A stretch of 64,000 bases of DNA from the NCBI GenBank assembly GCA_977016875.1, contig CDRNST010000095.1:806001-870000 (forward strand), given 5' to 3'. The position numbers were made by a program, and so were the translations under genes. The notes under the pieces are model-generated. The model was not told the DNA's origin, ran no database searches, and saw nothing but the letters and a program-made list of their open reading frames with translations. Origin of the DNA: Pavona decussata. Its lineage: Eukaryota. Below are positions 1 through 64,000 of the stretch, piece by piece. The stretch's first letter is position 1. Each line of letters starts with the position of its first letter.

Positions 1-666
1 AGTAACATTCCCGTCTATAAGTTTGGAATTTGACTAAATGCAGGGCTAGGGAGGCCTTAATCGCCTTTCGAATGTTAGAAAATATCATGTTTTCTTCAGC
101 AAAATGACAGCTCAATATTTGAAAACTAATTCCTCTCGTTTTTGAAGGTACAAATATTGCGTGAAAAGGGCGATGAAAGAACAGCTAGCATTTTCTAAAC
201 CAACAACAGCTAGTGAAATTGGTTTTAGTTTTAAAGAAAACCTAAAGTTTTCGTAAGAAAAATGTTAACCCTCTCTGCCACCGCGACAACAGACGAGAGG
301 GAAAAAAAACGTGACTGTCAGTATTAAAAGCAAGAACATTGAAACAAAAATGCTTAAAAATCGATGTCACCTGTGTTTTCAGATCGTTTTGGCCCATTTT
401 AAAGACATGTTTGTGTAATCTTATGCAGTTGAATCTGTTCAAGTGCTTTAGCTGAAATTTTTAGCTACAGAAAGTTTTAGAGGACGGAATCATTTTCCCT
501 GAATTTACTAGCTGTCGCTGGTTTACGAAATTACCAGCTGATCTAATTTCGTATTTTTAACGACATTTGCCCCTTCCAAAAATGAAGCATTTGTATTGAA
601 TGCATTTTGAAGGTATTCTTTTCTTTCCTCATTCTTTCGATAGACACTCACTGAAACATCGCCGAG

Positions 667-1031
667 ATGCTGCTTTTGGTTTTTCTCTTATTAGTCGGAT
701 ACTGTAAGTATGCGCTAGCTTATAAAATACCGCTGTTTTGTCATAAAAAAATGTCGGGGAATAACTGCTGACGCGGAGAGGCATGTTCTTGTTTCAATTC
801 AAAAAGAGAGAGGAGAGACAATTCTATTATTTCTAATATTGAAAGAAACTATAGTACACTTATAAGAAGACAGAAGATTGTTAATCTGTGTTTTAAAAAG
901 CGAAGAAAGTGATTGCAGATGTGACATTTAATGGAATGGAATTCGGCACATTTTTGTTCCCATTGACTACCACCTTCAGCAAGTTTAGTATTATATTTAC
1001 GATAAGCGACTGCTGCTCTTACGATTGTTCC

Positions 1032-1079
<48 letters not shown>

Positions 1080-4000
1080 AATTATTGATTGGGAGAGAGG
1101 ACGACTCCCCTCACTTTCTTTGGAAAAAAAGAGGGAGAAAAAATATACATCGCCTATTCTTTTTTAGTATTCATTCTTTTAGGAATCAAACTTGCATACT
1201 TAATTGGTTTTTCAGTTTTTTAATTAAGTAATTGTCATCTTACAGCCATTGCAGATCACAACAAATGCTCAACGAACAATCCTTGCACTAACGGTGGAGC
1301 CTGCATAAAAAAAAAATGGTTTCTACCAATGTGTTTGCCCTCCGGAATTTACAGGAGATCTTTGGAAGACAAAGAAAGGTGAAAACACAATTCCTTTGTA
1401 ATTTCTTAGAAAATTTTACAAGCAGGAAGTTTCCACAGCTAATTAAAAAAAAAAATTGCAGCTCGTCTCTGTCTTACTTCGAAGATAAGAATTTTTGCTT
1501 AGTTTAAAAAGAGAAAATAAAATCATTTTAATTTAGCCGTAGTGCGCTGTGTTCCGTTTCACTTGACATAATTTCAATCAGAAGTCAGTAAAAGATAAGG
1601 TTTCTACTTTTTTGACGTTTCAAAGCGGAAAAGTTTTTGTGTGTCTATGAGTTTATGATTTATCAAAAAAAAGTTACAGCAACCATTAGGTGAACTGGTT
1701 TTATTCTTCTACTGTGATTTATAAATCACAAAAATACATCTCTGAGATTTATAAATCGCAAAGGTCGTTGAATTGCGATTTATAAATTACAATGGTACTT
1801 TATTTGCGTTTTACTAAATAACACAAAATAATGCAAAATTATCGCTAAATAATATTTTTGCACGTGGCGCCGAATGGTTTTCAGGTTACAGTAAATAGAA
1901 ACATACAGCGAGCGCCGATCATTCTCCACATACTTCACTCAAAAAATGTGAAACATTTTTAGCAAACAGTAAAATGATTTGCATAACTCACAGACGCGGC
2001 CTAATAGCGAGTCCTTTTTTTTTCTTTCTCTTGGTCCAGGAAAAAGTGACACTCCTGAGTTAAGGCGTTTCAGAAATGAGTCTGCAGGTATTGCTATTAT
2101 TTTATTTTATTTCTTTCAATAAAATTTTGTTATGAAATTGCCATGGTAAGGTCAATGGTGATTCAAGGGGAAAAGGAGTATTTCCTATAAGACTTTTTCT
2201 TTGTTGCTTTCATTTTCATTCTGTCTGTCTGTCTGTTTCATTTTTCTTTTTCTTCCTTTCTTTTGTTCCTTCTTATCAATTGTTTACTCCTCTTTCTCTC
2301 TCACTCTCTTTCAACGCTGGGGAGGGGACTAGCAAGGAGAACTTCTTTTTGTTCCGTCTTAAGTGATGTATAAACAAATGATATCCTCTGAATATAGTAA
2401 TTCAATCTACTATAGGAGGTTTGTGAATAGGTTTGCGTTTGTGAGTATATCAAATCGTGCCGTTCACGGTTGATTCGGTGTTGTGAAAGCCATTTTATGG
2501 TCATGTCGTCTACCAGTAGTTACCTGGGGGGTACGTCTGAGATCAAGTTTGACAATAATTTGATTTCTGCTTCCGTGACCATAGGTTTTTCGAGAGAAGA
2601 GTATTCAAAGGCCATTTCCAAATGGCTTCAAACCTCTTTGTAAAAACAAGGCTAACTGCATTTAGTTTTTATAATGCCGATTATGGTTACGAGATTAGTC
2701 ACACGGATAAAAACAACGATAGAAGCACGAATTGCAACCTAGGTGGGTCAGCATCTTTAGCCAAGCCTCACCTTGTTTATTGGCATCTGTTGTATCGATT
2801 ATAGGACCGCAACCGGCACAATTTATGGGACTGCCGGGAGACCGCCGGAAGACCCCCGCGATTAAAGAAAAGAGACTGTGGCAATCAGGTAATTAGTGCG
2901 TCACCATATTAATTTAACCAAAAGTAAAAGAGAACAACCAGACTAACTAACATAAATTAAAACAGTTTTGCCCTAATTTCATCCCTGTGAAGTATTTGTA
3001 AAAAGGTGCTTTAATATTTAAGTCAACGTTTGGTTATATCTTGTTACGAGTATTAGACGACATAACAAAGCTGGAACGATGTATCACTGAATTAAAATGA
3101 TAACACTGTAGCTGGCATGCGTTTCAACCGTTTATGCGAAGCATAACCCCATATTTCGGAGCACTAGTATCTAAATATATTTGTTTCTTTTGTTGCAAAG
3201 CTATATTATTAAAAATTTCTATCTTCGTCTGATCTGAGGCTTTGACGAAGGGCAAACGCTCGAACGGCCAGGACTCAACTGTCTTTACGGTTGCCAAATT
3301 ACCGAGTTATGAACCTTTTTAATAAAACCACATATGGATGCGAGACCAGTTGAAGCTGAATAACGGATATGCTACGTCAATTGCATGCGGCCAGGAACGT
3401 GGGCGCAAGCGCGCGGGGTTTAAGATGACTTTATTTCTTTTGGCTTTTTCAAAGGCAAAAGAGATTTAGAGATCCTGGAGTGTAAAAAGTTTTTGCAACT
3501 TTGTGTTGAGGAAAATCGTTTTTGACTGTCTAAGGTTTAAGGTTGCCCTATACCTTCAGAGGTGTCTTGCGTTAAACTATACCAATAATTTTCATATAAA
3601 ATGAATTGTCGAATTTTTCACGACCTCTAAATGCGAGCGTCCGAATCAACTTTTGAAAGCCACAAGTCAAAGCGAATTTTGTTTTTCGCTAATTTAATTT
3701 GCTCCTCAGTTTCCGGACCCAAAGCGCTAAAAAAAGTGTCTGCGTTTTGCCATATTCAAGCGCAATGAAAAGTTATAGAGTATTTTCGAAATAGGATAAA
3801 AAAAATGTGGAGTGATCGCACAAAAATCACTCTCGGAGAAAAAATATTTCGAAAGAAAAAATTCGCAGACACTTTTTTGTAGTTTATATGTTGAACTAGC
3901 TACTCTCCAAACTTGAAGGCAAACGAGCAAATTCCTTTTGAGTTTTAGCTCTTTTAAGTGGTTCCTCCAGGTGAAAAAATTGATTCGAGAAAACAGCGCT

Positions 4001-7000
4001 AGAAATTCGGCAATTCATTTTATTTCAAAATTCTTGGTTTAGTTTGATAGCCAGCTCTATAAGCTTTAATTTGATATCAGGGTTCAGGTATCTACAGTTT
4101 AAACTGGACAGGAATAGGGTAACCTTAAATATCTGTTGGACGCAAGAATGATAAGACAACAAAACAATGGAGGTACATGTCAGCTCCAAGAACGCGATAC
4201 CTCAGGCGTAGAGACCACAAAGCAAGGAGGCTGAAAACAACTGCAAGAAGCCATAACTCTTGAAACTGAGAGACAACAATGAACAACTTTGTAAAGACGT
4301 AGACCTATATTATATTCTCAAATCCGTGATAAAGCGCAAAAAGTCTGCAATCGTACGGCAGATAGATAGCATAAACATGAAATCACGAGAAAAGAAATTT
4401 ACATGTCCTAAGTCTTTACAGATAAAATATATGTAGTGTTCCCTGAGACCTTAGAGTTAACTTGAGCCAACATTATGAACAGTGGTCTTACCGGCGTGCT
4501 GAGCTTGAAAAGTCTAATGACAGGATCAAAGATGAACCGTATTCATTGCTAAACAACTGTTACACACGAGTAGAGTGGATATGGGTGGAGAAAAACAGCA
4601 AAAATGGTTTATCAATAGAAAATTGCTGTATTTTTTTTATTCTAGAACTTGTTTTTGTATTAAAGAAGAAAAGAATGGTGGAGCCTGGAGCCCTTGATGA
4701 GAATCTTGGGAAGCCTGGAGCCCTAAAATCCAACAAGAAATTTGAACTTCTTTTTTGTTATATCAGTTGTAGGTCCTTGTGGTGTGTTTACGACTGTATT
4801 CAAAAGAGTCATTAACGGCATCTCAACAACTAATCCCGCTTCTTGGGCCTGGCTTTCATCGATGAAAGTGAGGTTAGGTCCGAATCTACAGCATATATGT
4901 GGTGCGTCGCTTATTACTAATCACTGGGCCCTTACCGCTGCGCACTGTTTCTTTGATAAATTTGGAAGGAGGACCGTGTATGAACAAATGCTGGTCGTGG
5001 ATGCCGGTAAGTAATGTAAAACCTTTTCCATTTGAATTAATTTTGCTTTTGGCCAGCCGTGTTCCTATTACTTTCCTTAGTTTTACTGAGCAACAGAGCA
5101 AGGATGCCACGGTTAAAAAGACTCGTTTTTCACTCAGAGGAGGATGTCTTAGGAGCAGCAACAAAGAATGATATTGCTTTGCCAGTGTCGGACTAAGCTC
5201 TTCGGAGAGCCCACGATAAATAGAATATAGCTACCATTTAAAGGCCATGTTTATGGTTCAACGTCAGCTTACTACTACATACTATAACTTAGGTTAGTAG
5301 TATATACCAGGCCAGAGGTTTTATGCGCGCTCTGATTGACTACTCAAACTCTGGGCAATTCAATAATAATATTTGTTGTTCACTTCCCGTATTTGCCAAT
5401 GTAAAATACTGATCAGACATGGCTATCCTATGGTTTGATATGTACCAGAAAACGTTATTCACCTCACCTTCAGATGGTACAGTGAGCCTATTGTGAGGTA
5501 GACTTTTAATCACACCTGTAGAGTCAACATGTCGAAATTTCTTGGTTGGTTTGTGCATACACGTCCTTCTTCGCAGCTGTTGATGGCTTCCTAATCATAT
5601 TTGAGCGTAGCGGAAATTTGGTGACCAATAAAACTGAATTCATTGTTTTCATGCTTAAACTTAGTTCCAAGGTATATCATGTATTCTCTTCCCTTAAAAA
5701 CCAAACGAATGTTTTCCAATTTTACGGAATGGTAAAAAGCTGTGTATACTCTTGTTCTATTCATGAATTGCTTGGTAATTGGATATTTGTTTATGTCTTT
5801 CTAGGAGCTAAGTTAGAAAATGGCGTTGGTGGGACGCCATATAGCGTTGCGAGGATTGTTATACACCCGATGTACGTCCCTTCTAGTCCAGCCTTTTATC
5901 ATGATATTGCCCTCATCAGACTCACCCCCGATGTGACAAACGCTCCGCACGTCTGTTTGCCTGTTCCTGGAGCGCCAATCTTAAGTCCCCGTTGCATTGT
6001 GGCGGGTGAGTAAACAAAAATACCGTAAGAAATAGCCAATGATATATTAAGTCGAGAATTACGTGGGTTCTGTGGGTTGAGTTGATTGTTGGTTCTCATC
6101 TCTCCTCCGAGGGTTCTTCTCCGGGTACTCCAGTTTTCCTCCCTCCACCAAAACCAAGATTTCCAAATTCTGACTCGACCTGGAAACAGAGGAGAGAAGG
6201 GAACTCCATAGATTCCACTGAAATTCCCATTATTATTGATTTTTTTTTTTAATTGATTAAAAGATCTAGCTGGCAGCAATTGCTGCACTATCTTTCAATA
6301 CAGAGATGCGTGAAGTTCGGTAGTCTGCTAAAAAAAATAAAATAAAATAAAACTGCACAAAACCTGGAATATAGATTAACTAAGACTGAGTAATTGACGT
6401 ATTCCCACATCATTTGACTTCATCCACCTCCCGTGGTGGATCTCAAAGGAAGTATACTTTTGGAAGTATGCTAGTAGTCACGAAAAACAGTATAAACAGG
6501 ACAAGGGGAACGGCTCGTTTTTCATCCAACTTCGAAATGTTTGGAAACAGTCTCGTGTTTTTGATATAGCTTCTCGAACTGGTAATAATAAGTGGAAAAA
6601 TTCAATGGAAACGTTCCCCCAATTTTATGATGGTCTCCTTTGCTTTCTCTGAGAGGTGGTGCTTCATTATTATAGCCGTAAATACTACAGATATGGTTGT
6701 AGATCAGTGCGTTTATTTAGATTTATTTTCATACCTTTTTTAGGATGGAGATTAACGGCGACTTGGCCAGGTAAAATTGGTACTCTTATTCTGAGAGAAG
6801 CACCAATTCCCATTGTCGAGCCTTTTCGCTGCACCATTGATCCTCGCATTCAGATTTGTGCTGGAGGACAAGGAAGTAGTGGCTGTATGGGTGACAGTGG
6901 TGGACCACTCTTCTGCGAGGACCATGGGAAATGGGTCCTTCAAGGAGTTGTTTCGAATGGAAATAACATGTGCCCTACATCGATGCTCAGTGAGTTCACA

Positions 7001-7043
7001 CGTGTTGGCAGTTACATGGATTGGATTGTTGGAATCGTGAACG
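667..7043 (+). CDS. Secreted EGF + peptidase S1 (chymotrypsin/elastase-like) serine protease, spliced; EGF exon disrupted; 3' end uncertain
   Basis: Exons: 667-703 (signal peptide MLLLVFLLLVGY), 1246-1378 (EGF), 2805-2888 (linker, least certain), 4767(or 4773)-5006 (CG..KR|VING activation site, TAAHC His), 5805-6005 (DIAL Asp), 6744-7043 (GDSGGP Ser). All introns are phase 1 GT-AG. The gene either splices at GTAAGA 7044 to an unidentified exon or reads through to the stop at 7105. Confidence 0.88.
1034..1076. repeat. (GATT)n microsatellite
   Basis: Direct tandem tetranucleotide repeat. Confidence 0.95.
1246..1378 (+). pseudogene. Disrupted EGF-like domain exon of the protease gene
   Basis: Reads CSTNNPCTNGGACIKK/NGFYQCVCPPEFTGDLWKTKK. 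An A10 run (1307-1316) where 9 A would keep frame; exon is 133 nt; sixth Cys codon is TGG. Confidence 0.75.
3541..4124. mobile_element. Non-autonomous DNA transposon (Kolobok-like MITE) in protease intron
   Basis: TTAA on both sides. Ends ggttgccctat / atagggtaacc, plus longer subterminal inverted repeats (taaaatgaattgtcgaattt / aaattcggcaattcatttta). RR..YY termini with TTAA TSD fit Kolobok. Confidence 0.75.
6064..6238 (+). mobile_element. SINE fragment with V-domain-like core
   Basis: Core gggttcttctccgggtactccagttttcctccc followed by a short ATT tail; recognised from memory of metazoan V-type SINEs. Confidence 0.6.
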
Positions 7044-7359
7044 GTAAGAAATTCTGTAAAAGCCAGAAAAAAGGGGGCTGGTATTATTCGGGGTATTTCA
7101 AGTGATTTTGTTGCTTAATTAATAAAGAACGTTTTTCTTATTTTCTGATTCGGTGAAGTTCTTTGCTTCTGTTGACCGGCAACCATATGACGACGCCAGG
7201 TTCTGTGTTTTATCACGTGACGTACACTCTCTCTAGTCACGTTTTGAACTTGTTTCTAATAGATTGTCAAGATTATGTCACTGCCCATTTTTAATGTGTA
7301 GCTCTAGGTAAGGCATGGAATACAATTTCAAAGCAAAATATATCAATCTACAGTTCAAT

Positions 7360-7448
7360 CGACCAACTAACCAAGACTTACTGACTGGCTGACTAACTCA
7401 TTGATTGTTTGTCTGACTGGCGAACGACCGAATGAATGACTGAATGAC

Positions 7449-7480
<32 letters not shown>

Positions 7481-7978
7481 ATTTTATTTATCCTAAGGGT
7501 GCCAAACTGGATGGCTGACTNNNNNNNNNNNNNNNNNNNNNNNNNNNNNNNNNNNNNNNNNNNNNNNNNNNNNNNNNNNNNNNNNNNNNNNNNNNNNNNN
7601 NNNNNNNNNNNNNNNNNNNNNNNNNNNNNNNNNNNNNNNNNNNNNNNNNNNNNNNNNNNNNNNNNNNNNNNNNNNTAGCTAACTAACTGACTCTTTGTCT
7701 GACTGGCGAACGACCGAATGACTGACTGACTGACTGATTTGTTGACATTTTATTTAGCCTCGGGATTCCAAACTAGTTGGTTGACTGACTGAATGAGTGA
7801 ATGACTGATTTGCTGACTGATTGATTGACTGACTGGTTGGTTGACTGGTTGATTGACTGACCGGCTGGCTGATTAACTGATTGACGGACTGACTGGTGGG
7901 CTGTTTGTTTGGCTCATTAACTAACTGACTGGTTGTCTGGCTGACTAACTGACTGACTGACTGGTTGGCTGGCTGGAT
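7360..7978. repeat. Degenerate (GACT/GATT)n simple-repeat tract spanning gap 7521-7675
   Basis: Visible tetranucleotide repeats on both sides of the N run. Confidence 0.9.
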
Positions 7979-8717
7979 GCCCTCTCTCGCGATTCCATCT
8001 CACATGTCACCTGTTTTAAGGGATTCAATTTATCTTTAATTAAGCTCCGATTTCTTTTTACTAAACCCTGTTCTTGGAATAGTATAAATCCCAACAGAAA
8101 AAGGCATCTATTTTTCATACCACTGAATTTCAAACTGAGAGAATGTGAGTTTTTTTTTTTTTTTTCGTAAGAATAAAAGGAAAAGATGCACTTAAGAAAG
8201 TGGTAGTATAAACCGTTAGTTAACAAAAGTCCCCTTCACAAGAGCCAATTAAACTACCANNNNNNNNNNNNNNNNNNNNNNNNNNNNNNNNNNNNNNNNN
8301 NNNNNNNNNNNNNNNNNNNNNNNNNNNNNNNNNNNNNNNNNNNNNNNNNNNNNNNNNNNNNNNNNNNNNNNNNNNNNNNNNNNNNNNNNNNNNNNNNNNN
8401 NNNNNNNNNNNNNNNNNNNNNNNNNNNNNNNNNNNNNNNNNNNNNNNNNNNNNNNNNNNNNNNNNNNNNNNNNNNNNNNNNNNNNNNNNNNNNNNNNNNN
8501 NNNNNNGAGTTCGAGATTGAGAACGAGTACGACTTTCCAAATCTAGTAAGCTTGGCTTAGATAACAGCTTATCACAGAAGTCTTGTTTTTTCAGAATCGC
8601 CTTATGACGTTAACAACGGGAAGGAGCGACAATTCTGGGGACGCGGCTGATTTGAAATTTGAAAGACGTTTTTCTTCTCAATCTCGCACTCGTTCTCTGA
8701 TCTGAAAGTCGCTAATA

Positions 8718-9086
8718 GGGGCCTTACAAAAACACCACGGCGACGGCAACTACAGCGCCACAAAACAAAAGGGTTGATGAGAAAAAAAACAATCCCTCTG
8801 TACGTGCGTTTTAAGTTTTGGTACATTTCTCTGTCGTCGTTTGCAAAACAGCAACGTGAAATGACCAAATTCAAGGTTTTGTGGAGAACGTGACCACACG
8901 ACGGTGTATTTTTTATTCTCTTTTTTATCTTGAACACCACTGCTACCAATTTGGTTCCTGGGTAGTTTGTCCTTTGTGTAGAAGTTGAACGAGTTGAAAT
9001 AATCACGAAGCAGCACAAATGAAATAAAGTTATATTTTCAAGTGACGTTTTCGCTGGCGTTGCCGTCTTGCATTCGTAAGGACCCC
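8718..9086. mobile_element. MITE-like repeat
   Basis: Imperfect terminal inverted repeats ggggccttac..cggcgacggcaac / gttgccgtc..gtaaggacccc; no ORF. Confidence 0.6.
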
Positions 9087-9934
9087 ATCACAGAACTACT
9101 ATGACGACGACGACTACTTCCACTACTGTGCTGATGATCATGATTAAAATCAGTAGGCTTTTGTGCTTATTCAAAACAGGCATGGCACGCTGATGTGTAC
9201 GCAACTCCAGAGGCAGCCAGAGTGTAGAAGACATTTATCAGTAAAGCATGCACGCCGTAGCAATTTTCAATTAAATAATCATAGAAAAGGCATGATTAAT
9301 TATATAGAAAGATTCAGGCTTCACACTGGTCCCGTTTTAAATCTAGCTGGCTCGTGCCGGTCTTATTTACGCTTTTATGAGCATCCCGGCGTACACATGG
9401 GGCCGATCGGGGCTGAATCAATGAGCTCAAGTCAGGCGTTTTTATGGATCATCAGCTGAGAAAAGCACGATGATGTTTGATGTTTCGCCTTAGGCATTAT
9501 GCTATGCAGAGTAGCAGTTATTCGTATTTTCGTGCTATTCATGAACTCTATTCTGTGATTAAGGTCGCTCTTTTCCTTTTTTCTGACAAGTTAAGTTAAT
9601 CCAATCCTAGATCAAGCTCGCGAAATATTGTGTTCGGACCTAAATTGTACCTCTCGGTACCAAAAACAATTTGTTCCATTTGGGACAAAAACTTTGACCT
9701 ACTTTTTGCAGATCAACAAAAATGGGGCTTGAATGTGCTGAACGGTTAGCGGGTACATACAATGGGTCCCGTACATAAGCAAAATGCCTATCGACTTCGA
9801 TTTTTTGAACCAGTCCCGAGTGAATGTAGCCTTAGACACGAACGTAAGGTTTAATCGTTTTCGCAGAGGTACAGTTGTGTGTGTTCTGTGGAACTCACAA
9901 AGTCTCTTATTTAGCAAAATAGAATTGGGTTTAA

Positions 9935-10260
9935 AGGGGCAATGCCACCCATTTTCAGCGTCGATTTGATTAGTTAAAATTTTCCTCCATGGAAACGTTC
10001 AAATGATGCTTCGGTTCTGTTAATAATAACCCACCTACTAGTAAACTAGAAAACTTGAACTAATTATCTTTGGCTGCGGATGGCTAGGATGGAAATGGAT
10101 TGCAAATTGAAAAGCTTTTGCAAATTTGTTCGAGTTCTTCAAGTCTATGCTGGAGAAATCACTAAAAACTGATTTATTTTCCTCAAAAAAATCACTTAAC
10201 TTTGTCAAGTATTTGCATTGTTGTGACCAAAATACAGCAAAATCTCCTCGACATTGCCCC
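9935..10260. mobile_element. Kolobok-like MITE
   Basis: ttaa-aggggcaatg ... cattgcccc-ttaa. Confidence 0.6.
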
Positions 10261-11937
10261 TTAAAGGCTTCGCTTCCTTTTAGTTTTGTAAAGGTAGCTA
10301 GCAAGTAGTGTAAGATGACATTGTTCAATAGCGTTAGCCAAGATGTTACTCTCAATTTCGTATTGTTTAGTTCAAATTTTTTTTAAACCTAATATCGATG
10401 ATTTGAGGTGCAAGTATTAGGAATACTGATATTTGATCCTAGAATGCGCTACTTTTGTAAAACCGTAATTTTAGAATAAAGAATGGCATGCCTCTCTATA
10501 ATGTAGCACAGTTTCTTTTCTGAGTCCAATATTCTGAGTGCAATCCAACCTCCCCTATTTCCAGCTAGGTTTCAAAATTCAAGGCAGTAATAAAATCCTA
10601 TTAAGGGTTGAGGTTTGACTTTACTAAAGTTTTCCAAGAATTTTCATCTTCTGAAAAATATTCTGTAAAGCGCAAGATACAAACCATTTCTATCCTTCCT
10701 CCCTCCCCTTTTCAGTGTTGTCACGGCTTTGTTTGAAAGTCCATCGTAAATTTCCTCAACATTGTAAGAGGGGGGGGGGGGGGGGGGAGAGAGGTGGGAG
10801 GGTTGAATTTTAACTGAAAACACGTTCTTTGCACTGATTTTGTCAAGTCCTCCTGCAATTTCTTGTATTCATTCCCTCAGTCAAAGGAGTCATGTACAAT
10901 GCTACACTTCATTTGAAAACCGGGGGAAATTAACCGCAAACCAAAGTAGTGTAACTTAGATAAGAAAAACCCAAACCTGAGCAAACCTATCTGATGTTTA
11001 CAAGGCGAACCTTGCGACGCTTAAGAATTCTGCTTAGCCCTTTGCAGCATTCTTGCAATAGATAATAAAAAAAAAATACATGTTCATTGCTTTATATTAA
11101 TACCTCCATTTATTCATTTATATTCATTATTCGTTTATATAAATACCATTACCATTACCATTGAGTAAAAGTTTTCATCCTTCGTATGTAACCACCGTTC
11201 CTTGGGTGTACTTACGGGGGGACGTATGAGAATTTGGTCTTGCATCAACAGTGCGTGAATTTACACATTTTACGTGGAATAATGCGTCCTTATACAACAC
11301 AAGTAAAATATATATATATACTGATGTATAAGGGCACTGGCTGGAAAGGATTGTATAATGACCAGTATATATTTGATTCTTTATACTTTTGTATATGGAA
11401 CTTGGTTCAAGTGTACCCTGACGTATACTGATCATTATACAGACCACGTTCGTACATTGTCTTATTTACGACTTTGTGTACTTACTGTCTACGCACTGAG
11501 CAATTTTCTCGCATACACTATCATCACGCTGATTTTACTTAGATCACAACACCAGATTAAAACAGACAATAGTTCCGGATCTGCTTCACGAGGCATACTT
11601 GTAAAAAAAAGTGTGACAAATTCTTTAGAGAAAGTATACTCATACCAATGAACAAGGACATCTGAAGTCAAAAATGAATTTGTAATTATAACACCTATCG
11701 GTGTTCTTTTGGGCTAAATTTGAATGTCTGATAAATCTGCAACATACAAGCCATCTCAAAGAAATAAATAACTGCCGGATAACGCATTTTGTGTCTCGCT
11801 CAAGCATGTAAAGGCCGGGGCACAGGAACTGTATGATCCACGTCAAATTTATTTGTTTTAATGAAAACATACAGCATAGAAAATAATCTAGAAATGAGAA
11901 TGATGTAATAATCAGTAAATGACACAGGTATACTCCG

Positions 11938-11968
<31 letters not shown>

Positions 11969-12600
11969 AAAGGTAATTGTTCTCTGAAACTAACGACGTG
12001 TGGCCGACTGAGAAAGGAACATTTACTTTCATGAGACTGAAAACTAGAGAATTAATACCACGACAAATAGTTTATTTTCGCTTCAGTTCTGAAATTAAAT
12101 CGGACGCACTGCTTTAGCTGTTTATGATGTACTAGGACATAATAAGGTATAAATTGTTTTTTAAACGCTATGACTATATGCACGTTTCAGCCAGGCACGG
12201 TCTCAAAATAGACTAAATGCCCAGCTGGCAGTCAAAAATTTCGATTTTCTTCTTAAATTAAACACGTTTTGTCCTCCTGTAAGTTAATCGGGATAAACTG
12301 AAGTACAGCTCGTTTCACTCGTTTTGTACGTGACCTGCTCGTGACTCCATTTCCCATTGAACACCTTTGATTCCTCGGGAAACAACGTTCGCCTTTCCGA
12401 GAATTGTTTTGAGACAACCGTGCGTACAAAAGTTGTCTCAAATCGGTTAATTTTGTCTAAAACCTAGGGAGGGAGCGAAAACCGAACTTAAAACTCGGAT
12501 ACAACGGAAAAGAAACGTTGTCCTGTTTCACCCCCAAAATTAACTGAAGGAACAGAAAGGAAAGAAAGTAAAAAATATATATATATATAATAAATAAATA

Positions 12601-12601
12601 A

Positions 12602-12656
<55 letters not shown>
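12601..12656. repeat. (AAT)n microsatellite
   Basis: Direct tandem repeat. Confidence 0.95.
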
Positions 12657-13384
12657 GATAAAACAAAACTAAATAGAAATAAGAGAATGATAACGTGTTT
12701 TAACGTTTCAAACGTTTAATAATCCATACATATTTAATTAACAAGATAACCATACTAGCCTAGCGATAAAAAACGCTTTTGGTAGCCTAATTGATACAAC
12801 GTTTGCCTACGTTCTCAGTGAGAAATCAATACTATACAAATCCACTAATATTTAGTCATAGCCTTTGTTTTAGGGGTGGCTGTCCCCCAGTGTTTGTAGT
12901 GAGTGAAATACTATGTCCAAAACTACCAACCCAATTTGGGATCAAAAGGCTTAAAAAACGCACTATCGGGGGCAGACCAAGCTAACTGTATTCATGAAAT
13001 CTTTTTAATTTCATTTAACTATGTTTTATTAGATCCCACAGACTGTTAAGCGATTAAAATACTATGGAAATAATTTTTCTACAACACTAGCACTTATTAA
13101 AATTGTTATAAAGTGTATACTAAAATAATGATACCAGCCAATTGTTTCTCTTCTAATTAAAGCTATATCATCATTCACTAAAAATTATTCGTTTGAGGCC
13201 GCGTCGAGTCGTCAAAACATGGTCATAACACGCTAATAATGCATGTTTCTATTACTACGGTTTACTAAGGATTAGAACGCATGTTTCTATTATGCAGTCT
13301 TTTGCTCCACCGGTGTCCATGCAAACATCTAAATGCGCCTAATCGATTTCAAAATGGCGTACGACCTAATAAAGGTATTGTTAT

Positions 13385-15307
13385 TCAGTATTTTCTCATG
13401 TTGGTGTTCGTTGTGTTCAAACCATACGATTTTAGATTATTTTTTATGGTCCTAACATCAATTAAAATACCAGCCACAACGCAAATGGCAGTAATGAAAA
13501 GAATCACCCAAAAACTGATTTTCAGATATTTAAGTAACAGACGGCGGTCTTTTTCGCCTTCCCGTCCGTTCGTGTAATCCTTAACGAGCCTAATGCCCTT
13601 TCTCTGGCATATTTTTTCCAAGTTTTCGGCGATTGCTGGTCTTCCTACAAAGTAACAGCGACAGTGTTTATTGGCAGACTTGAGAGCTTTCTCGAAATCT
13701 ATTCGGCCATTGATGAGCTGTATTTGGGTGTCGGCTGTTTCAGCTACTTCGTGCTGTTCTTCTTCTCCTGCGGGACTGGTGACGTAAAACTGGAAATTTA
13801 CAATTGCAGTGTTCTTTTCTTTGATCTTTTTCAGGAGCTCGTCGATTGACTCACGCATTAAGTAGTAAAATGCCTTGCATCTTACCGAGTAGAAAATATC
13901 AATTTTATTGGGTTTATGTGGTGTTTCTGTTTTGTGTGCTAGAAAGCTTAGGACGTCCAAGAGATAGCCACACCCAGACCCAGTTGCGAACAGTGTGTAA
14001 TGGAACGGCGATCGTGTCTTGTCTGATTCTTCAGCGACCTGATTGCACAGCTGCCAAACAGAGGAACGATAAGGGCCCCACGTGTGAAAAGTAGACGAGT
14101 TGTTATCGTTGGCTAGCCAGCTTGTCCAAGGGAGGCACAATTGCTCTTCGTCTTCCATTACAGATACCACCAAACCAATGTCCCATGTTGAGTCTTGCGA
14201 TAAATTTGCAAAGGTCGTAAAGGGATGCGATCGCTGAGGAACAACTCCTGAGCTGCCTTTAATCTGATGGTGAAGATAGTATACATCGCCAACGGCATAC
14301 TCCACGTCCTTGTCCAGTTTGATATACACAACGATGTACTCGTTGTTTTCAACGACTCTCTTCCGCACAATGCGACCATGGTGATGTCGGTAAACCCAAA
14401 TGGAGAGTGCTCGGTCCAAACACCAGATGATCAGCACGGGCAGATTTACCACCTGCGACAAGCCATGGGTGATCTTTCGAATGTTGTCAATAGCATACCA
14501 GACACCAGCAAATAGATGCAAGGCCATCGCCAACGAGTAGCTACGTTGGGTAGCGTAATTTGATCTGCTCAGAGGGAAGAAGAAGCAGAACAACACGATG
14601 ATGACCATAAAGCGATAGATCTCGTCCGCGGTGAGGTGTACTCCAGTGTGGTCGTTGAAAGTCCAATTCTGTACGGCTGCGGGATCCCAGAACTCGGACC
14701 AGTTCAAATGATCTGAGTAGCTGCTGTAGTTGAACGTACTTGGAGGGTAGTACTTCAGTGCCGTGCCATCAACAAGAGGCGGGAGAAAGATCACAAGGAC
14801 GTGGGCAAGGGACGGGATGGCAATCAGGAAGATGCCAGCCAATCTGTGGATTCGTACATGAACTTCACGGATACTATCCATCGTGATCCACCTTGGAGCA
14901 ATCTCGTTGATGAAGTTTGGTAAACACCACATCATCGTGTAGAACATCAGATTCTGGGAAGTTATGATGAGGCGAGCGGTGACGGCCCACACGATGTTAG
15001 TAATCGTCTCACCTATGTTGGTCCCCCAGAGGCGTCTGGGAAGTTTTCCTCCTCTGCCAAGCACCACGTCACCTTTAAGGACAAAGTGATCGACCACGCA
15101 CAGCGTTGTTAAGACAAAAAAGACAATCCAAACCAAGGCCTCATATGAGATGGAAAATCGTCTTCGACGGGGATGGACGCTGGATGAAGTCGCATTCGGT
15201 GAAGGCAGATGTTCAGGGATTTCCAGAGAAAAGATTGTTGGTGATGGTGTAACTTTGTTTTTTCTTGACGAGGGTCGATACCTTTTCTCATGAAAGTCTT
15301 CTGTTTC
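13385..15307 (-). CDS. Terminal exon of the NOX/ferric-reductase-like gene (entire TM + FAD + NADPH core)
   Basis: The 583-aa ORF of the track extends 57 codons upstream in frame to the acceptor ttatgcaaaacAG at 15309-15308; stop TGA at 13385. Confidence 0.92.
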   Translation of the reverse strand, partial: ETEDFHEKRYRPSSRKNKVTPSPTIFSLEIPEHLPSPNATSSSVHPRRRRFSISYEALVWIVFFVLTTLCVVDHFVLKGDVVLGRGGKLPRRLWGTNIGETITNIVWAVTARLIITSQNLMFYTMMWCLPNFINEIAPRWITMDSIREVHVRIHRLAGIFLIAIPSLAHVLVIFLPPLVDGTALKYYPPSTFNYSSYSDHLNWSEFWDPAAVQNWTFNDHTGVHLTADEIYRFMVIIVLFCFFFPLSRSNYATQRSYSLAMALHLFAGVWYAIDNIRKITHGLSQVVNLPVLIIWCLDRALSIWVYRHHHGRIVRKRVVENNEYIVVYIKLDKDVEYAVGDVYYLHHQIKGSSGVVPQRSHPFTTFANLSQDSTWDIGLVVSVMEDEEQLCLPWTSWLANDNNSSTFHTWGPYRSSVWQLCNQVAEESDKTRSPFHYTLFATGSGCGYLLDVLSFLAHKTETPHKPNKIDIFYSVRCKAFYYLMRESIDELLKKIKEKNTAIVNFQFYVTSPAGEEEQHEVAETADTQIQLINGRIDFEKALKSANKHCRCYFVGRPAIAENLEKICQRKGIRLVKDYTNGREGEKDRRLLLKYLKISFWVILFITAICVVAGILIDVRTIKNNLKSYGLNTTNTNMRKY

Positions 15308-18300
15308 CTGTTTTGCATAAAAGAGAGATAAATTTCTGTTGGTAAAATGTACATTATGAGGCTACCGTTCTGCTATAAAACTAAGCTTTGTTATTAATGT
15401 TTAAAATAATGAAACAATTACCCTTTTTAATCTTTTGGAATATCGCCTGATTTTATCCATCTTGGCCTACGGCCACGTTGGCTAAGTATCAGGGGATGTT
15501 CCGCGATATAGTTTTTGATTATACCATGGTATACCATGGCCTAGAAATAGCAGCCATTAAATCGTCTTCTTGTCTTTCTTGCAAAATAAAAACAGCAATA
15601 TCTAGCAATATTTTGTGGGTGTTTTAATAAGCGTACTTCACTTTCTTCTGCAGGTATTATAAGGATTTTTATAGCCGACTGGGCATTATGTACCCTTTGC
15701 CTATCTAGCACCTCATATCCACCAACGCACGATAGTGGAATAGTTGTTTGTTTGCAAAAAGAGAAGTAAAATTTTAGTAAACGAAAAAATCTGTACCTTC
15801 AAATCGTGCACAAACTCTTGATATTTGAAACCCATGTCGTCTGTGTACATGTCCATGATTATCTAAAACAGAAATGTAACGTGTTACAACAGTTAACACT
15901 TGTTTTTTAGTTACTTAAAACCTTAGCCAACTGTCAGTGACTACATGATTCAGTAATGATGATTTGCAATCGTTTTAGATATTTAGAAGACTTAAATTAT
16001 TATTACGATAGATTATGAGGGATCACCATTGAAGCTCCCTAAGTATCGTGAATTGAACTAAAATAGAAGAATGGGAGAAACCAAAAGAAGAGCAGATGCA
16101 TCCAAATAAATAAACGTTAGAACGAAAAACCGAGGGGAAGCAGACCAAGCAGCTAGCTGACGAGCTGCAATATCTCTTCCCTTATGACTGTTGTTTGATT
16201 GTTTGCTAAGGTGTTTTTTGTAGAGGGGGTAGAGGACATTTCTTATCAACTAGGGGACGTTAAATGCATTAATGCCCGGCCAAACGATTGAAACATCTTC
16301 CACCATTGTTGATTGTTCGACGATGTTGCGCAGTGTTAAACGAGGTGGATAAACAAATGCAACACTTGGACCAAAGGGTGTGGGTGTGTTCTTAATAGAT
16401 TCTGAAAGGTTTATGCAAAACGGGCTTAAAAGAAAGGGTTCGTGAACAGAAAAGCGATGACTATGGTTTTGCTCTGGATAATGCATACCCGTGACTGTTA
16501 AAAAACTAAGGAGCGCTGTCATGAACCAATTAATAGAGCAACCTAGGAATTCCATTCACCTTTAAATCATCTTCTTCGATGATCTCACTGAGCAGCTTAA
16601 ATAATTCTTCTGCTTGGGTGTCCTGTGCATCCTCATCAATTTCATTTCTTGCAACAAAAATGAGAAAGCAACCGTTATGTTCCTGTGCATTGCAGGGTTA
16701 CGGCTGTCCGTTACTGAGAGGTAACGTATTTGTTGTCTTTGTGTTAACTGTAGCATGCTCGATTCTGAACAATTGCGACGATTTCCTTTAGGGCAGTCGT
16801 GACCGTTTACAAATACATCAAGTTTCAGTTCAATGAAAACTTAGGCAATGTTGCATTTTGCAGTGAAATAACTTGAAGTCATGGATACAAATTTGCACCA
16901 GTTAAGACCGCTTACTATGCACGTACTGGCTTTTGGTAAATTAGTCTCACTATTTAAAGTGTTATTTAGCTCTCCAAACATGAAACCTTATAAATTTATG
17001 AATAAAAATACAGACAACTTAAACAAGATCATGTTTTACTAAGTATGCTAAGAATTCTGCTTATAAAAATGTCGCTTAATATTTTGCATGTTTCTATTTA
17101 TTTTTTCTGGATGTAAAACATAGCCATGATCCAACAAACGCGTTGATTGGTGACCCTAGGTGTTTGTTTTTCTCATAAAGAAACCGTTGCACAAACGAGC
17201 TACATGACTGTACTGGCAAATAACAGGTATACAAACACTTACTTATTGGGATCCTCTGAGGACGTTTTCGCCAACAGATCTTTTATCTCGACGTTGCTCT
17301 TCAATAACTGAGCAACTTTCTTTAGTATCACTTCCTTTTGCTCTTCATTGGCGGATCTTATGCTGTGAGGATTAGCAGTTTTCTCTGTTGAAACAAGGAA
17401 AAAAACATCACGCTGTTTCAGTTTAAATCAGGTTTGGTCTGAAGCCAGCAGAAACACACAAATGAATACTTTAAAATAAAAGCTGTTTGTCTAGGATGTT
17501 GTATTAAGCTTTAATTTTGATGAAAGGGCAATAGCACATGTTAGAATACTAATCAGATGTAAGACGACACCAAAACCTTCCAAAATGCCCTTTCTGTTAT
17601 CTTTCAACACGCAAATGGTTTGAAGCGTTGATAAAGAAAGAAATGCACGAGTGAGGTATTGCTTGGATATTCAGCCCCTAGCCTGTTGAACAGCATACAA
17701 AAAGTAAGCAAAATAAACAAACAAGCGCTCTTAAGCCGAAAAAGTCAGTAAAATTTTATATCCTTCCAACGGTAGTCGAACGGCTATGACGTTCCAAGAG
17801 TCGATCGTTTGGATGCGCTAACCGCAATGCTATCCTGAGATCGTAAGCGAAGTCATGTTCCCTCATAGTGCATTGGTTATAATAGAACAGTCAACCGCCT
17901 TCTTGTAAAATCGAGAGCATAGAGTGGATCATCACACTTTGATATTGATACGGGAAGTATTTTCTCCAATGTAAACGACAAATATGAATAAAGAAGTCAA
18001 TAAATAAATAAATAAATAAACAATTAAATAAACGATGTAACGAACTACCATCCATACCAGACTCTGCATCATGTAGAAACTTGGGCCAGTTACAAGAATT
18101 TGGACTTCTCAGATTGCAGTAGTGGGTCCGAATTTCTTCCACCTCGTCATCAGTCAGGATTTCTTCAAATATCTCCTTGCAAGCTTTCTTAAAGTCACTT
18201 GTGGTAACGAACCCTTTTCTCAGAGGATCATACTCGTGAAACGTCTCCTCTAGCTTTAAGTGAGGGAAAAAGAAAAATATATTAAGTGAGGTTTGTTCAC

Positions 18301-20156
18301 TTTGTTAGGATAACGGGAGTGCTATATTTCCGATGGGAGTTGAACTAGAGCGAATTTATACCATTTCAAACACCGCGTTAATACTTTGGCCACTAGGTCA
18401 GTTGTGATGGTGATGGTGACAGTGATCAGGTGATAGTGGTGATGGTGATCATGGATGGTGGTGAAAATGATGATGGTGATGGTAATTGTAATGATCAGGA
18501 GATGATGATAATGGTGATGGTGATGCCAGTCCAACCCAACCCCTTAACCAATTTTGGAACGTGAACAGTTTTTAACTACAGGCGTAGACTGCCCACTCCC
18601 CCTTATTTATGTAACGGTGGTGGTGATGGTGATGTTGAGGGTTGTCATGATGTTGATATGGTTTCTTTGATGATGGTGATATGCTGATTGTGATCCTGGT
18701 GATGGTGGTCGGGTTGTGATGGAGGTGGTTGTAGAAGTGATGGTGGTGGTGATGAGCCGAGGTGGTGGTGGTGATGATGATGATGTTGATGATGATGATG
18801 ATGATGATGATGAGCGTGATGGTGGTGGCGGCGATGGTGATGGTGATACAGTTCCAAACCAATCCCTCAACTAATTTTGGAACGTAAAAGGGTATTAAGT
18901 ACAGGCGAAGACTGCCCAATCTCCATCTCCATGTGATATTAATCTCTCTTTCTTATATTATGACCATTAAAATAAGCTTAACTGCATGAGAATTTTTGAA
19001 GGGCCAAACAAGGGTTTACACGGTATAAAATATAATCCTACCATAATTCCCTTGTCACGAACGAAGTTCCTGACTTTATCCATCACCTCATCTATTGATA
19101 TGCTCGTCGAGCTGCGAGACGATGTTTCTCCTGTTGATTTCTGCCTGAAGTGTGAGAGGAAAAAAACAAAGTTACCTTGACTGAGGAAACAAAATTGACT
19201 GAAACGTTTCTTCTCAAATAATGCATGATATGATATCAGCTGCGAAAGCAGGCTAAACTGGCCAACGTAAAACGACATGAATTTGACGTTTCGATCACTC
19301 GCCCTTCTTCTCTGACAAAGGATTAACGCTTCAAACACCAGATTCCGCTATAATAAGGAAATCGCCATGATGAATAGGAGCATTGCCATTAAGGGGTCCG
19401 AATTTTGCCCTCCAGCCTGCTAGATAGACCTCTCACAATCTCATTCCACCGGATCGGATTACGTTTTCAAAAACAATGTTACTGATCTAGGACAATCTAA
19501 ATTTCTTCCTGGTTGCCCTAGTGCTATAATTGCGGTAAAATGTCATTGGGAAGAGAATCAATGTTGTTATGAAATGGAATTTCATTATTTAATGACTTAG
19601 TGAGTTGAGGTTTTTTAGTTGAACGTTTTAGAACTTGTCACCGTTACGCTGATTCAAGGTCTAGGTTATCCTACATAAACGTTTTGTAGTTTATAAGTGT
19701 TGTCGTTCTGTTGATGGTTATTTTAGTGTTTTAACAGCTCTCGAAATAGAAATGCTTGGCGATCCTTGTTGACCTTGGCTTGGTCCACCATCAAATTTCG
19801 AGTTCTTAGTTTGTTGAATATAAACTATCGTTATTTCCAGGTTTTTCATTGGATACCTGTTATTTCAATGTGTGGTCGTGTAGGTTTATTTGGGTTTTCT
19901 TAGTTGAGTAGAAAACGGAATTCTGAAAGTTCCCACGGTCAGTTAACCCAAACATGTCAAAAAAAAAAAATCAGACTATTTAATTGCGAACATTCAAGCT
20001 TGTAGTCAGTCAGTTGCCACACAAGTTTAAAGACCCATTTTTTCCCAACACGGATCTCACGCTAGTTTACTAACTTATTAAGTCATACTCACAAAAAGAC
20101 CTAATAAAACAAATAAATAAATAAATAAATAATACTCACCTTTCACTTCCTGACAT
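13385..20156 (-). CDS. EF-hand-containing NADPH oxidase / ferric reductase (FRD superfamily)-like membrane flavocytochrome, 844 aa, 7 coding exons
   Basis: Exons 20156-20140, 19144-19042, 18253-18058, 17384-17243, 16647-16560, 15862-15797 and 15307-13385 join in one open frame (2535 nt) with GT-AG introns of matching phase. N-terminus has EF-hand-like repeats (FHEYDPLRKGFVTTSDF). Core has 6 TM with two His pairs, FAD motifs HPFT and GPY, and NADPH-domain motifs ATGSG, GRIDF and FVGRP. Confidence 0.88.
18400..18920. repeat. Two-copy intronic duplication of a (GAT/GGT)n tract plus short unique tail
   Basis: Trinucleotide tracts each followed by ccaa..ccc..aattttggaacgt..tacaggcg.agactgccca (~18530-18600 and ~18850-18920). 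Confidence 0.85.
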
Positions 20157-20227
20157 GTCAGTAAGATCAATATAACCTGTATGTATAAATACAATGGTTA
20201 ATACGTTTCGAGCCGCGAGGGGAAATA

Positions 20228-20370
20228 GGCCCAGATTTACGAAGTCTTTCTAAGTTAAGATGTATCTTAAGTATTGATTCTGGACAATAGTCTGTTGTTA
20301 GTCCAACAATAGGCCATTGTTTAGAAACAGATACATCTTAACTTATATGAAAGGCTTCGTGGATCTGGCC
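20228..20370. mobile_element. Palindromic ~143-bp MITE (Harbinger-like GGCC ends)
   Basis: ggcccagatttacgaagtctttc-taagttaagatgtatct pairs with agatacatcttaactta-tatgaaaggcttcgtggatctggcc; the centre is also self-complementary. Confidence 0.75.
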
Positions 20371-21269
20371 GCAGGAATGCGGCAAAGGCGTTGCCTGTGG
20401 TCCGGCACCCTAATCAACTCAGTGGGTATGGGCTTCTTTTATTCAAATGCGTCACTTTAGTCATAAACAAATAAAAATGTTAAAAGTCTTACAATAACTT
20501 GGAGATACTATTTGCTATCTGATAAGAACTTTATCAACTTTATCTAAGAACTTCATCTTTAAGAACTTTATCTGCGAACTTTTTGCTTTTTGATAAAATG
20601 AGGAAGGGAAGACTTTGGGGTGATACTTGAGGGAGGGCCGGGTTATTGGGAGAGGGTGGGAGTTACAGTCAATTACGTTTAAATTAGTAAGAAAACATAC
20701 CGCTTTCCACCGACATTAGGATGCAGTATTAAAACCTCAGAGGCACTCAGTGTTTTCACTAAATCTGTAAAAAGATAAAATACATTATAAAATAATCTTG
20801 ACTGACTGAATTCTCTGATTACTTTAAATCTGTGTTTGATTAACCAAAAGAAAGCAGTATATAGTATTTCATGCCGTGCCGTGTGAAAACAAACCATTTC
20901 AGTTGTCCAAATTTCTACGGACTGATTAGCAAAAAGGCTAGTAGAATTTTAAGAAAACACCAATTGCTTCCCTACTGGCTTGTGCTATTTTCCATAACCT
21001 CGCTCTTCCACACTTCTAAACTCATAGTCAATAAAGCTATATGACAACAAGAAAAATTGGCTATAAAATGTGGTACTATAACTAATAAAACTCGCGAATA
21101 ATTAAATAATTAATCCGTGTAGTAAGCAATCAAAACATAGTAAAACCATTCAACATATCTCCAAACTTCCGCACCCGAAGCGGGCTTTCGGTTTGCGTTA
21201 CAGCCCCGCGCATTTGAAACGGAAGTACAATATAACCGTGATGTTTTTGTCAACGTTTTGAGGAGGCCA

Positions 21270-22490
21270 GTTAACACGGTAGTTTATTGCATAAAAATGC
21301 GGTTTAACTACGTTTGAAAATTTTTGGCGTTACTGCGTGAACAAAATGGATGTGTAAGGATATCTTTCCGGCAAGATCAATGACCATGGGTGGATATCCA
21401 TCCATAAAATTTAAAAATTCGCTGAAAAATTGCGTTACTTCCGTTTCTTTCCATACTTGGAGGATATGATATCCATTTATTGTTAAGCCAATTACGTACC
21501 GAGTTTGAGCGATGACACTTCAATATGGCGTATATAACCGACTTTTTGCGTTTTCGCATGTTTGGCTGAGAAATGGCTTCGGCATTTAGAAGTTCGTGGG
21601 TCGATTTTATTCCCGCAGATGATGTGTTAGAAAAGATTTTTGGTAATGTAAACTCCGTCGAAGGGATGTATAATGATGAAGAAATCGATATAGACCGTCA
21701 GCTAGAAAACTAGAGCGAGGAATCGAGGTAAGCGCTTAACGAATTCCTTCGCGTCTGTTCGCGAAAGCGACGCCATCGAGCACATGGTTTTGAAATGCGG
21801 AGATATGCTCCTCAGGTTACTTTTTTTGCGTTTGATATCTCGTCTTGTTCTTGAATATTGATTATGAATTCGTATTTGTTGGTAAAAAGCTCAATAATGT
21901 TTGCTGAAAGCATATTTTAAGCGATGCGATTCAGAATATTTGCCCAATCGAAATCGATCCCGTAATTTGTTCAGTTGTTATGTTCCCATGGAGAAATGAA
22001 TTTCTTGACTTGTTTTGGTGCGATTGCATGGGCAAAAAAACAATCATAACTAATTTTAGATTTCTTCTTTTTCAGCCCAATTTTCAGGAAATGTTGCTGA
22101 CACGAGAAGGATCATTTCCTTTTTCAATTCATTGTACAATTACATATCACTTTGAAAAAAAAAATCGTTTATCTTCAGATATAATCAATTTCTTTTGTTA
22201 TTTTTTTCAGAAAAGTGCTGGGTTTCTATGATGGGATTTATCTTTTTTTCTGAGAAGCCCATTTTATACACTTTAAAATGAGATATTGTAGGCCATATTA
22301 CTGTAAATGGTTGTCCAGATAAAAAATAAACATTCGATGTGGTAAATTTCGCCTATTTTTTGCCTGCAGAAAATTGAAATATTAATTTCTGAGCATGCGT
22401 GGTATCATTTTCTTGTCGTACATATTGCATTTCAATCATTATAAAAGATAGCTTTCAACCAGCATGAGAGCGTACTCATTAGAGATTGCT
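21270..22490 (+). mobile_element. Probable decayed DNA transposon (piggyBac-like) with acidic first exon 21573-21727
   Basis: MASAFRSSWVDFIPADDVLEKIFGNVNSVEGMYNDEEIDIDRQLEN*SEES followed by donor GTAAGC; in-frame stop; ttaa-cac near 21271. Boundaries are approximate. Confidence 0.35.
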
Positions 22491-23665
22491 TAATCATTTG
22501 AGTAAATGCAGTTTTATCTTCTCTTCTCTGTTCTAAACAAGCCTGAATTTCTTAAGAACATTTAAAACGGAAATAGTTTTGAGCAAAAGGTTTTTTCAAG
22601 GTCCAGGGCGAATAATGATTGATAATTGTCTTTATCAATTCGTTCTTCCGGAAAGCTGCGTGCTTTGTTAGAATAAATGTGAAGTTATCGATGTGTTTAC
22701 CAAGCACTACCTTTACGTTACCACAATTTTCCGTTTCAGCAAAAAGGTATGACGAAAGCTATTTTGATAAGTACGGTTCATTGTGACACTGTTTAGTTAT
22801 TGCTGTTACGAAAAAAAAAAATTGAACATGAGAAAATGAAGCTTATCAATACAAGTAGAAATATTGATTCTATAAAAATTACCAGTTTTCTTTCTTGAGA
22901 CTTGAGTAGTTTTTGAGCTAAATCTTGCTGCAGTTTTGAAACCCCTTTGATGCTTTAGTTACCTGTATACGTTAGATTTGGAACTTCTAAATCAACAAAC
23001 GGTTGCTTTATTTGCTATTTTTTGTTATTAATTTGTTTATCCAAAAATGATATCTTCATGACATTATCACGTTCTCGTGCTGAAACGCGCAGAGGCTGAA
23101 ATAACTAGCAGGCGCCTTTAAGTTATAGGAAATGAGACAAAAAGCTGTAAAGGCTATAAACAGTGCTGATCTGGTAAGAGAACGATTTATGTCACTATCC
23201 GGTTATGATCGCCGTAAAGTCTCTATTTATAAACCTTATTTGAAATCTATGTGCAGAAATGAAACCTCAAACGTAAGAACAAAAATACCAAAGTCAAAAA
23301 GAGACCTCAAACTACGTATGAGAAGAAGAGCGTTGCTTGGCTATGAATGTTTTGTGCCAACGTAAAGAGATTCGAATCTCTTTACGGTAACCAAATTAGC
23401 TTATCAACTCTATCACCGACGAAGCACCACAGTTTCTTTAGAACTGATAAAGTGATATCCTTATACAAAGAAAGGCATATTAGCGATAAACTCTTTTGTG
23501 TAACCAATCCGTAGCTAGCCAAATAAAGAGAGAAATTTGGCAAGGGATAAAGATGTCTCAAGAATTCTTAGGTTGCCAGTATCCAAGCAACAACTTTTAA
23601 AATTTTCAGACCTAAAAAATATTAATATCATCTTCATCATCAGCTACCAAACCAGAAAGTTGAGC

Positions 23666-23950
23666 ACCTTGTTAAATTTGAGCCCTCCTCAATCATCTGG
23701 TGGCCATTCCTTCAAGCCGTGGAAAGTCAGAGGCTTCTTTTAAAGTAAAGCAAGTAACATCCCGGAATCCTTAAGGAAAAGCATTGATTTGCCATTTTTT
23801 ATAGCTTTTCGTACATTGACCACTGACAAAACAATAGCCAATCACACTGCGATTTATCGTTAAAGAAACTCTTATAGCTCCAGAAGTAACACCTTTCGCT
23901 TTACTTTGAGAACTGATCCTACCGATGCGAAGGGAAGAAACAGAGGAAGG
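23666..23950 (-). promoter_or_regulatory. Promoter-like module A (CCAAT, TATA, non-coding first exon, donor)
   Basis: CCAAT 23838-23842; - strand CTATAAAA ~23804-23797; aacaag|GT at 23667; homologous to modules B-D. Confidence 0.55.
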
Positions 23951-26018
23951 CCAATGTTTTTTTCACTTTCGTGGCTGAGTGGGACATCGGTAGAATTATA
24001 CTGAAACATTAAACAAAACCAAAGGTTGCGAAGGGAGAAATTTGTAATTTGACGTGAACCTCAGTCTTTTCGTCGAAGGGGTCCACAACAACGTACGTAT
24101 CGTGACAGCGATAATGTACGTGAAAGCGAACTGAAGCAAAGCTAAGTGGTGTGATTTAGATCGGAGACAGCAGTCTAAAATCATTTTGGGTCCGTAATTC
24201 ACGCCACTTGCCCTGGAGTTAGTTCATTCGCTCACACATTTAGGAAAATGAAAAATGTTACGAATACCATTTTAATCGATGACGCCAATAAGCCGGCCTT
24301 GGATATTAACCAAACAATATATTGTGGTTGCCTTCAGTATTGTTAAAGTATTGCTGTAGTCTTTTCTTTTCTTTATTTTTTTTAGGGAAAAAAGGTCACT
24401 CGTTCAGCTTCGAAGTTACCTAACTGAGCAACAATTGAAAGTTTCTTTGTTTGTTTTATTAACAACTAATTAGATTTCTCCCGAGTTCGGAATCAAGTTC
24501 TCTCGGAATAATATATGGCGACTAGCTGATGGATTCGAAATAAACGCAACAGTTGTTCTATATTGATCATATGACCAAAAGATACGAATGTTGAAAGTGA
24601 TGTCAGTAATAATTTTTATTTTTAAAACAGCAGTTTAATTTCGACGCTTCAGGCTTCAGCAACCATACTTTCACGTATACATAGCGAAATCTTCCTTTAA
24701 ATTTTTATATAAGCAATGCAGCACAGGATAATTAACTGTCACCCAAAGAATCACATGGAAACTGTATAATTAGATTTATTTTTAGCAGCTTGGTAATGAT
24801 TGATAAACAATGGCCAAATCTTCTTTTATGCGAACGGATACTAACTTGAAAACGTCGGGCCGGTTTTATAACGTTCTTTCGTCGTGTCTAAGATAACATT
24901 GCTAGCAATATGTTGCGGTTTATTTTTTCCTTGAAAATTCACCTGATTTCAACTCATTAGTGAAAGGCAACTCACTAATGAGAATTTGAGGTATTTTAAA
25001 CCTTAATTTAGAAATTTTGGAATTTTTACCCTAAAACGAGATAAACATCACGAATCTGCCCCTTTAACAATAATAAGAGAGTTAAAATACACATATATAA
25101 TTTTTCAACAGAAACCAAGTATTTACTCTGGCCAACCAGAGCAGACGTAAACAAGATAATCGACCAACCAAAAACAAGTGCATGTAGCCGACACCAAGCG
25201 CGGGAAAATGCGAGCTAGCAAGTCATTATTGGTTTTGGTTTTGCTTCTCATTGGCTGAGATTATGGAGCAAATTTTGCTAGCCATAGTGCATTAAAATAA
25301 AACCAAAGCAAACGCCAATCGACTTTCGACACTCAAAGAAAAACGGCTCTATTTCCGCCTGTATTCATTAAATTGCTCAATTGCAAATCGCACAATCGCA
25401 ACGAGCTTTAAGGAAAATTTTGAAGGCAAAAATATAACTTACTCCTTGATCCAGCACGTTTCCTTACAGAATAACTATTAATAACTATCAAAAAATAGTG
25501 AAAAGTAAAGCTGAAATGGAGAAACAAATACAAACAAGTAACAATTCACCTGAACCTTACTATAATAAATGGAAACCTTTAATTGAAAAGAAGTTTGTTC
25601 ACTCGCACTAGCAATGATGTATTCAGTCACTTTTTTTGTTGTACTCTGTAGTATGTGACATAAAGTACTGTAATTTAATGTAATTAATCTAACTAAATGG
25701 TTTCTAACATAGTCTTATATCGAATTGTAAATATTGTATTGTGTTGTAAGTATCATCAAGTATTGTAAATGTAAGGAAAATATTGTATTATACGTGTCAT
25801 CATATGCAAGCTAAGTCGTGTAATTTTTTTTGTAAGTGTTTTACAAAATAAAAGTTGTATTAAAAAATAATATTAGTAATGATAAATAACTATTAATAAC
25901 AATCATTATAAAAAAAATTCCTTCCAGTTCTTTCAGTCCTGGTCAGACGCGTGACTCACGCGCGTTTTTTTTTTTTATAATGAGATCAAGCATGACTTGA
26001 TTTCTTGGTATAGAATTA

Positions 26019-26580
26019 CAGCGGTTACCAATAACACGCGACCTACGGCATTCAAAAGAGTCGGATAAAGTTGCGTTTTGATGGACGTCAATCAAAGAAA
26101 AGCCGTTGAAATTATTTTGAATTCGGACAAGATTCCAAGGTAACCGTGCAAGAAACTAAGAGTTTTTACCTCGCTAAGAGAAGGTAAACTTTATTTAAAT
26201 TGATTCTCCAGCCAGACCAAGCGTAAATAAAAGTTATTTTTGAATTAAAAATTTCGATTTTCACTGCACGTGATAATTTGCTCGCTTGCACGCATCGCTG
26301 ATTTAATTGTCAGGTGAAGCGATTTCAAATGTTTCATAAAAAAAAATACGGCTTCGTCTAAACAATGCGCATTTTATAGATAACCTGCCTTGGAAATCAA
26401 CTTTTATAAAGTTTACCATCCGCCAGCGGATAAAACTGTCAATTTCTTCGTTCTGTTGCCTTAAAATGTTCTCAGAATTTAAAACAATTTGAACGGCTTT
26501 TCTTTGATTGACGTCCACCAAAACGCAACTTTATCGGAGTCTTTTGAGGGCGAAAGGTCGCGCGTTATTGGTTACCGCTG
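26019..26580. mobile_element. Tc1/mariner-type MITE
   Basis: ~100-bp TIRs (cagcggttaccaataacacgcgacc.. / ..ggtcgcgcgttattggttaccgctg) with TA on both sides. Confidence 0.88.
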
Positions 26581-27717
26581 TAAAGAATTAGCGAAACCAA
26601 GATAAGCTTCCTTTTCAGCATTTGAGTATGCGAGGATTATGATTTGGATAACATAGGCCACGCGATTACCTTTAGCGTCTTGTTTGTTCTTCCCGTTTCA
26701 ACTAACAACTATAACTGAGCTACGTTTTGAAAACTACAATTTACAACTGCAAAAGCAAGCCTCTAATGGGATTTACAATTGTAAATACCGTAGATAAAGC
26801 CACATGCTTTTTTTTTTTTTCTGCATGCTGAATAAAAACACCCTACGGATTTTACCAGTGCTGTTTTGCTATTCCGGTTTTCAGTCGCATTGCCGTTGAA
26901 ATATGGAAAACAAGTAAAGAGTATATAGCGAGCTTTGGACAGACACGAAAAGCTGTTTGTTTAATTGTTAATTACAGTCGGTATACATAATATCGCGTCT
27001 CTGTCGCAGCAACAGCTCGTAAGGCGGTAAACTCTTTCATTTACAGATTCAATCTCTTGGTCACGTACGCGTGGTACGCCCATCAGCTGATCGTGTCATT
27101 TTCTTTTGAAGGCGGCAAAGAAAGAAACAATAATAGTAAAAAAAGAATTTTGCTTATAGCTCCACAGGAAAGAACAGTTTCTTAAATTTTATTTGAATGG
27201 TTCGATCACTCTTAATTTCGAAAAATAAGATCCCCCGATTGCACAACATAACAGGACTACAAGAGACAAAAAGGTCAAAGTACTGCTTGACAGCGAGTTC
27301 CATTTGAGTTATCGTCCGGTGCAAACTCCCAAACCTTTTAGTAGGTATCGTTTTCAATAAGTTACTTGCACAATCAGAGAGAGATAATGCAACTTAATAA
27401 TATTGTTAACCCTTTAACGCCCCGCTATCAAAATGTATTTTCTTCCCACATTTGTCCATACATTTCTTATGATGTTAGTTTAGAGAATTTATCAAAAATT
27501 GTCACTCTGTTCCTAAAGAAGACTAGTGGTGCTATTTGAAATATTGGCTCAAACAAATTGCCCTGTCGGTCCTGTAATAAGTTTTGTTTATTGAGAGAAT
27601 TTGTTTGCACGTCAAGACATTTTAATCTTTGTTGATCGTTTTGTTTATTCTCATAACCTTCGTGTTTGATCAAGGTTTGACACAGTAAAGAGAACTTGTC
27701 ATTCTTTACTCCTGCGG

Positions 27718-28230
27718 TGCCAAACACGGAAGCAGCAGCCTGGGAAGAGATTTTCGTGCTAAAAGCAAACAACAATTTTCTCTCTGAACTTAGCTTGGCT
27801 ATTACTCAGTTTTCAATTTGATTTTTTTTTTTTAATTCGCTTGATCAAAAACATCCGCCGTTGCTGCAACGCAGAACACTGAGATAGCGAAATGTTAAAC
27901 GTTTACCATGCTTCAACGAGGCGATGGCTTCCTAAAACCTCTCGTGTAAGCGGTAGTCGAGAATTTCGTGAATCCTACTTGCAAGCCAAAACACGGAAGC
28001 GGCAGAGTAGGAAGAGATTTTCGTGCTAAAAGCAAACAACAATTTTCTCTCTGAACTTAGCTTGGCTATTACTCAGTTTTCAATTTTTTTTTTAATTCAC
28101 TCGGATCAAAAACATGCACCGTTACTACAACGCAGAACATTGAAATAGCGAAATGTTGAACGTTTACCTTCCTAAAACCCCTGTAAGTGTAAGCGGTTGT
28201 CGAGAATTTCGTGAATTCCTATTTGCATGC
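27718..28230. repeat. ~265-bp two-copy tandem duplication
   Basis: gccaaacacggaagc..gagattttcgtgctaaaagcaaac..cgagaatttcgtgaat occurs twice. Confidence 0.9.
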
Positions 28231-28469
28231 CAGTTTGCGAGATAGATACAGAACTTCGAAATCGGATCCGAAAACTGGACTACCCAGTCGATTTCCATTA
28301 TTGGTTCATAAATTTGAAACTAAATAAACACGATTACTTGGGAAATTTTTTCGTAACCGAGACTACACATAAGTTAGCTTTGAATCCTTAAAATGCTGAT
28401 ATCAGCAATCACAACTAATTAAAATCTAAACACCAACCTTATCGTGAACTGATAAACCCAACTTCAAGT

Positions 28470-28715
28470 ACCTTTTTGTTGTCACATTGGGCTATTATCG
28501 GGTAGTTCTTTGAGCCACTGAAAGCCAATTGTTCTAGGGTCTCGATTTCTCATAATTGTATAGTGGGCACGCATTGTTCGTTGCCATCAAATAATAGCCA
28601 ATCACGTCGGGCATGATAATTCCTTCAAAAACTCTTATTGGCTAACAACCGAAACCTTTTGTTTCACGTTAAGAGCTAACCCTGCTGATAAGAAGGAAAG
28701 GGAACAAGGGCAAGC
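28470..28715 (-). promoter_or_regulatory. Promoter-like module B
   Basis: CCAAT 28598-28602; degenerate TATA ~28563-28555; aaaaag|GTACTT at 28471; shared blocks aaactcttat and accttttgtttca. Confidence 0.5.
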
Positions 28716-28725
28716 CGGCTTTTCG

Positions 28726-28756
<31 letters not shown>

Positions 28757-31403
28757 TTGGACTTTGCCTTTGCCACTGAGGACATATAAAGAGGGTGTCC
28801 TACAAAAGGATTTCTGATAATTCGTATCACAAAGCATTCCGTTCAACTTCTCACGATCTGGGCGCATTGTTGGCTGACCCGACTTCTTGGAATACTTCCC
28901 AAGTACACTTTATGCTTACTAAGCCAAAACGTGTTTCCGTTTCAGCTCTAAGGAAAATAACTTCGATCATATGATTGTGTAACCTGTGATGTTGTCATGA
29001 ATAATGATGAAAATCGGCCTGATTCAAAAGGTCTTTAGCTCTGCCACAGATTTTTAGAAATCTCGCCGATTTAGGTCTAAGCAATCATTTTCTTTAACAA
29101 ATTGGACCCAATCAGCCCTATTAATTGGCATGCGTAAATTAGCCATAATAGCATCTAAAGGGTGCGTGCGTAACTCGCGCCCATTGTTTAACAGTGTGCT
29201 ATCGTTTCTTACTCGCTTTTATTCCTGCCCAAAATGTCAACAAGAGGAGGGAAAATGGAAGAATATGAACACTTTTCACAGACCCTGGCACAATTGCTGA
29301 ACATTTCTTAAACCTTTTTATTCTGGAGACGCGAGACCATAAAAAAAAACTAATCTTCAAATCACCGTGCTTGCTCAAGTAAGCTCTCATTTGAAAGTCA
29401 CGCTATGGGATTCTGTCCAAAGATTCAAAAACTAGGTATAAGTTCCTTACATCTTAGCTTAGTAAACAGCACCACAAGACAATAGTACTTTTAAAGTTGA
29501 AGGATTCAAATTGAACGACAAATCTATAGCGCAAAACTTTTTGCATCACGGCAGATCCAAAGAAGTTAAGTTTTTGTGCGTGCTTAAAGGTAATGCTAAA
29601 GTTATCGATTTTTAACGCAACCTGGCAGCAGTCTCTTGTTAAAAATTGTTATCGTGTAATCTACATCAGCATCAACTAACAAACCTAAATTTAAGCTCTT
29701 TGTTTTTAGCTTATTTTCTTACCAGGTAGTTTCCTTTAACCTGCTGGATATCAAGTCAGTGGCGTGATATGCACAGTCAGTGATATTCCAGATGTTTTCA
29801 GTTCCTGCCTATTAAGCACACAATCAGTAGCCAAATTGCCATTGCGTGTAATTGTTCTCAAACTCTAATCGATCGGCAAACAATACAAAATCCACGGTTG
29901 GGAAACTTCAGGCCGTGAATTCAGTCTGAAAAGCCAGAAACTAATTAATTTATTTTCTTCTTCTTCTTCTTCTTTCTTTTTTTTTTTTTTATTCCCAATG
30001 TATGAATTTAAGATAAAGCTATACAGCGAAAAATATAATAAGCAATTTGGACAAAACAAGATTACCGTCACGCTTGCAGGAACTATTTATTAGAAGTGGG
30101 AATGCTATCGCTGCCAAGAGTTAAGAGACTCGTCCGCAAAAATTTGTCGTTTCAGAAAATACTCCTAAGGAAGAGAAAATTAGTTTGAAGAAAGCAATGT
30201 GGTCGGGGCAGACAGATCGCGGTCTAGACATCTTATTCGTAATACGCGTGCCAACAGGCGTTAACTTGTTTACCGCGTTTACCAAAGGGAAACTGTTGTT
30301 TTTAATAAAAATGCAAATTCATTTGGCAATATCAAAGGTCTTTAGTTACGGGCGATTAATCTGAGAGTTTTCAAAAACGTTGGCCAAGCCGCGGTTGAAC
30401 ACACCTCAGAGTTACTTATCCAATATCCATAACAATGTACCTTACGGACGTATAAGTGTTTTTTTTTTTCTTCAACAAAATGTTTTCAAATTGGCTTAGG
30501 TGTAATGGCCATACAAGATTACTTTTATGTTTCATGTCTATGACAGAAGAGTGTTAGCGTGCAAATGCTAATTCAGTGTAGAACACGTGCCTCTACCAAC
30601 AGAGCAAGAAACTTATTCATTTTGGCCAATTAATTATGGAATGATATTCATTCCGCTCAACTGTTTTATATAGTTTTAGACTCTTTGTACATATAGTTTT
30701 ATATTTATCTATTTTCTACAACGTTTGATAAGAAATGGACCAATTAACCCCGTACTTCAATTCTGAGCGGCGTTCCTGTTTTGTTAAAAACTCACTCACT
30801 TTGGTTTCTTAGGATGCCATTGCGGTTAATTAAAATAGTTGACCGAGTGCAGTGGAACAACTCGAGTCGGAAAAAGGCATATTTTTTTTAAATAATTATT
30901 AGTAAAGAAGACTCAGTACATTTTAAACTTGAAAAAAGCGCGCGATAAAACAGGCATGAGTTAGAAAATAGCTAACTTTCATATTCAATGACTTAACAGA
31001 ACCGATCCGGCCTAGCTATACTGCGAACGAAAGCGGAATGATTGCTTAAGTCATGCACAGAGTAACTTTATTTCGAAAGAAGTTAAAGACTGGATGGAGA
31101 GCAGAATGGGAAAAAAATTAGCTGATAAGGCGTGAGCTTCTATCTTAAAATATTATACATGGATGACATAAATTGTTCCGCTGGCATTTCTTTGCCTCCT
31201 GCTCGACAGATTCTTAAAATTTATCGCGTACGTGAGCAATGACACGCGAGGAAAAGCATTGGGGCAAAACGGTGACGTTCAGGTTAAGGCAAGGGTTCAT
31301 GCTCTGCATGATAAGTTGTACAAGTCAACTGGCTTCTGTCAACAGTCTTCAACTCATTTGTTACACATGGAAGTTATTTTTCGATGCCAGCAGTTATCGT
31401 TAT

Positions 31404-31512
31404 CAGTATCCGAACTAGTAATCGGAAGGTCTTAGGTTCGACTTATGATACAAGCACTCGGACTTTGCTTCTTCCGAGTATTGCCTGTGTCACTTTGAAT
31501 AATACATCACTC
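31404..31512 (+). mobile_element. Degraded copy of the tRNA-derived repeat at 57660-57960
   Basis: atccgaactagtaatcggaaggtcttaggttcgact..gcactcgga..tgtgtcactt matches the reverse complement of ~57660-57770. Confidence 0.75.
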
Positions 31513-33103
31513 TTACAAGTTATCGTGTTATGGGCAATTAATGAGTCTCTGAAGTGTTGTCAAAATTCTGCGGTCATGTGCCAAACAAAACTTTGCTGAA
31601 AATGCGTCACTTACCAAAGATCGCAAAGAGCTGTTAAGTGTTTTCTTTTCTTGTCTTGAAATGCATTCTTATGGGCAAATATATTTCAGTTTTAGTGATA
31701 AGCTAACCTTTACATAAGTTTCTGGCCAACTGTGCGCCTTGTTTAGCTAGCTTTTAACTTAAGCGTGGCTCGATTTCTTGAAATAATTGACAAATATACA
31801 TTGAGTGCTTACTAACTGAGGCAATCACAAAGTAATACCACAGTCATTCTCATGTAAGTAAAAGAGTATGAGGAAAACTATATCAAAAATGGTATGTGGC
31901 GTCTTACGTATGACACTTTTTTCTTCTTCGTCTTTTTTTTTCTTTTTTTTTTTACATCATGAGCTTTTTCTTCGAAACGATAATTACACAATATTCATGA
32001 AAGAGTGTCATGTGATGGCGTTTGCCTTGTTTCCTATCACCGCTATGAGGAAGTTTAATACCAAACATGTACACCTACGCCTATTCATGGACCGAAGGTT
32101 AAAAATTTGTACCATTGATAGTAAGACTCCTGTGATTGTGAAGACGAAGACATATTGAGGTAACTGTAGAAATCAACCTCCAGTCTGCTGATAAAGTCAA
32201 ATATAAACGTACATAGATACAATATTCTATTTTTTCTACCGATCTTTGCAGTAAGCATTTTTGCCGCAAGTCAACCCCGCTAATGCATGATAACAAAACA
32301 GGAAGAGTAGTCAGAAAATGTGTGGCCTTATTCGTTGACTTTGTATACGACTTTCCTCTGTATATATTGGTTTTGTAGTTTAAACTAAAACCTTTTGCTC
32401 AAAACACATGCACAGCACCTAATTTTCCGGGTTAGAGCGCAGCGTAGTACCTAATCAGATTTTAAGGTGAAATCAGACTTGACGTTATAGCTTACGTTTT
32501 TTTCTTGAACTGAGGTATTATTTGTTTCGAATTCAGTCGGAATATTGTATTAAGTGCTCCCTCATTTGAAATATCTGGAACCAAAAGTTGTGGCATTCTG
32601 TGGATGGGCTCTTATGTCGCCCTTCCGCAAACGAAAATTATTGGATAGTTTTTCCTGGTGGGTGCTTTTGAGTCCCTGAATAAAATCAGCTTGCGACATT
32701 TTGTAATAAATGAAGACTACATGTACTTATCAATTTTCCGTGTGGTATCTTAAAATTAGTAGAATTTTATTTGTGAAAAGAATCAATGAAACAGAATAAA
32801 GCCCTTCCCTTCTCTCTATGATCCTTCAATTGAAAATCGAATCATAACTATCGGAGTGCTGGCTGAAAATCGCACAACTTATGTAATGGCTGATAAGTGA
32901 TAACACACCTGTTGCCAAACCGAGTGAAAGAAATTGGCTTGAACAATCACACACACAAAAAATTGAAAGTTGAAAATCGAAATTGAGTTGAACAATCTAA
33001 AAAATGCTTAGAATGCTGTCATGTACGGCAAAAACAAGTAATGTTTTTTGGGCAATTTCACTGAACGGCATAGTGAACTAACAATTTAAATCTAAAGGCA
33101 AAT

Positions 33104-33380
33104 ACCTTGTTTGCACCTTCGCTACTTATCTGGTAGCCGTCTTGAACCGTTCAATTCAGGAGGCTGGTGTGTCTTCGGCAAATGCTCTAGAAATGTCAGA
33201 TTAAAGGCTGCGACTTATCATTTTTATATAGTGTAAATTGTATATTGCACACCAAATATTAGCCAATCGTATTTAAGCCTAACAATTGCTTCTAAAACGC
33301 CCGCCGTCCATAGCTTAAACCTTTTGTTTCATTATTGTTAGAGCCGCTAAACATGCAGATATTAAGGAAGGGAAAAAGAC
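33104..33380 (-). promoter_or_regulatory. Promoter-like module C
   Basis: CCAAT 33263-33267; - strand CTATATAAAAA 33231-33221; aaacaag|GTATTT at 33105. Confidence 0.55.
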
Positions 33381-34411
33381 AGCCTCCTTCTCAACCATGA
33401 CGTAAATGAGTAGAAAAATATTTGAAGTACTAAAATTGGGAAAGCAACGACAATGCTAAACAGAAAAAAAAAATCGTTTTCATTTCTTAGTGTACGTGTA
33501 GAATTCGAGTCAGGAGTAAGTTAATTAACAAAGACACAAAAAGGAGAGAAAGCAGAAGAGGAAGTTATTTTAATTAAAACACGGGCCCAGCTTCATCCAT
33601 AAACATGAATGATGCCGTAACTCGTTCTTCATCGATATCGGCATTTTTTGGATTCCGAGCTGAAACATCCACAAACACATGTGTCCTCTCTGCACCAAAA
33701 AAATATTTGAAACAAAGCGATGCTGAGTATTTTAGACGTCCCAAATTGCTTGAACCCTTGATTCGTTTGCCGCATTTGCGAAAAGGGAACTTGTACCATT
33801 ACAAATGCAAATTAAGTCTATAGCAAAACAGGTGGAAGTTTGTGTTTTTTTAAATATATAAATGGAGCACTTAACTAACTTGGAACTTAGAGCTGTTTTG
33901 TAGTTTTGTTAGCATGCTTAAAGGCAACAATATTTGTTGTAATCCAAGGTGTTTCTTGCCGAATAATTATTGTTGATAATAGTCCTAAACCACTCCTTAC
34001 GAAAATGGCATGGGCTTGTGCTGACGAAGTAATAACCAAAGAAAACCACAAAGAGCTTCCGTTTCAGCGAGATGGCTATCTGTGACGCTGTTCTATTTAG
34101 TTCTATCACAATACAGCCTATTGTTCTTGAAAACCACAATAGCTTGTCAAATGGGAAGCCTCTTAAATGCTTTACAAAAAGAGGATACCGTGGGCAATGC
34201 AACTTGACGTTTGACACTTACTTCCTTTTTATTTATTTTTTATTTAATTGTTTAATTCTGGCCTGTTAATGTCAGAAACGTGCAACAGACTCCTTTCGAC
34301 ACATAAAAATTCAGCTTGACGATGAGCCAAACAAAGGAAACTGAATAATCATGTTTATTAATTCCTGTCGTTTGTGTCGTCTGGACCTAGATATCAAGTT
34401 AAATGTTTTAA

Positions 34412-34669
34412 AGGCCCACCTTCACCCAAGAGTCATTGCGGTCGTTTGTTTTTCTTTTGAAATGCGGTATTGTCCAAACGCGTGGTCTTATTGGCTGTAC
34501 GAGCTCAAGAGGTTCATACGGGTTTCCTCTACGACTCGTGCTGAAGGGAAAGACTATTCGTGATCGCTTATTGCTTTCTCACTCGACTCCCGCTCAAATA
34601 AAATAGGGGGGTTTTCATATTTGAAAACTGTTCCTCGGCGCGCAATACATCTTGGGTGAATGTGGGCCT
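34412..34669. mobile_element. Kolobok-like MITE
   Basis: ttaa-aggcccaccttcacccaaga ... tcttgggtgaatgtgggcct-ttaa. Confidence 0.85.
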
Positions 34670-35921
34670 TTAAACATTAATTTTCGAAAGGAGCCTATAT
34701 TACGTAATAAGTTCAGTTTGAAGAAACACGCAAAGAAGTCTGCGGAAGGCGCCTACTTCAATCGCAAAAATATTTTCCTAAAGTTTTTTCGTCCGCACAA
34801 AAACTGATAGTACGAACATCTTTACATCTGAACATGTTCGATTACTTATAATTGACGTTAATGCGCAAATAAGTGCCATTTTAAGTATTTTACAACAAGG
34901 AAGGTTTACGAAAATGTTCAACAGTTTGACTCCGTTTGCTGGGATAGTACATTTAAGACACCAAATTATCGTCTTCTTCAAATTACTGATAGACATTTTT
35001 AGATTCTTATACTAGTACCATTGTTCCAATAGAGCGTGCGAACCATTGTCATTTTGGCGAGAAAACAAGATAGTTGTCGTCATTTTACTACGAGTTTTCA
35101 GTTTGTGATAACAGGGTAGTTGTAGAAACAGGTCCTCGAAACGTAGGTGACCTGAACAGACTTTTTTAGAATCACAAGAGTGTTAAGCTATCATCATCAT
35201 TCGAAACAACTTGTTAAGTTCATCGCTCGCAGAGAGTAAACTGATGAAGCTTTCTGGGATATATCTCTTCTTTGTACTTCGTTAAAACCTTGAAGTCAAA
35301 TCTCGTATGTTCGTAGTCGTACCCTTACTAGGTCTCTACTGAATAAACAGCATCACAGAAAGTTCAGTTGAATGACTTCTATTTCAATGGTCATTTAAAA
35401 CGCCAAAAACAAAACAAAGCATTTTTAGTTGATAGTTGATTGAATCCAAATAAAAGGTAAATTGAGTGGTATTAGGCGATTGGCGTGGAATTAGGCTTAA
35501 GTATTTCCCATTAATTTCCCACTTCCTTGCTTTCCTTTGCAAAGCTTCTTAATCCTTCATCCAAAATTTGAAAGATTGCGAAACAGAGACTTAATATGCT
35601 ATTACCAATCATTGACAACACACACAACCCTCGACGGTTAAAAAAAGATATTATAGTGCGGAGGAAAACATGCACTAATTGTTTACAAGAGATCATTTTA
35701 CGAAATAAACTACCTCAGTATTTTATGTAACGTTCTTTTGTCACTTTGCATAACACTCGCACAGCCAGACCAAATGCCGAGAGAACGTTCTATGAAGTTC
35801 AATGGCTCAAAGGAATCTTTAGAATGTTGTTACCCTTAGCGATATCAAATTTATTCAGTCTTAGACGAAAGCCTAAATATCAATATCTTTAGTCGACTGC
35901 CAAGCCTAAGCAAACTCGAGT

Positions 35922-36215
35922 ACCTTGTTTGAACCTTCGTCAATCAGACACTTATCCTACAGCTTCCTTCAACTACTGAAAGTAAATATAATATTGCTTG
36001 AGGTCGATCGAGGTCAGCAATGTTCCAAGAGACTTAGTTCCTTAAGAGCCGTTCTGTTATTTTTAGTGTATTGAATATTAAGCGTTAGATCAATCAGTGC
36101 CAATCACATTGCGAGTAATTGCCTTAGAAACTCTTATTGCGGCGAATGAGCGATACCTTTTCTTTCACCTCGAATAAAAACAGCCTGTGTTTAAAGATTC
36201 GAAGACAGATAAGGA
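35922..36215 (-). promoter_or_regulatory. Promoter-like module D
   Basis: CCAAT 36100-36104; degenerate TATA ~36066-36057; gaaggttcaaacaag|GTACTC at 35923 (module C has gaaggtgcaaacaag|GT). Confidence 0.5.
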
Positions 36216-36787
36216 ACGTATAACATTTCAAACGCTGTGAGCAAGAAAGTAAATCATTACCTACATTTTCTTTGGCCGTAATCTAAACCCAACGAAAAGT
36301 TCCATTTCAAAAATTAAATTTTTAAGAAAGATATAAGGAAGATAATTAATATTATATAGTGCAAATGTTCGACCATGACATTTTTTACATTCATAATTTA
36401 AAGACTCCACAATAGAATTTTCAGAATCAACCAAACGATATGGTATACTGTGAAAGACCACAGTCTAGACATATTATTCTTGGCACATACTAACTACCTT
36501 CCACTCATTTACCGCAGTTGGCAAATGGAAAACTGTTTCAAATGCAAATTCAGTTGACGACATCGGCAAACGCTGTATAAAGACAGTTATTCTGCGGCTT
36601 TACACGCCCTAAATTGCTTGCGAAAAATGGGTATTCCATCCAACATCGCAATATATTTTAGGTTAAGTGTATATTGAGTGTTATTTATTTAAAGCTGGCC
36701 TCAGTTTGTTTTTCCCTGTACACACAGTGACGCCATCCACATGTTAAAAATAGTTGAGAGTAGTGGAGCGAATTTCAAAAACAGAAA

Positions 36788-36788
<1 letters not shown>

Positions 36789-36818
<30 letters not shown>

Positions 36819-36841
36819 AAGAAGAAGAAGAAGAAGAAGAA
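36789..36841. repeat. (AAG)n microsatellite
   Basis: Direct tandem repeat. Confidence 0.95.
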
Positions 36842-39419
36842 AATGAATTCTTCTTGCATGTGGTTAACTTTCACGGAACGTTCTAACATTGTAAGATGAA
36901 CAAGATTGGTTTCATTTTTCCATTCACTTTTAACTTAACTCATCCAATGAAATCAAAGCTTCTACAGGGACGCCCAAATTAAATGTTTATTTCGGTGGAT
37001 ACCCGCAGTTTTGTTTGGCAAAATTTCAGATCAAAATTTTCCGACAGTAGAAAACTAATTCCTCTCTTTCACAAGGCAACAAAAAGATCGAAAACCAAAA
37101 ACAGCTAGTATAAAATTCTGGGAGTAAAATTTGACGTTTCCTAAAATTATCTGCAAGTTGAACTTAAATTTTCTGCTAAAGCATCAGAGCATATCAATCT
37201 GTATTAGCTTGCAAACATATGTTTTAAAAGGGTAAGCAAAACCATCTGGGATCATATTTGCCTCTCAGCAAGACACAAAAGACATTGGTTTTTCAACAGT
37301 ACCAAAATTTCCAGTGACCTGTCGCTAAAGAAAACGCTAGTTTTTGTTCACTATTTAATCCGGCCGCATTTCCGAGGCACCTAATGTTTCTCCGAGCAGA
37401 TATTCTACTGACCGAAACGAGCCGTTGCGTGCCCATGTGTTACATTGTAATTCAGGAAGGATTTCGGTTCAAAATGGCATGATTTCGTGACTTAAATCGG
37501 CGTATTGTCTTTGTTATCTCTTAGAGGATTTCAGCAATCCAATAATTTAAAAAATCTTTCAATAGGCTTATAATGTGGGGCTTCAGAAATCTTTCAGAAT
37601 TTTTGTTTTATGTGAGACCACGGAGAAAAATTTAGATTGAAGAGTAATAATTATCTTACAATAACTGTCAAATTCCTCACGTGCTGATTGGCTTATTTAA
37701 TTTTTGTTTGTCGTCAATAAGAGTACGGATTGGTCGAGTGCAGACGGATGAAGAGTCGGAGAGCCGACGGCCGTGTTCTTGATATTTCATGAATCAAAAC
37801 AGAATCCTCGGAAATGCTTGAGATAAAATGAAAGAACTTTTGAAATGTGTCTCTGGAACGGAAACGTGAGCATGTTTGTTGAGGTTTGACCTGGAACCAT
37901 GAGCTGAACTAAACAATGGCTAGCGGATTATTTTGAGGCAATAAATTACTCAGTGGAATAAAGGTCAGTCTCCAAAATTCCAGTTCTCTGGTGTGTCTCT
38001 GAGTTGTTTAAGATTTAGAATATTAGTCAGCAAACCCTAAATCATCCGAAGTTTTAAGCTTATCGATAAACATTCGAATTCAGGTGCTGTGAATATCTCC
38101 TGGCGCAGCAAGTGACATTCTCGAACTATTGTAGCTCTACTCCAGTTACTTGCTGATTGAAACCATGTTTTGAATGATTCCGGTTTGAGCGCTTTTACGA
38201 GGTCAATATAAGCACCCCGGCGTTGTTAAATCTCATTTACCCGCCTGTGAAAGTAAAAGCAATTGGCTTAGAAGGAATTCGTGTTGAAGGAATAGATGAC
38301 AGCTTACTGAAAGCATAAACTTATTCTTGATAAATTATACAAAGCACGAAATAATCTTCTTACTTTCTTGTGGCTTCTTAGCCTTTTGAAGCATTTTACA
38401 TTTCAGTCCTTTGACAAATTTAGCGTGTATTTCTAGAACAATCCAGTGACGTCATGCAGAGACTTAAGGACAAATAAAGCATTACAGCATTGAAGAGTGC
38501 AAAAATTAGTTTGCTAGTTTAATTGAGGTTTAATTGTCAGTTTAATTGAAATTTAGACTATAGTCCCGTGATAAAAGCAACTGTTATCACTTTTTAAGTA
38601 TCATCTGTAACTATTTCTCGATTCAAAATTGTTGTGAATTTGGAAGCGCACAGTGCGACATTGTTCGATGTCTGTGAACTGTCATTATGAATGATATATC
38701 CTGACCTTGTTTCAGCTCTCATGGCATGAGGAAGCTGAATATTAAATAGCACTTATTTACCAGATCTATTGATTGAATTTACCGTAAAATGATTTATAAG
38801 CACTATTTACCCGGTTGCAAATTGCATTTGATGCACTTAATTCAACTAGTTTTGAAACCAAAGGCACGCTCTAGCCCTTTCCCTGCAGTCTTGCCTCTCC
38901 CTCTCTCGACGATAAGGTGATCATTTTGCGCGCAAATTGAAAGCGAAATTCTGTCATTACTAAGTGATATTTATTCGAGTGCTCACTCTACAGATTGTTA
39001 TTCACATGATGAAAGTAAATGTCAGCACGGTGTATGATTGAACAAGGTCGTGGAAAGATCAGGACAAAGAAAACAGATCGACTCAATGGAGCTAAGAGCG
39101 GAAATTGTTTGCGGTTTTCTTTAAATTAAGGTCCCTTCATATTGAGATAAGTGTCTAAATCCTCTAGGAGAAAGAAGTTCTGTTTACAAAACTATTTTTA
39201 AACTCTTTCGTTCTTATGTCTTGTTAGGTCTGCTGTTTTGGCGTGAAAAAAATTACCCGATATACCCGATTTTGAATTCTTCTGTTCAAAGTTTATATGC
39301 GTTCATTCCATGGAGAACATAATGACTCGCGAAAGACGTTGTCTGTCTTTCTAGCTGTTTCTTTATATAGACAGCTGCGCTAAGTGAAACGATCATAGGT
39401 CTTGCTATAAAAATCCAAT

Positions 39420-40575
39420 AATCCAAAATCCATCTGCGATATTGAAAGTAGATATTCTGAGAGGTCAGTCGTAACGAAAGTGCATTGAGCTACCACTGCG
39501 ATGCAACATATATATTTTTAGCTTTCAGGATTCCTTCATCCTTCATGTCACCTTAAATAAGGTTATCTCGTTAAGAACGATGGCTTTAGTTACAATGTTC
39601 TTTTCAAAGCTGTTGACGCAAAGGGACTTTTTTTTTGCAAATGTAACAAAATTATGAAACTAGACAGGCAAGCAAATTTCTGGTAACTGAGGTTTGGACG
39701 GAGAGAAACTCACAAATACGAGACTTGCGTTCATTAACTTAATTCCCTTCTGTTTGCCAGATATCTAGTTTAAACTGAATTGTTCCGCTGATTTTCCGTC
39801 AATAGGCTGATCTAACGTTTCATTCAGCTGAAGTACAGAGTAATGTATGGAATGCTGTTCAAGTGAAATCAAAGTTAACCCTTTCTTACTGATCAAGCGG
39901 TGCGGGGTATACATGTAATTTCATTTCGCCAAACAGTCAAATATGAGAGTGCTAGCGATAATCAACTTTCTTTTGCGGAACTCAATGAGCTAAACAAAAA
40001 AATCTTAGAAAAGTGGCTCCTAAGATGAGAATGAGACGCGCTTTGATCATTGGTGTAAAAACTACTGAGGAATACTTCCACGAGGTAATGCACATTGTGT
40101 AAAATTTTAGTCCAGCGATCGAAGCTCATTTTGGCATTTTCAAACGAACTACTATACCTGGCATTTCTTCCGTGTAGCCGTACTAGAAAATTGGCTAATT
40201 TATGGTCCGTCCAATCAAACTCCGATCGAGAACTGCATGCACTCGTCAAAACTCGCATCATATCAGTTAACAACGGGCGCTGAGCTGTCTAGAAAAGGCC
40301 TTACCACTTAGGAATTGACCGCGCAACAACTGACCTTAACCAAGTGAACTAGCGGTTAAGCTGCATATTATCTAAGGTTTACATGAGCAGATGAGGTTGG
40401 TGTTGTTTCTTAGAGTAATCAAGTCAATTAAATTTGTTTTAAAAAACCCGACTCTTACCTTGCGTACTATGTGAGAAGTCCAGAGGCTTCAAAATGCTCT
40501 TGGCTCTGTAATCCAGCCGAATGAGTCGTTTAGTAATGTGTGGGTGTGTTTTATGCACATGGAGGTGTCATGTGA
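39420..40575. repeat. ~1.15-kb local segmental duplication, copy 1
   Basis: Colinear with 49963-51100 from aatccaaaatccatctg to ggaggtgtcatgtga. Confidence 0.92.
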
Positions 40576-41606
40576 TTGGAGAGTAATGTCAAGGTGGAAT
40601 GAGGAAGAAAAAAAATCTTGGCGACATCTTGCTGCTCATTAAATTTATTCCCCTCGGGTGTTTAGAAAAAAAAAATAATGCTGTGTAGCCATATTATCAG
40701 ACTGAAATTAGATAGACGAACTGCATTACATTAAAAACTTGCGCAATCTGAGATATTCGGCGATTTTCACTATCTTTTTACCCTTTTTTTTTCTTTTAAA
40801 CAAAAATGTTCAGTTTGTTATTAAATCAACTCAAACATCGATTTATCCCTAATCGCTGAAATCCGGACGTGTAAACATTTCAGTATGAAAATTGTTAACT
40901 ACAGTAAATGTACCCTCCTGAAGTAAAACATTAAATATACTGTCTCCTGCGGTAAAAGTACGTACTCTCCTAAAGTAAATGTACTCTCCTTTACTATGCA
41001 AGGTCGTTTTCAATTAGTGTTTAAAGACGTAAATAAAATCCTCTCGTTTTACTATAGATGCCAAGCATTTTTTTCTTGGGGTTCTGTTTATTGCAGCATA
41101 AAATTGGCTTTACTTTTTAAGGATGACTTCTAACGCTGAATGCGTCTTGAAACTCACGAAAACGTTTCAGCTCTAAGACGGAAACGATACAGTTTGGAGT
41201 TAAATCTCTGAACTGGCGTTTTGGAAAGGTTTTACTTATCGTGTCCAGTTGCTGTCAATCTTCAGAGCCTTTATCGTATACAAAATATTTTGACGGAACT
41301 TATCCCTTCAATTCAAATCAGTTTATTAAAATTCGTAGGTCAAGTCGCAAGGACCAAAAGTTGATCCCCGCGGGTTGACTTCTTAAGGAAAATGAATAAT
41401 TCGCACATTTAGAAACGTCCTGGGTCTGGGGACGTTTTTCAATGTAAATGTGTGATTTACAGCAAGCACGAGTTTGTTTGAATCGTTAAGTTAATGTTTT
41501 GTCGTCTGGGTACATCTTGGTTAGCATCTGTTTCGGGAGGCATTATATTGCCTCAGAAATTCGGTTTAGTTTAAAAAAAAAAGTGTAGTTTTCGTTTTCG
41601 GATGAG

Positions 41607-41607
<1 letters not shown>

Positions 41608-41680
<73 letters not shown>
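41608..41680. repeat. (ATT)n microsatellite
   Basis: Direct tandem repeat. Confidence 0.95.
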
Positions 41681-41682
<2 letters not shown>

Positions 41683-43575
41683 CGTCTCGTTAAAAAAAAA
41701 ATGCGAAATTAGGTCACCTATAATCTTGAGCAGAAGTAGTTGAGAAAAAATGTGAATTGTGCACATGGAGTTCAATTGCCCTGTCTGGTGGAGAGAGGAA
41801 AACCTTCACTCCCCCACTTTCCCTTCCCCTCATTTAATGTTCCTTAATCAGTGCAGTGGCGCACTCAACACTGATAAGCCAGAGTGAGGTTGTCCAATAT
41901 TGTGGAAAGATTAAAATTCTGTGCGCCAATACGTAAAGCATTTGTTGGTTAGGCGTGCGTTTGGCTGAGATTAGCTACTATAGCTATATGGAATGTTTGT
42001 AACTGAACAAGATGGCCATCTGTAGTGTTCAACCTAAAGAAAACCTTTGGCCTAGATGTTTGTCATTTAAATGATAAACCTTTTAGCGTCGTTTCCGAAC
42101 GGCATTGTATTTCTTGGTCAGTATGATTCGCGCGGGAATTTAAGAGAGATCAGGCCGTCACGTGAAACACACTTAATTTCGGCGTGTTGAAAAAACTTTT
42201 TCCGAAAGAAGTACACGGCGCTTCGTTTCTTTACAACAGAAATTCCTGGAGATGAAAGAAGTCGCTTTATCACGGGCAGAACATTTTTGCAGTCTAATTT
42301 TATACTTAGCCTACCTTGACCTCCGTTCCCTCAATCTCACCGTCACACGTGTTCCGAGTCTCCACGATCTACAATAATGTTTAGATCTCCAAAGATAACA
42401 TTGAATGCTCTGTCACACAGTATATCAAAAACGCAGAAATCCATTGGGGTCAAACTTTTGGCGGCGAGAAGTATACCGAAACAACGCGTTCAGTCTTATT
42501 TTATTGTTTCCGTATTTCTGGTAATCTATCTCGTACTATGTACCGAACAGTCCAGCTGTAAAAATTTTTCTAACATATGCCGATCATTCAAGACTTTCGA
42601 TGCATTAATTTGTTACGCTCACGATTGATTTCCATGGGGTCATGGAATGTCCTACAACGCCGCTAAATCAATCTGGGCTATCCTTGTATATCCGTAGAAG
42701 CTGATCTTCCGGTGTTTTACATCCTTAATCGGTTAATTTCTGCGTTTCAGCAGGTCTCAGTGCTTCTGTGACAACTGACACAAGCATATCAACGGTTTGA
42801 TGTTGCAAACATCAAGTATCATAAATTACTTCCTGGTTATTTCTATTTTAACTGGAGCAAAGCTACTTGAAAAATGTATTAGTCTTTGCGGTTCGTGTTT
42901 GCGGGTTAATCCCTCGGGCAAGTAAACTTAGCCTTCATTGCGTGAACACTAACACTGTTAGTGTTAACACTGCTGAGCGCTTTACTGTGGGAAATAATAT
43001 TGCATAACTGTTTAAACGCTTTTTGAAAAAAAAAAAGACAGAAAAATAAGTTATTGCCGCAAGTACGAGCTTGACGCCTATCTTTTTTGTATTAGTCTTT
43101 GCGGTTAATTCCTTGGGCAAGTAAACTTAACCTTCAATGCGTGAACACTTACAGCGCTTTACTATGAGAAGTAATATTGCATAACTGTGCCTTAAGAGTT
43201 AACGATGCCGCAAACATTAAGTTGAGAGCTGTTATCTCCCCGAACGTTTGTCCTCAACGTCGGTGTTACCGGTCTTTTACGCTGAGCTACAACAATTGAG
43301 CCTAAACTCAATTGAATCGAACACTGGTCCTTCAAACAGACTATCTTTCTTTCAGAATCTCAACGACTACCCGTAACTCAGTCCTGCATGCTTGCGCTCA
43401 AAGGTCACACAAGTAATTATATCTCGCTCTCTAATAACATAAGCTTGGACTGCTTGTGATCTCGTTCACGAGTCCTGTCATTAGCAATCGAAGGAGCAAA
43501 CTGTTAGCTCCATGATACTGGCGGTGGGTCCAATCTCAAAGACCTCTTTAGCTTCTTCCCTGTCTCATACCAGCA

Positions 43576-44679
43576 GAGTTTGCTCGTTGCACGAGTCAAG
43601 TTCGAGCCCGAGTCAAGTTCGAGTCACGAGTCAAGTTCGAGTCAGGTTCCGTTTCTTCTGTTTTCTTTTTCCTTTTGCTTCGTTTTCGTCTTGATCAAAG
43701 GCTGTGATTGTGATCATTGCTTTCATAACGATGTGCCGACTGAGGTTCGAAGCATTAAACATGAACGAGATAATATTGCCAACGCGATCGCGAGAATTCA
43801 TTGTTGGTAGCAAAATATCCACAGTCACCATTCATTCTCGCCTTCTATAATTTTCCTGAAAGGGTTTGTCCAATGTTGTTGGCTACTAAAGCTTCAATCA
43901 CCATGCCTTGTGAAACCCCCTTGTTAGAAAAATTAAAAATTCCCATGGGAGTCTACATTTTACCCACGAAGGGTATAGATTCCATGCTATGATATCCTGG
44001 GTGTCCTGTGGACGCAACGAGATGGCGCTTGAGTCAGGTAGGTTAAATACTTTTTTACTGTCCGTTTTCTCAATCGTGGAAATAGAATCTCTGTTTCAGG
44101 TGTATGCACTGCTACAGGTCTTAATTTTCCTAGGAAATTTATGAACACTAACGGGGATGTCGTCAAGAGACTACATAGTCTCTTGATGTCGTATATTTTT
44201 GCAAAGTAGCAGTGAATCACAGTGGTAATGGCTCTAGAGATCGATAACGAAAAATTTGCGAATCTGAAAGTTAATTTTCAATTCATCATATAAAGGNNNN
44301 NNNNNNNNNNNNNNNNNNNNNNNNNNNNNNNNNNNNNNNNNNNNNNNNNNNNNNNNNNNNNNNNNNNNNNNNNNNNNNNNNNNNNNNNNNNNNNNNNNNN
44401 NNNNNNNNNNNNNNNNNNNNNNNNNNNNNNNNNNNNNNNNNNNNNNNNNNNNNNNNNNNNNNNNNNNNNNNNNNNNNNNNNNNNNNNNNNNNNNNNNNNN
44501 NNNNNNNNNNNNNNNNNNNNNNNNNNNNNNNNNNNNNNNNNNNNNNNNNNNNNNNNNNNNGAAGAAGTACAAGAAGAAGAAGAAGAAGAAGAAGAAGAAA
44601 AGTTAGACCCTGACTCAAACATGGCTCGTGACTCGAACTTTACTCGGGCTCGAGCTTGACTCGCGCTACGAGTAAACTC
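43576..44679. mobile_element. Non-autonomous Mutator-like element (MULE), spans gap 44297-44560
   Basis: ~70-bp TIRs (gagtttgctcgttgcacgagtcaag.. / ..cttgactcgcgctacgagtaaactc) and perfect 9-bp TSD ataccagca (43567-43575, 44680-44688). Confidence 0.85.
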
Positions 44680-45344
44680 ATACCAGCAGCTTTTTGGGCC
44701 TGCGACTTGACGTTTAAGGGACTTTAAGCAACCAAGTTTTCCCTTTATATATCAGCCAATGCCAGCAGCCGGGGTACATCATTTCAACATCGTTTGTCCC
44801 GGGAGTAGGGCATTACAGTAAAACCCGCGAGTAAGAACTGAATTTTAAGAGCCTGTTAGGCTAAAATGTCTTTTTAGACACTCTTCAGATAAGAAGCTGA
44901 ATAAAATAAGCTCTCAGGTGTAGGGAAAAGAAAAACATTCCATATCTTCTAATAGTAAATCAAATCCAAAAATACTTGACTTATTTAGGTGAAATAATTA
45001 AACACTACCGTATAACAATACTGTGTCAGTTGAGGCTGGCCTGTACTGTTAAAAGCGCCATATTGTTATACACATTTGACAGTACCACTAGATTCTTCCA
45101 TCCACTACACTATTTTGTTATCAAGAAAATAACAACCTGTTTATGAACCTATATAGCCTAAATTTCTGTTAAGAGGGTCCTGATGGAGGAGGGAGGGTAC
45201 CAATCCCATTTCCCAGTCGATTTTTTTTCCAAATCCCACTTCCAAGTGCTCAAAACCCATTCAGAATTCTCAGTGTTATACATACAGGTTTTTTTATATT
45301 CGAATCCACAAAATTACGGCTTCTAAATACGACCCAACACTCAG

Positions 45345-46750
45345 TTTAATTATCCAAGAAAATTCATTCCAGTTCTATGGAAAGCACTACCTACAACCCA
45401 TGGTACAGCCATGGGAACAAAAATGGCAGTCGCCTTTGCCGATATCTTTATGCCTAAAGTTGAAACGGAGATTTTAAACCAAAGCGCATTAAAACCGTTT
45501 ATTTGAAAACGATGTATAGACGACATATTTTCCCTCTGGACTTTAATCAGAGAGGAGATAATGCAGTTTATTGAGCAAGCAAACAAAAAACCACCCGAAA
45601 ATTACATTTCAGCTGAAATTTCAGGAACAGAGACGACATTTCTGGTACAAACATTTATAAAGGCGAAAGAAAGGGAAAAAAAAGGGAGTAAGTGGCTATA
45701 TGCAATACGCGCCCTTAAGAAGCGCAGACTAACTGATAGGCAGCTTGTTCTTGTCTATTGTAGTATCATCAGGTCTGTTTTAATAGAGTATGCGAGTCCC
45801 GCTTGGGCTGGCCTCACGCAATACTTAGGTGATCAAATAGAGTCAATACAAAAGAGGGCGCTAAAAATTATTTTTCCTTCTCTGTATTATGAGGATGCGC
45901 TTAAGAAGTCAGGCTTAATCTTGCTGTGCCAGAGGAGGGAGGATGCGTGTATAACATTTCTCAAGCGAAGTTACTCTTCTTCCGACCTGCCACGAAGCTT
46001 AGTGCCGAGAGTTGCGAACACAAGACCGTATACCCTTAGAACAGGAGAATCTGTCTTTGTGGCTGCCTCCGCAAGAACTTACAGATTTGGAAATTTTTGC
46101 ACCATCAAATACCAGAATCTCGTTTAAAATAGCGAAATGTAATATATCTTAACATTAACAGTTATATTTATGTGTCATAATTGTAATATATTTGTACGTA
46201 ATTAATGACCCGCCTTATAATTCAGTTTATGCTGCAAAAAGGTTGAATAAACGATCATTATTATTATTATTATAAGATTGAGAAGCAATTCAATTCTTGA
46301 TGTGCGTACGCACTTCAAAGGCGAGGCTCTTAGACTTCTCAGAAAAAACTATTCTAAAAAAAAAAAATATTCCAAGACGCAAATTCAAAATCCTGAATCA
46401 CGCCTACGGGAAAGAGGTTATCCCGAGAACATTGTTCCGAGGACCCTCTCCGTAGTGCAATTTGAAACAGGAAACTGGCACTCCTTCAAAAACCTAAGGA
46501 GAACAAACGAATCTTGCCTTTCGTTACCCGATACCACCCAGCAGTGCAAAAAAAATAAAATAAAAAAACACACACAAATCCTCATGAAAGACTGGCATTT
46601 AATAGTGCAATAACCATTGCTCAAAGAAATTTACAAAGACCTATCTCTCATTTGTTACAAAAGAGGGCACTCAATCAATACTCGTGATAGCCAAATTATC
46701 AAAAAGGATAAAACACCCGCTAGAGAGTCGTGCAGGCCTGTCACTCTTGT
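45345..46750 (+). mobile_element. Degenerate Penelope-like retroelement RT fragment, interrupted by a LINE 3' end
   Basis: FQFYGKHYLQ/HGTAMGTKMAVAFADIFM..*KRCIDDIFSLW; resumes after 46277 with ..ILDVRTHFKGEALRLLR..RERGYPEN; contains stops and frameshifts. Confidence 0.85.
45672..46275 (+). mobile_element. 5'-truncated CR1/L2-group LINE 3' end
   Basis: LVLVYCSIIRSVLIEYASPAW..IESIQKRALKII..RRE, then 3'UTR with AATAAA and (ATT)n tail. Confidence 0.85.
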
Positions 46751-47930
46751 ACACTTTAAAACACTCCGATAGCAAAACCTGCAAATCCTCTTCGTCTAGT
46801 AAAATCCTCTGTGCCACACATTCCACGAATATTCTTCTCCATCTGGGTTGTTGAACAATCCAATGATAATTCCAGTTTACAGTTCTCAGAGTGAATAACA
46901 ACATGTTGAGTATAAAAAGTACTTAACCATGACAACAGTGCGAGTCTTGCACGACAACTCTGCTCCCGCCGTCGATCCTGCAATGTTGTTTAATTTGTAT
47001 TATAGAAATACGCATTCTCTGTAGACTTTTGGCTTTACACGCACCACTGTACACAAATATTTTTGACCGCAAATCGATCGGCGAGAAATAAAACGTGCGG
47101 AAGCTGGCTCATGCTAAAAATTGGTGTTTGAGCACTTTTTTGACTTTTCTCAACCCTAGGAAATAGGTGATGTCTCGACTAGTCATGGCGGATGGTTACA
47201 AAATATTTATCTTATTCCCATTTTTGACATTTTTCCATTTCCAGTGACCAAATCCCAGTCCCACTGACCCAAATCCCATTTTCCTAGGGCTAAAACAGGC
47301 CAATCACATTTTCCATTTTACCCCTTCAGGACCCTCTGTTAGGCGCCGTTTATATAAGTGTGTGTTGAGGCTCACTTGGAAAAATACAGTTCTTACTTGC
47401 GGGTTTTACTGTACAGTATTCTATACCCGGGTCCTGTCGATCTCACTTCACAATACTATCGCTTTGTTTTTAGAGAGAAGTTCATCAGCAAAGACAATAA
47501 ATTACTGATTTACTCGACTGAGGAGGACATAAATGAGATGTTAGATGCTCACGCCACAATACTGAGAAATAAGACTTGGCCGCGACTTAGTTCAATTGGT
47601 AGTATTATTTTTATTACAACAAAGGCAAGCCCAGAAACGAAGAAATCAACGGCTCTAGAATAAAGGACGAGCGTGTTTGACTTCCAAAATTCTTTCTTGG
47701 ATAATCTTAAGCCAACATCAAGTGCAATATATTTCGCGGCAATCTATCCGGTGTTTAAGCCGGGAAACAGACCTTAAATTTAGAAACGACCTTAAAACCG
47801 TTTTGACTTATTTGTCAGTGAATTTTGTTAGGTGATCTTTTGGGGGAAAAGGGGGGGGGGGGGGGGGATCCTCAGAATCCTCTGTAGGGGTGTGCCGCAC
47901 GAAACGATCTTAGTTCTTGCTATATAAATC

Positions 47931-49960
47931 CAACAAGATGCCTATACTGGCATTTACGCGTGATGCTGTGAATGTTTCATTCATTCCAACTGTATGCTTC
48001 GCAGATTGATAAAACTATCCTTGCTAATGGGATTGGTTGAGTCACGAAAATCGCGTTATGTTGTGGCCCTTGTGCTAAGCTACTTTTGGTTGTACCGGAA
48101 ATTTCGGAAATGCCATTTCAATAACGTAAGCTTATCAATGCCATTCTCAGATCAGTCTCCCATCGTGGTTCTAAAACTGTCCAACAAAGCACGATTCCTT
48201 CGCCAGAAACTCCCCACAATGTTGCCCTCAGGGCATCACGCGTAACGAGTTAAAAATTCAAAGATGCACATTTCAGGCTACCATGAAGAAAAAAAAGGAG
48301 ATGCCTATACTGGGATTTACATGCGATGCTGATTTCCACCGTTTTAACCGTCGAGTGCTTCTTAGAAGTTATTCTATCTATTTACCGCTTTGACAGGTTC
48401 AATTTCCTTTTTGAGAACGGCTTAGTGGAGTCTAAAACATGTAAACAAGATGTCCACCACAATGCTGTGCTCAGGGCATCACGCGTAACGAGTTAAAAAT
48501 TGAAAGACGCACATTTCAGGCTACCATAAAGAAAAAAAAAACAAGATGCCTATACTGGAATTTACGCGTGATCCTGTGTCTGATTCATTTATTCCAATTG
48601 CATGCTTCGCAAATTGATAAAACTATCCTTAAAGTCCCATCTTGGTTCTAGAACTGTCAAACAAAGCACGATTCCTTCACCAGGAACTCTCCAACTTGCA
48701 CCGTTTAAAAGGTCGAGTACTTCTTAAAAGGTATTCTTTCGATTTCCCGGTTTAAAATGGATACAGTTTCGTTTGCAAACGGAACATTTGAGCCCACAAC
48801 ATGTTAACAATATGGCGCCACAAATTTAATGCGAGATTAATGAATAAATCAAATGATGCTTTGACGTCACACAGGTAGAGGTGAGAGGGTCCCCTCTCTC
48901 TTGATATACGCGATAAGAATGGATTTTGATTGGCCGGCTTTTGCTGAAGACAATCAGAACAATACATCTAATCTTTACTAGGAGAGGGCAGAGTTTAATG
49001 AATAAATTAATGTGCAGATTTGTGGCTACGACGAAGAAGAAAAAGATAAGACAAAATGCCTATACTGGCATTTACGCGTGATGCTGTGACTGATTCATTT
49101 ATTCCAGTTGTATGCTTTGCAGATTAATAAAACCATCCTTGCTAATGAATTAGTTTGAGTCACGAAGATCGCGTTATGTTGTTTCCCTTGTGCATGTGTT
49201 AAGCTACCTATGGTTTTACCGGAAATTCCGGAAATTCCATTACGAAAACGTAAGCTTATCAATGACCTTTCTCAGTCTCCCATCTTGGAATAAAACTGTC
49301 AAACAAAGCACGATTCCTTCGCCAGGAACTCACCAATTCCCACCGTTTTAAATGTCGAGTGCTTCTTAGAAGTTATTCTTTCGATTTACCGCTTCAAAAT
49401 ATTTAATTTTCCATTTGAAAACGGCACACTTGAGTCCACAACATGGTAACAATATGGCGCCACAAATTTAATCCGAGATTAATGAATAAATCAAATGACG
49501 CTTTGACGTCACACAGGTGTCCCCTAAGTCGTGATATACGCGTCAAGAATGGATTTTGATCGGCCTGCTTTGTTAACACAATAAGAACAATACATCCCTA
49601 CCAGGAGAGGGGAGGGTTCGATGAATAAATTAATGTGCAGATTTGTGGCTACGACGAAGAAAAAGAAATCTACCCGTTTTTAGACACGATATGCCCCTGA
49701 GGGCATCCCTCGTGAAACGCGACAAAGATATCGAGCCCTTTTTTAAGACACGTGCTGTCGTCAGGGCATCACGCATTAAAACGACAAAGATATTTAGCCC
49801 ATTTTAAGACACGTGCTGCCCTCAGGGCATCACGCGTAAAAACGAAGAAGATATCGAGCCCATTTTAAGACACGTGCTGCCCTCAGGGCATCACGCGTAA
49901 AAACGAAGAAGATATCGAGCCCATGTTAAGACACGTGCTGCCCTCAGGGCATTACGCATA
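47931..49960. repeat. Complex array of aacaagatgcctatactgg-headed units plus ~59-bp minisatellite (49680-49960); possibly Helentron/HINE-like
   Basis: Unit heads at ~47932, 48298, 48540 and 49050; inverted motif ttacgcgtgatgc / gcatcacgcgtaa; about five tandem copies of ttaagacacgtgctgccctcagggcatcacgcg... Confidence 0.75.
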
Positions 49961-49962
49961 AT

Positions 49963-51100
49963 AATCCAAAATCCATCTGTGATATTGAAAGTAGACATTC
50001 TTAGAGGTCAGTCCTAACGAAAGTGCATTGAGCTACCACTGCGATGCAACATATTTTTAGCTTTTGAGAATTCCTTCACCCTTCATGTAACCTAATTAGG
50101 TTATCTCTTAAAGAACGATTGGTGAAAGTTACAATGTTCTTTTCAAAGCTTTTGACGTAGAGGAACATATGTAACAAAATTATGAAACTAGACAGGCAAG
50201 CAAATTTCCGGTAACTGAGGTTTGGAAGGATGGAAAATCACAAATACGAGACTTGTGCTCATTAACTTAACTTCCTTCTGTTTGCCAGGTATCTAGTTTC
50301 AACTGAATTGTTCCAGAGATTTTCGGTAAACAGGCTGATCTAACGTCTCCGCTATAGTGCAAGGCCATGTGTGGAATGCTGTTCAAGTCAAATCAAAGTT
50401 AACCCTTTCTTACTGATCGTGCAGTGCGGAGTATACATGTAATTTCATTTCGTCAAATAGTCAAAGATGAGATCAGAGTGGTAGCGATAAACAACTTTCT
50501 TAGAAAAGTGACTCTTACGGATGAGAATGAAACGCGCTTTGATCATTGGTGTTAAAACTACTGATTTTTATACATTGTGTAACATTTTAGTTCAGTGGTC
50601 GAGGCTCCTTGGCATTTTCAAACGAAGGCCAACTGGCATTTCTTCCGTCTAGCCTTCCTGAAATTTGGCTAATATTTGTTCCTTTTTTAAATTAACTGGC
50701 ATGGATACAAAAAAAGGTGGATACAACCAATCAAACTCCGATCGTTAACTGCATGCACTCTTCAAAGCTCGTATAATGTCGTTATTAACGGGTACTGGCT
50801 AGCCGAGACTGAAATCATTCCACTAAGTAATTGACCGCGCAAAAACTGACCTTCATCAAGTGAACTAGTGGTTAAGCTGCATATTATGTAAGGATTAGGA
50901 GCAGACGAGGTTGGTGTTGTTTCTTAGGCGTTTCTCGAGTGATCAAGTCAATTGAATTTGTTTTAAAAAAACCCGACTCTTACCTTGCGCACTATGCGAA
51001 ATGTCCAGATACTTCACAATGCTCTTGGCTCTGTAATCCAGCCAAATGGGCCGTTTAGTAATGTGTGGGTATGTTTTATGCACCCGGAGGTGTCATGTGA
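49963..51100. repeat. ~1.15-kb local segmental duplication, copy 2
   Basis: Colinear with 39420-40575 with substitutions and indels. Confidence 0.92.
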
Positions 51101-51499
51101 CAGTTGTCACAGCAAGGCTGAGATTTGCCCAAGGCGCAGAAATTAATCAATTAAGGCCAAGAGAGGGCTTGACACCGGAAGATCAGCTGGCGTCGTAGGA
51201 CATTCGATAATTCCATGAAAACAAATCACTGGGTGAACAAATTTATGCATCGACTGGGCCTGACTGCAATGGCGTGCGGATGCAATTTGTAAAAGCTCCA
51301 TACTAAAATGGTTTTTTAGCCCAAACGGTACTACTGTAGCACCTTCTACAGAGTAGTTGGCCTTGCAAGTTAAAAAGTTTATCCCATGCAACAGAGGCAG
51401 TTTTCTTAGTAGATATCTGCATGGGCAAAAAAACATACGAAATCGAGTTTGAGTTCATCTGTCGAAGAAGACGATATGACCGCTTCGAATTACCAATCC

Positions 51500-53100
51500 T
51501 TAAAACGCTCTATCGACGCTCTAAATCAAACCATGCGATGACCATGGGCCTAGCGAAAATCCCCGATGATGTCGATAACCTGAGGCTCGAATTCAAGACA
51601 GAGCTAGTCGGTATCAAAAGCACTATTAAGGACCTTGAAACAAGCCTAAACAGCTCACAACATAATGTCGAAGACTTGGAGGGGAATGGGAAGAAGATGA
51701 CTGAAGACCATACAAAGACTACCGAAGACTTGAAGAGTTTGAACATAACACGGCAAGACTTGGACAGTACACGCGGCGAGAAAATCTTCGTTTTAATATG
51801 ATAACCTAATCGGAAGAGGTGGATTCCAAAGCTCTCATTGTTGACATAATTCATAAGGAGTTGGCAATAGATGTTTCTGGTATAAGATTTCATGCAGTTC
51901 AACGAGTCGGCAAACAAATGGAAGGTAGACCGCGGCCAATTATAGCTCGGTTTGTTTGTCGCGAGGACAGAGAGAAACGTATGGTTGAACTGCTGTAAGA
52001 AAAATTATTCAGTCGATTGTGGAATGTTTTTCTTTATTCTATCTTTGACACGGGCAAAAAAACCTTTTTAGGTGATGACAACCTTAAACACCCACAAAAT
52101 CCGCTGGGAACTCCGCGGCGGTCCAACAATAGAAAATTTTAATTTCTGTGACACGTTATTTCTTTCTTTTTTGTGCGTGTGTATATGGAAATACTATTTT
52201 TGTTTTTAGCGATTTTTTTTGTACTGTTTCAACTACATGGCTTTCGGACGTTTGACTACCCCCGGTAGAAATGGACCTCCAGATAGGCTGCCTTAATGTG
52301 CGAGGCATAGGGGACAAACAAGAACGAAGAGAAATGTTCAACTGGCTCAGAGCAAAGAACTTTTCTATTTATTTGCTACAAGAGGTGCATTGTTCTGAAA
52401 ATACAACAGCAATTTGGTGAGCTGAATGGGGTTAGAAGATTTTGTTTAGCTGTTGCTCCAGCGCCGAAGGTGAAGTTGCCATTCTTTTTGACAACAATTT
52501 TGCCTGTCAAATGCAGCAGACTTATTATTTGCGATAACAAAACTGAAGAGAAGTGCATCACCTTGGTCACCACATATGCTCTTAACGATGACGAACCTGC
52601 TTTTTTCAAAAAAATTCGAACATTTACTTGATTTTAGGTGTGATGATTCAATAATCGGTGGAGATTTTAACCTGGTACTAGACCTTAATAAAGATAAAAA
52701 GGGCGACCGTTCCGAAACACACGCAAATTCAGTCAAAACACTGCAAAGCTTTATTACTGAACTGGCTCTGGTAGATGACTGGAGAGTTTTAAACCCTGAT
52801 ACCTCAAGATATAACTGGCGTCGTACGAATCCCGAAATCAATGGAGATTGTATATTTTCCTAGTGAGTCAAAGCATGATGTCCAACATAAAACGAGCTGA
52901 CATTTTGTGTGGTTATAAAACAGATCACTCGATGATAACAATTAATACAGCTCTACACTCAAACCCAAGAGAACCCTGTTTCTGGAAAATGAATTCTTTT
53001 TTTCTTACAGTTGTCAATTATGTGAATCAAATCCGAGTGTTGACTGAATACGAAAGCGATACAAGCGTTAACCCTTCTCTGTTGTGGGAAATGATAAAGC
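51500..53100 (+). mobile_element. Degenerate L1/Tx1-type LINE: ORF1 and APE endonuclease part of ORF2
   Basis: Coiled-coil ORF1 followed by QYTRRENLRF..FHAVQRVGK..RPRPIIARF. ORF2 has LNVRGIGD..LQEVH..IIGGDFNLVLD..KTDHSMI. Multiple stops and frameshifts; no RT seen. Confidence 0.88.

Positions 53101-64000: not shown

Follow-up and report, generated by a model that had tools for sequence, protein, structure and literature searches.

A coral gene in which CFAP115/EFCAB6-type EF-hand exons precede a single-exon NOX-like flavocytochrome core

The window is a 64,000-nucleotide stretch of the genome of the coral Pavona decussata. On its minus strand, from 20156 to 13385, lies a gene of seven exons and 844 codons whose reading frame is open throughout and whose introns all run from GT to AG. 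This structure was rebuilt by hand from the sequence, and it matches exactly the model of the first-pass annotation, both in its 844 codons and in the ends NWPKFLHDAE and KYQEFVHDLK of two EF-hand units. All features of the window gene described below are on the minus strand.

The first six exons are small. Exon 1 (20140..20156, 17 nt) holds the start codon and five further codons, and is placed by the sequence and by the loose ends of RNA-like contigs; these ends, at 19146, read into 20142-20171, and the 5' untranslated region reaches at least about 20171. Exon 2 (19042..19144, 103 nt) encodes a leader rich in Ser and Thr, together with the first helix of EF-hand unit 1, and is matched by the N-terminal profile A3 at positions 14-62. 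Exon 3 (18058..18253, 196 nt, phases 0/1) encodes a CFAP115/EFCAB6-type EF-hand pair with a YDPLRKG loop and the end NWPKFLHDAE. The linker and first helix of a degenerate second unit are found in exon 4 (17243..17384, 142 nt, phases 1/2), the degenerate EF loop and helix of that unit in exon 5 (16560..16647, 88 nt, phases 2/0), and its end, MYTDDMGFKYQEFVHDLK, in exon 6 (15797..15862, 66 nt, phases 0/0). Exon 7 (13385..15307) is a single open frame of 1923 nt including the stop codon, and encodes the flavocytochrome core in full, with a linker before it and a C-terminal helix after it.

In three RNA-like sequencing runs from two studies (X1-X3), contigs cover the exons and hardly the introns. 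The joints 15307/15797, 15862/16560, 16647/17243, 17384/18058, and 18253/19042 are present in these contigs, and the exon 1 junction appears as the loose end at 19146. In the DNA run X11, the introns are covered and none of the exon joints is present. The EF-hand exons are thus spliced to the large exon, at the 15797/15307 junction as elsewhere, and the gene in the window is real and expressed. Two further copies, both intact and with identical exon structure, are located at distances of 53 and 129 kb, and the proteins of their core exons are 97% and 95% identical to that of the window copy. At sites that distinguish the paralogues, the X1 contigs derive from the window copy and the X3 contigs from the paralogue type; at least two copy types are transcribed.

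The gene is found in both complex and robust scleractinians. Full-length orthologues of 837-867 aa are annotated in Desmophyllum, Oculina, Montipora, Acropora, and Stylophora, and a 3943-nt transcript contig from another coral carries an uninterrupted orthologue of 866 aa that includes both parts. Searches with the window gene were run exon by exon, and orthologues (P0012, P0002, and others) served as full-length proxies in the N-terminal alignment and fold comparison.

Within exon 7, a six-helix membrane domain (14390..15145) is recognized from the helices of a structure model and from columns that are invariant in 32 family sequences. These columns include four histidines: H154 (14846-14848), H169 (14801-14803), H264 (14516-14518), and H281 (14465-14467). 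The histidines would form the pairs for two putative hemes, in helices 3 and 5, with apparently unusual spacings of 15 and 17 residues, as against 14 and 13 in NOX2 by our own reading. The dehydrogenase domain (13568..14380) contains HPFT (14216-14227), GPYR (14066-14077), and ATGSGCG (13967-13987); HPFT, GPYR, and GxGxG (G443/G445) are likewise invariant across the 32 members. An extra hydrophobic helix toward the C-terminus (13454..13519; columns 1260-1290 of alignment A1) is part of a long helix in the model, and is present in the cnidarian sequences of that alignment and missing from the brown-alga ones.

The core is recognizable only through profiles and fold. When searched as a single sequence against the PDB with phmmer, it retrieves no NOX and nothing else of relevance, and a search of NCBIfam gives no match. 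Pfam NAD_binding_6 is matched in exon 7 (25.8 bits against a cut-off of 22.2; 1.2e-5), whereas Ferric_reduct (PF01794) and FAD_binding_8 (PF08022) have no match to the core at E values up to 1; weak Ferric_reduct matches of 16-18 bits occur in some distant family members. A Ferric_reduct scan of the coral's own genome, a scan that is insensitive to intron-split genes, also gives no match. The family profile reaches the dehydrogenase domain of Cylindrospermum NOX5 (csNOX5) at 4.2e-5. In Foldseek comparisons, the core model, whose pLDDT is only 60.7, aligns over 560-627 columns with, as its top hits, DUOX1 (1.5e-13), NOX2 (4.7e-13), NOX5 (3.8e-12), and SpNOX (1.9e-10). From its motifs and fold, the gene product is predicted to be a membrane flavocytochrome of the NOX/ferric-reductase superfamily, in a deep and unnamed branch. 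Such an enzyme would draw electrons from NAD(P)H and pass them, by way of FAD and two hemes, to an acceptor on the outer side of the membrane. Oxygen-reducing NOX enzymes are reported to be marked off from metalloreductases by a non-ligand histidine, His119, four residues after the second helix-3 histidine, and by Thr178-Gly179, or T/S-G, in helix 4 (PMC3591440). Read by eye, without a structure-based alignment to NOX2, the coral core has Ile four residues after H169 and no visible TG in helix 4, so the acceptor could be either O2 or a metal ion.

The core belongs to a family of 519 cluster representatives with a patchy range: cnidarians, the ctenophore Mnemiopsis, forams and other Rhizaria, a bicosoecid, brown algae, and many marine metagenome sequences. 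In a tree built from sequences aligned with hmmalign to the family profile, the cnidarian cores form one clade in which the hydrozoans are the sister group to the rest. The occurrence of Anthozoa and Hydrozoa in one core clade places the core in their common ancestor. The first-pass annotation had set the intronless core against the intron-split cores of animal NOX1-5/DUOX and proposed that it arrived by retroposition or horizontal transfer. By the tree, the core is no recent arrival in corals. Nor is it a NOX1-5/DUOX relative stripped of its introns; it belongs to an old family of its own, where uninterrupted open reading frames are common (e.g., the Mnemiopsis gene and many metagenome frames).

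Entry of an intronless core as a retrocopy or by horizontal transfer, followed by the capture of host EF-hand exons, is a doubtful though conceivable history. The nearest non-cnidarian sequence is that of the bicosoecid protist rather than that of the ctenophore, and a clade of cnidarians plus ctenophore is rejected (p-AU 5.6e-5), in an unrooted tree and for a group chosen once the tree was known; paralogy of ancient date accounts for this topology equally well. Corals and the relative L008 have the core in one exon, as against three introns in the hydrozoan orthologues, and the capture of host exons is supported by the comparison with a second locus described below. However, any transfer would predate the cnidarian ancestor, and because uninterrupted frames are common in the family, the hydrozoan introns may have been gained later, upon an original single-exon state. 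Marks of retrocopying (a poly(A) tract or a target-site duplication) are not to be expected after so long a time.

The hydrozoan genes (Hydractinia LOC130649170 and Clytia) encode a core that is about 50% identical to that of the coral and shares its motifs and C-terminal helix; unlike the coral gene, they have three phase-1 introns in the core, at positions common to both genera, and no EF-hand module. Elsewhere, the ctenophore paralogue of Mnemiopsis has no core introns, and the brown-alga gene has 15, which are placed differently. Two intron positions of Hydractinia and Ectocarpus lie near each other in the alignment, yet exact mapping puts them 2-5 codons apart and in different phase, and shared introns are rejected.

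A gene that is rich in introns at its 5' end and free of them at its 3' end is the expected outcome of reverse-transcriptase-mediated intron loss. The coral gene has this form, and the ancestral cnidarian gene might on these grounds have combined EF-hand exons with an intron-bearing core; recombination with a partial cDNA would then have removed the 3' introns in corals, while the front end would have disappeared in hydrozoans. The introns common to Hydractinia and Clytia, which are thereby old, also fit this history. It is nonetheless quite unlikely, as it requires more events, no hydrozoan intron position is exactly equal to one of the brown alga, and the module is absent from all non-anthozoan members seen. 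No EF-hand module is found in the hydrozoan, ctenophore, brown-alga, or bicosoecid members, and nothing resembling it lies within 6-8 kb upstream of the hydrozoan genes; the rhizarian members have FKBP in its place. The cnidarian ancestor could also have had the module already, with loss in hydrozoans.

The N-terminal module is of a different origin from the core. Its profile retrieves CFAP115 (1.5e-43) and EFCAB6 (3e-12) from the PDB, with calmodulin above 0.03, and fold comparison likewise leads to CFAP115 and EFCAB6. Exon 3 of the window alone, searched with phmmer, finds CFAP115 at 2.7e-12 and EFCAB6 at 0.014. Pfam EF-hand_7 matches exon 3 at 8.4e-5, under the cut-off, and matches of the module to EF-hand_11 (the DJBP model) are weak (0.012-0.066). 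A word search with the N-terminal 195 aa returned two coral fragments only, and an atlas feature search turned up generic EF-hand clusters (0.89-0.90), which are a weak lead at most. The gene is accordingly a chimera of two unrelated parts, and on this point, as on the EFCAB6-like rather than NOX5-like character of the module, the first-pass annotation is borne out.

A divergent coral orthologue of NOX5 would have the domain order seen here, with EF-hands ahead of a NOX-like core. In phmmer and profile searches, however, neither half groups with metazoan NOX5: the single-sequence search of the core lacks any NOX, the core profile extends no further than the dehydrogenase domain of NOX5 (4e-5 to 0.01), the module matches CFAP115/EFCAB6 far better than calmodulin-like EF-hands, and hexacorals are reported to be without NOX5 (PMC13069887). 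Identity with NOX5 is thus exceedingly improbable and is rejected on the evidence of both the core search and the type of module.

The sole other locus with such a module in this genome is a multi-repeat CFAP115-like gene on contig C26. Exons 3-6 of the window gene are collinear with four consecutive exons of that gene, with identical phases (0/1, 1/2, 2/0, and 0/0). Two lengths agree exactly: the 196 nt of exon 3 (counterpart C26:1537773-1537968) and the 66 nt of exon 6, in which 10 of 22 residues are identical. The counterpart of exon 4 ends in ...FQDFDK, and that of exon 5 has 85 nt rather than 88. The common order, phases, and partly exact lengths point to exon shuffling, in line with the earlier proposal that the module was recruited from a host EF-hand repeat gene. 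Since the exons are only 31-45% similar, the copying is ancient, and the donor is identified at the level of the family rather than as a single repeat. In this genome, EF-hand_11 flags other loci, on C104, C233, and C80, and not the C26 gene.

Most probably, therefore, the gene is an ancient orphan flavocytochrome core to which a block of CFAP115/EFCAB6 exons was added by capture in the anthozoan lineage, with local triplication thereafter. The source of the block would have been a ciliary EF-hand repeat gene of the CFAP115/EFCAB6 type, from which it was copied as DNA and set before the single-exon core, splicing to an acceptor about 55 codons ahead of the first membrane helix. By this capture the core would have gained an N-terminal module of two EF-hand-pair units, and the whole gene would later have been triplicated. 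The second unit is degenerate, and canonical Ca ligands are missing from positions 3 and 5 of the EF loops; calcium binding by the module is doubtful. Its most likely role is to regulate or position the enzyme by way of protein contacts instead of canonical Ca2+ binding.

Several known systems resemble parts of this gene. CFAP115/FAP115 and EFCAB6 (DJBP), which are ciliary microtubule inner proteins, have the same EF-hand-pair unit of about 100 residues, with a D-x-x-R-x-G loop and a W/Y-x-x-F-x-x-D end. Whereas these ciliary proteins are soluble and have 6-8 or more units, the coral gene joins only two units to a membrane enzyme. NOX5, RBOH, DUOX, NOXC, and the sponge DspNOX share with the coral protein an N-terminal module of EF-hand fold, a six-helix heme domain, an FAD/NADPH dehydrogenase, and a similar core fold. 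In contrast to the NOX5/RBOH/DUOX group, the coral core lies in another deep branch that is missed by single-sequence search and by two of three Pfam NOX models, its EF-hands come from the CFAP115/EFCAB6 family and are without those Ca ligands, and it has the extra C-terminal membrane helix and a single-exon core. Of the convergence on NOX5/RBOH architecture that had been suggested, the domain order stands and calcium-binding loops of the canonical kind do not. Deep-branching protist and algal sequences outside the NOX subclasses, from stramenopiles and algae, have been called “unclassified” NOX-like or pre-NOX/FRE-like (PMC9421330, PMC3591440), and unclassified cnidarian NOX-like sequences are mentioned as well (PMC9421330). 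Unlike the coral gene, these sequences are described as being without EF-hands. In its available part, the supplement of PMC9421330 has only NOX123 and NOX4 entries for Stylophora and does not link the unclassified cnidarian sequences to this family.

No description of CFAP115/EFCAB6 EF-hands combined with a NOX-like core was found in the searchable literature. Recent surveys of coral NOX genes counted only NOX2 and NOX4 and report NOX5 as absent in hexacorals (PMC13069887). As the survey filter needs three Pfam domains and the coral family shows one, this gene would be missed. Its expression, its occurrence across complex and robust scleractinians, and its triplication make it a candidate, on sequence grounds, for coral superoxide production or iron/copper reduction. 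It may be suggested, very tentatively, that reef corals, in which NOX5 and DUOX are reportedly absent, arrived on their own at a regulated NOX-type oxidase made from EF-hand units of a protein of the ciliary microtubule lumen and an ancient orphan flavocytochrome. In that event, an enzyme that escapes domain-based NOX surveys would serve at coral surfaces as a regulated producer of extracellular superoxide or as a metal reductase. If the proposed history is correct, the gene would show the “EF-hand plus NOX” domain order put together independently once more, and would be a traceable case of exon shuffling, with the donor family (CFAP115/EFCAB6) and the copied block identifiable, the phases conserved, and a single-exon core as the receiver. 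Its core is a member of an unnamed NOX/ferric-reductase branch with lineage-specific front ends (FKBP in Rhizaria, EF-hand units in corals).

The NOX-like gene lies on the minus strand, from position 20156 down to 13385, and comprises seven exons of 17, 103, 196, 142, 88, 66, and 1923 nt. All of its introns are GT..AG, and the open frame spans 844 codons. Contigs from four public sequencing runs of the same organism were mapped onto positions 15100-20200: three runs from two studies (X1-X3) that are guessed to be RNA, and one DNA run (X11). The X1-X3 contigs cover the exons, leave the introns almost wholly uncovered, and carry joints at 15307/15797, 15862/16560, 16647/17243, 17384/18058, and 18253/19042; at 19146, a loose contig end reads, in reverse complement, as 20142-20171, the segment of exon 1 and its 5' UTR. 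In X11 the introns are covered and none of these joints is present over the same interval. The junction 15797/15307, which the first-pass annotation had singled out for confirmation by RNA-seq, is thus confirmed as a splice junction, and the EF-hand exons are indeed spliced to the large exon. The window exons were also searched one by one, with database orthologues serving as full-length protein proxies. Orthologues annotated in both complex and robust scleractinians measure 837-867 aa, and in another coral a 3943-nt transcript contig codes for an orthologue of 866 aa without interruption.

In intron 1, X11 contigs over 19546-20058 reach a summed depth 5-10 times the level of the adjacent bins, suggesting that a repeat of high copy number lies here; within this intron, 19673-19843 is missing from one DNA contig, a length difference of 171 nt. 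Intron 2 contains (18322-18919) two copies of a ~60-nt element. Behind each copy comes a long microsatellite of CAY/ACC type, which in several frames translates to runs of His/Thr; contig placement left these stretches out as repeats.

The same contig carries two further intact copies of the gene outside the window, at distances of 53 and 129 kb (G000:C95:766617-768536 and 690685-692601; paralogue loci L002, L003, L009, and L010), with core protein identities of 97% and 95%. Each keeps its frame open and repeats the arrangement of the window copy, with the same EF-hand exons ahead of a single-exon core. At copy-distinguishing sites, contigs from X1 carry the window letters and those from X3 the paralogue letters, indicating that both copy types are transcribed with the same splicing.

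The front end of the protein gives only below-threshold Pfam EF-hand matches, in the window gene and in all orthologues. A profile built from nine coral N-termini matches the ciliary microtubule inner protein CFAP115 in several solved structures of doublet microtubules (1.5e-43, 4.4e-37, and others, with six to eight repeat matches each), and also EFCAB6 (3e-12 to 3e-10) and FAP115 of Chlamydomonas (1e-6); the scores of calmodulin-like proteins are much weaker. Exon 3 alone matches CFAP115 at 2.7e-12, and a fold search with the modelled module (pLDDT 70.8) returns the same CFAP115/EFCAB6-type chains, so the earlier remark that the loop resembled EFCAB6-like repeat proteins was right. Canonical Ca2+ binding by this module is unlikely, since both units are non-canonical: the loop of unit 1 (YDPLRKGFVTTSDF) has Leu and Lys at positions 3 and 5, and the first loop of unit 2 has lost its Gly.

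Within its own genome, the N-terminal profile finds only the three gene copies and one other locus, a multi-repeat CFAP115-like gene on the minus strand of contig C26 (G000:C26:1530879-1552178). This locus spans ~21 kb with many CFAP115-type units, and one of its exons matches CFAP115 at 1.1e-33. Its exons are numerous and small, and in most of its EF-hand units a split falls inside or just ahead of the loop. Exons 3-6 of the NOX-like gene are collinear with four consecutive C26 exons, and all phases are equal: exon 3 with VEEYFQDFDPLRHG...HTDIEV (phases 0/1; 196 vs 196 nt), exon 4 with the exon ending ...FQDFDK (1/2; 142 vs 202 nt), exon 5 with the next (2/0; 88 vs 85 nt), and exon 6 with ILQSRYSDDIGFNYIKFLDDLQ (0/0; 66 vs 66 nt). 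Paired residues are 31% identical for exon 3 and 45% identical for exon 6, and the phase 0 that ends the last copied exon is that of the exon 7 acceptor. The shared order, phases, and two equal lengths are the traces expected when a block of exons is copied at the DNA level, and the block would have come by exon shuffling from a CFAP115-type gene. Such EF-hand exons are present in L008, a close relative; a check of the Mnemiopsis locus and of the 6-8 kb that precede the hydrozoan genes found none. The other members of the core family either lack a front domain or carry a different one. In two rhizarian members (P0059 and P0065, from Artemidia motanka and a relative), the N-terminal domain is an FKBP-type prolyl isomerase, a second front-end fusion that arose independently.

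The 640 aa encoded by exon 7 have NAD_binding_6 as their sole Pfam match (25.8 bits; cut-off 22.2), with no match to Ferric_reduct or FAD_binding_8, and a single-sequence search recovered no solved NOX. A profile of 32 relatives matches NOX5 in its dehydrogenase domain, at 4.2e-5 for the Cylindrospermum protein and 0.011 for the human one. The best folds for the AlphaFold model of the core, of moderate confidence (pLDDT 60.7), are full-length DUOX1, NOX2, NOX5, and SpNOX (E ~1e-13, 560-627 columns). Four His (helices 3 and 5), HPFT, GPYR, and GxGxG are invariant in the family. By sequence and model, the core is predicted to be a remote member of the NOX/ferric-reductase-type flavocytochromes. 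The His pairs, read by eye, are 15 and 17 residues apart, whereas those of NOX2 are 14 and 13 apart. His119 and Thr-Gly are marks separating oxidases from metalloreductases (PMC3591440); neither was seen in the coral core on inspection by eye, so the electron acceptor may be O2 or a metal ion. An extra hydrophobic helix after the NADPH domain (13454-13519) is common to coral and hydrozoan proteins and absent in brown-alga relatives. Elsewhere in the genome, contig C132 carries at least one canonical NAD_binding_6 gene that matches only as short pieces, as expected of an intron-split NOX.

A word search with the core gave 64-80% identity in corals, ~50% in hydrozoans, and ~27% in brown algae. 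An exhaustive profile search returned 519 cluster representatives, with 136 falling below 1e-30; named members include the forams Bolivina and Nonionella, the rhizarian Artemidia, a bicosoecid, Ectocarpus, and the ctenophore Mnemiopsis. The core is one exon in the three copies of this genome and in L008 (55% identity). The Hydractinia core (L005) has three introns, at codons 127, 446, and 572, and that of Clytia (L007) has introns at the same three places; all are phase 1. Ectocarpus has 15, none exactly at the Hydractinia positions. The Mnemiopsis core is a single 957-codon exon (L011:3001-5874) nested within a LolA-like gene on the opposite strand, presumably in one of its introns, and many metagenome members are uninterrupted ORFs; a single exon is therefore not peculiar to corals.

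In an unrooted maximum-likelihood tree of 85 rows, the cnidarians form one clade (SH-aLRT 99), in which eight anthozoan rows have the four hydrozoan rows as their sister group and the window core falls among scleractinians. Next outside this clade branches the bicosoecid, and brown algae and Mnemiopsis fall in two other major clades. Constraining cnidarians and the Mnemiopsis group together was rejected (p-AU 5.6e-5), in a test on a grouping that was named after the tree, itself unrooted, had been seen. As a recent event in corals, the proposed arrival of the core by retroposition or transfer is contradicted by the clade joining Anthozoa and Hydrozoa; the core dates back at least to the common ancestor of the two. 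Its earlier history may be one of ancient paralogy with losses, or of an old transfer.

The NOX genes reported for scleractinians are NOX2 and NOX4 alone, and NOX5 is stated to be missing from them (PMC13069887); surveys credit Mnemiopsis leidyi with a single NOX5 only (PMC9524095). Unclassified NOX-like cnidarian sequences, described as lacking EF-hands, are mentioned in PMC9421330 and may or may not belong to this family. No paper linking CFAP115/EFCAB6 to NOX was found within the searchable literature. Neither half groups with metazoan NOX5, and the EF-hand exons are spliced to the large exon; of the two results that would have refuted the chimera first suggested, neither was obtained. Found in Scleractinia and one close relative (L008) and absent in hydrozoans, the fusion is genuine and expressed; it joins an ancient orphan NOX-like core to a two-unit pseudo-EF-hand module that would have been taken from a CFAP115/EFCAB6-type gene.

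Follow-up and report, generated by a model that had tools for sequence, protein, structure and literature searches.

The NOX-like gene and its 5′ exons

Within the window, the whole 64,000-nucleotide stretch of Pavona decussata DNA analysed here, a NOX-like gene on the - strand (gene A) carries a long 5′ UTR intron, 20765-38810. Five copies of a diverged module lie inside this intron, all on one strand, in gene orientation and upstream of the shared exons. Two paralogs of the gene, B and C, are found on the same contig 50-130 kb off and are ~90-94% identical to it. The 5′ exons of gene A, together with the intron of a low-level antisense transcript, are as follows.

20140-20176, - strand: ATG exon of the NOX-like gene, with the ATG at 20156-20154 and acceptor AG at 20178-20177
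20701-20764, - strand: 5′ UTR exon, 64 nt; joint 20174->20699, GT..AG, depth 231/65/424
38811-38900 (5′ end not mapped), - strand: homolog of exon 1a, with donor G|GTAAAT after 38811
40459-40488 (5′ end not mapped), - strand: homolog of exon 1b, with donor AAG|GTAAGAG after 40459
23174-23643, + strand: intron of the antisense transcript; joint 23172->23643 in run X2, GT..AG, depth 5.6

The original prediction held that the ATG exon needs a separate 5′ UTR exon, and RNA contigs confirm this with the junction 20176|20701; the partner, which had been sought among the modules, is the 64-nt exon at 20701-20764 and not a module. A single base (20758) sets this UTR exon apart from those of B and C. 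The exon is joined upstream to exon 1a in paralog C and to exon 1b in paralog B, in RNA contigs that match these paralogs exactly, so that the usage is shown for C and B and not for copy A. Where its upstream partner can be seen, the UTR exon follows homologs of the exons at 38811 and 40459, so that the array of modules falls inside the 18-kb intron. Loose contig ends at 20766/20768 were considered as upstream exons of gene A itself and rejected (0 mismatches to C/B versus 1-2 to A), as was a joint 22778->24096 in run X2, which reproduces the paralog structure and is not a splice. RNA evidence on gene A is thus shared with, and partly derived from, B and C, and paralog-specific positions are therefore required for claims about its expression.

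Five diverged modules in one intron

The modules and their parts are listed below, with the left motif being GAATnCTTAGrATG.

23562-23950, - strand: module b1, profile 96.5 bits; left motif 23562-23575, ACCTT (AAG|GT on the - strand) 23666-23670, TATA 23803-23795 (- strand), GCCAATC 23837-23843, AAACTCTTAT 23866-23875, ACCTTT 23891-23896, purine tract to ~23950
28382-28712, - strand: module b2, profile 92.2 bits; left motif 28382-28395, ACCTT 28470-28474, weak TATA-like tract ~28552-28564, GCCAATC 28597-28603, AAACTCTTAT 28629-28638, ACCTTT 28654-28659
~29690-29890, - strand: module w5 (degenerate), profile 18.3 bits, E 1.5e-4; GCCAAAT (broken CCAAT) 29830-29836, AAACTCTAAT retained at 29860-29869, without ACCTTT
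33002-33378, - strand: module b3, profile 75.5 bits; left motif 33002-33015, ACCTT 33104-33108, TATATAAAAA ~33232-33221 (- strand), GCCAATC 33262-33268, AAACGC 33295-33300, ACCTTT 33319-33324
35813-36212, - strand: module b4, profile 86.9 bits; left motif 35813-35826, ACCTT 35922-35926, TAAAAATA 36065-36058 (- strand), GCCAATC 36099-36105, AAACTCTTAT 36128-36137, ACCTTT 36155-36160

Four homologous blocks had been predicted on the same strand, and all four (b1-b4) were located where they had been placed, with start-to-start distances of 4804, 4634, and 2818 bp. Their predicted length did not stand: each spans ~390 bp, and conservation runs ~100 bp past the proposed splice donor to the left motif, which forms the boundary of conservation in every one of the four. 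The "exon" part of b2 is shorter than in the other modules. Outside the modules, identity of the flanks falls to background.

Pairwise identity among the four blocks is 51-66% by alignment, and Smith-Waterman scores exceed those of shuffled sequences in all six block pairs (z 5.7-25.7). Self-blast at the stricter threshold of E <= 1e-3 missed the blocks because of this low identity, and their detection needed relaxed blastn scoring with shuffled controls. Under those conditions the block was the top blastn match in four of the six unit pairs (E 3e-7 to 2.6e-4) and ranked second between the third and fourth units (E 0.012), with no block match among the matches listed between the first and third. 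The fifth copy, w5, scores z 4.4-9.2 against all four blocks; it is the most decayed copy and also the sole one with a broken CCAAT box.

Three of the copies, w5, b3, and b4, have a further island of conservation, E2, 400-500 bp to their right; E2 was looked for beside b1 and b2 as well and not found there. Its copies (strand not given) are:

30211-30333: E2 beside w5, containing AAATGCAAATT; z 13-18
33731-33817: E2 beside b3, containing the octamer ATGCAAAT
36452-36620: E2 beside b4, containing the octamer ATGCAAAT

The absence of coding sequence common to the units, also predicted, is borne out by two comparisons of their open reading frames: at E <= 1e-3 no pair was found except the translation of the block itself, and a relaxed search returned only noise on mixed strands. 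The supposed leader contains no shared ATG or open frame, ATGATT being present in b1 and not in the other copies.

A search beyond the locus

The original prediction had named a dispersed repeat as the finding that would count against it. Blast, profile, and pattern searches of the 602-Mb genome found copies in the array only. By blast, b1 matched itself alone; profile R1 recovered the four copies alone at E <= 0.1; and a composite pattern gave four array matches plus two unrelated ones, with 0 in a reversed control. Weak tandem profile matches on contig C217 belong to another tandem repeat, young and with nearly identical units, which has only CCAAT...AACTCT in common with the modules. A search for orthologs in JGI metagenome contigs gave two chance matches only. 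In light of these searches, it is extremely improbable that the array derives from a transposable element or a solo LTR family, even though short same-orientation repeats with promoter-like motifs resemble LTRs and the 5′ ends of LINEs; the module ends also lack terminal repeats and target-site duplications. True repeats do occur nearby, distinct from the modules and high in copy number, namely a MITE at 26013-26583 and a palindrome at ~23372-23445.

Several classes of functional element were tried and rejected. Boxes of a snoRNA were not found by eye, a TTTT run ~17 nt past TATA speaks against a Pol III type-3 unit, divergence among the copies is much too high for spliced-leader RNA genes, and recursive-splice sites would call for a pyrimidine tract and AG ahead of AAGGT, which are missing.

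Motif order and constraint

Of the ordered motifs that had been read in the blocks, GCCAATC, AAAC(T/G)C, ACCTTT, and ACCTT are invariant in all four; ATCTGGT occurs only in b1 and b3. The predicted - strand order of an inverted CCAAT box, TATA, ~60-110 nt, and AAG|GT likewise holds, and six motifs are alike in order and spacing across the modules. In b1, b3, and b4, exactly 34 nt separate GCCAATC from the TATA-like tract, which is weak in b2. The base after GCCAATC is A in three of the four blocks. The CCAAT box is canonical in orientation on the + strand and inverted on the - strand; the - strand is assigned to the modules solely by the orientation of TATA. On the + strand, an Inr-like TTTCAC occurs ~60 nt 3′ of the CCAAT box.

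Across the four blocks, the 63 invariant columns are clustered (P = 5e-5 by permutation), with runs 7, 6, and 5 columns long, and the spacers between modules, E2 apart, have decayed beyond alignment. This pattern bears on whether the modules are a neutral relic without present function, the best-kept part of an ancient tandem duplication at this locus that chance or a low local mutation rate has left alignable. That view comes near an earlier suggestion that they are promoters left by decayed genes. Such a relic would account for the low identity and for the visible decay of w5, and the paralogs have lost all copies and still yield spliced RNA contigs. Variants of other individuals are also as dense in b1 as in its flanks (8/291 nt versus 21/766 nt), and although none of them hits an invariant column of b1, this alone has P ~0.14. 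However, clustered invariant motifs, exact spacing, and unalignable spacers are not the pattern of uniform neutral decay. A neutral relic is rated as rather unlikely, and the decayed-gene suggestion is disfavored by the constraint at the level of motifs.

RNA contigs across b1

RNA contigs were examined over 6 kb that include b1 alone among the modules, as assembled contigs and not reads. At the proposed b1 donor (23668/9), none of the four runs X1, X2, X5, and X8 has a joint, a loose end, or a break in a contig, and contigs of three runs, X1 and X5 among them, cross this point unbroken. Contigs, which cannot show where RNAs start, cross b1 at flat low depth, and neither strand gains exon-like depth downstream of it. 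The data obtained from b1 thus do not support an array of alternative promoters feeding the NOX-like gene, the first hypothesis of the original prediction.

In its strict form, that hypothesis makes each module a promoter with a non-coding first exon that is spliced to the UTR exon in unsampled stages or tissues. The modules stand in gene orientation, in the intron that ends at the common acceptor, and four copies retain the CCAAT-TATA-leader-AAG|GT layout. The gene family already has alternative 5′ exons, 1a in C and 1b in B, and exons are almost identical between paralogs, so contigs do not separate the 5′ exon usage of A. Set against this are the uninterrupted b1 contigs and the proposed donors themselves, which are weak (GTRYTY: GTGCTC, GTACTT, GTATTT, and GTACTC, without +4A or +5G). 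Similarity between modules does not end at these donors but extends ~100 nt into the supposed intron. Splicing of this kind is considered distinctly unlikely.

Antisense transcription offers another way to read the modules, as independent non-coding RNA units or as bidirectional or + strand promoters of transcripts crossing the intron. The + strand intron 23174-23643 is the only splice wholly within DNA specific to paralog A (GT..AG, 23173|23644), and its downstream exon begins at 23644 and spans b1; the canonical CCAAT box and Inr-like TTTCAC of the + strand would also suit such transcripts. Nevertheless, b2-b4 do not share the acceptor at 23643, depth past b1 is not exon-like on either strand, positions 20000-40000 have no Rfam match at E <= 1, and no conserved fold appears in the RNAalifold consensus over 326 columns (-1.0 kcal/mol on the + strand and -3.9 kcal/mol on the - strand). 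We regard this reading as quite improbable.

Paralogs B and C

The 5′ UTR intron measures 18,046 nt in A, versus 3,435 nt in B and 3,407 nt in C. Both paralogs are collinear with A at about 90-92.6% identity, except that they lack exactly two segments, which between them hold all five modules.

22779-24096: A-only segment, 1318 bp, holding b1; contigs of other individuals bridge both breakpoints
25314-38587: A-only segment, 13274 bp, holding b2, w5, b3, b4, and the E2 islands; left breakpoint bridged by contigs

A search of B and C with the module profile found no module (best score 6.6 bits), and the modules show no homology to the regions around exons 1a, 1b, and exon 2 (z < 3). Since spliced RNA contigs come from B and C, which have no module, the modules are dispensable for expression of the gene family. 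Divergence among modules, at a JC distance of about 0.45-0.8, is far greater than the ~0.1 that separates A from B/C, and the segment 24097-25313, between b1 and b2, is common to A and B/C; both observations imply that the array predates the gene duplication. The B/C lineage would then have lost an array older than its split from A through two deletions.

Possible function and related systems

The modules are probably regulatory DNA, a putative function that is read from their sequence. More specifically, they are proposed to be locus-specific cis-regulatory modules of promoter type, old tandem paralogs of ~390 bp each; this is our leading reading, held tentatively and with confidence a little short of even. 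With the upstream E2, a unit would cover ~900 bp and be arranged like a classical Pol II promoter oriented with the host gene (- strand). The proposed order on that strand is E2 with a POU-type octamer, a pyrimidine tract, AAAGGT, ATAAGAGTTT, an inverted NF-Y-type CCAAT box, TATA 34 nt on, ~60-110 nt, AAG|GT, and the conserved motif ~100 nt downstream. Purifying selection on transcription-factor sites may have kept the copies, which would provide paralog A with an internal, conditional promoter or an enhancer. Paralog A could thereby be regulated in ways absent from B and C.

The CCAAT box of promoters usually lies at -60 to -100. A TATA 34 nt off would put that of the coral modules at ~-70, as in CCAAT/TATA promoters bound by NF-Y, and although the box is inverted relative to the proposed transcription, NF-Y sites tolerate inversion. 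GCCAATC(A) fits the consensus of NF-Y, which binds the CCAAT box (PMC4889920).

Shadow or duplicated intronic enhancers are diverged copies of one cis-regulatory module in which conservation forms islands the size of transcription-factor sites. The coral array resembles them in having several diverged copies in one intron and island-like conservation. Enhancers, however, are usually without a consistently oriented TATA at a fixed distance from CCAAT.

Tandem homologous units upstream of shared exons, each under a promoter of its own that contains a conserved element, make up the variable-first-exon clusters of UGT1 (PMC3325998) and of the clustered protocadherins (PMC3333863). The coral array is similar in its tandem homologous units, which lie in gene orientation upstream of shared downstream exons. 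First exons of UGT1 and the protocadherins are, in contrast, long and coding with demonstrated splicing, whereas the coral leader would be 60-110 nt of non-coding sequence with a weak donor, and the b1 contigs show no splicing to the shared exon. There is a slim prospect that the array serves paralog A as a bank of alternative promoters, each with an untranslated leader exon, and makes its expression stage- or cell-specific, perhaps mutually exclusive. Such a bank would be a non-coding counterpart of the UGT1/protocadherin design, with B and C as natural knock-outs.

If the modules are inactive, the array is an ordinary old intronic duplication. If they are active cis-regulatory modules, the locus offers a compact natural experiment on how cnidarian genes are regulated: of three paralogs with near-identical exons and 5′ exons, one has a bank of five units and two are cleanly without it, and a comparison of paralog expression would directly test what tandemly duplicated regulatory modules contribute.

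Conserved Modules of the Array

The four blocks of the original prediction, the diverged module copies b1-b4, lie at the positions claimed for them and on one common strand; their MAFFT alignment has a mean column identity of 60-63%, and pairwise identities are 51-66%. Similarity was too weak for standard self-blast, which left the blocks undetected at E <= 1e-3. Under permissive blast between the units around each copy (u1-u4), the block was the top match in four of the six unit pairs (E 3e-7 to 2.6e-4), was second-ranked for u3-u4 (E 0.012), and was absent among the matches listed for u1-u3, and Smith-Waterman scores against mononucleotide shuffles gave z = 5.7-25.7 for all six block pairs. 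The motif set of the module includes GCCAATC, TATA, AAACTCTTAT, and ACCTTT, with ACCTT, GCCAATC, AAAC(T/G)C, and ACCTTT invariant across b1-b4. Invariant columns (n = 63) fall in runs of 7, 6, and 5, and 20,000 column shuffles put the chance of a leading run of 7 or more plus a second of 6 or more at P = 5e-5; this clustering is the apparent signature of constrained short sites amid drifting sequence. GCCAATC stands exactly 34 nt from the TATA-like tract in b1, b3, and b4. By sliding identity, conservation spans ~23565 to 23950 in b1 coordinates and overshoots the proposed donor, an AAG|GT read on the − strand at each module, by ~100 bp; its left-hand end is GAATnCTTAGrATG, which lies 88-109 nt from ACCTT, near-constant across copies.

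R1, a profile built from the sequence of the module core alone, recovered a fifth, degenerate copy, w5, at 29779-29885 (18.3 bits, E 1.5e-4), significantly similar to each of the four blocks (z 4.4-9.2), in which the CCAAT box is disrupted to GCCAAAT and ACCTTT is missing. A second conserved island, E2 (conservation z 13-18), carries AAATGCAAATT and, within it, the octamer ATGCAAAT. It was looked for at every copy and found beside three of them but not beside b1 or b2.

E2 islands, each 400-500 bp to the right of its module
30211-30333, beside w5
33731-33817, beside b3
36452-36620, beside b4

These copies are predicted, at somewhat short of an even chance, to be functional regulatory modules of paralog A, the window's copy of the NOX-like gene. 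They would be promoter-type cis-regulatory modules, oriented as their host gene, with each copy under long-term selection on transcription-factor binding. Such selection would best explain a five-part pattern: site-sized invariant islands that keep their spacing, a CCAAT box of perfect NF-Y type with a directional TATA box 34 nt off, an octamer-bearing island upstream, decay of the copy without an intact CCAAT box (w5), and spacers too drifted to align. Judged from sequence and contigs, the modules may act as internal or alternative promoters or as enhancers of upstream promoters, or may now be disused. That they are a neutral relic is unlikely; the decay of w5 speaks for this reading and the clustered invariant columns against it.

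The modules are not the dispersed high-copy repeat that the original prediction had named among its refuting conditions, as b1 matched only itself in a blast search of the 602-Mb assembly. A genome search with R1, in which 150 of many candidates were scored, gave at least four copies below E = 0.1, those recovered all lying in the array, and the composite pattern GCCAATC-N(20-28)-AAACNC-N(16-23)-ACCTTT has six genomic occurrences, the four in the array and two unrelated, with 0 genomic matches for its reversed control. That the modules are a transposable element is scarcely credible. The 1.3-kb segment holding b1 is unique, save for a 40-70-bp high-copy palindromic element at ~23372-23445. Weak R1 matches on C217 were rejected as module copies, since they fall in a young tandem repeat with no relation to the module; C217:428994-448031 is nearly identical from repeat to repeat, with a 2-4 kb period, and carries AACCAATAAC...AAGAACTCTCAT.

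Presence of the Array in One of Three Paralogs

The regions around the 5′ exons of A (− strand) have two further copies each on the same contig (C95), in tandem about 50 and about 130 kb from A.

Paralogs and A-only segments
C95:770001-780000, paralog B
C95:694001-704000, paralog C
22779-24096, 1318 bp, absent from B and C, holds b1
25314-38587, 13,274 bp, absent from B and C, holds b2, w5, b3, b4, and all E2 islands

Identity is 97.3% between B and C and about 90-92.6% between either of them and A, with which both are collinear; their counterparts in the window are 16861-19983, 19980-22778, 24097-25313, and 38588-41019. R1 found no module in B or C (best score 6.6 bits), and the intron from the UTR exon to the upstream exon 1a, 18,046 nt long in A, is reduced to 3,435 nt (B) and 3,407 nt (C). 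Three of the four breakpoints, all but the right one at 38587, fall within the stretch compared with contigs (20100-26099), and contigs of other individuals, from two studies, bridge each of these three (the two margins of the 1.3-kb segment and the left margin of the 13.3-kb one), so the structure of A is genuine and not an assembly artifact. In the probable DNA runs X12-X15, 77-83% of sampled words were present. Microhomology at the breakpoints of the A-only segments is at most 1 nt, with no target-site duplication.

Jukes-Cantor distances are ~0.45-0.8 between modules and ~0.1 between A and B/C, which suggests that the gene duplication is much younger than the array. As b1 and b2 are separated by 24097-25313, which is common to all three paralogs, the most parsimonious course would be an ancestral array followed by two deletions in the B/C lineage, two separate imports into A being less likely.

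RNA at the 5′ End of the Gene and Across b1

RNA was compared over 20100-26099, from the ATG exon to 2 kb past b1, in Logan contigs, which show no starts, ends, or strand and lose rare forms, from runs X1, X2, and X5 (presumed RNA, two studies) and the metatranscriptome run X8. The prediction that the ATG exon (from 20176) needs a 5′UTR exon was borne out by a − strand GT..AG junction from 20176 to 20701 (depth 231/65/424).

UTR exon
20701-20764, − strand, 64 nt, precedes the ATG exon

Beyond 20764 the contigs enter sequence mapping to 38815-38844 (X5) and 40461-40488 (X1), with good donors directly adjoining (G|GTAAAT after 38811 and AAG|GTAAGAG after 40459). Their upstream letters equal paralog C in X5 and paralog B in X1 with 0 mismatches, versus 1 and 2 mismatches to A. 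Between A and B/C, exon 2, the UTR exon, has one differing base (20758) and the ATG exon differs in its last four bases only, so the junction words are common to all three genes. The contigs establish a 5′ architecture for the family rather than for A itself, in which exon 1a or 1b is followed by the UTR exon and this in turn by the ATG exon, and they show that spliced RNA contigs derive from B and C. Contigs break at 20728, 30 before 20758, which suggests that X1 and X5 each contain both 20758 variants. Expression evidence for A calls for paralog-specific positions, as the spliced contigs on its 5′ end match the paralogs exactly. An X2 joint, 22778->24096, was rejected as a splice and reproduces the B/C structure.

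Unbroken contigs cross the putative b1 donor at 23668/9 (X1 23499-24264, X5 23053-25257), and the splicing predicted from it was not seen, no joint using that site in the Logan contigs, which drop rare forms and bear here on b1 only. Contig depth stays level across b1, at about 5-15, and does not rise as it would at an exon. In architecture the array recalls the UGT1 variable-first-exon cluster (PMC3325998) and the clustered protocadherins (PMC3333863). Those systems have coding first exons and demonstrated splicing, whereas the array here has neither, and it resembles tandemly duplicated (shadow) enhancers equally well. The strict form of the regulatory reading, in which each module is an alternative first exon, is unlikely, given its weak donors (GTRYTY), conservation that continues past them, the absence of a junction at b1 in the contigs, and the spliced RNA contigs that B and C still yield without modules.

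A canonical + strand splice, 23173|23644 (X2, depth 5.6), lies entirely within A-specific DNA, so low-level antisense RNA crosses b1. That the modules are antisense or independent non-coding RNA units is nonetheless distinctly improbable. The + strand acceptor (23644 side) is not conserved in b2-b4, Rfam gave no family match over 20000-40000, and no conserved RNA fold was found in the module on either strand. No ORF is common to the units, in line with the original description of an array with no coding sequence. At 23355, contigs of X1 and X5, from different studies, carry 27 nt that the reference lacks, and haplotype divergence over the array is ~2.7% in contigs.

Neighboring Elements

Inside the intron lies a small + strand transcription unit (21540-22076), also present in B and C. 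Its ATG at 21573 opens a 46-codon ORF (21573-21713) and has a TATATAAC box ~45 nt upstream; an X2 joint links its donor at 21727 to its acceptor at 22076. The unit is seemingly non-coding beyond the short ORF, and depth in X8 is high at 21300-22500. The word GAAACGGAA, an IRF/ISRE-like GAAA-NN-GAAA core plus an ETS GGAA, was observed 7 times versus 0.93 expected (21216, 21439, 22729, 28935, 34057, 1552, and 43647), with five of the seven sites in the 5′ intron and three inside a longer common word, TTCCGTTTCAGC.

A ~265-bp unit is duplicated in tandem at 27722-28232 with 81-94% identity, immediately downstream of b2 when read along the − strand. A young, high-copy MITE-like element of ~570 bp (26013-26583) has inverted ends of ~130 nt with 85% complementarity and very high RNA-contig depth; its genomic copies at 90-94% identity number at least 39. 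A local duplication (39289-40639 / 49840-51143) includes the exon-1b homolog, and each of the three paralogs has a second 1b-like copy ~10.5 kb further along (C95:856930, 791922, and 713669).
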